Below are positions 1-64,000 of a stretch of 64,000 nt of DNA, one piece after another (position 1 is the first letter of the stretch; each line of letters opens with the position of its first letter). Source of the DNA: Owenia fusiformis (lineage: Eukaryota); NCBI GenBank assembly GCA_903813345.2, contig CAIIXF020000001.1, forward strand, positions 2,852,001 to 2,916,000, in the 5' to 3' direction. The notes beneath the pieces are model-generated. The model ran no database searches, had not been told where the DNA came from, and was given only the letters and a program-made list of their open reading frames with translations. The position numbers and the translations under genes were made by a program.

Positions 1-367
1 CAGTATACATGACAAATTAACTGTATTAACTATTAATACAGTATGAGATGTTCAAGTAAATATAAAGGCATAAGATCAACAACTACCAACAAAGAATGCA
101 ATCAATAAATAAATTCCCTGACTATGCCCTAACGCCACAGATTTGACTGACACAATGTACAAAACACAAACACAATTCAGAATTGAGCCTACATGATATT
201 ACAAAATACAGCCATGGATGTATGTTTCAAAGTTTATCATCTGTAGATAAAAAGCATGATGTAACACTTTCTTTTTAACTTATCTGGTATTAAATTTAAT
301 AAACATAACATATTTAATATACAACTAGGCACGACACATTTTGCCTGTCAACTTTTGTATTGCAAAG

Positions 368-453
368 ATGGGGTTTCTTTCAGACCACAAATGGCATGCC
401 TGCTACATGTACTTGCTCTGTCTTGCTTTAATTGTCATCACAGAGGCTCAAAG
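368..453 (+). CDS. Uncharacterised gene, exon 1: signal-peptide-like MGFLSDHKWHACYMYLLCLALIVITEAQ(R)
   Basis: ATG at 368, hydrophobic core LLCLALIVI, strong donor AAG|gtatgt at 454. Ends in phase 2 (AG), matching the A-TGG start of the exon at 4553. Confidence 0.7.
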
Positions 454-1583
454 GTATGTATAATTTACTTTAACGGTTTAAAATGTGAATTATGGTGTCA
501 TATTTGGATTAACCTTCAAAACAACTAGAACAAATAATGATGAAAAAAAATGTTAATGGATCCATGGATATTATACAGATTTGAACAAAAGAACAGAGCT
601 CATTGGTCACTTAACCCTTTATACCTGAAACGAGAAACCCCACAAGCGCATTTCTATTTTTCAATTATTGAAAACTCATAAAAAAACAAAATGAAACTAG
701 AACTTAACATCTGATATACTTTAAAAATCTTATAAATATAGGAACAAGTACTTGAAAATGATAAATGTTCAAATCAAATTACTCACTACTGGAATATTTG
801 ACAATCTTTTTTGTACAAAGGTTATATTGTGATGTAAGCACAGTCAACTATCAAATATTCTATCAGAGCAACAATCCTATCACATAATTTTCTCTTGAAA
901 TAAATAATAGCATCTGCAGATATCTCAACATTTTCCTGTTTAGCTATAGTTTCATTTGTTTCATAAAATATGAAAAGTTGCTAACATTTCAGCAAGTAAG
1001 CCAAAACTTTAAAAGTTTAATCAATTAAAATTTGTGTTTTAACTCATAACCTTAAACAATATTTCAGGTCCTTTCGACATTTAGATTTCATAAAAGAGCA
1101 GTTAAGAAACTATTGTAATAAAATTTTATTTGAAGAATAGGACTGGGGAGATCTAAAGCTTATTCTTCACGCTTCCTAGTCAACTCGTACCCAAGACAAC
1201 TCATACCCAAGACAACTGGTACCTAAGACAACTCGTACCCAAGACAACTGGTACCCAAGACAACTCGTACCCAAGATTATTTTCAGTATTATGGTTGCAT
1301 ATTGGGGAAAAAATAGAGTTTGTAATGCTTTCATGTTATAATGTGAATCAAATAATCCTCAATATTTTTTGAATTTAGACGACATTTTTTCTCAATGGAT
1401 CAGTAAAGCATTTTTTTTATTAAATAAAAGAAGTGCTTGAAGCGCTTGTTCTCAACATTTTTTTGTCAAACATATATATAAATAAATATAATTACAACAT
1501 TAGATCTGACACTTGTTCCAAACACTCATATATAAACATACAATATTTTGAAAAATGATCATGAACATGTGGAATAAACATAT

Positions 1584-4331
1584 TGTAACGGCTAGCCTAA
1601 TTTGGGTAGTGTGGGTGTTTTTAGACTAGGCTAGGTCACTTTGGGGATACGTTGTACACATTAAATGTACGTGTGAAAATAAAGAGACACAATAATTAAT
1701 GAAAGCTTAACAATATATATTCTGGCTTCATCCGCCTCAAAATAATACAACACAAATTGATACTAAGTTTCAGTTTCAGAGGTGCGAATTATAAGTCCTT
1801 TATGCAATTATATTTGTATATTTATCTCTATATATAAATGTTCATCACTAATATAGTTTTTCATCAGCTGAGCGATGCATATTCTAAGTCCACCAAGTTG
1901 AAGATATAATCTAAGTTCATCAAATGAGTTGGTGAATATTCTAAGTCTATCAAACTGAAGATGTATGGAATCTGCTAAGTTCTTCAGATTATCGATGAAT
2001 ATTCTAAGTCCACCAAGTTGAAGACATAAACTAAGTTCATCAAACGGGCTGTGAATATTGTAAGTCTATCAAACTGAAGATTAAGTCCACCAAGTTGAAG
2101 ATATAAACTAAGTTCACCAAATGGGCTGTAAATATTCTAAGTCTATCAAACTGAAGATGTATGGAATCGGCTAAGTTCTTCAGATTATTGATGAATATTC
2201 TAAGTCCACCAAGTTGAAGATATAAACTAAGTTCACCAAATGGGCTGTAAATATTCTAAGTCTATCAAACTGAAGATGTATGGAATCTGCTAAGTTCTTC
2301 AGATTATCGATGAATATTCTAAGTCCACCAAGTTGAAGACATAAACTAAGTTCATCAAATGGGCTGTGAATATTCTAAGTCTATCAAACTGAAGATGTAT
2401 GGAATCTGCTAAATTCTTCAGATTATCGATGAATATTCTAAGTTCACCAAGTTGAAGACATAAACTAAGTTCATCAAATGGGCTGTGAATATTGTAAGTC
2501 TTTCAAACTGAAGATGTATGGAATCTGCTAAGTTCTTCAGATTATCGATGAATATTCTAAGTCCACCAAGTTGAAGATATAAACTAAGTTCACCAAATGG
2601 GCTGTAAATATTCTAAGTCTATCAAACTGAAGATGTATGGAATCGGCTAAGTTCTTCAGATTATTGATGAATATTCTAAGTCCACCAAGTTGAAGATATA
2701 AACTAAGTTCATCAAATGAGTTGGTGAATATTGGCTAAGTCCCTCAATATATACGTAAATATTCCTAAGTTCCTCTGGGCATCAAACTCCAGGCAACTAT
2801 GGTGAATATTGGCTAAGTCCCTCAATATATGCGTGAATATTCCTTAAGTTCCTCTGGGCATCAAACTCCAGGCAACTATGGTGAATATTGGCTAAGTCCC
2901 TCAATATATGCGTGAATATTCCTAAGTTCCTCTGGGCATCAAACTCCAGGCAACTATAGTGAATATTGGCTAAGTCCCTCAATATATACGTAAATATTCC
3001 TAAGTTCCTCTGGGCATCAAACTCCAGGCAACTATGGTGAATATTGGCTAAGTCCCTCAATATATGCGTGAATATTCCTAAGTTCCTCTGGGCATCAAAC
3101 TTCAGACAACTTTGGGGAATATTGGCTAAGTCCCTCAAGGTAATATCTTCTAAGTGTATCGACCGAAAAATTCTCTAAGTCCATCAAATTGTATGCAGAA
3201 TTCATCTAAGTCCCTCAAGGTAATAAAATTCTCTAAGTCCATCAAATGGTATGCAGAATTTGTCTAAGTCCCTGAGGCATCAATCTCTAGAGGTGCGTGG
3301 AGGTTCCTTCTCATCAAAAGTTGTGTACGTGCCTCTCAGTATATGTAGAATCTGCCTAAGATCCTCTAAGTATACCAGGGTAAAATCCTCTAAGTCCCTC
3401 AACGGGTATGTCGAATCTGCCTAAGATCCTCTAAGTATACCAGGGTAAAATCCTCTAAGTCCCTCAATATGTGAGATGAAATCTTCTAAGTCCATCAGAT
3501 ATATGCTTAGAATTAGCCTAAGTCCATCAAGCGTCAATCCCTGGAGGCACGCGGGTCTGTCCTCTCTCAGTTCCAGCTAGAAAAGTGCCTGCTGAGTCAC
3601 CTGGTCGTCTCTATTTATACCCCAGACATGTATGTAACATGTACTAGGTTTTGCACACGAACCTAACAAGTGATTAATGGGCTGATGCAATACCTAGGCC
3701 CCTGGACAGGACAAAACTGGTGTACAATTACTATGACGCAATCAGGATATGAATAGTGCAAAATAACTGGCTTCATTTAGAACTCACAATCTGTGCTATC
3801 TAATGTAACATCAATATATGTTTAGTATATAATTAACTAGATAAATGTATAAACTAAATAAATATAACATAAACCAATCATCATTGGTTTTAATCATGCC
3901 GAAATTGACCGAAAAAACTAGTAATTGAATGTAGGTCAAGATAGCTCTTCAAAAGTAAGATGAAAAAATGTAAACAAATGAAAGCAAAATGAAATCTCAC
4001 AAAATCGAACAGTTTACAGGATTCTGCCTACTCCTTTAGTGTCACATACATTCATGTAAGTATACTACTTGTCAAACAAACTGAAAAACAGTTTCCAAAT
4101 GTGTTAACTGTAAGCGAACTGATAAAATGGCACAGGACTACAAAGAACAGAAAATTTGAAAAGTAAAAATTTGTTACAATATGTCTCTTCGCTCGAACAT
4201 CCTGAATCTGTGACCGATATAAAATAATAGTCAATATAAATTGACACTCAGCTCAAAATGTCACAAAATTAAATCAATTTCTTCCGAAAATTCTTCTTCA
4301 AACTTTAAACTATTCTGAACAGTATGTTACA
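1584..4331 (-). mobile_element. Probable solo LTR carrying internal tandem repeats, nested in the 16-bp-arm element
   Basis: TGTAAC...GTTACA termini and a minus-strand TATA-like GTATAAATA at 3612-3620. The TSD is not exact. Confidence 0.45.
1881..3530. repeat. Compound tandem repeat: ~119-120-bp units, then 78-bp units, then degenerate units, all built on a CTAAG core
   Basis: 119-120-bp period at 1881-2720, 78-bp period at 2723-3138, CTAAG roughly every 25-50 bp. Confidence 0.9.
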
Positions 4332-4552
4332 ATTATAATATGTATATCTATTCACATTCCTAGTCAACACTTGATTCAAAACAAAATATATACTTGGGTA
4401 CGAGTTGTCTTGGGTACGAGTTGTCTTGGGTACGACTTGTCTTGGGTACGAGTTGACCAGTTACCTTCCTCATTATACTAAGAAAACACTGTTTAGCTAA
4501 TATAAGTGAATCCTTAGATACATATATTATACTTTAATATGTATATTTACAG

Positions 4553-5242
4553 ATGGGAAAACCATGACCCTTGGAAGATTGGGGAATTTGAGCTTAATGT
4601 CAAAATTATGATTGACACTGAGAGATCAAGTCTTAGTGATTTTGTAATGGAGAAGGAGTTGACCCAACCATGTAAGGAAACCAAGATTCTTTTGGTAGCA
4701 GGAATCAGAGAGCTTTCAACAAGAGAATTCCATCTAAATGATGAATTGACTGAAATCATGAGGATGACAATGAAAGATATGAAAACATTCAAAAATATCA
4801 AGAATTCACTGCAGGCAATCGTGCACAAAAACCTGGATATGATGCAACCAAGGTTGGCATGGTATTACAACCATAAAGAATGCAAACAAGATGAAAATGG
4901 CGACTATTGTTTCACCCAAGTTGATTATACATTAAAGTTCTTTAACACATACAAACTAAAAGGACAAAAACAAATGAAGAAAGTAACATTTAAGGACTAT
5001 TTTCAATACAGGATTAAAAGAAATTCGACGAAAGCAAAATCAGATTCATATCATGCTAAAGGAAAAAAACATATAACAATCGTCATAAAACATGTATTCA
5101 CAGAGAAAAGTATTGTAAGCTCACTGGCATATAACATATGGACATTTTTCTTTGGCAAAGCAGAAGATATTGATGACTCAATAATGATCATCATACCAAG
5201 TTTTGAGAGCACAACTGAACATGACCAAAAGGTGGCACACTT
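4553..5242 (+). CDS. Uncharacterised gene, exon 2: first copy of a ~230-aa repeated domain
   Basis: Acceptor tatttacag|A at 4552, 690 nt open, donor CTT|gtgagt at 5243 (phase 2-2). Aligns without gaps to exon 3 (W.N.DPWKI.EFE, QPRLAW, C..D..GDYC). Confidence 0.8.
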
Positions 5243-5667
5243 GTGAGTGCATTGTTAATGTAATCTTAACATTTTAAAGCTAGAGATAATATATCAAATT
5301 GCCATATATGAGTTAATCCGAACAGACAATGCAGATGGGGTGTCAAGGTGACCTCATTTAGACTCCTCTCCAAAAAATTGCCAACTGGAAGCCCACATTT
5401 GATGTGTTAAGTGTGTTAAGCCTGATAAAGTTTATCTTTGTTTTCTTCCTAAATATCAATAGTTCAGAGGCTTATGACAAGTTTGTTGAATGTTTTTAAA
5501 TCACCAAACAAAGACAAGCTTTAATACATTATCCAGAAGGGAACTTCCTGTTGTTAAACTTATGAATGGGAGTGTAAGTATAGTATTGTACTATGTAATG
5601 CATACACAAAATGTTTATTGCAAACACAATTACAAATTTTGTACTTGACTGTTTATGAATTTTTCAG

Positions 5668-6570
5668 ATGGAAAAACTTTGACCCGTGGAAGATCAGGGA
5701 ATTTGAGATTACAGCTCGATTTGAGGTGGAACCTGAGAGATCCAGACTTAGTGGTAATCAGATTGAGGAGGCACTGAAACAACCTAGCAATGAAGCAAAA
5801 CATCACTTGATAGAAGATCTCAGAAACCTTACTCATTTGGAATTTCATCCAAATGATGAAGTAACCAATATTATTAAACAGATGCTAAAGGGCTTTAAAA
5901 CATTTACAAATATTAAGAATTCTCTTAAACTGGTAGTGCATGAAAGCCTAAACACCAAACAACCAAGATTAGCATGGTTTTATGATCGCAGTGAGTGCTC
6001 TAAGGATGACACTGGGGACTACTGTATGACTCGTGTTAATGTAGAATTGAAGCTTATTATACCTAACAAAAAACAAAATGTTAAACAAAAAGAAATGACA
6101 TTTGAAAAGTCCTTTATCTATGGGATTACAGCAACACCCTCTGAAGCATCGGATCTATCTGATAGAGTAAGAAAACCACTATTTGTCAAGATCAGACATA
6201 GTACAGAGATGAGTATGATAGTATTGCAACCTCTTTGACGTATTATGTAAAGAAACTGTTTTTGTTTTTCACTGGTAAATCACAAAAGGATGGTACAGTA
6301 AGGATCTATTTAAACAGGATAGCCGAACCTGAGGACAAAACTTGTGCCAATCGGAAAACTGAGAAAAGTGTCACTTCTGCATATAATATATTCACAGTAA
6401 TAGGTATTATTGTAATAGCAGTTTCGATCATTACGAACAAATATTTTTATATTAATTGTTCCATCAGTTTAATTCTGGTTTTTATCTGGTTCAATTCAAT
6501 TGCTATTTGCTATTGTTTGGCACTGCCTACAATTGTTCTTTTCCTCAGAAGACAGGATTTCAGCATCTAA
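5668..6570 (+). CDS. Uncharacterised gene, exon 3: second domain copy with a frameshift near 6210 (stop at 6238); the shifted frame continues to 6570 with hydrophobic segments
   Basis: Acceptor tttttcag|A at 5667. Paralogous to exon 2. Homology to exon 2 (SIVSSLAY..FFFGK vs SIATSLTY..LFFTGK) switches frame at ~6210. Confidence 0.72.
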
Positions 6571-6864
6571 TATTTCCTCTTCAGATAAAAGAGAAAATGT
6601 GTGTTCTCAAACCCTGCATTATGATTTGTTATTTGGAAAATTATATTTACTAAACTAAGCATACTACATATGATGTATGTACAGCAAGTTTATATGTATG
6701 TTTGAACATGTACTATGTTTTACATACCTAGCGAAGCATTTGAATGGAAGTCAAAGGCAAAGTAAGCAGGCTATATCCACTGACAGTGCTGACTTACACC
6801 AATTTTGTGAAGGTTTCGTAAAAAATTGGAATTGAATACATTTGAAGATGTAATAAATTCTTAC

Positions 6865-6999
6865 TTTTCATGGTTGCCTCATCATCTTCACTGTCTTCGT
6901 TGATTACCATAGTTCCTATCTCAGAGTCTATGGATGTCATTGTGTTACTTTCACTGTTAACTCCCACTGTACCACTGTCCCCACTTGGCACCATAGTCC
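6865..6999 (-). CDS. STK3: Hippo/MST kinase exon 11 (linker GTMVPSGDSG...IGTMVINEDSEDDEATMK)
   Basis: Matches the MST1/2 linker LGTMVIN...GTMK. Acceptor tatag at 7000-7001, donor AAA|gtaaga. Confidence 0.88.
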
Positions 7000-9566
7000 C
7001 TATAATTAAAATGTAATATAGATGTCATTGTGTTACTTTCACTGTTAACTCCCACTGTACCACTGTCCCCACTTGGCACCATAGTCCCTACAATTCAAAT
7101 GTAATATAGATGTCATTGTGTTACTTTCACTGTTAACTCCCACTGTACCACTGTCCCCACTTGGCACCATAGTCCCTACAATTAAAATGTAATATAGATG
7201 TCATTGTGTTACTTTCACTGTTAACTCCCACTGTACCACTGTCCCCACTTGGCACCATAGTCCCTATAATTAAAATGTAATATAGATGTCATTGTGTTAC
7301 TTTCACTGTTAACTCCCACTGTACCACTGTCCCCACTTGGCACCATAGTCCCTACAATTAAAATGTCATATAGATGTCATTGTGTTACTTTCACTGTTAA
7401 CTCCCACTGTACCACTGTCCCCACTTGGCACCATAGTGCCTATAATTAAAATGTAATATAGATATCATTGTGTTACTTTCACTTTTAACTCCCACTGTAC
7501 CACTGTCCCCACTTGGCACCATAGTCCCTACAATTAAAATGTAATATAGATGTCATTGTGTTACTTTCACTGTTAACTCCCACTGTACCACTGTCCCCAC
7601 TTGGCACCATAGTCCCTATAATTAAAATGTAATATAGATGTCATTGTGTTACTTTCACTGTTAACTCCCACTGTACCACTGTCCCCACTTGGCACCATCG
7701 TCCCTATAATTAAAATGTAATATAGATGTCATTGTGTTACTTTCACTGTTAACTCCCACTGTACCACTGTCCCCACTTGGCACCATAGTCCCTACAATTA
7801 AAATGTAATATAGATGTCATTGTGTTACTTTCACTGTTAACTCCCACTGTACCACTGTCCCCAATTGGCACCATAGTCCCTATAATTAAAATGTAATATA
7901 GATGTCATTGTGTTACTTTCATTGTTAACTCCCACTGTACCACTGTCCGCACTTGGCACCATAGTCCCTATAATCAAAATGTAATATAGATGTCATTGTG
8001 TTACTTTCACTGTTAACTCCCACTGTACCACTGTCCCCACTTGGCACCATAGTCCCTACAATTAAAATGTCATATAGATGTCATTGTGTTACTTTCACTG
8101 TTAACTCCCACTGTACCACTGTCCCCACTTGGGACCATCGTCCCTATAATTAAAATGTAATATAGATGTCATTGTGTTACTTTCACTGTTAACTCCCACT
8201 GTACCACTGTCCCCACTTGGCACCATAGTCCCTACAATTAAAATGTAATATAGATGTCATTGTGTTACTTTCACTGTTAACTCCCACTGTACCACTGTCC
8301 CCAATTGGCACCATAGTCCCTATAATTAAAATGTAATATAGATGTCATTGTGTTACTTTCATTGTTAACTCCCACTGTACCACTGTCCGCACTTGGCACC
8401 ATAGTCCCTATAATCAAAATGTAATATAGATGTCATTGTGTTACTTTCACTGTTAACTCCCACTGTACCACTGTCCCCACTTGGCACCATAGTCCCTACA
8501 ATTAAAATGTCATATAGATGTCATTGTGTTACTTTCACTGTTAACTCCCACTGTACCACTGTCCCCACTTGGCACCATAGTCCCTATAATTAAAATGTAA
8601 TATAGATGTCATTGTGTTACTTTCACTGTTAACTCCCACTGTACCACTGTCCCCACTTGGCACCATAGTCCCTACAATTAAAATGTCATATAGATATCAT
8701 TGTGTTACTTTCACTGTTAACTCCCACTGTACCACTGTCCCCACTTGGCACCATAGTCCCTATAATTAAAATGTAATATAGATGTCATTGTGTTACTTTC
8801 ACTGTTAACTCCTACAGTACCACTGTCCCCACTTGGCACCATAGTCCCTATAATTAAAATGTAATATAGATGCCATTGTGTTACTTTCACTGTTTACTCC
8901 CACTGTACCAGTGTCCCCACTTGGCACCATAGTCCCTATAATTAAAATGTAATATAGATGTCATTGTGTTACTTTCACTGTTTACTCCCACTGTACCACT
9001 GTCCCCACTTGGCACCATAGTCCCTATAATTAAAATGTAATATAGATGTCATTGTGTTACTTTCACTGTTTACTCCCACTGTACCACTGTCCCCACTTGA
9101 CACCATAGTCCCTATAATTAAAATGTAATATAGATGCCATTGTGTTATTTTCACTGTTTACTCCCACAGTACCACTGTCCCCACTTGGCACCATAGTCCC
9201 TATAATTAAAATGTAATATAGATGTCATTGTGTTACTTTCACTGTTAACTCCCACTGTACCACTGTCCCCACTTGGCACCATAGTTCCTATAATTAAAAT
9301 GTAATATAGATGTCATTGTGTTACTTTCACTGTTAACTCCCACTGTACCACTGTCCCCACTTGGGACCATCGTCCCTATAATTAAAATGTAATATAGATG
9401 TCATTGTGTTACTTTCACTGTTAACTCCCACTGTTCCACTGTCCCCACTTGGCACCATCGTCCCTATAATTAAAATGTAATATAGATGTCATTGTGTTAC
9501 TTTCACTGTTAACTCCCACTGTACCACTGTCCCCACTTGGCACCATCGTCCCTATAATTAAAATGT
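6933..9566. repeat. 30 copies of an 88-bp unit consisting of the exon-11 acceptor plus the first 67 nt of exon 11
   Basis: GATGTC register at 6933, 7021, 7109 ... 9485 (exact 88-bp period); copies are near-identical. Confidence 0.97.
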
Positions 9567-9874
9567 GTTCATGGAAGACTTTGAAGATCTTCAATGATGT
9601 TCATTGTGCTTATACTCTTTGCAAAATTTAAGAAATAGTAATCAAAAAGATAATTAAAAAAAACTTAATTTTCTAAAAAATATTTATTGCATGAAATGAT
9701 CTATATTGTCTCTATGTACAGAGCACGTATTTAGATTTCTATTTTACAGAAGTACTCTGAAGCAGCAACAGTGATTTTAAGCAATAAATTTTAATAAAAA
9801 ATATCAGAAGAAATTGACTGAACATTCATATTCTTCATCTTGAGATAAATGAGTGTCATGATTTAGAGACTTAC

Positions 9875-9953
9875 CAGTTTCATTTTTGTGAGCTATCATG
9901 GTTCCTGAGTCTGGGTTCCCCTTCACCATTGTGCCTGTGTCAGTCTCTTCATC
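9875..9953 (-). CDS. STK3: Hippo/MST kinase exon 10 (DEETDTGTMVKGNPDSGTMIAHKNET)
   Basis: ttgcag|GAT ... G|gtaagt; resembles the MST2 DEDELDSHTMVK region. Confidence 0.88.
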
Positions 9954-10541
9954 CTGCAATACAAAACATACAGTGGATGATTTCTGTTTGAACTTTAACA
10001 TACAATAAAGGGTCAGGTTTTGACTCATTGCATTTGATACATACATGGGTCAAATGTGGATCAGTTAACCTCTAGGTTAGGTTACCAGTGGAGCAGTCAT
10101 TGCGAAAATGTAATTTGAAATAACTGCCCAATTAGGTAGTGCAGCTAAAAGCCTTTATTTAGTTATTGTGTTTATTTTATGTTTTTGTACAAAGTATAAG
10201 CTTATGAGTAAAGAACATGCTTATTTCTTTCTGGTTGTTGCATAAAAGTAAAAAATAAAGCAATCATTTCAAACTCATATCTGCTATTAATGTTATTTTG
10301 TCAAATTATTACCTCATCACGTTAAGTCTTCACAATAGATTTCCCTGACCTCATTCCAGAATGAATTACGAGGGATAAAAGGTTTTTATGAATCCATTAT
10401 AATTTTGCAAGGTTTGAATTCTGAATTCAGCTGCTTACTACTATCTTAATGATTGAGGTTCATTGGCCCAAGAACAGAAGGTCCAAACTTATCTCACTTG
10501 ACCCAATTCAAGGACAGAGTATAAAATGGAGGGGTACTCAC

Positions 10542-10646
10542 AGATTCTTGCTCATTCTCTAGCAATTGAGCTTCTTGTATTTCCCTGGCCTCTTGTAAGA
10601 GTTTCTGTAGCATAGAGACAGGTTTGGCACGTTTGATGAAATCATG
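10542..10646 (-). CDS. STK3: Hippo/MST kinase exon 9 (HDFIKRAKPVSMLQKLL...)
   Basis: Matches HPFIKNAKPVSILRDLI; ccag| and |gtgagt. Confidence 0.93.
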
Positions 10647-10855
10647 CTGGAAATAACAAACATTTTGAGTAAAACACATCATTTTCTTTGTAAATGCACC
10701 CTCAACCTTAAATGATCAGGATATCATTTACAGAGTTTGTTAAGAATGCCTAAATCCATGTGGATATTAATGCTATGACGTAAGAGAACAATGAACTAAA
10801 GGAATCCTTAACTTTAAAAAGTTTCTGTAAATGTGCCCCTGTATAATGTTATTAT

Positions 10856-13800
10856 CCCTTAGGAAAAAACCCATGTTTTGACATGCGTGGAGAAAAAGGG
10901 TACATGTTCTCACTTAGTTCTACACATTTTTACTTCAATCCTCCCATGTGTGGCATGGAAAATTAGGTAAAAACAGGAGATGGCACTCTTGTTTTTACAC
11001 ACTTTTACCCCAGGGAAAAATGTGGGTGACTGTGGAGCAATGTGGGGAAATGAAGTAACTCTCATCTTATTTTTACTTAACTTCCCCACATTTTTCACAC
11101 TGTGGAGGAATGTGGGAAAGGGTAGTTACATGGTTTTACATGCATTGTAGTACATCTTAGAGAAAATAGAGGGACTTAAATATGCTCTAATATTTACAGT
11201 TATTTTATTTAATATTTACATAGGGTATAATTCTCAATAAGCCTAGTGGAACCCAGCTTGATCATCAATATTATTGATTTGACTTCATATAAAATAAACA
11301 TGTACACATTTGTATCAAATGTTTTAACTTTATTTATATTTACATTGATATATAATACAATACATATATTTTTTCTATGTACAAACTAATCAGTATTTAC
11401 AAATGTTTATAGTTTTTTATTAAGACAGTTATAGGTTACTGTAGCTGTCCATTCTGAAATACGAAGGTCTAGCAGGATTGAACAACTGGGTATGTTTGGA
11501 AAGTTGACAAATTTATTCTTAAGCTAGGGATAATAGTAGCCTTGCCCAATTTGGTATTGTTTACTCATCTAATTTTGAATTTTTACTTGAATTATTGATA
11601 ATGGAATTAAAAAAAAACAAAAAAACACTCACTTATAGTAGGCAAGGCTGGGATAATAACATTATTTGACTATCTATAATTTGTAGTATAATAATACATT
11701 GGCAATTGCAAAAATTGTGAAATCAAAATAAGGTATTTATCTGAGTTCATCATTTTCCTCCAAGTTGAGAGACATTTCATCATTATTCAAAATTAAACCA
11801 ACTAATGTTTCATTGATGGATGATACAGATGTTGATAAATACCTTTATTGATGCTTACAGTGCTATACAAGGTCATTAAAAGGACCAATCTGATAGTTTT
11901 CCAATGGAAGTATTAACATAATATTGTGAACAAATGATTTGACTTTTTGAAATAAAAATAAAGGAGACAGCACTTTGCTTTTGTAAAGAAAACAAAATAG
12001 ATAATTTGACACACGGATTCATAAAATATGCAACTTTGTACAACTAATATGGGATTTGATTTTTATCTGATTATACAAATGGATTTTCTTTGATATCTAA
12101 TGAGAAATTGGACTAAGGCAAGAATATTGTGGGAAGATGTGGAAAATATGAGTGAAACTAAGAAAGAAGATAGGAAAATTTGGGGAAAGTGTGAAGAAAT
12201 ATGTCACCTTTAAATAAACATTTACCTAGAAATGTAAACAAATCTCAGTAGTACTAGTTGTTTTGTTTATCATTTTGCCTTGAATTAGAGAAACCAATAT
12301 GAACATGTAGAATTGAAGTTTAAAGAATACATATAGGATTTTATAATGAATTGTTATTGTTAAAGATTTAAAAAAAGATTTTTAATGTTCTATTTTTTAC
12401 AATTACATATTAACTTCAAACCATGGATGCAACTATAGGTTCACTTCAATGACATATTAACTTCAAACTATGGATTCAACAATGGCATATTCACTTCAAA
12501 CCACGGGTTCAACTTTAGGTTCACTTCAATGACATATCAGTTTCAAACTACGGGTTCAACTATAGGTTCACTTCAATGACATATCAGTTTCAAACTATGG
12601 GTTCAACTATAGGTTCACTTCCAGTCAATGACATATCAGTTTCAAACTACGGGTTCAACTATAGGTTCACTTCAATGACATATCAGTTTCAAACTACGGG
12701 TTCAACTATAGGTTCACTTCCAGTCAATGACATATCAGTTTCAAACTACGGGTTCAACTATAGGTTCAACTATAGGTTCACTTCAATGACATATCGGTTT
12801 CAAACTACGGGTTCAACTATAGGTTCACTTCCAGTCAATGACATATCAGTTTCAAACTACGGGTTCAACTATAGGTTCACTTCAATGACATATCAGTTTC
12901 AAACTACGGGTTCAACTATAGGTTCACCTCCACTCAATGACATATCAGTTTCAAACTACGGGTTCAACTATAGGTTCACTTCAATGACATATCAAACCAT
13001 GGATTCAACTATAGGTTCAATTCAATGACATATTAACTTCAAACAATGGGTTCAACTGTAGGTTCACTTCAATGACATTTCAGTTTCAAACCATGGGTTC
13101 AACTATAAGTTCACTTAAATGACACATAAACTTCGAACCATGGGTTCAACTGTAGGTTCACTTCAATGACATTTCAGTTTCAAACCACGGGTTCAACTAT
13201 AGGTTCACTTGACTGACATATTAATGACAATGTTCACTTCAATGACATTTCAGTTTCAAACCATGGGTTCAACTATAAGTTCACTTAAATGACACATAAA
13301 CTTCGAACCATGGGTTCAACTGTAGGTTCACTTCAATGACATTTCAGTTTCAAACCACGGGTTCGACTATAGGTTCACTTGACTGACATATTAATGACAA
13401 TGTTCACTTCAATGACATTTCAGTTTAAAACCACGGGTTCAACTATAGGTTCACTTCAATGACATATTAACTTCGAACCACGGGTTCAACTATAGGTTCA
13501 CTTCAATGGCATTTCAGTTTCAAACCACGGGTTCAACTATAGGTTCACTTCAATGACATATCAGTTTCAAACCACGGGTCATCTTCTTCCTTTATGAACA
13601 CAGTATTTCTAATTCTGTCAAAATGTTTTGAAATTCTTTCTTTTGGGTCAGTGTTCTGTTTCTTGTGATATGATCAGTGTTCTAGCTCTTGTGATATCTG
13701 ATTTAAGACTGAATTTTACTCTGGAGAGCCCTATATATAGGCACTAAATGTTTAATCCAATTAATTAATGAAAAGGAAAGGGGAGTATTAGTCTCATTTA

Positions 13801-15440
13801 TGATGCTAATTTTCTATGATCTCCACAACTTGAACTCTGCAAAAGCAATCAAACAGCCAGACTCAAATAAATAAACATACAATGCATTTATGATCAATTG
13901 TTAAAATAGAACATTAAAAATCTTTTTCTAAATCTTTAACAATAACAATTCATTATAAAATCCTATATGTATTCTTTAAACTTCAATTCTACATGTTCAT
14001 ATTGGTTTCTTTAATTCAAGGCAAATTGATAAACAAAACAACTACTGAGATTTGTTTACATTTCTAGGTAAATGTTTATTTAAGGTGACATATTTCTCCA
14101 CACTTTCCCCAAATTTTCCTATCTACTTTCTTAGTTTCACTCATATTTTTCACATCTTCCCACAATATTCTTTCCTTAGTCCAATTTCTCATTAGATATC
14201 AAAGAAAATCCATTTGTATAATCAGATAAAAATCAAATCCCATATTAGTTGTACAAAGTTGCATATTTTATGAATCTGTGTGTCAAATTATCTATTTTTT
14301 TCTTTACAAAAGCAAAGTGCTGTCTCCTTTATTTTAATTTCAAAAAGTCAAATCATTTGTTCACAATATTATGTAAATACTTCCATTGGAAAACTACCAG
14401 ATTGGTCCTTTTAATGACCTTGTATAGCACTGTAAGCATCAATAAAGGTATTTATCAACCTCTGTATCATCCATCAATGAAACATTAGTTGGTTTAATTT
14501 TGAATAATGATGAAATGTCTCTCAACTTGGAGGAAAATGATGAACTCAGATAAATACCTTATTTTGATTTCACAATTTTTGCAATTGCCAATGTATTATT
14601 ATACTACAAATTATAGATAGTCTAATAATGTTATTATCCCAGCCTTGCCTAATATAAGAGAGTGTTTTTTTTTTGTTTTTTTTTAATTCCATTATCAATA
14701 ATTCAAGTAAAAATTCAAAATTAGATGAGTAAACAATACCAAATTGGGCAAGGCTACTATTATCCCTAGCTTAAGAATAAATTTGTCAACTTACCAAACA
14801 TACCCAGTTGTTCAATCCTGCTAGACCTTCGTATTTCAGAATGGACAGCTACAGTAATCTATAACTGTCTTTAATAAAAAACTATAAACATTTGTAAATA
14901 CTGATTAGTTTGTACATAGAAAAAATATGTATTGTATTATATATCAATGTAAATATAAATAAAGTTAAAACATTTGATACAAATGTGTACATGTTTATTT
15001 TATATGAAGTCAAATCAATAATATTGATGATCAAGCTGGGTTCCACTAGTCTTATTGAGAATTATACCCTATGTAAATATTAAATAAAATAACTGTAAAT
15101 ATTAGAGCATATTTAAGTCCCTCTATTTTCTCTAAGATGTACTACAATGCAAAAATGTAAAACCATGTAACTACCCTTTCCCACATTCCTCCACAGTGTG
15201 AAAAATGTGGGGAAGTTAAGTAAAAATAAGATGAGAGTTACTTCATTTCCCCACATTGCTCCACAGTCACCCACATTTTTCCCTGAGGTAAAAGTGTGTA
15301 AAAACAAGAGTGCCATCTCCTGTTTTTACCTAATTTTCCATGCCACACATGGGAGGATTGAAGTAAAAATGTGTAGAACCAAGTGAGAACATGTACCCTT
15401 TTTCTCCACGCATGTCAAAACATGGGTTTTTTCCTAAGGG
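10856..15440. mobile_element. Foldback-type non-autonomous DNA transposon with ~1.55-kb inverted arms
   Basis: 10856-~12404 is the near-exact reverse complement of ~13896-15440. CCCTTAGG...CCTAAGGG ends, flanked by AT. Confidence 0.93.
12405..13580. repeat. 47/51-bp minisatellite in the foldback loop
   Basis: Unit TTCAATGACATATCAGTTTCAAACTACGGGTTCAACTATAGGTTCAC. Confidence 0.93.
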
Positions 15441-15745
15441 ATTTTCACCTCTCATTGTCTATAACTACTGAGTTCACAGTTTTAGAGACATGGTCAATAT
15501 ATCTATGCATGCCTATAAACTTAAATGAATACATACGGGGAAGGGGGTAAAGGTCCATCACATTTCGAAAAACCACATTAATTTTTACATAGATTAGTTA
15601 TTTTTAATCATTATTTATTAATTTTTACATAGAAAGAAATTAATAAATTAGTGCATATTAGAGAGGAAGGGAGGGTTCAATCTGCAATTAATCATATTTT
15701 GAGACAATCAAAAATTGACCTGGTCTCTGTATATTAGATACTTAC

Positions 15746-15883
15746 AAGTAACAATTCTTTGGCAGAGGCCCTCTTCTCTGGGTCCTTTACAAGACATACT
15801 GAGACAAAGTCTATAAACTCTGGTGACCATTTGTTCGGGTTTCTAAATGATGGTGGAGGTTTGGTAGGTATCATAAATATTGC
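15746..15883 (-). CDS. STK3: Hippo/MST kinase exon 8 (AIFMIPTKPPPSF...RASAKELLL)
   Basis: Kinase subdomains X-XI; 138 nt; canonical splice sites. Confidence 0.95.
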
Positions 15884-16074
15884 CTGGAAAATATTGTAAA
15901 ATGAATGTACATATATTTAGTGCTCTCAATACATATTTAGAGGGATTTAGACCAGGGAACAGACTGTATTATATCTTGGTGAATAGACAACAATGACTAA
16001 GAAGAAAAATGATTCAATTAACAAGAGCAGAAGTTTTTTTGTAAATAGTAACCTTGTTATGTAAACTGACTTAC

Positions 16075-16136
16075 CCTCATGGGATGTATGTCAGCATAGG
16101 GTGGCTTCCCCTCTGCCATCTCCAGAGATGTAATAC
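16075..16136 (-). CDS. STK3: Hippo/MST kinase exon 7 (GITSLEMAEGKPPYADIHPMR)
   Basis: Near-identical to MST1/2; gtag|GT and AGG|gtaagt. Confidence 0.95.
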
Positions 16137-16138
16137 CT

Positions 16139-18924
16139 ACAAGAACACAAATGTGTACAATATGTCCCCACCAATGGGTGATCCCGTCAAATGGTTATCC
16201 TGAAAATGAGTAGACAAGACTTTAACAACACAATTTGAGGATGGAAAATCCAAAATGGCCACCTTAAAATTTACCCAGAATGCCCAAAATTTAGTCAGTT
16301 TTAGATTTTCATACTAAGAACCACCCTTGACTATTTGAAATTGATCCATCACACAATTAACCAGAAAACATGTAAACAAGACTTTACAGACAAGATTTCA
16401 GGATGGAAGATCCAAAATGGCTGCCTTGACATTTACCAAGAATGCCAAAAAACTAATCAGTTCTAGATTTTCATCATTCCTGAAAATATGAAATTGATCT
16501 ACCAAACGGTTCACCTGAAAACGAGTAGACAAGACTTTACAGACAAGATTTTAGGACAGAAAATCCAAAATGGCTGCCTTAACATTTACGCAGAATGACA
16601 AAAAACTAATCAGTTCTAGATTTTCATACTAAGAATCATCCCTGAAAATTTGAAATTGATCTACCAAACGGTTCACATGAAAACGAGTAGAAAATACTTT
16701 ACAGACAAGATTTTAGGACGGAAAATCCAAAATGGCTGCCTTGACATTTACCCAGAATGCCCAAAAACTAATCAGATCTAAATTTTTATACTAAGAATCA
16801 TCCCTGAAAATTTGAAATTGATCCACCAAACAGTTCACCTGAAAACGCGTAGACAAGACTTCACAGACAAGATTTTAGGACCGAAAAATCCAAAATGGCC
16901 GACAGTAAAAAAGTCATTATGAGTTTTTGCTGATTTCTTTTTACAAAATTATCACATATAACTACTGTTTCCAATAGCATAGGCTTTTACAACAAAGTAC
17001 ATCTGAAATTATTTATAAAGCTACTAAATAGTTAAAGTATGAAAACTGAAAAACACCATTCAATATGATACAAAGTATTATCGCGCGCTAACTTTTCTTA
17101 AGACATTCAAAATGGCTGACATGACTGAGCTAACAAGTCCAAAACCTAATCAGATCTAGAATGAAGTGAGCTGAACAAGATGTTAAAGTTTTACAAGAAC
17201 ACAAATGTGTACAAAATGTCCCCACTTTTGGGTGATCCCGTCAAATGGTATCCTAAAAATGGGGAGACAAGACTTTACCGACACAATTTGAGGACGGAAA
17301 ATCCAAAATGGCCACCTTAAAATTTACCCAGAATGCCAAAAAATTAGTCAGTTCTAGATTTTCATACTAAGAACCACCCCTGAAAATTTGAAATTGATCC
17401 GTCACACAGTTAACCAGAAAACATGTAAACAAGACTTTACAGACAAGATTTGAGGACAGAAAATCCAAAATGGCTGCCTTGACATTTATCCAGAATGCCA
17501 AAAAACTAATCTGTTCTAGATTTTCATACTAAGAATCATCCCTGAAAATTTGAAATTGATCTACCAAACGGTTCACCTGGAAATGCGTAGACAAAACTTT
17601 ACAAACAAGATTTTAGGACAAAAAATCCAAAATGGCTGCCTTGACATTTACCCAGAATGCCCAAAAACTAATCAGATCTAGATTTTCATATTAAGAATCA
17701 TCCCTGAAAATTTGAAATTGATCTACCACGGTTCACCTATAAACGCGTAGGCAAGACTTTACGGGCAAGATTTTAAGACGGAAATCCAAAATGGCTGCCT
17801 TGAGATTTATCCAGAATGCATAAAAACTAATCAGAGCTAGATTTTCATACTAAGAATCATCCCTGAAAATTTGAAATTGATCTACCAAACAGTTCACCTG
17901 GAAATGTGTAGACAAGACTTTACAGGCAAGATTTTAGGACAGAAAATCCAAAATGGCTGCCTTAAAATTAACCCAGAATGCCCAAAAACTAATCAGATCT
18001 AGATTTTCGTACTAAGAATCATCCCTGAAAATTTGAAATTGATCTACCAAACGGTTCACCTAAAAACGCGTAGACAAGACTTTACGGGCAAGATTTTAAG
18101 ACAGAAAATCCAAAATGGCTGCCTTAACATTTATCCAGAATGCATGAAAAATAATCGGATTTAGATTTTCATACTGAGAATCATCCCTGAAAATTTGAAA
18201 TTGATCTACCCAACGGTTCACCTGGAAATGCGTAGACAAGACTTTACAGACAAGATTTTAGGACGGAAAATCCAAAATGGCTGCCTTAACATTTACCCAG
18301 AATGCCCAAAAACTATTAAGATCTAGATTTTCATACTGAGAATCATCCCTGAAAATTTGAATTTGATCTACCAAACGGTTCACCTGAAAATGCGTAGACA
18401 AGACTTTACAGACAAGATTTTAGGACAGAAAATCCAAAATGGCTGCCTTGACATTTACCCAGAATGCCAAAAAACTAATCAGATCTAGATTTTCATACTA
18501 AGAATCATCCCTGAAAATTTGAAATTGATCTACCAAACGGTTCACCTGAAAACACGTAGACAAGACTTTACACACAAGATTTTAGGACGGAAAAATCCAA
18601 AATGGCCGACAATAAAAAAGTGATTATGAGTTTTTGCAAATTTCTTTTTACAAAATTATCACATATAACTACTGTTAACAATAACATAGGCTTTTACAAC
18701 AAAGTACACCTGAAATTATTTATAAAGCTACTAAATAGTTAAAGTATGAAAACTGAAAAACACCATTCAATATGATACAAAGTATTATCGTGCGCTAACT
18801 TTTCTTAAAACATTCAAAATGGCTGACATGACTGAGCTAACAGGTCCAAAACCTAATCAGATCTAGAATGAAGTGAGCTGAACAAGATGATAATGTTTTA
18901 ATACTGTATGTGGTGGGGACATAA
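16139..18924 (-). mobile_element. Tandem pair of Helentron-associated non-autonomous elements (HINE/DINE-1-like) with ~162-bp internal repeats
   Basis: On the minus strand it starts TTATGTCCCCACC and ends GGTGGGGACATA, then a hairpin ACACA-TT-TGTGT, then TCTTGT. A second copy of this end is at ~17193. Confidence 0.8.
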
Positions 18925-19122
18925 CAATACACAAAACATGTAGTGAAATACAGCTTACTTGGCAGTACATACAGTAAAACCTATATACCTGTACAGCTCT
19001 CAATCCAAACACCTCTCAATGTGAACACCTTTTCTCGGTCCCAAATTTGTTATCTTTCAACGTCTCACAAACATTAACAGTAAAATGTGAACACCTGCTA
19101 ATCCTTACACTTTTGGCAGTTA

Positions 19123-19263
<141 letters not shown>

Positions 19264-19651
19264 CTATATGTGGAAACAATGAAAAGGAGATAAGAACCAG
19301 AAATAAGACATGCAAAGTATGAGAAAGGGTTGACTTAAAAGTAAGATTCATTGTAGATGTATATTAGAAGAGTGTGAAAAGGTAAGGTAAGGTACAGTAT
19401 TGACTATTGAGAAATATTTGGAAAATTTACAGAAATATTTAAGCTGATTTGAGAAATATTTGAAAAAGGTTCGGAAAAGCACATGGCCTTTCAGTTAAAA
19501 ATAAGTATGAATGGTCCTGTATTCTGTATTCTGGTACATCGTTCAGTATATACATCTAAACCTATAGTAAATAATAAACAGCAACACTCCTTCATAGTCT
19601 GGTATACACATCACATGGGTATATACATGTATTCATGGGTATATATCTTAC

Positions 19652-19816
19652 TGTTAACTGTCCTGCGACACCAAAATCAGCTAGTTTTGCCTGGCCTTCA
19701 GTATTAAGTAAGATATTGCCTGCTTTAATGTCTCTATGAATTTTTCGCCTTTCATGTAAATATTCAAGTCCTTTGAGCGTGTATGATAATACAGTTGCGA
19801 TTTCATCTTCTGTTAG
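19652..19816 (-). CDS. STK3: Hippo/MST kinase exon 5 ([11 protein letters not shown])
   Basis: Catalytic loop and DFG motif; 165 nt; canonical splice sites. Confidence 0.97.
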
Positions 19817-20056
19817 CTGAAAGAACAGAGCAAAATTCTGTGTTCTAGTCACATGTCAAATGTCCACATTGTGAATGACCCAGCATGCCCAAAACTTTGA
19901 GATATTGGTCATACAATGACAATACAGCACTTTCAAGTGTGATACTTTAGCCAAATATCTATGGAGGGTTAGTGATTTGAACCTTTTCTTTAAGTGCCAA
20001 AATGTGAGCATTCAACTGAGTCCAGCTGCGTGATTTGCCATGATTAACTGACTTAC

Positions 20057-20119
20057 TGTTTTATTACGTAGCCTCATCAGATCAGAGACAGAACCAGCGC
20101 CACAATACTCCATAACGAT
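20057..20119 (-). CDS. STK3: Hippo/MST kinase exon 4 (IVMEYCGAGSVSDLMRLRNKT)
   Basis: Hinge region; tttag| and |gtaagt. Confidence 0.95.
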
Positions 20120-20366
20120 CTAAAAAATGACAGAATTATTCAAAACCACATTTTTCTCAAGAGATAAAACAAATACTCATACTGCATGTCAAAAGTTAAT
20201 ATTTCTTTTTCTTCTTTTTCGAATTTCATACCTATATAAATGAGATGCAAACTTTTCAGATGTAGAAGTCTTTCATTTTTAAAGTGCTTACTAGAAAAAC
20301 ACTATATAAATTTTGTTACTTGCCACCTTCTGCCTTTATAATATACCACCCCTTTCTTATACTTAC

Positions 20367-20547
20367 CCATAGATCAGTCTCTTTAAAATAGCTGCCATAA
20401 TACTTCACAATGTATGGACTGTCACACTGTTGCATAATTGAGATTTCTTTGATGATTTCCTGCAGATCCGAGTCTACAGGGACTTGTTTGATGGCCAGGA
20501 CCTGACCTGACTCCTTGTGGAGAGCCTTGTAAACGCTGCCATATGAC
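20367..20547 (-). CDS. STK3: Hippo/MST kinase exon 3 (SYGSVYKA...AIKQVPV...TDLW)
   Basis: Kinase N-lobe, near-identical to MST1/2. Confidence 0.97.
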
Positions 20548-21732
20548 CTACATGGGAGAACCAATGGAAGTTAATGATAAATGCAAAAATACAGTCTGCC
20601 ACACAGACCCTAAAATAAGGTAATCAGTGTATTACAAATGGAAAACAATTTTAGAGCACTGCTTTAGACTAGATATTTATTCAAACTGTTATTGGAATTG
20701 CAATATTTTAATGATTGCCATTTTGGAATTCTACATTAACATGAAGATACTTGTGAAGCTATATTTTTTGTTTAATCTATGCAAGCACCAAAGGAAAAAT
20801 TTAGAAAATATATAATTATCTAAAAATCAAACAATGTTCATGCATATGTAATTATTCAATCAAGAATTCATTTTCATTCACAAAAGCATGCATTAAGGAG
20901 TCAGTTTAAAAGTAATACTACACCACCCTCCTTAATAACTGTGATAGATGTTGACTAGCACCCTCATTGTTCAAAATATTTAAAACTGTTCCAAAATTGA
21001 TTATTATGTTGTTTAAAAACAGAAGAGCGAGAGAATCACACTACTATACCTAACACCTAGAAATGCATAAGATACTTTGTTTGTCTAATTGAATTGTTTA
21101 ATATATTTTTGAAAGTGCCTTACTAGCATCTAATTTTCAACCGATAAACCATTCATAAGGAACAGACAAATAAAAACAAATACATAATCATTACTAATAA
21201 GCCAAATGGGTTGCTCATGAACACCTAATGCAAGGTATAGTAGTGTGAGAATGGATAAGCTGAAAGTGGCGGTATCCTTGCCCAAATTTATAAGCTACTA
21301 AACCAACAATGAACGAATATTTAAACTGCTCCTTTTCATCAGTACTACAAGTTAATATTGTATAAAGATGCCACAACCATGCTTATAATTAATTATCCCA
21401 ACCTGATAATTAGAAGATCATTCCATAAGATTTTGAAAACTTTTACAGTTTTTATATTTTTTTATCATTTCAATGTGAGGCGAAAAAAGTGCATTATCCT
21501 GATAGCATAAAATATACCAGATGATTACATAATTAAAAAGAATCACTGATTAAATATTTTTTCCTTTGCTCAAAGATTACTCATGCCCTTAAGGGGTAGG
21601 GCAAAAATAATATTTTTTTATGAAAATCACAACAAAGGATAGCCACTCTGCTCCTTTCATTTAGTTAAAGGCACTGAAATGATATACTGCCTATGAATTT
21701 CAATGTTTTTTAAGGATCTATTCCCTTTAAAC

Positions 21733-22580
21733 CACCCTATGCAGACAGAGCCTGTGGGAAATATTGGGTGCGGCGCAAATGAGCGGAGGGTGCGGAGCTA
21801 ACGGTCATTTTTGAATTTAAAATTGGGATATTTCTGAAACTAAGCCGTTTTGGGACTTCAAATATACCAAGATATGTGTATTTGACACCAAATATCAATA
21901 AAATTGTGAAAATAGTAGTGCAATTCATTTTATAGCTACGCAGTATGCCTTAAACATTTCCCAGACCTATATATTTTGAAATTATCCTTTTAATACTGAG
22001 TCCCCAGCATTCATAAAAAATGGTGTTCAAGATACACAGATGCAAATTATTTTTGCATCTTGGAAGCCAGGCAGTATCTGTGTGATTTTATAAAAATTCA
22101 GGAATGTTCTTCAGATGAGAGCCCCCTCTAAATATTGGGTGCGGAGGTACGTTTATGGAGCTCCTCCGCACCCAATATTTAGAGGGGGCTCATATCTGAA
22201 AAACATTTCCGAATTTTTATTAAATCACACAGATACTGCCTGGCTTCCAAGATGCAAAAATAATTTGTATAGATAGTGTACCTTGAACACCATTTTTTAT
22301 GAATGCTGGGGACTCAGTATTAAAAGGATAATTTCAAAATATATAGGTCTGGGAAAGGTTTAAGGCACACTGCGTCGCTATAGAATGAATTGCGCTACTA
22401 TTTTCACAATTGTATTGATATTTGGTGTCAAATACACATATCTTGGTATATTTGAAGTCCCAAAACGGCTTAGTTTCAGAAATATCCCAAATTTAAATTC
22501 AAAAACGACCGTTAGCTCCGCACCCTCCGCTCATTTGCTCCGCACCCAATATTTCCCACAGGCTCTGTCTGCATAGGGTG
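21733..22580. mobile_element. Fully palindromic MITE with CAC termini and a 5-bp TSD (CMC/Transib-like)
   Basis: ~420-bp inverted arms around ~22155; TAAAC at 21728-21732 and 22581-22585. Confidence 0.88.
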
Positions 22581-22938
22581 TAAACACAAACACAAAAAAC
22601 ACTGATTTCGACCTAATCCCTTAGAGATTTTATTCTACATGTAAATCATGTCAAAATCATTCATGCATTACAATGTTGGTGTATAAATTTATTGTGATTT
22701 TGATTAGATTTGATTAGAGACGCAAAGCAAAATGAAAACTTCCTCCCAAATGTAGTGATACAGAATTACAGAATCTTATAGCTAATAGCATGAAGTGACT
22801 TATTCATAAATGAAAGCATAAATAATGATGGTATGAACAGGGGTGCTAATCGCACAGCGTAACTTCTGATACATACAGAATTTACAATTTACGTTCACCA
22901 CCCCTGAGTAGTATTATATATGGACCATGTATACCTAC

Positions 22939-23025
22939 CCCTCGCCAAGCTTCCCAAGCAGGTCAAATACTTTCTCTGGGGGTTGTTGTAAGCTTTCTTC
23001 ACTAAGCCGGTTTAGTCGACTGTCG
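22939..23025 (-). CDS. STK3: Hippo/MST kinase exon 2 (DSRLNRLSEESLQQPPEKVFDLLGKLGEG)
   Basis: Matches LKKLSEDSLTKQPEEVFDVLEKLGEG; phase 2-2. Confidence 0.94.
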
Positions 23026-25059
23026 CTATGTAGAACAATAGAACACGTGGTACTAATGACAAGCAACAATGAATGCAATGCAAGCTGATGCGGGGATTTG
23101 ATATGCATGTGTCTGGTTAAAACTGTATACAATTTTGAAAAAAATACTTAATCGGGCGGGCACCGGCTGATGAATCGGAGCAAATGTGACTCAGGCATTA
23201 CTGTCTTATCATATACAATATAAATTATTCATAATTTGTATAAATGGCTATAATATATATTATAATTTTTATTAAGGTGGGTATATGTTTTAACAAGACA
23301 CGTGCTTACATTAGGCTCCAAACTGGCTCATAATTATAGCATTGCATTTAGTCTCTGTTTACCAATCCCATTCCCCCACCTATTCTCCCCACCATAGGGA
23401 AGAACAGGAGGGATAGCGACAAGTGAGGGACCAAATACAAGACTACCTGGGTTATCTGGGAACTATACCTACAGCAACACATATGTATTAAGACTCATCT
23501 AGGTATTATGTAGACTTGCATCGAATCTCCCATGAATTCCCCTACTTACCCCCTACCTACCCCCTATGGATCTCACACTCTGAGATATGCGGGTAGAAGG
23601 AGGGGGGGTGGGGGATCACAGGGGCTTGAGGCAAGCCTATGTATTTCCATAAGACACACAAACAGATGGCAAGATGTATCTTAATACAATCTTAATGCAT
23701 GAAATGCCAGTTCTGAGATGTGAATTCTATTGCCAGTCAAAATATTAAAGTGTATAGTAAAACCTGTCATTTCACAATTTAGTGCATTTCAACATCCTGT
23801 TTAACGAATATCCCTCTACCGAATGCGCATGACAGCAGATTAGAGGCTGATGGCACCAAAATGAAGTTCCAGGTTTTGAAATCATCATCTACTTCACAGG
23901 CAATTTTTGTATACAGAACTTATAAAATTGACATCTCAAAAATGTTTCATGAATGAGTTACTGAATATTGGTAGATGAACTAATGAACGCATTTGAGACA
24001 TGGTGGTATATACAGTGATATACCAAGATTCTCGAATCAAGAGTCAATATATTTAGTATCTTACAGATGTAAATAATGAATCAAATGCATAATTCACATG
24101 TACCAAATCCATCGTCTTAGTCAGACAATAAAATGTGCTGTAATATACTTTATTGTGGATGAATGTAATAAATGACGTTATGAGGATGACGCAAGCATAA
24201 CATAACAAAACAGAACACATAACATGAAAACAGTTGTTTACATGAGTAGCAATGGTAAACCCAAAACATGCATTCTTCACATAGGTTTAAATGCGAACAG
24301 TATCTAAACTAACTCCAAGTTAAAATGGAAAATCTTAATTTTTTGCAAATTGTAGATGGATCATTTTGTTTCAAATCATCTGTTTCCATTACTACTTACG
24401 TAAGGTCATGAGCATGATGCATATTTATATCACAATGACAGGTCCCCTACATACCCTCTTCCTATTTTACATATTATATCAAACACCTCATCTGGTGGTT
24501 GCGCTAAGTTCTGATCACTTAACTTTTTCAGCTCACTAAATAGAAAACAATGACTTATGTAACATTTATTTACAACAAAGAATGCAATATGCACTTAATT
24601 ACATTCAATATCAAATAATCATGTCATATAGTACATGTATATCACATCCAAATTTGCATATACTTACTCCATTGAAAGAAATTAAATGAAAAACTAAAAA
24701 TTGAGCAAATTCAACTTCACAAAAAGCATAAATCTACAGTCAGTTGGTATATAATCAGCTTCACGTGTTGCGGCCTTACTTCTGCTGAAATAAGATGGAC
24801 TATTAAAAGCTGCTCAGGAATGGGCCTCATCCTGCAACATCTGTATGTTATAAATACAATCAAAGTCCCATGTATATGTTAATAGCATTACCACATAGGG
24901 ATTATTTAGAATAATTATCTATGGCATAATACACATGTACACATAGGTACCTGTTACTGTGATTCTTGGATAATCTGATCAATGAGCTGATCAAATTCTA
25001 GCAATATTTTTCAATATTCCATAATTGGTCAAGTTCTAATTTTCCAATAATCTCCATAA

Positions 25060-25435
25060 GAGGCTGGGTGAATATTTTAATATCCGTCAAAAAGTGTTAT
25101 TAAATTAGTTAGGTCTTAATTCCCTCCTCCCCCTTCTAACGAAAGTCAAAATGTTGATTCACACGCAATATATACAAATCAAAATGTTGATTTGCATGCA
25201 GTGCACAAGTACAAGCCCAGCATACAATATCTGCTACTGCTAGTTCTATAACAACACATATCAAATTCTCTTACATAGCTGTTGCATATTTAATGATCAT
25301 ACCATTGCAGAAGATGATGAATCTCTGGGACACTAAAAATCAATGTTCGTCACCTAACTAAATGGGGCTTTACCCCCTCCCCTCTAACATAATTAATTAC
25401 GTTTTTGACAGACTTTGAAATATTGACCCGGCCCC
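25060..25435. mobile_element. PIF/Harbinger-like MITE
   Basis: Imperfect TIR GAGGCTGGGTGAATATTT / AAATATTGACCCGGCCCC with TAA on both sides. Confidence 0.7.
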
Positions 25436-26743
25436 TAATTGGTCAAATTCTTTACATAACTCATTTTGGTTTATCAAGTGAAAAACAACAAAATATTTTA
25501 ATATGACATGAATTATGTTCATAGGGACATCAGTATGTGTAAATAAAATGTAGTCGAACCTCTGGCAAGTGATCTACTCCCTCTATTTTGTAGATCCTCC
25601 GGTTTTTTCTATGAGACAATCATACAATAGGCTTCCAGAAAAGACCCACTGTCCAGCCCAGATCTGACTAACACAGTTATGGGCCAGGCCCGTAGCCAGA
25701 ATTTTCTAAGGGGGTTCACTTTTCAAACATTCTAGGGGGGGGGGGGTTCACTTTGGCAAATTTGGTCAAAAATCACACAAATAAAGGACCCTGTGATCAT
25801 ACAGTGTTTCTGTATCACAGTGAAAGCTGTATGAGAAGACATTTCATCACTGATTGGGTTAAATTGAGAGACAAATGCCGTCATTCAATGGCGGTTTCAA
25901 AATTTTCTAAACACACCTCGAATAATATTATATAACTTGTTAAAAAGATGAAAGAAAGATGTAAGAAATATGCTTGTGATTAAAACATAGATCCCGGCAA
26001 GATTATTTTGTAGTAGAATCAGTAGCTCAATTAATATTCCTCAAGATGAGACACCTCAGAAAATTTCAAATTTTTAAATGACGATTGCGGAGCCATTTCT
26101 GAAAAATGTGTGAAAAATCATACCTCATTCGAAGCGTCTTGTTATTCTTTAACTTTTTTTATCACCTATGACTGTTATTCGAGCAATACTGCGTTGATAA
26201 GAGGCCAAAACAGTTATATTTTATCGCCAGACTCTTGTCTGTCCAAATCTGAATGGTGCTCCCATGGTTCCAGAAATGTGACGTCATCAGTACAATGATA
26301 TTTGGACACACAAGAGTCCGGATCTCGTGAAAAATATTCGCAGTATTAAAAGTCAATGAACTGCATCCATAGGTTATTTACTCGAACCAAACAAGTAGAA
26401 ATAGAAAGATGAAGATCTCAGCTAGAAGTGCAAAATCTGTCACAGGGAAGCAGGTACCGTTTTGTATAAGGAACATTTTGAAAGGTGGTCAATTTTTTTT
26501 TGAAATTTTCCAATTTAGAGTGCTGGTATATATTAATTGATCAGTCATTTAATTGACATATTTTCTTGAATTTTAACATTTAATATCCCAAACTCACACA
26601 AACTGCAGAAAAGTATACACCATAAATCATATTTACCAAAATGAGTGCATCCAAGGCTTCACACCAGCGTATGCATAATGCATTTGTCACGAGTTTGAGC
26701 TGAAATTTCGCCAAAATGAAGTAAGCTAAGAGTAGTCTCTGCC

Positions 26744-27590
26744 TACCCCCATAGATGTGGGGTTATTTTGAGGTTTTTTGATATTTAGGACATTTGTTTC
26801 TCAAAATAACCCCACAAAGTTTAGGCTTTGATTCTTTGCGTTTTTTTTCACATGATTTGAAGATTCAAGTTCTGACAATATCGGCAGTTTCCTTACGTTT
26901 TTCTTCTCTTCTGTGAAGAGGATTCTTTTTCCAATGTAATGAGCGATCGATCAGTGGAAACAATACTTTATAACTGGAACAATTTGCTGTAATATTTGAC
27001 TCTCGAAATCTATTCAAATTTTGGCCATTTTCGGGCGTTGCATTCTGGGAGGAATTATATGGTAGATGGAAACTTAACAGTGCCAAACGAAATCACCTGT
27101 CAAATTAATAACAAAATTATTGCTTATGCCTAAGTTCAGGACCGTAGACGATACAGCAGCCAGACTTGAGGTTGAAAATCCTTTTAATACACCCCGGAAG
27201 GTGAAAATCATTTTTCAAAATTTCCCTCCATTTTTACTTTTGAAATTTGTATTTACACGAAGTTTGTCATTTAGATAAAAAATATCGACTGCGCATGAAA
27301 TTTGAAAAACTTTTTTAGAAATATCTGTTATCCGTATTAAATCTTCATTACAAGAATGAATACAACACTTAGAGGGCTATATTTGGAAGCATGTTGAAGA
27401 TTAATGTCTTGTCGATACGAAAAACATAAAAAGGTGAGTAAATTCTAATAATATTAGTACAAATTCTATGTGTATGCTATTGTTTAGCAAATCCCCAAAG
27501 AATCAAAGTACTAATCGGTGTGGGGTTATTTTGAGAAACAAATGTCCTAAATATAAAAAAACTCAAAATAACCCCACATTTATGGGGGTA
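26744..27590. mobile_element. hAT-like MITE
   Basis: ~70-bp TIR starting TACCCCCATA; 8-bp TSD TCTCTGCC. Confidence 0.9.
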
Positions 27591-27669
27591 TCTCTGCCAG
27601 GTTTGTTTGTTGTGGTAATATTGTAAGTACTCAGAAGCAAATAATTCATGTGCGCAAAATAATCAAATA

Positions 27670-27811
27670 ATCTGATTGGTTTAAACTTTGCTGCACATGC
27701 GCGCAATGTGGGCCATATTTTTTCTAGTGATTTCGTTTCGTTTCATGGTGTTTGCGTTTCAGTGAAATTTCCACAAAAATGGCGGACCCTGGACAGAATT
27801 AACAGGTAAAA
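27670..27811 (+). promoter_or_regulatory. Candidate plus-strand promoter and short first exon inside Hippo intron 1
   Basis: ATTGG (CCAAT) at 27675, NRF1-like GCACATGCGCGCA at 27693, YY1-like AAAATGGCGG at 27776, donor CAG|gtaaaa at 27806. Confidence 0.4.
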
Positions 27812-28224
27812 TCACTTCGAAATTTCAAGAGAACTTTTTACCTATCATAGCAAAACTTTTGTTTTATTTGTGCATTCTATCTATCAGATAAGAGTCTCAG
27901 GGGTATGTAGGCAAATTCATTTTGGTAGGAGCACTCTGTTTAGTTTGAAAACGCACCCTTTATTATTATATATCAGCACTGTAGTGACGCATCTTCTGAA
28001 TTATTCTTTGAGCCTAAGATCCTACTACGAAACAATCTGGCCAACATCTGTGGATTAAAACATCACAACGAAGTGAAGTATCCGTAAACTAGCCAGTGAA
28101 TATTCTGACAAACGAAGGCTCTGGTGCTTTCCCTCCTCTTCTCTCAGTGACAAAATAATTGATCTCTAAAAATTATCTGAAAAATAAAGTTGTATTATTT
28201 CAGTAAATACTTGTGGTATCATAC

Positions 28225-28256
28225 CTCTTATTTTGTGTTCCGACTGTTTGTGCCAT
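28225..28256 (-). CDS. STK3: Hippo/MST kinase exon 1 (MAQTVGTQNK)
   Basis: agaATGG context; donor GAG|gtatga in phase 2 matches exon 2; adjacent to the LACTB2 start. Confidence 0.75.
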
Positions 28257-28568
28257 TCTGAATCCAAATTCTGTCTCAGCCCATTCTATAGTAATGTATA
28301 AACACCTAAATATAATACAAATAAGAGAATAAAACTTTCACAAAACTTTTTCAGGAAGTCGAGTTTGATTGATCTCGTTTGAGTTACCAGAAAACGAGAG
28401 TTTGATAAATACATAAAGAAATGCTATTCACAGTTCTTAAATGGTATATAATTTAAAATAATAAAACTTAACCGCTATTTGAAGGCTAAAGAGTACATTT
28501 GATGTCCCTATGGTGTACTTTATTGAAAATATTTGTACGCCATGTCACGTGATTTTCCAAAGTTCAAA
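28257..28568. promoter_or_regulatory. Putative bidirectional promoter shared by Hippo and LACTB2
   Basis: 312 bp between divergent ATGs; E-box GTCACGTGA at 28544; YY1-like motif overlapping the LACTB2 ATG. Confidence 0.65.
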
Positions 28569-28699
28569 ATGGCGGTTCCACTTTCAGTTTTACCAAAAAT
28601 CGAGCAGCTTTCTTCTCGTGTTATACGACTTCTTGGATGCAATCCAGGAAGTTTTACACTGCAAGGGACAAACTCATATCTTATAGGATCTGGTGATAG
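28569..28699 (+). CDS. LACTB2: LACTB2 metallo-beta-lactamase-fold endoribonuclease, exon 1
   Basis: [24 protein letters not shown] motif; AG|gtatgt. Confidence 0.95.
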
Positions 28700-28961
28700 G
28701 TATGTTAGTGGTGAACTATCGTCTTAAACTAGTAGTTTTTTCTTTTTCACAGCTGCATATATAATATCTGCTTTGGCTTCTTTTGCAGATTTTTGACATA
28801 GTCACGTCACATGCAGCTCACCTGTACTATAGTGCATAGATCTACTCAGTTTCTCATCCCAGGGCTCTCATCATCTTGACATTGACTTAAAGAAATGGTC
28901 TGAAATCTCTGATCGAGGCAAGGGTTTTTTAAATTTTATGTGGATATTTACACATTATTAT

Positions 28962-30775
28962 CAGGGGCGTCGGACTCCCGGGGTCGGACTAGACTATATC
29001 CTATTTAGTCTGAATTATATTCAGACTATAAGGCACCTATGTTAAAGTATGGTAATCCTAAATATTTGTTTACATAGGAAGTGCTATTCAAAATGGCCGA
29101 TTGGGTAAAATTAATTTGCACATTTGTTACTTTAACTAGCTTTATTTCCACTTGACAATATGCTGTGTTACTTTTTATTGTTGCATTAATTGTACCTTAC
29201 TATTTAATTTAAATTTTGTAATGTTCATTTTATTGAACACATGGTTCCTCTAATTGATAATTTTGTGCAAAAAATTTCACTGCAATTTCCACAGGAAAGT
29301 AGTACATCATAACAGACTGACTTCTAGTCAGTCTGTTGGATACATACTAGGCGTCGGACTACATTTGAAAAGGGGCACAGGGAAAGTTGAGTTTTCTTTG
29401 CTTATTGAGTCGAGGCTTGCTCTATTGACTTCTTTGCTCTTCTAGACGAATTCCTGTGGAAAAGGGGCGTTCATTTTCCAGATAATATACTGTAGGTGGC
29501 GCATAGATAATATGTGTGGCCAAAGGCTGCAAAAATTGGGGGTTCGGGGCATGCTCCCCCGGGAAATTTTTTTCGGAGACGTTATTTGGTGTTATCTGAG
29601 TGTTTTCAAAGACTATTAGTTCTTTTCTGATAAAACTAAATCGGTGTTTAAATCTATACGATTTATCAGATTAATATTGATACTACCCAATGGTACCAGC
29701 CGCGGATCCAGGATTTTGCGTAAGGGGGGCGCTTGATAATGGCTGTGAGGGAAGCGAACCAAGGATCTGGAGGTTCTCCTAACAGAAAATTGCGAAAATT
29801 GAACATCATTTGTGCATTCTGAGCAATTTCAGATCACAATATCCTGCACATAAAAGGACTGAATCCGTGATTGGGTACGCATATAAATAAATAATTTCTT
29901 AATAACATGCTACATGCAAGATTTTTCTGTTCATACAATGGATTCATTTTTAAAATTTTGAGTCCGATAGATCTACCCCTACTATGTTCTTTTGCGAAAG
30001 TATATTACAATTTAAAAAGTAGACTTATATTTTGATTTCTTGGAACATATTTCTTTCAAATGATGGGAATATGATGAGCGCATTGCCAGGTAAGGAATTT
30101 AATTACGAAAAAAACTTCACAGACCACCAAATTAAATTACACCTCCCTATTTTCGTACGAAAAAACTACAGGTATAGTTAGAGCTGGCATCGAATTGGAT
30201 TTTAATGTCGACAAAAAAGAAAATTTGAAAATGTAGGCGGTAAAACTTCACTAAAATACACCATACAGCAGGTAGTAACAAAGATTTTAATTCATAGGGA
30301 AATAGCTTATTATGTTGTGAGTTCCGACTGTCGATCAAGAGGCGTTGTGTCGACATGGGTGTCGCAGAGAGCATTTGACCGACAATCGACCATTCCGACA
30401 TTCGATGCCAGCTCTAGGTATAGTGCTCGTTTAATACAAAATTACCAAAAAATGTTTACATGAATTATGAAGGATGTATATATAGAAAAAATAATCTTAA
30501 TAGAGCTATCTAGTACAATTTATTTGAATATATCCACGCCCTGTGATCGGAAAAAATGAACGGATGGGGGAGAAGCTGTTTTCTGCTAGGAAATTAAAAT
30601 AAACTGCAATATTAATTTTTTCACGAGAGAGTTTACAAATAAATCACTAAATGTATAGGTGCACGGACCGGTATGTCAAAATCTGTTTTGTGATGTTAAA
30701 TAGCATATTTTTGGAAGTTTCACAGGAATCTTTTGAAATATTTTCGCACCGAATGCACCCTATCTGACACCCATG
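28962..30775. mobile_element. Old hAT-like non-autonomous element with a 5-bp TSD
   Basis: CAGGGGCGTCGGA ... TCTGACACCCATG with ATTAT on both flanks. Confidence 0.55.
30179..30416. mobile_element. hAT-like MITE (nested)
   Basis: TIR TAGAGCTGGCATCGAAT; 8-bp TSD GGTATAGT. Confidence 0.9.
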
Positions 30776-31234
30776 ATTATATAATCATATAGTTTTTATC
30801 AAAATGAAAATGAAATTATTTTGAAATGATTACATGAGAAGTCTTGTAAGATTCAAAGTCTATGATTGCTCCAAACTAGGCGATTTCCCTGGAAAAAAGC
30901 TCATGTTCAAAAGTTGAAGAATGCCCTGTGAATGAAGAAGGTAGATCTTTGCGAAAAAGATCAGAAATAACCTCAATTATATTGTAAGGGCATGGGTAAG
31001 TTCTGGACCAATGTAATTATCACAAGTGTGATGTAGGAAAGTTCAACCATTGCCATACCTCAGAGCGATGCTCAAACCAGACCCTAAAATTTAGGTCCAT
31101 TGCCATACCAAATGTTAAAAAAGATACCCCATAGGCACCGGGGATCCCTGTCAAAGTTTATGAACATCCCAAGTACAGAGGGTTTACTGGCTATTCAAAG
31201 GACACATGCCTCCCCTTTAAAAATCTAGATTTGA

Positions 31235-31448
31235 CAGGCCAGTAGCCAGGATTTGCCAAGGGGGGTTCAGTTTTCAAAAATTTCCAGGGGGTTCACATTT
31301 GCCAATTTAAACCCAAATATATGGCTAAAATCACTTGAGAAGTGCTCAAAATGGTGAAAAACTGCATGATTTTGAAAGAATTTATGGCTGGGGGGGGGGG
31401 GGGTTGTTCGCCCGAACCCTGCGAACCCTCCTCCTGGCTACGGGCCTG
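31235..31448. mobile_element. hAT-like MITE with a 5-bp TSD
   Basis: CAGGCCAGTAGCCAGG ... CCTGGCTACGGGCCTG; TSD TTTGA. Related ends at ~25686, ~47783 and ~50465. Confidence 0.8.
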
Positions 31449-31488
31449 TTTGATCTGCCTATGAATATATTTGGAATGTAATTTGCAG

Positions 31489-31652
31489 GAGAATCCTGAT
31501 TGATACCACTAATCCTGATAAACCTGAGTATACCAGCAACCTAAAGCAGGTCCTGAAAGAGCACAAGACCAGCATACAAGAGATCATACTAACACATTGG
31601 CATATTGACCATGTAGGGGGCATACAGGATGTTTTTAAAGAAGTCCTCAAAT
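31489..31652 (+). CDS. LACTB2: LACTB2 exon 2 (RILIDT...[10 protein letters not shown])
   Basis: HxHxDH metal-binding motif; ttgcag| and |gtgagt. Confidence 0.96.
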
Positions 31653-32036
31653 GTGAGTTTGTATTTTGTAGTATCAGTATTCTATTCAAAACTTTAGGGC
31701 CATTTCCATTGTGATACTCATCATATCTTTCTATTTCACTAGAAACAATGGCTGATAAGTGTTTCAATATGTTACTGATACGAATGTCGATGGTAGATAA
31801 CACTAGGTAGTTAAGTTCAATAAAGAGATAAGCTTTATTGTAGCATCTTGACTTGAGAAGGTACCCAATAGAAGTCTACATCCTAAAGTTTTCATTAGTT
31901 GACATATTGAAATAAGATGTCATAGTTTATCATGATGCTCAATTTCTGAAATGGCTTTTTCCTAATGAGTCCCAAAAAGCCTGTGTTTTAAACCCAAAAC
32001 AAATGTAAATAAAACTGTTGGGCCCAAAACGATGTA

Positions 32037-35000
32037 CACAGGGAGATATGCTGAGTACTAAAATAGTACTCATGGCATATTAGCGCTTATTGAGTACTCA
32101 TTTCAGCAAATATTAGTACTAAATGAGCACTTGTGACATGAGTACTGATTTATTGCATGTTCTAGTACTAAATGAGTAGTCATATGATGAGTGATAAAAT
32201 AGCGCTAATTTTATTGGTTTTTCATTACTCAATTAGCACTCATACTATGAGCACTAATTAATTGCATGTTTACAGTGGTTTCAGTAACTTTGTGTACAAG
32301 GGGCAGATGAAAAATACAAGAGGCGGCATTCAAAATAACCAATTTTACGCTCCCGACAATGCAAATTTTTGTTATTTTAGAGTCCATGGACTGAAAGAAA
32401 GATGTCCAAGGTTTGTCAAAGTCATTTCCACGTGTGATGTGGCAAGACATGGGCTCCACAAAATAACACCTGGAACTGTGGAATGACTAGGGCAACTTAT
32501 ATAGAATGTCATTTACCTTTTATAAGAAAACTTACCCTTACACAGGTTGCATTTCACAAATCCAAATGCACCTGTTGAATTGAACACTTTTAATATAAAT
32601 CAAAATCTAGAATTGTCATTATTAAAATGAGAGTGATGTATTAATAGATGATTCACTTATGATTATGTGTATATCAGATTCATTTTATTTTTTTACCGCC
32701 TCCAGACATTGCCAGAAATGGTGACATACAGGGTGTTCCAAAAGTAACAGGACTGGTGCTGGTATTTTGTTAAATATGCACCAATTGTCTTCAAAATTTT
32801 ACATAATGTGCCTTCATGTTTTGTTACTAAAATTGCCGAATTACATAATTTTTGTCGAAACTGATTTAGGAATCGGCCGATGACTACTCATCGGCCGGCG
32901 CCCGGCGCATATGTGGCCAAGGCATTAGAGAGAGACCGAGGTGGGAGATATCCCCCTCCCCTCTACACCAAACTTGTTCTCACTACGTTTTCGAAAATTG
33001 CCTGAAAGGCCTCCTCACACATTATTAAGGAAAACATATCTACACATTTTGCGCATTTAACCACTTGATAACATATTGTGGATCTTATGTGAATTCGCAC
33101 CTTCATTTGCATGGAAGACTTTGATAAAATCCTTTTTTGATGATTTTTGTTAGAAAGCTGATGTTTGGCTAAGGTTCGAAATTCCAAATTGAACAGTCTA
33201 CTAAGAATACTATGTTGTAAATATTGTTTTCTTTATAATATGTCGAGCTAGGACTGCTCAAACAAATTCGCTTTTTGTAGCTACATGTATTTAATTTCAA
33301 TAGATGATAAACTTCTCAATATAAGAAATTACCCTCATAAGACATTGTTGCAAGGTGTGTTGCAATGAATGTGGCACCCCGCATTCCCAGGCCCGCATTA
33401 TGTATTCTCGAAGAAAGCCATCATGATAAGCCATGACATCTCATTTCTTCTCAGCCCTGTGTTTTAGTACCCTTTGCATTCGTTTGACTTCACTTCTTAA
33501 AAGAGAGCTTCGTCTTTGTGTAGTTTAACTAGACTGCACGCAGGGTAGTGTTTCAGGTGAAACAGAAAGATGCCATGAGTATCAGAATGGAAGAACGCAT
33601 ATATTTGCACTGATGGTGTATAGATAGTTATTTTATATAGTGTTTCTAGTTGTACGTGGAAACCTATTCTAACCAGGAAGGATATTGCAACTTTTTTCAA
33701 GATCCTAAAGTTGCAATTCTCGTTATTGTGTTTCATTGTAAAGACGCATCTGTGAAAGTGCGTCGCTGGTACAAAGGCGTAGTTCTACATAAAAAGATAC
33801 ACTTTTTTAAACTTGAACGTGTAGAATTATGGACCTGGTGGATTTTTTCTCCCTTTTGTAATGTTAATACTTGGCCGGTTGAGTATATAAAGGAATACAT
33901 GTCCCAACTTTTGGTAAGTGGGGGGTCAAAAGTGGGCCATCCACACATACACTTTTTATCATGCATTGTAATTACAAGGGTGTTATAAACGAGACACCAG
34001 GATGATATAATGTAGGGGTACAATATATTTTTAGAAAATTAGGGCCCAAATCTTGAGAAAGAGTCGGAGGCATGCGAGGCGAATCCTGGAAACTCGGGTT
34101 CGGGAAAGCGGGGTTAACTGTTTGGTTCCGTTGATACCTGTGCGAAACTACATTCATAATTTACCCGACAGTCGCTTTGATAATGTTTCTTTATTAAATC
34201 TCATCAAGAATGGACGATCTTGCACAGGTACTCATATAAGAACCTCTATATCTTTTTAACACCAATATATAACGGACACACTATGTTAAAAATAAAATGT
34301 TATATCTAATGTGCCAATTTAATGATTTAGCATATCGAAAATATTTTCAACCTAAGTGACCACATCGTGACATCACTTAGGTGGCAACATTTTTCAATGT
34401 CAATCTTTTCTAAATATGCTAAACTTAAAAAATAAACCAATTTTGACTGTCTAACCAAGTTAAAAGGATGAATATGTTTTTAATATTAGTTTACCATTGG
34501 TTTCTATGAGAATTAAAATTTTGAAATGCATCTTTCCCTTAACCACTGTTCATTGCTCGCTCATCCTTCAACCAATTTTCTTGATTTTGTCGGCAAAAAA
34601 CAAGTGAGGATGATTGCTATGCATCGGTGTGAATTATCGCTTTAAAGGATAAGTGTGACCTCTTAAAGTTAGTTTTGAATAAATTCACGATATTTTAAAC
34701 AAAAAGTCCTTCAAAAATAATTTTGAAATTAATAAAAAGTTTCACATTTCACGCTTTGATAACATTGGATAAGACAAAAATATAAGCCAAAGTGGTTTAA
34801 ACTTTATATGGGGCCTTTAACTGATTAATACAATTTTACACCCATTGGAAGGACTGTACTTACCCTTTGCATTCGTTTGACTTCACTTCTTAAAAGAGAG
34901 CTTCTTCGTCTTCAGTAGTTTAACTAGACTCTGCACGCAGGGTAGACTGTACTGTGACAAGTTGGACAGAGTTGTATCAATCATACATGTAACTGCATGT

Positions 35001-37031
35001 CCAGTGGAAAATAACCAACTCTGATCATACAAAAGGTTCGAATTTGAATTGTCATGCACATGATAGTGGTCAGATAGTGATCTAAAATCCATAGCCCAAA
35101 CGGGTACAAAATTGGACGGTGTTTACTACTATAATGAGATCAAGTGATCCTTACGATTATAGTGAGTTCCATTGCAGTTCGAAACTGAGGTACAAATCAT
35201 AGACAAGGATAGCAAAACAAGATCGCTGAATAAAATAAATGATAGTCTATAGAAGGCTTTTATTTTCCCCCAAAACTTAGACAATATTTGACTTCTAACA
35301 AACGGCGAATTATCGAAAACAAACGGCGATTTCGGACACTCGCCCCCTGCTATTGAAAGCCCAGGTTTAGTACTAAATGAGTACTCGTATGATGAGTGAT
35401 AAAATAGCGCTAATTTCATTGATTTTTCATCGCTCAATGAGCGCTCATATTATGAGTACTAATTTATTGCACATGTTTCACGAGTGATAGATTAGTACTC
35501 ACAAATTAAAATGTTGATAACTTTTTTTTAATTGATGAAGTAAAATATACAATACGTAATAAATTACATATTAATTATACGAAAACATGGATAAATATAT
35601 CATTAAACTTTTCCAAAAATTCCCATTCCTGTAGCTATTTCATGTAACAGGTTGAAGCTAGGAAACAAAATGACAGACACCATATTGTTCTATTCTTGAG
35701 AAAAGTGCATATATATATACACTGCTTTGTTACCTGGTATAAGTGAAAGATGAGGTAAGAGTATTAAATGGGAAATTACTAAAATTACATGGTAAGTGTG
35801 TTCTATGTGTTACAATTCTCCTTTTCGCGGTTCGTTCTTTGAATCAGAACGTTCGCAAATATGCACTGAAAAAGCACTCAAAAAGGACAAAATTTGATTG
35901 GTCAATATTTTCCCACTATGCATTTCGCGTAGCTATTTGCGTGACACGAAAGTTCTAAATCAAACTAATTACTCAATTTTGTTTTTACACCCGCACGCTA
36001 AATAAAACAATGACACCATCGTAAGTATTCTTCTTTGTCATTGCTTTGATAGTCAGTATACCAAGTTTAATCAATAAAAGATTGTACAATGGACAACAAA
36101 ATTCGGAAACGAGTACTATAGATTTGCTTTCGGACCACTGAACAGATTGACCTAGATAATAGCGACGCCTCTTCTTTGGTCTACTGCTCAGTTGTTTGTG
36201 GGTTTCCAACGTAACTCTATAATGTAATTTGAAGATGAATACTTTTATTCAGTTGTTGCATCGATGTCACAGTTTGTAGTGCGGTAAGATTGGCATGAAA
36301 GTATTGAAAGTCGAATGGAATTGTTTTTTCCAATATGGCGACTAGTCTACTGATCACGTGACCTTCTCTTCCGGAATATTTTCTCACTTTTCAATCATCG
36401 TTTTCACCACGCTATGAATTAATACTATGAAAAAAATAGCTGTTATATTAAGATTAATGAGAGATCAATTGTTTCTAATAATTTTTTCCGAACTCTAGTA
36501 CGGGAATATGAACGAATATATCGTTTGAAAAATAGGTGTGAAAATCCCCATGTTAAACCTATGAAGGAAAATAAGGAAGTATAAATTTGTTCCTCCGCGA
36601 ACTGTATCATGGGAAATATTTTGCCCTTATAAGGAAAGATTTTCGTGTCTTCTCTTTTGAAGAGGGAACAACGATTTCAAGAATTATAAGCTGATATATA
36701 ATAAAATTGAAGGTAGCATGTGAATTGTATCCCAGCTAGAATGATACCTACCGAGTGCTTATTATTTAGATAATGAACAATATTTTAGTGCTAAATGAGC
36801 AATTTTTTAGTACTAAAAGAGCGCTCAAGTAGCACTAGATCATCACTTAGAATATTGTTACTAAAATGGTACTAAAATGAACACTTATTTTTCACAAAAT
36901 TAGTGCTAAAATAGCACTCAAGTAGTAATAATTTAGCACTCTGGCAAAAGTGCACTCATGAGTACTCATGCCACGAGTGCTAATTTAGTACTAATTTTGT
37001 ACTAATTTAGCACTCAGCATATCTCCCTGTG
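32037..37031. mobile_element. CMC/EnSpm-like non-autonomous element with nested fragments
   Basis: TIR CACAGGGAGATATGCTGAGT, TA on both flanks, subterminal arrays of AGTACT/AGCACT motifs. Internal direct duplications at 32163/35367 and 33468/34861. Confidence 0.82.
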
Positions 37032-37248
37032 TAAGGCCCCATGTCTGCTAGTTAATCCAGTGTGTACATTACATATACATAATAATGTATTTTGTTTATC
37101 ACCAATGTAGTTGAGCAATACCTCTTGGGTATGTCCCATATATATATATGGTTGTAATTAATGCATATCATTATGAAAGGCAGACCCAGGAACCCCTCCT
37201 TGAATGAGCCTTGTGTTACTTTATGTGCACTTATACATAGACATACAA

Positions 37249-37615
37249 CAGGCCTGTCAACTTGGGGACACCTAACATGAGTGACTTGCAAATGTTGAAC
37301 ACCTTTGGGCAAATTTTGGACACCTTGGTCCAAATCTGGTAGGTACGAAAATTTTCAATTAACATGCGTGACACATACGGGATTCGCGTGACAAATCCGA
37401 ACAAATTGCGTTCGGTTTTTTCCGACGTTCGTATTTTTACCGTATCGTCAACATATTTTGAAAAATTTTCTACAGCAATATTTTTGCGTGACAATTACCA
37501 GGTAAAATGCGTATTTGCGTGACATTTTCTGTCACGCAAAAAAAACTGGCGTGACTTCAAATTCTTCAGCAAATGCGTGACAAATACGCAAATTGCGGGA
37601 CAGTTGACAGGCCTG
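37249..37615. mobile_element. hAT-like MITE with a 6-bp TSD
   Basis: TIR CAGGCCTGTCAACT; TSD ATACAA; sister copy at 54487. Confidence 0.9.
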
Positions 37616-38025
37616 ATACAAGTACGCACCACAGCCTTCTATACAAGTTGTGGACCACTCAGTAAAACACCCTGAAGTACTTAACGCAAACAAGCAAATT
37701 AAGTCTTGCCTGAAACGGGAATCAAATCTGGTACTTGCGCTACTGCTGAGCTATTTAGGTGGACTTTAATATGATTTGAATTTTAGCAAATATGTATATA
37801 TACAGTATATGTAAATGGATATTCCTTGTAAGTCCATTTTTCTCTTGAAATGTTAACTGTTGCCATTTCTACACTATCCATATTTAGAAAAACATGGGAA
37901 AATGTTAAGAAATTGTTCTTTACAGATTTCACACAGAAAGTGATGTCATTGTGATACGTCAGTGTACTTACTGCCCATCTGCACATTAGGCAAGATTTTC
38001 AATATTTATTTCACACTTGTTTCAG

Positions 38026-38152
38026 CATCCAAGGACATCAAAATATCAAAGTTTTCTCGAGATCCACCTAAAGATGAAAGTTTCGGGGATGATTTAAAGC
38101 TTACATACATCAAAGATGGATCTGTTTTCACGACTGAAGGGGCTACCCTCAA
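38026..38152 (+). CDS. LACTB2: LACTB2 exon 3 (...YIKDGSVFTTEGATL)
   Basis: Splice phases fit the neighbouring exons; TEGATL motif. Confidence 0.93.
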
Positions 38153-38280
38153 GTAGGTATAATAAGTGCTATGTTACGTGTTTTTGAAATGTTAGAATCA
38201 CACTTTTTGGTGAATCGTACCTTCAGATTGATCAATGAATGGTTTCATAATGAGGTACATTAAGCACATATGATATTAGA

Positions 38281-39840
38281 CAATGAGTCTCCATCTTTAA
38301 GTCACATATTACACATATCTTATTACACAATGAGCCTCCATCTTTAAGTCACATACTTGATAGAGTATTACGCAATGAGTCTCCATCTTTAAGTCACATA
38401 TTACAAATATCTTATTACACAATGAGTCTCCATCTTTAAGTCACATACTTGATAGAGTATTACGCAATGAGTCTCCATCTTTAAGTCACATATTACAAAT
38501 ATCTTATTATCCCATCGAACGAAGTTCGGAGGGATATAGGGAACGCCTCCGTCCGTACGTCCGTCCGTCCGTCCGTCCGTCCGTCCGTACGTACGTACGT
38601 CCGTCCGTCCGTCCGTACGTACGTCTGTCCATCCGTCCGTCCGTCCGGGCAATAACTCAAATACCGTTGGCCCGATTTTGTTCATATTTTGTACACATAT
38701 ACCCTATGGAGGTAGAAGTTCTGCTTGAAAGCCGATTTTCAAAATGGCCGCTCATTTCAAAATGGCGGCCATTTTAGTGCCGATTTTACAGTAATTTAGG
38801 TGCAATATGTAAAACTGTAATAGCAATATGTTTTAAATGTAAAAAAATTATAAAGGACATTAATAATGCTACAAATGTAGATATTAAAGAAGCACATGGC
38901 AGCCATCTTGAAAAATGGCGGCCTTTTCTCGTCATTTTACGATTTTTGCTGTAACTCAAAAAATAGTGGAGCGATTTTGTTCATATTTGGTATGTGAATA
39001 CTATAAGCATTGCACACTGTCTAAAGACACCTTTGGTAGAAGGCGGCCATTTTGAAAAATGGCCGCCATTTTAACGTATTTTACTATAACTCAAAAAGTA
39101 GTGGAGCGATTTTGTTCATATTTGGTATGTGAATACTATAAGCATGGCACACTGTCCTATGACACTTTTGGTAGAAGGCGGCCATTTTGAAAAATGGCCG
39201 CCATTTTAACATATTTTACTATAATTTGAAAAGTAGTAGAGCGATTTTGTTCATATTTGGTATGTGAATACTATAAGCTTGGCACACTGTCCTATGACAC
39301 TTTTGGTAGGAGGCGGCCATTTTGAAAACAATTTTTGAAAAATGGCCGCCATTTTAACGTATTTCACTATAACTCGAAAAGTAGTGTAGCTATTTTGTTC
39401 ATATTTGGTATGTGAATACTATAAGCGTGGCACATGCCAGCCATTTCTGTTCGATGGGATTCGCTACGCTTTGGCGTTGCCGTTGTTCTGGTTACACAAT
39501 GAGTCTCCATCTTTAAGTCACATATTACAAATATCTTATTACACAATGAGCCTCCATCTTTAAGTCACATACTTGATAGAGTATTACGCAATGAGTCTCC
39601 ATCTTTAAGTCACATATTACAAATATCTTATTACACAATGAGTCTCCATCTTTAAGTCACATATTACAAATATCTTATTACACAATGAGCCTCCATCTTT
39701 AAGTCACATACTTGATAGAGTATTACGCAATGAGTCTCCATCTTTAAGTCACATATTACAAATATCTTATTACACAATGAGCCTCCATCTTTAAGTCACA
39801 TACTAGATATGGTATTACACAATGAGTCTCCATCTTTAAG
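38281..39840. repeat. 47/45-bp minisatellite interrupted by a HINE
   Basis: Constant CAATGAGYCTCCATCTTTAAGTCACATA followed by one of two recurring tails. Confidence 0.92.
38504..39487 (+). mobile_element. Helentron-associated non-autonomous element (HINE/DINE-1-like)
   Basis: 5' hairpin ATCCCATCGAAC..GTTCGGAGGGAT, (GTCC)n microsatellite, ~136-bp internal repeats, 3' subTIR TTCGATGGGAT followed by a hairpin and GTTGTT. Confidence 0.85.
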
Positions 39841-39868
39841 CTCATTTACAATACATGTTATATTTCAG

Positions 39869-39971
39869 GGCAGTGTATACCCCAGGCCATACTGACGATC
39901 ATATGTCATTGTACTTAGAGGAGGAAAACGCAGTCTTCAGTGGAGACACAGTCCTTGGGGAAGGAACAGCA
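39869..39971 (+). CDS. LACTB2: LACTB2 exon 4 ([10 protein letters not shown]...[12 protein letters not shown])
   Basis: Metallo-beta-lactamase motifs PGH and SGD. Confidence 0.96.
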
Positions 39972-40569
39972 GTAAAATTTTTTTATTATTTTTATGAATT
40001 TTGTAAGAGCTCTGATCATTTGTCGGAATCGTCGATTGGCGATCCAAATGTCACTTCGACATCGACATCGACATAAGCGTCCAAGGTCGACATAGAACGA
40101 CATAGAAATAATACGATGATAAACAAAGAACATACCTTAATTTCCCAACATACTTTTATCACTCTTGTTGAGATAATGGTTGCATTATCTAACAGAATTT
40201 ACAGCGAATTTAAATATTGTTTTTTCCCCCATTTTTATATTCTCGTTTCACATCTCGTCTCGTTTTCGATCTCGAGAAGTCGTCTGTAGGTCGATGTCAT
40301 TCTGATCGTCACGATAAGTCATTTTATTCAATTTCGTTGATATTCTTACAAAGTTTTAACTAGAATTGCAATCCGTGTTAAAGATTACTCCCCAGAGATA
40401 TTTTATTTCGAAACTTCAAACACAACTAAGGCCTTGCATGGCTACTGGGCTATTCGAAGTGCTGCAACGGGACAAGCCGGATCCACCGGAAGTGTAAGTA
40501 GCAGAACAATAACAATGGAGGTTCGTTTGTTTATTTACTTCTCGATCTCTAACATACATACGTATATGC

Positions 40570-41221
40570 TAGGGCTGTGCCGGAACCGGTTCGGACGGTT
40601 CGGAATCGGAACCGGAACTTGGTCTCACGGAATCGGAACTTTCGGAACCCCTTTTGGTTCACAAATGAAAATAATTATGTATGAGTGAGTTCGACGGCGA
40701 TCATGACGATATCGTCGTCCAAGTTTGTCAGGTTAACACTTACCTTTCCTGTCAAGCAAGTTTGAATGTTTTTACGAAAGAAATAGACTCTAAAATCTGT
40801 AAAAAGAGAGAAAATTCGATCTTTTTTCTACTTGTTTTCACTTCCGGCTGCTCTGACCATAATGCGCATGCGTAATTGAAAAAGTTTATTTTCATTTATC
40901 TATGAGTATTTTCGCCCCGTCGATTCCTACTTCCAATGAAATCCGAAGGTCAAAGTTCGTAAAACAAAACTTGATTTCTGTTGATTTCTCCGCTATTTAT
41001 TTTGTTTATGCGAGTAATACACATGCAAATTGGATGTAGTTTGAAGGAAAACATCACTGGAGGAACAATGGTCACGGATATTAACGATTCAAAGCAAGTA
41101 CTAAGGTAAGGGTCCGATATTGTTCCGAAACCCTTCGGAACATGATATTAAAATTCCGAATTCCGGTATTTTAACAAAAGTCCGCGGTTCGGACCGATTC
41201 CGGTCGAATGGCACGGCCCTA
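40570..41221. mobile_element. hAT-like MITE (nested)
   Basis: TAGGGCTGTGCC ... GGCACGGCCCTA; 8-bp TSD GTATATGC. Confidence 0.9.
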
Positions 41222-41244
41222 GTATATGCATATTAATCTATAAT

Positions 41245-44200
41245 TTTTTTATATTTTATATTTTCTATATTTTTGTCAGAGGGATTAGCCAAAAAAACAA
41301 AAGAAGCTGAAATTATTCCATGCAGTTGTTCAGATCACTGTGCTGTAATGGTTGAATGGAATGATACTGAGATAAAACGTGGTAAAGGTCATTGGAAATT
41401 CAACAATAGTCATTTAAAAGATATTAATTTTGTAAATAAGATAAACAGTGTAATTCAAGAAACTATAGCAGAATATGTTAATATTGTCAACCCACAGGTA
41501 TTATGGGATACATGCAAATGCATTATAAAACAGACATGTATTGAATTTGGAAAAAAAGAAGCACATGAAAAACAAAAATCTTTAAAAGCATTAGAAGATA
41601 GTCTTAAAGAAGCTCAAGAGATTTTATTTGAAAATGTAAATGAAGAAAATCAAAAGAATGTATTGAATTTGAAATTAAAACATGAAATCTTAACACAAAA
41701 TAGAACCAAAGGTGCACAAATTAGGTCGAGAGAAAAGTGGATAGAAGAGGGGGAGAGAAATACAAAATATTTTTTAGGATTAGAAAAACACAGGGCAAAA
41801 ATGAAATCTATTGAAATTTTACAAGATGATAATGGGGTTAATACAAACAATATGGATGAGGTAATGAACACGCTATATGTATATTATCAAAATCTATACA
41901 AAGAAAACCATGACATCAAATATACTTTAGAAAACTTCCTAGATGATGTTCAAACACCCAAATTATCAGAGAATGAAAATAGACACATAGAAGGATTAAT
42001 AACTGAGTCAGAATGTTATATAGCAATTAAAAAAATGAAGTGTAATACGAGTCCTGGAATAGATGGGTTAACACCTGAGTTTTATAAGGTATTTTGGTCT
42101 AAAGTGAAAGTATTAATGGTTAATTCATTCAACTATGCATTTCAGTCAGGTAGATTATCTAATAGTCAGAGGAAAGGAATAATATCATTATTACTAAAGG
42201 GTAAAGAACTCCCTAGATATAAACTTAAGACTTATAGGCCTTTATCATTAACATGTGTTGATTATAGGATAGGAGCAGCTGTCCTAGCAGCAAGAATCCA
42301 AAAAGTTATTAAAAATTTGGTTAATTCTGATCGAAACTCATATATGAAAGAAAGAGGAATACACTTAAATCTTAGAGTAATTGATGATATTTTGAATTTT
42401 GTGAATGATAATAACAGTCAAGGGATTATGATAACATTAGATTATTCCCGTGCGTTTGATTCAATTTCTAAAAAATTTGTGTTTGACATGATGAAACATT
42501 TTAATTTTGGAGAAGATATGATAACTTGGATCAAAGTATTCAATGCTGATAATTTATCTTGTGTCACAAACAATGGGTTGTACACAAAATGGTTCCCTTT
42601 AAATCAAGGATTACGGCAGGGTTGCCCCCTCAGTAGTTTGTGCTTCATTCTAGCTACTGAAATATTTGCGTGTAAAGTTAGGCAAAATAAAGATATAAAA
42701 GGTATAAAAATATCAAATGAATGTGAAGTGAAATTATCAAGTTATGCTGATGATGTATCATGTTTTGTTAGAGATATAAATTCAGCTCAACTATTATTTC
42801 GAGAATCAGACCACTTTTATCTTACAACAGGTTTAAAATTAAATAAAGAAAAAACAAATGCAATGTGGATTGGCTCAAATAAAAACAACATTGAAATGCC
42901 ATTAAACATAACATGGCAAATAGGGGAAAATGCAAAAGTGAAAATTCTAGGAGTTTGGTTTTCAAATCAATGTTCAGCTGCACAGATTGAGGAGAACTGG
43001 TTACCAAAAATAATTAAAATGGAAACGTTGATAAAAAATTGGAGTAAACGTAATCTCACATTGAAGGGTAAAATTACTCTTGCAAAAAGTTTAATAGCCT
43101 CACAAGTGACATCACTTTTAATGTCATTCAAAGCTCCAGATAAATATTTGGAAAGAATAAATAGTATCTTACATAAATTTATTTGGGGGAGTGAAAAAGG
43201 AAAAAATGACATGGGTTAAGAGAATTGTTGCAATTGAAAATTCAAATTCAAAATGGAAAGAAATAGCGCTACATTACTTAAACAAATTGGGGCATGGCGA
43301 AGATATTTTTAAATATAATACAAATGAGCGAAACCTTAAATCAAAAATAAAGTTAAAAGAAATTCCAGTTTTCTATGAATATTTAGTTAGTATTTGGCTT
43401 AAATATCAACATGTTAACAAGGAGAGACCTGTTAAAAATTCTGAAATTCTATGGAATAATGAGAAAATACAATACAGGAAAAATAACATATATTTTTGTG
43501 AATGGAAAAGAAAAGGAATTAAAATGGTAAAAGATGTATTAAATGAAAATAACACAATAAAAAATTATGAAGAAATTGTAGCGATAACTGGTGCAAGTCC
43601 AAGTAGACTTTTAGAATACAACATTGTAAGAACAGCTTTATCTAATATTATCATCATAAATGGATGTGATAATGACTCTAAATTTTTATACAAAAACATA
43701 AATGTTCAAAATTCAAAATCAAAAGATTTTTATCAATATATATTAAGTCTTAATCAATCAATTCCAAATTGTGAAGAAAAATGGAAAGGTTATTATCCAA
43801 CAATAAATTGGAAAGAGATTTGGAGTCGAATAAAAGCCTTAAAAGAACCAAGATTAAAAACGCTACAATATAAACTTCTACATAGAATTTATCCTACGAA
43901 TATACTTTTAGAAAAAATAAAAATATCAAATTCACCAAACTGTAAATATTGTAATCACATGCTAGACACATATGAACATTTCTTTATACAATGTCCAAAG
44001 ATTAGAGAAATATGGAATGAAGTAGAGAATCTAGTTTTGAAGAAATATTTTTATTACCCTAGATTGAATGTGACTGATAAGTTATTTGGAATCAAATTAA
44101 AATCCAGATCGGAGGAAGTATATATAAATAGCCTAATTGTCATAGCTAAGGTTTGTGTGAGTAAATATAAATATGGAAATTATCCAAATATTTTATGTTT

Positions 44201-44340
44201 GTTCAGAAGTGAAATAGCAATTAGGAAATTGTAAAGAAAATATTACTATATATTGTTGTTGTAGTAAAATATAATGTACTGTACTGTAATCTGTAATATG
44301 TTTATGTAGAAGCAATAAAAAAAAAAAAAAAAAAAAAAAA
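41245..44340 (+). mobile_element. 5'-truncated L1/Tx1-clade non-LTR retrotransposon (ORF2: endonuclease C-terminus, RT, Cys/His finger), frameshifted at ~43200
   Basis: SDH, KGHWKFN, SPGIDG, GLRQGCPLS, YADD and CKYC..H..C motifs; AATAAA plus polyA tail; 10-bp TSD AATCTATAAT at 41235 and 44341. Confidence 0.96.
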
Positions 44341-44880
44341 AATCTATAATATCAATATACAGTACATGCGAGGGGTCGGGATAGACAGTGTATGCTCATT
44401 TTTTACCGGAAGTAAAATCTAAGTTAACTATTTTTGATTTTTTCTTTCAGTCGATACTGTCGTCGACCTTGGGCTTCGACATGTCAACATCAGATTCCAT
44501 TTCGACCAGAGCTCTAAATTTTGTTTACCCCATAGATAATTAACCTCTTGGCATCAAATGGCAAGCTTTAAAAAGAGTATAAGTAAACTTGTTGAAACAT
44601 GAGTGTTGAATCTCATTGGAACAAATTCAGAAAGAAAAGTTCAGATTCATTTTTATTATATTCTCTTTCTATTTTTAAACTAGACAAACATGTATGCTTA
44701 TAGGAAGAATTGATTGAAGGCTGTGATCTCCCATGATGCCCCAAATTTAATTATATCTTTTGTATGTATTTTGTCTCATAACTGTGAAAACCAGATTAAC
44801 TCGACAACATGAAGGCTCTAAATGTCAAAGGTATTATTAATCTTACATTTTAAGATTCAGTCAGTCCCTTAATATTACAG

Positions 44881-45105
44881 GTGTTTGAAGATCTATTTGA
44901 CTACATGAAGTCCCTTGATAAGATTCTCCAGCTGAAGCCAAGTGTGATATACCCTTCACATGGGCGTGTGGTGGACAACCCAATAGAACACGTGCAAGCG
45001 TATATAGATCATAGGAACATGAGAGAGAGACAGATTCTGGAGACACTTTCTGCGCACAGTGGCAAGGCAATGTCAGCAATGGACCTGGTGAAGATCATTT
45101 ATAAG
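44881..45105 (+). CDS. LACTB2: LACTB2 exon 5 (VFEDLFDYMKSL...IYPSHG...KIIYK)
   Basis: 225 nt, phase 0-0; last metal-binding His. Confidence 0.96.
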
Positions 45106-45382
45106 GTTTGTATGGTGGAGACATCTTTTAAATATCAGCTCCTTTGATAACTGCAATATTATTTTGCATGGATGTCCCATGCATAAAAATGGGTGATGAT
45201 AGCTTATCAGTTTCTATCAGACTTTTTCAAAGTGCTTTATTGCTGTCGTTTTATGCTGATTGGTGTTCTTGTGTTGGTGTTTTTCATTTAAAAATTGGTT
45301 TTTGAAGGAAAATTTGTGATTATGTTTAAAATGAGGTGCCAAAAGCATCCATTTATATTGTATTCAGTGCATGTATTTTCAG

Positions 45383-45464
45383 GATGTTCCTCCACACTTA
45401 CACATTGCTGCAGCAGGGAATGTCACGCATCACTTAACCAAACTCTTGAAGGAGGGAACAATAG
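45383..45464 (+). CDS. LACTB2: LACTB2 exon 6 (DVPPHLHIAAAGNVTHHLTKLLKEGTI)
   Basis: HL.KL.KEG motif; canonical splice sites. Confidence 0.93.
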
Positions 45465-47667
45465 GTAAAAATACTTCCATCCTAGTTCAATTGGCAGTTT
45501 GTCTGAGAGAATAATGCATTGAAATGCTCTTGTAAAGTTCAGTTATTTGTTACAAATAGGTCAACTTGACCTGTTTATTTGTCACATGTATACTTTTGTA
45601 TTAATTTAATCAAAACAAATTGAAATTTTGAACTTTTTTCTTCTCAAACTTCTATTCTGAATTCAAGCCATTCAAGATTAGGTCATCAAGCTAGATTTAA
45701 CTTTCTCTCTGATACAGCTCCAGATTTGATTGACAGGTCTATTTTTGCACCTTCCATATTTGGGTGTAATGTATGTGCTGTATTATAACTTCAAGGTCAG
45801 ACTGATCTGGTCACCCTCTAATGCAATTTTAAAACAGAATTTGGACTGAATTTGATCGATTGTCCATCTATTTTTCTCAGTTGTCACTTATTTATAGAAA
45901 AATTGTTCTTTCAAAACATTTTTGGATTTCTATTTTTAACTTAATTGAGAAGTTTAAAGATGTTAATTTAAGAGCAAAAAAGGCTCCAAAACTTAATGAA
46001 ATATGTAGTTTGGATGTTCATTTGTGTCTGTGGATTATATTTTATACCACACACACTTTATAAATACCTGAAATTTGCAATAAAAGTGCCCAAAAATTGT
46101 TGTTTCGAAATTCCCCATTTTTCCTGTATCGCGCTAGTCACGTGACCATTACGCGTAGCAGGCAATGTACAGATATTACAGTACATATAATATGTTCAAT
46201 ATGTCAAACATCAGCGATTCTGATTCCCGGGTTCTGGGAAATGGCTATATAAATCGGCGAGAGGGTGTAATTTGAATGAAGACAATTTAAGGAGGGGAAA
46301 TGTGTGCAAGTATGGCAGTAAGAGAGCAGATATGGGGACTTTAGACAAGAACTATGACGGAGAATCAACTAAAAATGTGAGTTCTGGAATGAAGACCTGT
46401 TGCCATTGACTGAAGATTCCAGCGATCCTATTATCATACTCAGTTTGAATCTAGACGCGGAAAACAGATTATGAAAACAGGTTTTCTGCCAAGTTATCAA
46501 ATTTAGAAAATATGGATCTTGTTTTTGAGTGGCTTAACAAGCATTTAGATACAAGACTTGGCACTATCTCTTGTCAAATACATGCACTGGACTTGCAGTA
46601 AATTGGCCATTGCAAATTGCAAAATCAGATCGTCAAATTAATCGCTTCGTTTTTAAACCTACGCTTCATATCTTCTTCCAAAACTTTAGGATTCGATAGA
46701 GATAAGTTATAACTTGTACAGGAAAAAATGGCAGATCCTACCTTAATTTAGAATCGCTGATTTCTCTGGACAAATTCCGAGAAGAAATTGTTCAACATCG
46801 CGATCACCTCAGACAACATGTCGCGTGCGTGTCACTCTGAACTCACGTGAGAAAATACGGCATCTTGATTGGTTACTACTCCTGTTGTCATGACGCAAAA
46901 AGCAGTAGTAAACACTGAATATGTTAATGAACTGCCATATATGGAACAATTGTCTTTCTGATTGGTTAACTTTACACGCGTCCTAAATGAATATAGTAGT
47001 CGTAGTAAATGATTCATTGATAACTCTGAAAGTGGGCGTGACCAGCTTTATTTTGACACCAAATTCAAGATGTTTCAAATCAAAATGGCCTTGCAAGACG
47101 AAGTTGAAATATCAGCAATTTGATACTGATATGGTCTACGATGGATCAAAATTGCCTGCCCCGCGTCACATGTCACGTGAGCCTATATTTGTTGAAAAGA
47201 GATAGTGACACTTTTTAATCTTAAGTTTATACCAATATTAACACATATCTATTTTTTTCATTATATATTTATTTCTTCATTACATATACATTTGTTTTAT
47301 ACTACATTGATTTATTTTTGCAAAACCTTTGCTATTAGATCTTTAAGTAATCATCATTTTCATTTGAAATGAGGTTTATGCAGTCTTTTATTGGACAGTT
47401 TTGTTAAATAATTTCAAGGGAAACGACAAAAAAATCTTCACTCATGGTGCGTCAAGGTTTTATTTGGTTTAATTGAAATATTGTTGGTATTTTTCTAGAT
47501 ATTGTATATTAGTTTTCTTAGCATCTAGAAGGTAAAAATCCATCAAATCATAGATATTATAAACTCAAGCTCTGCATCCACCCCCTGTGCTCTATTTGAT
47601 ACTAATTATCTCTGTCATTTTTGCTTTGAATCAGTGTCTAAAGATTGACCATTGGTTATTTTTCCAG

Positions 47668-47720
47668 AGCATTCAACACAAGACAATGATGATAAATGGA
47701 CTATCAAATCTAATCTTTGA
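47668..47720 (+). CDS. LACTB2: LACTB2 exon 7 (EHSTQDNDDKWTIKSNL*)
   Basis: tttttccag acceptor in the right phase; terminal KW....L as in LACTB2. Confidence 0.8.
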
Positions 47721-50700
47721 TAGGGTAGGCGAACTCCATGACAACACTACAGTACAGTATTTAGATATTGAAATGATGAATACAGGCCCATAGCCAGGGT
47801 GTTCAAGGGCTCATGCCCCCCCCCTCCCTTCAAATCCAAAAAAACTCTAAGGGCAAAGGTGCCTTGGCCCAGTTTTTTCATTTAAGATCTAAATTGCCAT
47901 GTGTGGGCCATACTTTCATACTTGGAAAATTGTGCCTAAAATTTCAAAAATGGCCCTATTTTTGTACTTAATCCCTCTGGACAATTCTTGTTATGGGCCT
48001 GTAACACATGTATGATTCAAAGTGATTAGACAGAGACAGAAAAACTATCAGAAAGTTAGTTCCACAAATACATGTGCCAGATGGAAATGAATGATTGTTC
48101 TGACATCTATATTTAGTTTTAGTTTATGATAAACTAAAAGCTAATTTCACCAAAGTGGCAAAACTTGAAGAATAATTTGACTACAATATGATTATAATAA
48201 TGATGATCGCCAGCATTTATCTAAATAAATGAAGGATACATTTTTATTAGATCAATATGAGTTGATCAAAGACTTCTCTTAGTTGTCTGCAGGTTGAAAT
48301 GATGAAATGAAAAGTGTCAATTTCTCTTCAGTTTAAAACAATGTTGTCACAAATATGACAAAAATACTGTGAATTCTGTCTTAGAAGAGCATTGCACTGT
48401 CGTCATCTAGCAAATCACAACAGAAAAGTAAATTGATTTTTGGAAGGTTTTGTGATTTCTATCTGATCAAAGTTCAAGATCCTACAATCTGTTGATCATT
48501 GCAAATTCTATTTTTTCTTTGAGGAAATGGAAAAATTGGGATATAGAATTTTTGTCAAACCTTTTAGTCATTGTTAAATGATGCAGATAATTGGAGTCAA
48601 TTAGGAGATTATTGTAAGATTCTTTTATAGGATCAGATTACTCATAAATCCCGGTTGTGTAAATAAATCTATTCTTTCTCATTATTTTGGGCCTTTGAAA
48701 GTACTTTCTGGGCATCTATTTGGAAATAGACCTGGATGTTCTTGATTGCAGTTACAATAAAGCAAAATAGGTCCTGCTGTTTTTTTATTTTAATAAGTTG
48801 TCTCGCTTTACACACTTGTTAATATCACCATGCTTCAAAAGCACATGGGTGCTTATTACATGTATAAGAAAATGTGGTGCTAATCTTTTTATGGAAGGCT
48901 AAACCCAAATATAAGCTACAAACACACTACTTACTAAGGTTTGGACCCATTATAATGCAATATTTGAATTTCTGAGAGTTAAAATTATTAAATAAAAATT
49001 GGCATATTGATCTGCTTCCATTGAGAAAAGCTTTCCAAACAGCATTTTGGGTGTAGGAGAAAATGCAACATATGCCATCTGTATATATGAAAGTTCATGC
49101 GGTGTAATGGTTTTTCAATACTAAACATTGAAGCCTTTAAACATGACTTATGGTAGATTTATGTATTTTCCCCATGTCACCTTGTTAACATATACTATCC
49201 AAAAACAGGGGACAATAAGCTGTTTATATGCCTTACCAAAAAGCAAATATTTGGGTTTACTGTTCTTTATATGAAGTTTTGCTATCATTGTAAATTCACA
49301 CAAAATTAGACAAAACTTGTGATTAATATTATATTTAACAAACTTTATTATGCAATATTAGAAATATATTTTAATATAAATTTTAATTGTTAAGCAGCAG
49401 TAATGAAATAAAAAATTGTCAAAATGTTACAAAACTGAGCATTATGTTGCCTTCAATTATATACAAAATAAATGATGGAATGTGTGATATAACCACATTT
49501 CTACAATATGGTGACTAACAAATAAAAGCACCTTGTATACTCTAGATTGAAAAGATATTAATGGAACTCTTCATTTTGTTATAGTATAACTTTCCTTCAT
49601 TGTGAGGGGCATGTCCATTGGAAACACCCTGGATGAGACTGCCAACAATCCAAAGCCTAATCTACCAATGCATTTCAATTTAGAAGCTTTGTAATAATTA
49701 ACCAAATCAAGAAAATGTTTAAGTACACATACAATAAAACCTGTAAAAAGGAATACCTCTTAATAAAAAAAATGAAGCTCTGAAACACCTGCCAAGAAAA
49801 ACACTAATTTCAGGTACCAAAGGTATTCTACTTTCACAGGTTTTACCGCATGGGATGGCATATGATTTTGAGAGATTTTTTATTGATGAGCTGATATTAA
49901 ATACCAGCATGAGTTGGCGAAGTGAACAAGTATGTATTGATATTATTACAGAGTTGATAAAATAATGCCAAGAAAAGTCATATAATATTAAGTAAATCTT
50001 ATGACGTTTCTTGAATCAATATAACCACATATAAGATTGATCTTTTGGATACCCATATGTATGGAACATTTTATAAATAGGTATAAACAAAATATAACAC
50101 TGTAGAACTTTAATATTTCAAAATATCAATGCAACAATTCCACTAATACATGTAATAATGAGATAATTAATACAAGGGGAGTTCAAATATAAAGATGATA
50201 ATAAAGATAATTCCTAATCTAATAGGAAATATCTAAACACTATCCAAAAGCATACCATAATTTGAGATTTGGTGAAGCATAACTGTATTGAAAGCTTACA
50301 GTAACATGCACTCTTGACTACACTCTTCGCCCCCAAGAAGATTCTAAGTAGACAGGTAAGTTATCTCGGATTCTTGAGGAAGAAACAACAACAATTATAA
50401 TATACATGTATAACATAATAATAACAATAACAGAGGTTTTACATAGGATGAGTGGAAAACATACAGGGCTATAAGCCAGCTTTTGCCAAGGGAGGGGTTC
50501 ACTTCAAAAAATTCCAAGGGGATCACATTTGACAACTTTAGCCCAAAGTCAATTAGGAAGTGTTCATAATGGTGAAAACTGTATGATTTTGAATGAATTT
50601 TTAGCAAACCCCAACCCATGTTGGCTACAGGCCTCACTCAGGGTACCCCAATCAAAAGATTAGTAAAACAAAAAAACAATAGAAAAATTAGAGACTACAG

Positions 50701-51836
50701 AATTGAGTACCATATTTAGATGACTGTGTTTACAATACACGTTATTTGGAACAAACATTGTTTTAGTCCACAAGCGTGTGAATATTTCGAGTTGTGAGTA
50801 CAATCAATGTACATTGTACAATGAAAACAATTTTGTCACATTTATCCAATGACCTGGTATGTGATATGTGAAAATAGCTGAATACACATATACTTTAAAC
50901 TTAAGCTGATCAATAGTAATAATGACTAAGTATTACAAATAGCTTTAACCCAAAATATGTAACATCATAAATAGCCTCAGTGAGTCATCAATGACAAAGG
51001 TCAATAATAAATCATATGTTGGTGGATAGTCTTGCGTTATGCCCCTCAACCCCTCCTCATCTTTAAGTCTGGGTGTTAGAAAGAAAATAGATAGAACGGC
51101 TTGATGCATGACTATTGGCTAAAAACATGTAATGGTAATTTACCAATCAACCACTTTGTAATTATATGATTATTTCAAATGTGCCGAGTTTACTTTGGAG
51201 TGAAGATACTGTGTGTGTGTCCCTGATCTTAAAGCAAATATACTGTTAAATCAATTCAAAACAATTTGATCACGATGAGCACTTATACTGAATCACTACA
51301 GAGTAAAAATACAACCATTTTCAGATAACTAACCTTCCAACCACTGGAGCTACTGTTTCCTCATACACCTGTTGAAAATTTGACAATTACATGTCACTCT
51401 ATTGAAAAATATGTTTGTACCTTGTCAAAATGATGAAGCATAGGGATATTTTGACCAAAATAGGATATCATGACCAAAATATGTAAAATTAGGATTTTGC
51501 CCCTTTGAGAAAGATCGTTGGAAAGTCCTTAATTTTAATGATTTATCTGATGTGATAGATTCCTATTAACATTTTTTAGTTCACCTTTTGTGAGGGGTTG
51601 TCCAATAGATGAAATATTGGGGGACTTCCCTAATACCTAGTGGTCTTTCTCTAGCAGGTTACATACAACATGCCTATAAAATTGTGCTTTTCATATTTAT
51701 GCAGACATTAATCATACACATTAAGTGTATTTACAATGGAGTATCCCGAACCTTGGCTAAACAAGGATAATATTATAAATGCTATGATCCATACTTAGAA
51801 AACAGCATAAAGCTCTCACTGACTTGTATGTCCACT

Positions 51837-52832
51837 TTATAGAGCTCGATTGGAATCTCTCTCCCCGATAGTGACACCTGATATGGCAACAACAGGACTT
51901 TGACCAAATATGGGCACTGTTGCAACAAGTTTATATCTCACATCTATATTGTCGATGCCTTTCATCTTGGAGTGTTCTGTCGAACCCGGAATGATGAGCT
52001 GTCTGTTAGATGTTGTCGCTACCTCTCCCTTTGGAACGTTCAATGGTACATTTAGCTCAACTAATTGTTTTGTACATTTCATTTTGGTGCGCTTGAGATA
52101 TCTGAAATACATTCGTTTTTCTAGCACCAGTTTTACCTTTTTTACAGTACTGCGACTGTTATTATTGACAGATAATGACAGCTTGACTGGCTCACCCTCC
52201 GTGAAACCTGTTTTTTCCAGTTGAACATTAAGCTCTATTTTACCTCCAGCACAGAAGATCTGTTTCTCCCCAGAAGCCTCAGCAGGTTTAAAGAGCTCTG
52301 GTTTCTTATCAAGGTTTACAGGTCGTTTAACTAGAAACTCCATCTGGTTGGGTTTAGTTGGAATTTTCTTTTCACCGAAATGCGTTTTGAGGTTTATATG
52401 TGCTGAAGCATGGTATTCAATTTGTCCACCATTAACGTTACTGTTCCACTCCAGGGGACTGCCACAGAAGAATTTGAATGTAGATGGAAGAGATTTTGGT
52501 AATCTGAATTTGAAGGGAAAGGAATGATGACCCAGAGGGAGAGTTTCCTTGGTCCCATCCTCTTGATCACGTTTCCATAAGACCTTACTGAGTTCTAATA
52601 CAGTCTCTGCCTCTTCTTCCCGATCCCAGAAACTGTGGTACCATTTTTTGAAGGTCACCACAGCTTCCCCAATGAGATTCACCTCTAGACTGGTGGCATT
52701 GATCGAATTTTTTACGTCAATCTCGACTGTCCCATCGATGACATCACCTGGCTTAAATGGGCAGTTCTGATCATTGTCTTTATGGTTTATGACAACGGTG
52801 AAGGACTTCAAGCTTGAAAATAGACCAGGCAT
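51837..52832 (-). CDS. Alpha-arrestin (arrestin-domain-containing protein), intronless CDS, 331 aa
   Basis: PGDVIDG, LPLGHHSFPFKFRLPKSLPSTF and KTGFTEGE..L.VNNNS motifs. A splice acceptor at 52863-52864 in the 5'UTR implies an upstream non-coding exon. Confidence 0.93.
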   Translation of the reverse strand: MPGLFSSLKSFTVVINHKDNDQNCPFKPGDVIDGTVEIDVKNSINATSLEVNLIGEAVVTFKKWYHSFWDREEEAETVLELSKVLWKRDQEDGTKETLPLGHHSFPFKFRLPKSLPSTFKFFCGSPLEWNSNVNGGQIEYHASAHINLKTHFGEKKIPTKPNQMEFLVKRPVNLDKKPELFKPAEASGEKQIFCAGGKIELNVQLEKTGFTEGEPVKLSLSVNNNSRSTVKKVKLVLEKRMYFRYLKRTKMKCTKQLVELNVPLNVPKGEVATTSNRQLIIPGSTEHSKMKGIDNIDVRYKLVATVPIFGQSPVVAISGVTIGERDSNRAL

Positions 52833-54009
52833 TGTTCTTATCAGCAGTTAGTTCCTCAGCACCTGCAACATATGGTAAAACATTTTAAGTAATATATGCA
52901 GTGTGAAATCATCTTTAGAGAACTTCTCAGCACTAAAGCAGGTGATGCACCCACTTGAGATTTTGAAAATGTCTTGCACCCAATCAGTATCAAATATCAG
53001 CAATCAATTGATAATAAAATCAGTCCAAAAATGGCATAAGTATAATATCTTAACTGTGGTATTTACAAAAATGTTATTGCCAAATAAAATAGAAATCACA
53101 TGTTTTGCACCATGAAGAATGTCATGATGAATTTCCCTTTTCAGAAATCAATCTACTTATTGATATAAATGGCACATGGAGGATGTTATTTGCAAAGCAA
53201 ATGTTCAAAAACTGTATAGAAAATACAGCTTGTTAATAACATGTCTGCTAAATTAAAATGTTCACCGTTCATTCACCAGGTGCAGTGTATAATGTCACAG
53301 TAACAGTGTTTCAGTTTTGAAAGGTTTATAAAAAATAGAATGTTTATCCTACCATATTTTTTATTTTCCAATTGATATAATAGGCTTTACATAAAATGAA
53401 CCCTTATGTGCCTTTCTTTTGACTGTTCAGATAAATAAATTCTGCAAGGTTTCTGAGAGCAAACAAGTGCAAATAATATAACAAACAAAATACATCTAGT
53501 ATTTTTAATCCCCATGAAATTTTAGCTTTGATATACATGGTAGAATTTGTTCATTTAAAAGAAATCTATTCAGGCCATGCAGTAACTAAGGGGATGGGTT
53601 TGCAGGATGGCATCAGGCGGTCCAATTGTCCAGCAATTTACGTATTTGTCACACATTTGATGGAAAAGTCACGGCAGTTTTTTTGTGTGGGCGTACCAAC
53701 TCAAAATCTAGCCCTATGCCCATGGCTGGTAGTTCATCAAGCTACTAAGGGATGTGAGCTTGGTGAGGAAATATATTTTGATATATACTGTACATGGCAC
53801 ATTAAACTGCACATTTTATTTTTCAAAATGAAAATTTATGAGCTCCAGCAGGAAGTTGTTATAAAAAAATCAGTCATCAAAATGTACGGGTTTATGTGCA
53901 ATCTACATCTGCAAACTAATATATGACAGTGTTATGGTGCTGAATTCAATGAAACTCAAGTGAATACATTATTCACAGGAACTTGTATCAAAAACTGACA
54001 GTAATGACC

Positions 54010-54272
54010 CACTGGCAGATGTGGGGGGGGGGTGGGGCTGGGGCCCGGACCCCCTTCCCCTTGGGTGCGGGCCCAGAAAAAAAATTGGGCCCAAAAAAGG
54101 CGAAAAAGGACCCAAAAAGTGGGCCTTTTTGGTCATTACTGGGCCTTTTAAGGCCTTATTTTTTAATTTCAGGCCAAATTTTGAAGAAAATGGGCCTCAA
54201 AATTTGGGCCCACTTTTTTTTCTCTGACCTGAAATTTGCCCCCCCCCCTTTTGGTTCCCAGATATGCCCCTG
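54010..54272. mobile_element. hAT-like MITE with a 5-bp TSD
   Basis: CACTGGCAGATGTGG ... CCAGATATGCCCCTG; TSD TGACC. Confidence 0.7.
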
Positions 54273-54486
54273 TGACCCACCTGTAAGAACCTGGATATTG
54301 GGAGTTAAAGAGCGGTAGAGCGCTTACTGTTTAATGAATTTTGCAATGGGCCCAGGGATTTAGTGTACATATTAAACCTTGACGGGATCCTCGGCACACA
54401 TGGGGTTTACCTTTTTTGACATTTGATATGATATTGAATCCAAATTTTAGGATCTGGTATGAGAATACCCACAAAATTATGATTTG

Positions 54487-54983
54487 CAGGCCTGTCAACT
54501 GTCCCGCAATTTGCGTATTTGTCACGCATTTGCTGAAGAATTTGAAGTCACGCCAGTTTTTTTTGCGTGACACAAAATGTCACGCAAATACGCATTTTAC
54601 CTGGTAATTGTCACGCAAATATGTTTCTGTAAAAATTTTTTCAAAATATGTTCATGATACGGTAAAAATACGAACGTCGGAAAAAAACGAACGCAATTTG
54701 TTCGGATTTGTCACGCGAATCCCGTATATGTCACGCATGTTCATTGGAAATTTTCGTACCTACACCCCCCCCCCCCCCCCCCCCCGTTGACGACATCGCG
54801 AGCGTAGCGTGCGCGAAAAATTTGAGGTGATAAAAGTTTAGCAAAGGTGCTCAAACTTTGGCCAAAGGTGTTTAAAAGTTGGCCAAAGGTGTTCAAAATT
54901 TGGACAAAAGTGTTCAGATTTGGACTTCGGTGTCCAACATTTGTAAGTCACTCATATTAGGTGGTCCCAAGTTGACAGCCCTG
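54487..54983. mobile_element. hAT-like MITE with a 6-bp TSD (inverted sister of 37249-37615)
   Basis: Same TIR and interior; TSD GATTTG. Confidence 0.9.
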
Positions 54984-55094
54984 GATTTGAGGCATGGCAA
55001 TGGTCGGATTTTTCCACTTTCTTATATGAGAATGGTCGTGAACGTGACTTCACAATTGTATATGCCATAAGTTTTGATGTTACACATATCCTAA

Positions 55095-55554
55095 AGGTCC
55101 ATGTGCAGTATGGCAAGTGATTTTAGGCAGTCAGATCTTTCACCATGAGTATTTTCTGGGTATAAATACAGTGGTTTTTATTAAAAAAATATGTTTTTTT
55201 TCAAGTGAAGTCCCCATGATAGTAAAATATATATTGGATTTAAAAGGGGATTCCCCGTTTGACTGACCCGGAAGCACCAACAAATGGAGGAATTTGACGG
55301 TTGAAATAGTTAAATATTACACGCAAATATTGCGATCAAAAACGAAAATTTCTTTGTTCTATACCGATAAACCCAGACAATTGTAGATTCAACTACAGGA
55401 AAAGAATGCTAAAATACCAAGGAATCTATTGAAATAGGTATCTTAAGTGTAAGAAGCGTAGAAAATTTTCCCATGTTGTAATCGTACAGGCAAAAGAATA
55501 AGACATTCGCAGGACTATAGTCCTGGCACGGGATGCCATACTGCACATGGACCT
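55095..55554. mobile_element. Kolobok-like MITE
   Basis: TIR AGGTCCATGTGCAGTATGGCA with degenerate TTAA flanks; the same end with intact TTAA occurs at ~61714-61736. Confidence 0.75.
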
Positions 55555-56080
55555 TTGAGGTTGTTCTTGATCTTTTCTTCAAATATCGATCAGCCTTCTT
55601 CTCAAGGCCTTTTTCAGTTTGAATAGAAGCTTTTTTGCATATATTTATTATGGCATTGGGTCTGCATTGGTCTTATACCTGGCAATGGCCTTACGTTTGC
55701 AGTTATCTGGCAGAATAGCAAGATTGAATGAATTATTTTCATCAGTGAATGAATTATTTTTTCCTATATCATTTAGGGCGTTATACCAGGCTTGTATGAC
55801 TTCCAAATATAGATATTCAAGATGTGTATAATGTTTTTGAATAATATCAATACTTTTTCTGAAATTACTTTCATCTGAGCTTTCATTCATGACCTTGATC
55901 CACTCAAATGGCAATTTGGGAAAACCCCAGAATCATTATTTGTGAACCATTTGTGAAGCATCCAGGTGCCGATTAAAGTTCCTGTGTTTGAATTACTGTC
56001 TTCCGAAAAATGTGTGAGATGTCTTCTTAGGAAGACTGATAAATTTGTGCGAATATCCAGAGATTTTGTCGAAATGGAGA

Positions 56081-56982
56081 CCCTATCTGTTGCAAGACTA
56101 ACGCCTGGCGTAACCGTCACCATGTTATTCAGTGTTTTTAAGTAGCGCAAGGATCCTGTCATGACCGTGGTAATGTTATCGTGAAAGCCTGGTATAACCG
56201 CGACAATGCTGTATTATATTGCAATGCCTGCCATGACCGTGACAATGTAATATAGTTCTGCAAGGCTTGGCATGACCGTGACAATGTAATATAGTACTGC
56301 AATGCCTGCCATGACCGTGACAATGTAATATAGTATTGCAAGGCTTGGTATGACCGCTGTGGCAATGTGATATAGTATTCCAAGTTCGGGTATGAGAGTG
56401 GTAATGTAGAAATTTATGATTGCTATAAGTGACCGTGACAATGTGTATTTGAAAACCTTGCATGACCGTGACAATGTATTATGGGATCGCAAAGTCCGTG
56501 ACAATGTAATATTGTATTGCAAGGCCAGGTATGAGGGGTAATGTAGAAATTTAGGCTTAGTCCTACTATGACCGTTATAATGTATTGCAATAACTAGTAA
56601 ATATGTATGACATTAATGCCAGGAATATCCTTAACAATTTTAAGTGATCGTCATTACAATTAAACAGTTTAATACTATGATCATGGTGTTTAACTACCTT
56701 AATCATGTCAAAATCAAAATTACTACTATACATTAATATTCACATTCGTTTATAAACCACAACTAAGGCTACGGTCGCGCCAGGCTTCCATGATAACACT
56801 TCCAGGGTCATGACAGGCCTTGCAATATAATACAGCATTGTCACGGTTATACCAGCCTGTCACGGTTATACAAGGCTTAAACGATAACACTAACACGGTC
56901 ATGGCAGGATCCTTGCGCTACTTAAAAACACTGATTAACAAGGCGACGGTTGTGGCAGGCGTAAGTCTTGCAATAGATAGCA
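56081..56982. mobile_element. Non-autonomous TIR element with ~39-bp internal repeats
   Basis: >100-bp imperfect inverted arms (CAGTGTTTTTAAGTAGCGCAAGGATCCTG); repeats of CATGACCGTGACAATGTAATAT. Confidence 0.8.
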
Positions 56983-58476
56983 TGTGTCGAAATGAGATTG
57001 AGAAGCAAAGAAAAAATATTTTGGGGCTTTCCATTCGGAGATCTCTATCGTATTTTAACTCCGTGCGCATTCATAGACCTTCTTATAGCTATCTAACTGA
57101 TACATATTATCATAAGGAAATTATTAAACAAGAAAGTGAAGAGCTGTGTTCCAGGAAAACGTATATACTTACCACAAGTTTGGGTTTACCCCATTCGGTC
57201 GCCCCAGCTCACCTTTACCTGTATCACGTGATGTCACCAAATTTAGATACACTAAACGAAATTAGATTCTTATCAATAAATTACCGGGCCATGACTCAGA
57301 TTCACTTGTTTGGGGATAGAGGTCCATGTTTGATGCAGCAAAATAACAGTAATATTTAAAATAATATGCAACGACTTCAGTAGGGGTGTTGCAATTGCCA
57401 GCTTTCAGTCAGGGGGGGGGGGGGCCAAAAAAATCAGTTTTCAATCAGGGATTTTGCATAAACAAGCCAAAAAGTAAAATTTATTTTGAATACAAAAATT
57501 GATGCAACTTCCTTCAAATTTGAGCTAGAAGCTTCAAATAGAAGCATTTCAAAGCTATTTTCTTCTTCTTTCTCATGGTTTTATGTATGATACATATATA
57601 CATAGATACATGTACTTCAAGAAAAGCCGGCGATTGGCCGCAGATTTTCTTTGCAAACGAAGTTGGCCGAGGGTACCACGAATGTGAAGAGGACGTCGCT
57701 AATTGGTCAAAAAGAGAGGCTCGGCATTCTCCTTCAGATTGAAATGGCAAAATTCGGTTCTATGGCTAACCTTCGGCTGCATGGCGCAACCTCGATTGAA
57801 TGGAAAAGATGCTGTGACACTGAGCTATGACAAGCTGTGACGACAAGTTGACTCTACAGATTGAAATTGATGCTTTGCCAACTTGATCCTTGGAAAAAGT
57901 TTCATTAAAAATATGTACATTGGATATGATTTTACTACATACGATTCTTTGCCCTCTTCATGACATTGCGAGGAAGTGAAGTTGTAGCTAAATCGTAATT
58001 GAGGTTATTAGAATACCCAAGTTGTCTTTTTTCTAATATATCGCACAAACGTTTCCATCTTAGATCTTTTAATAATGCTCTTGCCGGCTTTCTTCTAATT
58101 TGAAAAATTGCTTGACCCGCAGAGTATTGAAATGATATAAGTTTGGAAACAGCTGATTTAGGAATAGATGTAATAAATGTAAGCACACAATATACCACAG
58201 ATTAGATAAGACCAGTACAGTATGTATTCATTTAATGGATCAATTGATGCAATGTACCCATGCAGTCCAAAGAAATCATTGACTGGTAACTCAGTAGATT
58301 TGTGAAGTTCGAATGAAAATTACATCGTTTTGAGCTATTGACTTGTATTGAATACAATTGTCTAATTAAAGTCTGCTCCCATATCATATGATAGAAACAT
58401 GCTGAATACATGCTACCGTGAGGTCAATGCACGCCACAAAACGGTAGAACACTAGAATTTTCGTGATATATACTTT

Positions 58477-59982
58477 ATGATGGATAAGTCTCGAATAGAA
58501 GTAAAACGCTATATTTCAGTATGTGTTGGTATCTTTGGACTCGTATTTTATGGAATCATACTTGGTTTCAACATCTATGCCGTTGCTCTTAAAGAAACGT
58601 TCAACTATACACAAACGGAATTGGAGTACATCGCCGCAAGCGGTATTGTGGGATCCGAGATAACTTCGTACCTTACCGGTATAGCCGTTGACAGATTTGG
58701 GCCTCGCTCAACATGCGTTGTAGCTGCTATACTTAGTTCATCTTGTTTCGCATTGATGTGGATGGCAACGAAGTTCATATCGTTCTTTGCATCGCGGAGC
58801 TGGATTATGTGCTTGATATACTTCATGGCCGCTAGCGGGTGCTGCATGAATTTTCTGGCGTGCATGGCACCGATATCCCTTAACTTTAAAGAGAATCATC
58901 GTGGTAAAATAGTTGGGTTTGCGAGTGCTACGATTGGCGCTAGTCCCCTTATATTCACTGCTATATATCAGGGATTCTTCGTGCAGGGGCATGTAACTGA
59001 CGAACAGAATCAACATATTGGTGATTTCTTTGTTCTGCTGTCCATATGGGCAGCATGTGCATATTCTCTTTGCGCAGCATTTCTTAAAATAATTCCCCCA
59101 GAAGACACTTCTATAGCTCTATATCTCAAAGGTGAAGGAAAGGATCCAAGTCCGTGCAATGACCAAAATGATGCGACAAACATAGAAACTAATATTGACC
59201 ATGCTATTGCGAACCTTGTAAATGCAAATGAAGGTAATGAAACTAATCAAAATGATAACAAATTAAACGACAAGACTCCATTATTTCAAAAGGACTCTGA
59301 TTCCAAAAACAATAAACCAGATAGTTTCAACTGCAAAGATATCACATGTTTTCAGATGATGAAAACATTGAAGTTCCATTTACTGCTCTGGATAGCAATA
59401 TTAATTAGAGGCATAGGATGGACATTTGCTGCAAACATCACAACAATGGCAAAGTCTGCACATCTCGAGACAGCATCAGCTATATTATTAATGATCATTC
59501 CAATTGCTAATACACTTTCAAGGTTTTTCGTTGGGTTTATTCCGGATGTTCTCAAGCAGAGGTTTACATGGATTCCACTTTCATCATCACTGTTGGTTGC
59601 ATCTTTGCTAATGATGATGGGCCAAACTATTCTAATATTCTTTAATCAACATTTAGCAGCCTTGGTGTGTTTTTGTGTAATGTCTAGCATATCATGTGGA
59701 TTTATATCTACATTAGTGCCCATTTTTATCATAGAGCTGTTTGGAATGAAGGAATTTTCACAGAAGCTAGGATTGGTTTTTACATTAGTCGGGATTGTCG
59801 CGTTTCCATTTGCAAAAATCTTTGGTGTGATTTATGAGCAAAACAGTCCCCCGAGTTCTAATGATTGTTTTGGAGTACATTGTTCAAGATGGACATACGT
59901 CTCCATGGCTATTCTATCTTTTCTTTCCGTTGCACTAAGTGCAGCATTGATGAAGGCAGAACATAAAAAACACTCATCCTGA
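58477..59982 (+). CDS. Major facilitator superfamily transporter (nodulin-like/Mch1/monocarboxylate-type), intronless, 501 aa
   Basis: ~12 hydrophobic segments, MFS motif A GIAVDRFGPR, NFKENHRG, and a central hydrophilic loop. Confidence 0.92.
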   Translation: MMDKSRIEVKRYISVCVGIFGLVFYGIILGFNIYAVALKETFNYTQTELEYIAASGIVGSEITSYLTGIAVDRFGPRSTCVVAAILSSSCFALMWMATKFISFFASRSWIMCLIYFMAASGCCMNFLACMAPISLNFKENHRGKIVGFASATIGASPLIFTAIYQGFFVQGHVTDEQNQHIGDFFVLLSIWAACAYSLCAAFLKIIPPEDTSIALYLKGEGKDPSPCNDQNDATNIETNIDHAIANLVNANEGNETNQNDNKLNDKTPLFQKDSDSKNNKPDSFNCKDITCFQMMKTLKFHLLLWIAILIRGIGWTFAANITTMAKSAHLETASAILLMIIPIANTLSRFFVGFIPDVLKQRFTWIPLSSSLLVASLLMMMGQTILIFFNQHLAALVCFCVMSSISCGFISTLVPIFIIELFGMKEFSQKLGLVFTLVGIVAFPFAKIFGVIYEQNSPPSSNDCFGVHCSRWTYVSMAILSFLSVALSAALMKAEHKKHSS

Positions 59983-60062
59983 TGATTGAAAGTAAAACTT
60001 TGATATGTATTAATCACAGGGATTGGATATCAGATAATATGTTCGTTTGTTTTGTTTGTTTT

Positions 60063-60709
60063 TTATTATGTCACCACCAAAAAGTGGTGACATATTTTGG
60101 TGGTCTCAGTTTTTTTTGACGGCGGTTGGTGATCGGCCGATCGGCGGTTGGCGATCGGGGTCCATAATAAATTCTTTCAACTTCCAATAACTTACAAATA
60201 TTGCTTTGACTGACTTCATTTTTTTTCAAAATCATCTTTCAGAAGTTCAAATCTGACTTTATATTTAAGATTTGACCTTCAATGGCCTTTTAAAGGTTAA
60301 AAAGGTCAAAAAGGTATTTTTTCAACTTGCTTCAAATTGACCATTTTTTTCCAAATCATGTACAAGTTCTCAAAAGTCTAATCTGAGTATAAATTTGATC
60401 TTCGATGACATTCTCAAGGTCAAAAAAAATTTGACCTACAATGACCTTCTCAAGGTCAAAAATGTCCTTTTTCATCTTGCTTCAAAATAGACCATTTGAC
60501 CTCAGAAGTTCAAAACTGACTTTAGATTTGAGATTTCACCTTCAATGGCCGTCTCAGGTTAAAAAAGTATTTTTTCAAATTGACCAATTTATTTTTTCAA
60601 AAATCATCTACAAGTTCTCAGAAATTCAAATCTGACTTAGATTGAACTCATAATATTGTTAGCAACTATAATAGGTGGTGGTGACATTTTGTCATGTGAA
60701 TGCCTTGTT
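60063..60709 (+). mobile_element. Helentron-associated non-autonomous element (HINE-like)
   Basis: 5' hairpin ATGTCACCAC..GTGGTGACAT, GC-rich simple repeat, 3' subTIR GGTGGTGACAT and a CTTGTT end. Confidence 0.8.
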
Positions 60710-62149
60710 TCGGTTTGTAATAGCAACAGACACTGCAAATCTTGTGATGACTATTGAGTGTCTTTTGTCAAATCTAGAAGGAACATCCCAGGTCAAATCA
60801 TTCTTTAGTTGATCATGATGCGTGTTCGATATCTGATTCCGCTATACTCAGATACTTGTATAACACAGCGCATCTGCAGCTGGTGAATGAACTGCAAAAA
60901 ACATCTTAATTTAGCAGACACATTATTGGCAAGCTGTTTTTCCATGCAGTTTTTGAACTTTTGCTTTGCAAATAACATTCTCCATGTACCATTTATTTCA
61001 ATGAATAGATTAATTTCTGAAATGGGAAATTCATCATGACATTCTCCCTGATGCAAAAACATCCATTTTTATTTGGCAATAACTTTTTTAACAATGCTTT
61101 GACTTAAACTTTTTGATAAAGATGTATTGCATTACATATTCAACAACTCCAGATCCAAGGCAAACTCCCGGTCATTGCCCTGCTTTACCTATCTAACTAT
61201 TACACAATAGAGAGGTTTCGCAAAACGAATTAGCTAAAACGTATCCGCATCCGTATCTCGTTACGTTTACGGATACGTATTTCGATAATTTTCGTTTCGC
61301 AGTTCGTTTTTTGAAGTACGTAATTATAAACGCATCTCAATCCGTGTTTAATAGTAGTGAAAACTAGGGTCAAATAAAAGGCTTTATCTGCACTAAGATT
61401 TCAAAACACCATTGGGAGTGTCAGCTTTCAGAATCACAACTCCAAAAGTATTTTTGGTGAGTGCAAAAATACATATTAACCCTTTCATCCCCAAGGTGTC
61501 ATTTGTTAATTTCATGACATCAATTTCAAAATGAAGAATATCCTTTAGGCTAGAAAAGGTTATTTCTAGGTTTACAATAACCAATTCAGTGTCAAATTAT
61601 ACTTTTGGGAATATTTAAGGATTTGAAAACAGATAGGCTGAATAGTGGTCATCAAGTGACGTGCAAGGACTGCATTATGCCACAAAATGCGTAAACATTT
61701 CGAAAATCACTTTCCATACTGCACATGGACCTTTAATTTCATGTTTTTGCAGCTGTATATTTGGTAATAATTCAAGATCAAATAAGTAAAAAAATAGCGA
61801 CTTGGGCAAGGCCAAGGCATTCGGAAACCATACGTTTTCACATAAGCCACCCCCTTTCCTCATACATTGGCTTTAGTTGAAAACCCATGCCTCATATAAA
61901 CTAAGGAGGGGGGCAAAGTAACATAGTTGATCATAGAAAGCGACACAAATATATCATTTATGCAATAAAAGTATGTTTTGTATGAGAAATCAACAAAAAA
62001 TATATTATGTAAAAAGATAAAATAGCATTGTTTTTCTTGAATTCATTGAACAACGGGGGATCAGCTCATCAGAGAACGACACGAAGCTAACGCCTTTCAT
62101 ACCAGTTGAATATCTCACCATCGTAATACCCTCTATCCCCTTTTGGGTC

Positions 62150-63180
62150 TACACAGAATCAACTGATGAACAAACAACATAATACCCTAAACCGGCCATT
62201 TGTTTCTTAACCCAGTAAACACCACAACCTGGTCGGACACATCCCACAACTCGACATATATAACCTATTACAACCAAACACAACCTAGATCACCAATCGT
62301 GCAACAGTACAATAGAACATAACGCAGTGTCAAAATACACAGAACGCAATAGAGCATAACCCAGCACCAAAGCCAGTATAGCGCAACCTGACTTACAACC
62401 ACCAAAACAAAACCAACTGTCAGATTAACACAATATGTCAACAAAGACAGACACAACCAATTGTTGAATTAACTCAACACAATTGTGCACAATTCAACAC
62501 TAAACAATTAAAACACAATCAGGCACAACAAATAAAACACAACTAAACTAACAACCATGAAAACACATCGAACTGTGAAATTATCACCACACAATTTGGC
62601 ACAACCCAATGGTAAATCAACAAAGGCAAACACAGTCAATTGTTCAAGTACACAACACAATTTTTCAAATCCTAAAACAAAACAATCAAAACAAAATCAG
62701 GCACAAACAAAAAACTCATTAAAATTGTAATACCGAGATACACAACTAACTTAACCCAATTAGAGACAACGCCAATCACACAACACAATCAGTCACAACA
62801 ATATACCTCAACCGACTAACCACAACCAGCTAGCCAACCAACATAACATATTCACAAGAGAAAACAACCCATTATACGATAAACATAACACAATCGGACA
62901 CAACCTGATACTAAATCCCCAGACGAACAACCATCGAAAGAGAACTGAGTCTCAAACGTACACAACACAATTCGGCAAAACCTATACCTACTTGACACTA
63001 ACCCACCATTACACAACCAGGCTTAACCAAATACTCAATCGATTTACTCAACCCATCAAAACACAATCAGGCACAACCAATAAACCACAACGAAACGTTG
63101 ATACCGATTTACTCAACTAAGTTATTCCAACTGGAGACAATCGCACAAAACAATCGGGGACAATCCGATATCTACTGAAT
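62150..63180. repeat. Strand-asymmetric A/C-rich degenerate repeat
   Basis: Recurrent ACACAATCAGGCACAAC-like motif; G and T depleted on the plus strand. Confidence 0.75.
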
Positions 63181-64000
63181 ATGTACTTGAATTACAACCC
63201 CCCTCCCTATCATCACAAGGCTGCTAATGAAGAACACATCATGGACCCCTACCCAAGAGTTAGGAACATCTGGGGCCCCTACCGTGACACATATGTAAGA
63301 GAGAAGATCCGTTACAGGATCTGGATGTCAGGCCTGTCTTTACAAAAATGAAAATAGGAAATGATACGCCAATATCATCATCCTAGGATCAAAGAAATAT
63401 ACTCTACCTGTTACATAATCACTGACGGTGGTTCGGGGAAGCTTGGGCACTAAGCTTTAGGGCACTAGTCTCCATGGACCCCCAAACGAGACCGCTTACT
63501 ATTTGACATAGATCGCATCGACTTGATGCGTGTTCAAGTCATACCACGGGAAGAAGCTACCTGGCTAGACATTTTTTCAAAATCATTCAGTTTTTCATCA
63601 TACTGAGCACTTTTCGGGAGTTTTAAGCCAAAAAGCTCCCCCTTGCCACAAGCTGGATACGGGCAAGAGTGATGCGGGGCGCCATCTTTAGACCCAATAT
63701 CACATTCATTGTCGAGGTCAGGACCAAGCTACTATACTCAAACTAAGCCCAAGACCCTGCTCTATATGAATCCGGAGCGTGACTAAAGGCACAAAATATA
63801 TATTCAGGTGGCCTAGCTGCTAACCATTGGTTTGATGTCCCTAAGAAATTGACTACGGTATTACTATTGACCCCAGAAACGATAGACCTTAAATCTGCCT
63901 ATAAGCAAATGTGACGAAAGCTTTATTTGTACAAATTGCAGGCCCCTCGCTTATAATCAAATTTATCGGCAGATAAGGCTATTACTTCATCAAAATTAGC

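Follow-up and report, generated by a model that had tools for sequence, protein, structure and literature searches.

A 64-kb window of the Owenia fusiformis genome carries, on the strand opposite to a hippo-type kinase gene, two long open reading frames that resemble each other and match no recognised protein family, raising the question of whether these frames belong to a genuine gene and what kind of protein such a gene would encode. An earlier interpretation made from the letters alone (the sequence-only reading) had proposed a gene of three exons, nested antisense within an intron of hippo, whose secreted or membrane protein would contain a domain in duplicate. Our analysis favors, as the probable answer, a lineage-restricted protein-coding gene of Owenia that lies antisense in a hippo intron and encodes a secreted or membrane-anchored, two-domain protein.

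Read directly from the sequence and its translations, the plus-strand exons at 368-453, 4553-5242 and 5668 onward join into one protein that equals, letter for letter, the public O. fusiformis entry CAH1772372.1 ('unnamed protein product', 457 aa). The locus is thus already annotated, and is not an unannotated gene; the three-exon model of the sequence-only reading coincides with the public one. Exon 1 (341-453, plus strand) includes the public CDS start at 341, a TTG printed as M. Its first ATG, flanked by A at -3 and G at +4, is found at position 368, and from there 28 codons and two bases run to 453, where GTATGT follows. The exon 1 translation, MGFLSDHKWHACYMYLLCLALIVITEAQ, has a hydrophobic core at residues 10-28 in a hydrophobicity scan. 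Intron 1 (454-4552, plus strand; 4.1 kb) carries a foldback-like element with inverted arms made of 16-nt tandem units, at 1175-1290 and 4378-4460, and internal satellites of 119, 78 and 65 nt; an Rfam search over positions 1-10000 returned no match at E-values up to 0.1.

Exon 2 (4553-5242, plus strand) holds the first domain copy, repeat 1, and comprises 690 nt, or exactly 230 codons, with equal phase at both ends. Its acceptor, ...TTTACAG, directly precedes 4553, and its donor GTGAGT at 5243-5248 overlaps an in-frame TGA at 5244-5246. Intron 2 (5243-5667, plus strand; 425 nt) ends in the acceptor ...TTTTCAG directly before 5668, where exon 3 begins; in the reference this exon extends to 6238 on the plus strand, covering repeat 2 up to a premature TGA that ends the public 457-aa model. 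The junction codons, AG/A for R and TT/A for L, are both present in CAH1772372.1, which reads ...ITEAQRWENHDPWK... and ...KVAHLWKNFDPWK... across its two junctions, and the splice sites of the gene are canonical and compatible in phase. Given the composition of the window, open frames of 230 and 189 codons have chance probabilities of 3.7e-8 and 7.9e-7, respectively, and each of the two other frames of the repeat codon alignment contains 13-27 stops.

The two large exons encode copies of one domain, as the sequence-only reading had claimed. Repeats 1 and 2 are identical at 79 of 188 residues (42%, E-value 8e-51), align gap-free in the first ~140 residues and have the motifs W.N.DPWKI.EFE, EFH.NDE, KTF.NIKNSL, QPRLAW and C..D..GDYC in common. 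Over 176 codons they differ at 68 first, 55 second and 88 third positions (p 0.0014), with pN of 0.338, pS of 0.661 and a dN/dS of about 0.28, at a dS near saturation. This comparison between the repeats indicates past purifying selection on the protein. The two domain copies probably arose when a single phase-symmetric exon was duplicated along with its acceptor; the 64-kb window contains no further copy.

The same reading had not recognised the domain, and none of the libraries that we searched assigns it to a family. Exhaustive phmmer comparison with 1.84 billion protein representatives yielded two hits, the gene itself and an Owenia fusiformis paralog, CAH1788701.1 (UniRef A0A8J1Y453; uncharacterised, 378 aa), which is the only detectable relative and reached an E-value of 5.1e-4 in that library. 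This paralog sits on a different chromosome-sized record, shares 30% identity with repeat 2 over 149 aa (pairwise BLASTP E-value 9e-16) and leaves 34 invariant columns when the three domains are compared. A profile search retained two of 6047 candidates, both from Owenia, and a word-indexed protein search gave 63 candidates at near lengths, none of them significant, and only the gene itself at longer lengths. At E-values up to 1, Pfam-A contained no family for repeat 1, the C-terminal tail or CAH1772372.1, and returned sub-threshold noise only for repeat 2 (Trp_repressor, 12.4 bits vs a cut-off of 27) and for CAH1788701.1 (CCSMST1, 11.5 bits vs a cut-off of 26.1). Pattern matches on viral contigs (145) and metagenome contigs (585) included no confirmed relative. 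On the structural side, the best profile match among PDB sequences had an E-value of 0.12, ESM Atlas searches gave no relative, and the ESM Atlas model had a pLDDT of 0.47 and a best TM-score of 0.25. Two AlphaFold models were poor (pLDDT 37.2 and 42.5), with nearly all residues scoring under 60; a Foldseek search with the first of them gave a best E-value of 0.56, and because of their low pLDDT these models say nothing about the fold. In the literature library searched, no paper mentions any of the four accession numbers.

The 3' end of the gene given by the sequence-only reading needs revision. That reading placed the end at 6570, and in the reference no single frame extends that far: the frame from 5669 stops at 6236-6238, and the frame open over 6205-6570 is offset from it by one base. 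In the reference, a 1-nt frameshift near 6199-6204 (plus strand) interrupts repeat 2, a feature reported here for the first time and not noted by the sequence-only reading. A contig of the DNA-like run X1, covering 5775-6749, represents a second haplotype and has one extra A behind 6199, plus the substitution G6201A, bringing the 6205 frame into register with the 5669 frame. The continuation frame (6205-6570, plus strand; 122 codons, stop TAA at 6568-6570) encodes the end of repeat 2 and a hydrophobic tail, with two hydrophobic segments at about 6367-6552 in the hydrophobicity scan. It would be open by chance with a probability of 1.2e-4, and its resemblance to the C-terminal portion of repeat 1 scores 41, compared to 20.7 +/- 3.6 for shuffled sequences (2 of 2000 shuffles reach 41); the resemblance of the other two frames over 6205-6570 to the repeat 1 tail is no better than that of shuffles. 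A tiny intron that would skip the frameshift can be dismissed: GT occurs only at 6201, an intron starting there would have to span ~49 nt and would excise the conserved SIATSLTYY stretch, and in the open haplotype position 6201 is an A.

Further deletions in the X1 contig add up to a multiple of three (1+2+3+2+1 = 9 nt). With the listed X1 changes built in, the 5669 frame remains uninterrupted over 303 codons, compared to 189 in the reference, and both hydrophobic segments are kept; this frame rests on the listed changes and, with 13 differences unlisted, is not fully proven. Contigs of X1 and of a second DNA-like run, X2, span intron 2 unbroken, and both runs were treated as DNA on these grounds and as uninformative on expression; one loose end in them is presumably Tn5/Nextera adapter. 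Between haplotypes, exon 2 shows three replacement and two silent differences in 690 nt, and the 425 nt of intron 2 contain three substitutions and a single insertion of 5 nt. The density of differences in exon 2 is the same as in intron 2, and the haplotype changes do not look constrained. Over 6205-6570, 20 of the 27 listed single-site changes are replacements and one removes the stop, and 15 listed substitutions fall in the block 6337-6385 alongside deletions totalling 9 nt.

The signal-peptide-like start and the hydrophobic tail at the C-terminus are in keeping with a secreted or membrane-bound product, supporting the proposal of the sequence-only reading, with signal peptide and membrane helices predicted from a hydrophobicity scan only. 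We propose that the gene is lineage-restricted, consists of three plus-strand exons and lies antisense in a hippo/MST intron longer than 6.86 kb. If expressed, its product would most likely enter the secretory pathway via an N-terminal signal peptide, which would presumably be cleaved, and would expose, to the lumen or the cell exterior, an undescribed domain of ~200-230 aa in two tandem copies. In the intact allele, two C-terminal hydrophobic helices would hold the protein in the membrane, as they may in the single-domain paralog. In the reference allele, the 1-nt shortfall in the last exon would truncate repeat 2 and remove the anchor, so that this allele, if real, would encode a soluble, C-terminally incomplete protein. 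A stop in the last exon should escape nonsense-mediated decay and, because its stop lies there, the reference allele should do so.

The host gene occupies the minus strand. Its kinase-domain exons lie within 15737-20570, where four ORFs (20319-20570, 19595-19855, 19123-19263 and 15737-15916) match, in this order and collinearly, positions 11-75, 94-150, 153-184 and 214-258 of the Pkinase profile. Among PDB sequences, the minus-strand ORF at 19592-19855 is closest to STK4 (E-value 2.7e-26) and STK3 (E-value 1.8e-25), ahead of STK24/25/26, and the host also carries the motif GTPYWMAPE and a second, 14-letter motif, both of which we take to be kinase-type motifs. A STE20-type kinase domain closest to STK4/STK3 points to hippo/MST as the host. 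The parts of hippo that could be placed are the four kinase-domain ORFs and two linker exons. The linker exon at 6865-7000 (minus strand; ...GTMVINEDSEDDEATMK) has a depth of ~75-100 in the stranded RNA runs X10 and X11 and is spliced at both ends, the exon before it being located at 9876 and onward. The first canonical poly(A) signal of the inner gene, AATAAA at 6852-6857, lies a few bases from this linker exon.

Reads that end at 6864/6865 (75 in X10 and 66 in X11) continue into 30 letters that match no position of the window with up to 3 mismatches and share no 11- or 12-mer with it. Spliced RNA hence leaves the 6865 exon for an exon outside the window, and the antisense nesting suspected from the letters is supported: the next hippo exon lies to the left of the window, splicing of the host transcript spans the inner gene from end to end, and positions 1-6864 (minus strand), according to spliced reads and ORF scan, form the part of the hippo intron that encloses it. 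Among the 107 minus-strand ORFs of at least 20 aa in 1-6900, none matches the SARAH domain.

Over 4480-6689, X10 and X11 contain no read (depth 0), compared to a depth of ~75-100 over the neighbouring hippo exon, so that the junctions 453/4553 and 5242/5668, and the exon-2 skipping and intron retention that the sequence-only reading thought possible, stay putative. These are two runs of one study, of each of which about 6 in 100 were read, making this a weak test, and the mapped stretch left out exon 1 and intron 1, which contain long tandem arrays. The zero depth over the exons is what would be expected of a decaying or silent gene, once functional and now unexpressed or dispensable, with the frameshift in the reference copy as one sign of decay. 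Such a gene could also account for replacement-to-silent ratios between haplotypes that come close to neutrality (3:2 for exon 2, 20:7 for the tail), for the cluster of substitutions and deletions in block 6337-6385 and for the lack of relatives outside the species. We nevertheless consider decay rather unlikely, since the gene retains three long open frames (230, 189 and 122 codons; chance probabilities 3.7e-8, 7.9e-7 and 1.2e-4), canonical splice sites of compatible phase and a dN/dS of about 0.28 between its repeats, the second haplotype reads open through 303 codons, with small deletions summing to a multiple of three, and the RNA sample amounts to about 6% of each of two runs from a single study.

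The frameshift near 6199-6204 may alternatively be an assembly error, in which case the true product would always be the anchored form of ~560 aa and the 457-aa model an artefact. We regard this as a real possibility, given that the sole independent DNA over the site (one X1 contig, at depth 9.9) has the extra base, and that the frame beyond the site stays open, shows similarity to repeat 1 and encodes the hydrophobic tail expected from the paralog architecture. The difference is not a simple homopolymer slip, however: it is accompanied by G6201A in a heavily diverged stretch, and because of this substitution and the heavy haplotype differences around the frameshift it looks like true allelic divergence. 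Moreover, contigs show one variant only, so that X1 may contain the reference allele as well, and X2 has no coverage of 6180-6434. A surface glycoprotein of transposon or viral origin, captured in the intron, would share the general shape of signal peptide, ectodomain and anchor, and a foldback-like repeat element does reside in intron 1. The gene has introns, however, and lies outside the inverted arms of that element; it shows no Pfam match beyond noise at E-values up to 1 for the repeats, the tail and both proteins, no confirmed relative among the 145 viral and 585 metagenome pattern matches and no further copy in the window, and we therefore deem such an origin highly improbable.

A more far-reaching interpretation, which we hold to be decidedly unlikely, would see here a new oweniid-restricted extracellular domain family, with a frameshift polymorphism switching between anchored and secreted forms and a possible coupling to hippo. 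The antisense position and the nearby AATAAA could then couple transcription of the gene to hippo splicing or 3' exon use, and the fold of the domain might be beyond prediction by any current method. The lineage-restricted gene that we favor is an ordinary orphan. The nesting in hippo is tidy, but nesting is common, and a functional link to hippo is not shown. In terms of annotation, the public model of 457 aa probably represents a ~560-aa gene in truncated form, with the break reflecting either an error in the assembly or a null or anchorless allele that is segregating. A two-gene, one-species family without detectable fold also illustrates, on a small scale, the lineage-restricted and uncharacterised surface proteins that account for a large share of invertebrate genomes, and would be a reasonable target for structure determination.

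Genes nested in introns are exemplified by EVI2A, EVI2B and OMG, which lie inside an intron of human NF1. As in other nested antisense intronic genes, the locus holds a small gene, complete with a start, introns and a stop of its own, on the strand opposite to a host that is spliced across it; it differs in its host, hippo/MST, and in the position of the intron, between a linker exon and the exons expected to encode the C-terminal SARAH domain. The paralog CAH1788701.1 shares with the repeats of the nested gene the W-K near the start, L-x-Q-P, T-F-x-x-I-K-N-x-L and Q-x-R-L-x-W, and has a hydrophobic N-terminus immediately ahead of its domain and a hydrophobic C-terminal region. Of this architecture, the CAH1772372.1 locus has the N-terminus and the domains, and the tail only in the shifted reference frame or the X1 haplotype. 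In contrast to the nested gene, the paralog has one domain instead of two, a longer hydrophobic tail (~4-5 segments vs two) and neither cysteine of the C..D..GDYC motif, a joint absence compatible with the disulfide pair suggested by the sequence-only reading.

Orphan secreted or membrane proteins of invertebrates likewise belong to no Pfam family, have no homologue outside their species in very large databases, begin with a signal-peptide-like start and evolve fast. The protein described here departs from them in not being a short, disordered, de novo ORF, forming instead a two-member family of long domains; because of these long domains and the dN/dS of about 0.28 between repeats, this family is probably an old one that has been poorly sampled, and not a recent arrival.

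On its + strand the window, which is animal DNA with a G+C content of 34.8%, carries a three-exon gene. Exon 1 runs from an ATG at 368 through 28 codons and two bases to 453 (translation MGFLSDHKWHACYMYLLCLALIVITEAQ) and is followed by GTATGT at 454; exon 2 (4553-5242) is preceded by TTTACAG and comprises 690 nt, or exactly 230 codons; exon 3 begins at 5668 behind TTTTCAG. On sequence reading, the exon 2 donor, GTGAGT, overlaps an in-frame TGA (5244-5246), and the codons formed at the two junctions are AG|A (R) and TT|A (L). This anatomy had been proposed in the sequence-only reading, and a word-indexed search of proteins yielded a single entry identical across all of exon 2, CAH1772372.1 (457 aa, "unnamed protein product", Owenia fusiformis), whose sequence is continuous through both junctions as drawn. 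The three-exon observation therefore holds, for a gene that is already annotated though uncharacterised. The public model starts with a TTG at 341, 27 nt 5' of the ATG, presumably where a transcript-based model has its 5' end. Intron 1 contains a foldback-like element (1175-4460) with inverted arms (1175-1290 and 4378-4460) of 16-nt tandem units, up to 96% complementary, that flank 3.1 kb with 119-, 78- and 65-nt satellites at 1885-3484.

Exon 2 aligns with codons 1-189 of exon 3 at 42% identity (79/188, E 8e-51), gap-free over the first ~140 residues, and the alignment of these two repeats contains all five motifs by which a duplicated domain had been recognised. Both exons begin with an identical acceptor context and identical first residues, and hence derive from the tandem duplication of one phase-symmetric exon. 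Over 176 aligned codons, differences between the repeats number 68, 55 and 88 at codon positions 1, 2 and 3 (p 0.0014), and pN (0.338) and pS (0.661) yield a dN/dS of ~0.28, with dS near saturation. The two other frames of the codon alignment contain 13-27 stops each, and the chance of an open frame from composition alone is 3.7e-8 for 230 codons and 7.9e-7 for 189. After the duplication, this protein was subject to long-lasting selection.

The reference copy of exon 3 contains a frameshift, which is new relative to the earlier reading. Its frame stops at TGA 6236-6238, where the public model also ends, and a frame offset by one base is open on the same strand from 6205 to TAA 6568-6570. Against the C-terminal portion of repeat 1 the offset frame attains a local score of 41 (shuffles 20.7 +/- 3.6; 2 of 2000 reach 41), the remaining two frames scoring no higher than shuffles, and it terminates in two hydrophobic segments (~6367-6552). 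A single contig from X1, one of two DNA-like sequencing runs, spans 5775-6749; it has an A inserted behind 6199, the substitution G6201A and, within 6359-6385, 9 nt missing in five small deletions (1+2+3+2+1). With the listed differences applied, the X1 frame from 5669 is open for 303 codons, versus 189 in the reference, and keeps both hydrophobic segments; an intact allele thus exists on the listed differences, with 13 further differences lying outside the listing. Its product would be a protein of ~560 aa in which a signal peptide is followed by two repeats and then by a hydrophobic tail. The frameshift site is covered by X1 only, the second run (X2) having no coverage there, and contigs display one variant each; the reference letters may reflect either a genuine allele or an error of assembly. 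The repeat-1 stretch TEKSIVSSLAYNIWT (5100-5145) is matched by TEKSVTSAYNIFT (6360-6400), exactly at the start of the hydrophobic tail, and more weakly by SIATSLTYY (6220-6246). Repeat 1 may end in the degenerate remnant of an ancestral membrane segment, in which case the duplicated unit would once have been a domain together with its anchor.

The locus probably encodes a protein that enters the secretory pathway, displays two repeats as its ectodomain and is held in the membrane by its C-terminus, with the reference copy truncated by frameshift; nothing in it would surprise a specialist. Present-day constraint appears weak. Between haplotypes, exon 2 shows three replacement and two silent changes in 690 nt and is no sparser in changes than intron 2 (425 nt with three substitutions and one insertion of 5 nt), and 20 of the 27 listed single-site changes in 6205-6570 are replacements, one of them abolishing the stop. 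The possibility that this is a decaying gene therefore stays alive, although we regard it as unlikely. X1 and X2 contigs continue across intron 2, so these runs behave as DNA. In two stranded RNA runs from one study (X10 and X11, about 6/100 of each read), depth was 0 in every bin of 4480-6689, a stretch beginning downstream of exon 1; the adjoining hippo exon reached a depth of 75-100 in the same runs.

That host gene, on the - strand, is represented by four kinase ORFs at 20319-20570, 19595-19855, 19123-19263 and 15737-15916, collinear with Pkinase profile positions 11-75, 94-150, 153-184 and 214-258; the closest solved structures to the second are STK4 (E 2.7e-26) and STK3 (E 1.8e-25). RNA reads show the - strand exon at 6865-7000 (encoding ...GTMVINEDSEDDEATMK) spliced at both ends and joined upstream to an exon at 9876 and onward. 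Downstream of 6865, 75 + 66 reads run into 30 letters with no match in the window at up to 3 mismatches and no shared 11- or 12-mer, and none of the 107 minus-strand ORFs of at least 20 aa in 1-6900 matches the SARAH domain. Hippo therefore continues left of the window, and these reads support the nesting that had been deduced, a hippo intron of >6.86 kb enclosing the entire + strand gene. The hippo-exon reads fall into two classes differing at 6998 and at one upstream-exon letter (62 + 59 vs 25 + 13), and expression seems to come from both hippo alleles in the animals sampled.

Several repeats occur nearby. An 88-nt tandem array (6929-9566; 30 copies, 96% alike) supplies, in its last copy, the 3' splice site and first ~70 nt of exon 6865-7000; the preceding intron is therefore full of ~29 decoy acceptor and exon-start copies. 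RNA depth in X10 stays level between 6860-6944 (about 99) and 6945-7010 (about 86), so the mRNA does not contain the other copies; the DNA-like runs give 671 vs 41, as expected for collapsed copies. In the DNA-like runs a 35-nt stretch (6720-6754) reaches depths of ~39,000 and ~15,000 vs ~10 around it; RNA reads on it have flanks that vary on either side, and Rfam gives no match. The stretch belongs to a very abundant dispersed repeat or organelle-like sequence. The right half of the window also has long open frames (660, 357, 336 and 508 codons, at 41237-44234, 51837-52847 and 58456-59982) that are possibly transposon genes.

The domain had been described as unrecognised, a description that the searches bear out. 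Pfam gave no match for the two repeats, the tail or the full-length protein, a PDB profile search nothing (best E 0.12) and the ESM Atlas no relative; 145 pattern matches in viral contigs and 585 in metagenome contigs yielded 0 confirmed, and the 64-kb window contains no further copy. Structure prediction gave no usable fold match: AlphaFold with three-row alignments reached mean pLDDT values of 37.2 (repeat 1) and 42.5 (the paralog P0006), values >70 being confined to the C-terminal helices of the latter, and the best Foldseek E with the poor model was 0.56. The Atlas model of the 457-aa protein reaches a pLDDT of 0.47, with all neighbours at TM 0.25 or below.

An exhaustive phmmer search of 1.84 billion protein representatives returned, besides the gene itself, only P0006 (CAH1788701.1; E 5.1e-4), likewise an unnamed Owenia protein, located on another chromosome-sized record. 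Aligned pairwise, P0006 and repeat 2 share 30% of residues over 149 aa (E 9e-16); 34 columns are invariant across the three domains, and their profile matched only CAH1772372.1 and P0006 among 6047 candidates. The gene is thus an annotated, uncharacterised member of a lineage-restricted two-member family. P0006 lacks both cysteines of the C..D..GDYC motif present in the window protein, an absence that would fit, without proving, a disulfide in the latter. P0006 has a hydrophobic N-terminus, a single domain where the window protein carries two repeats, and several hydrophobic helices.
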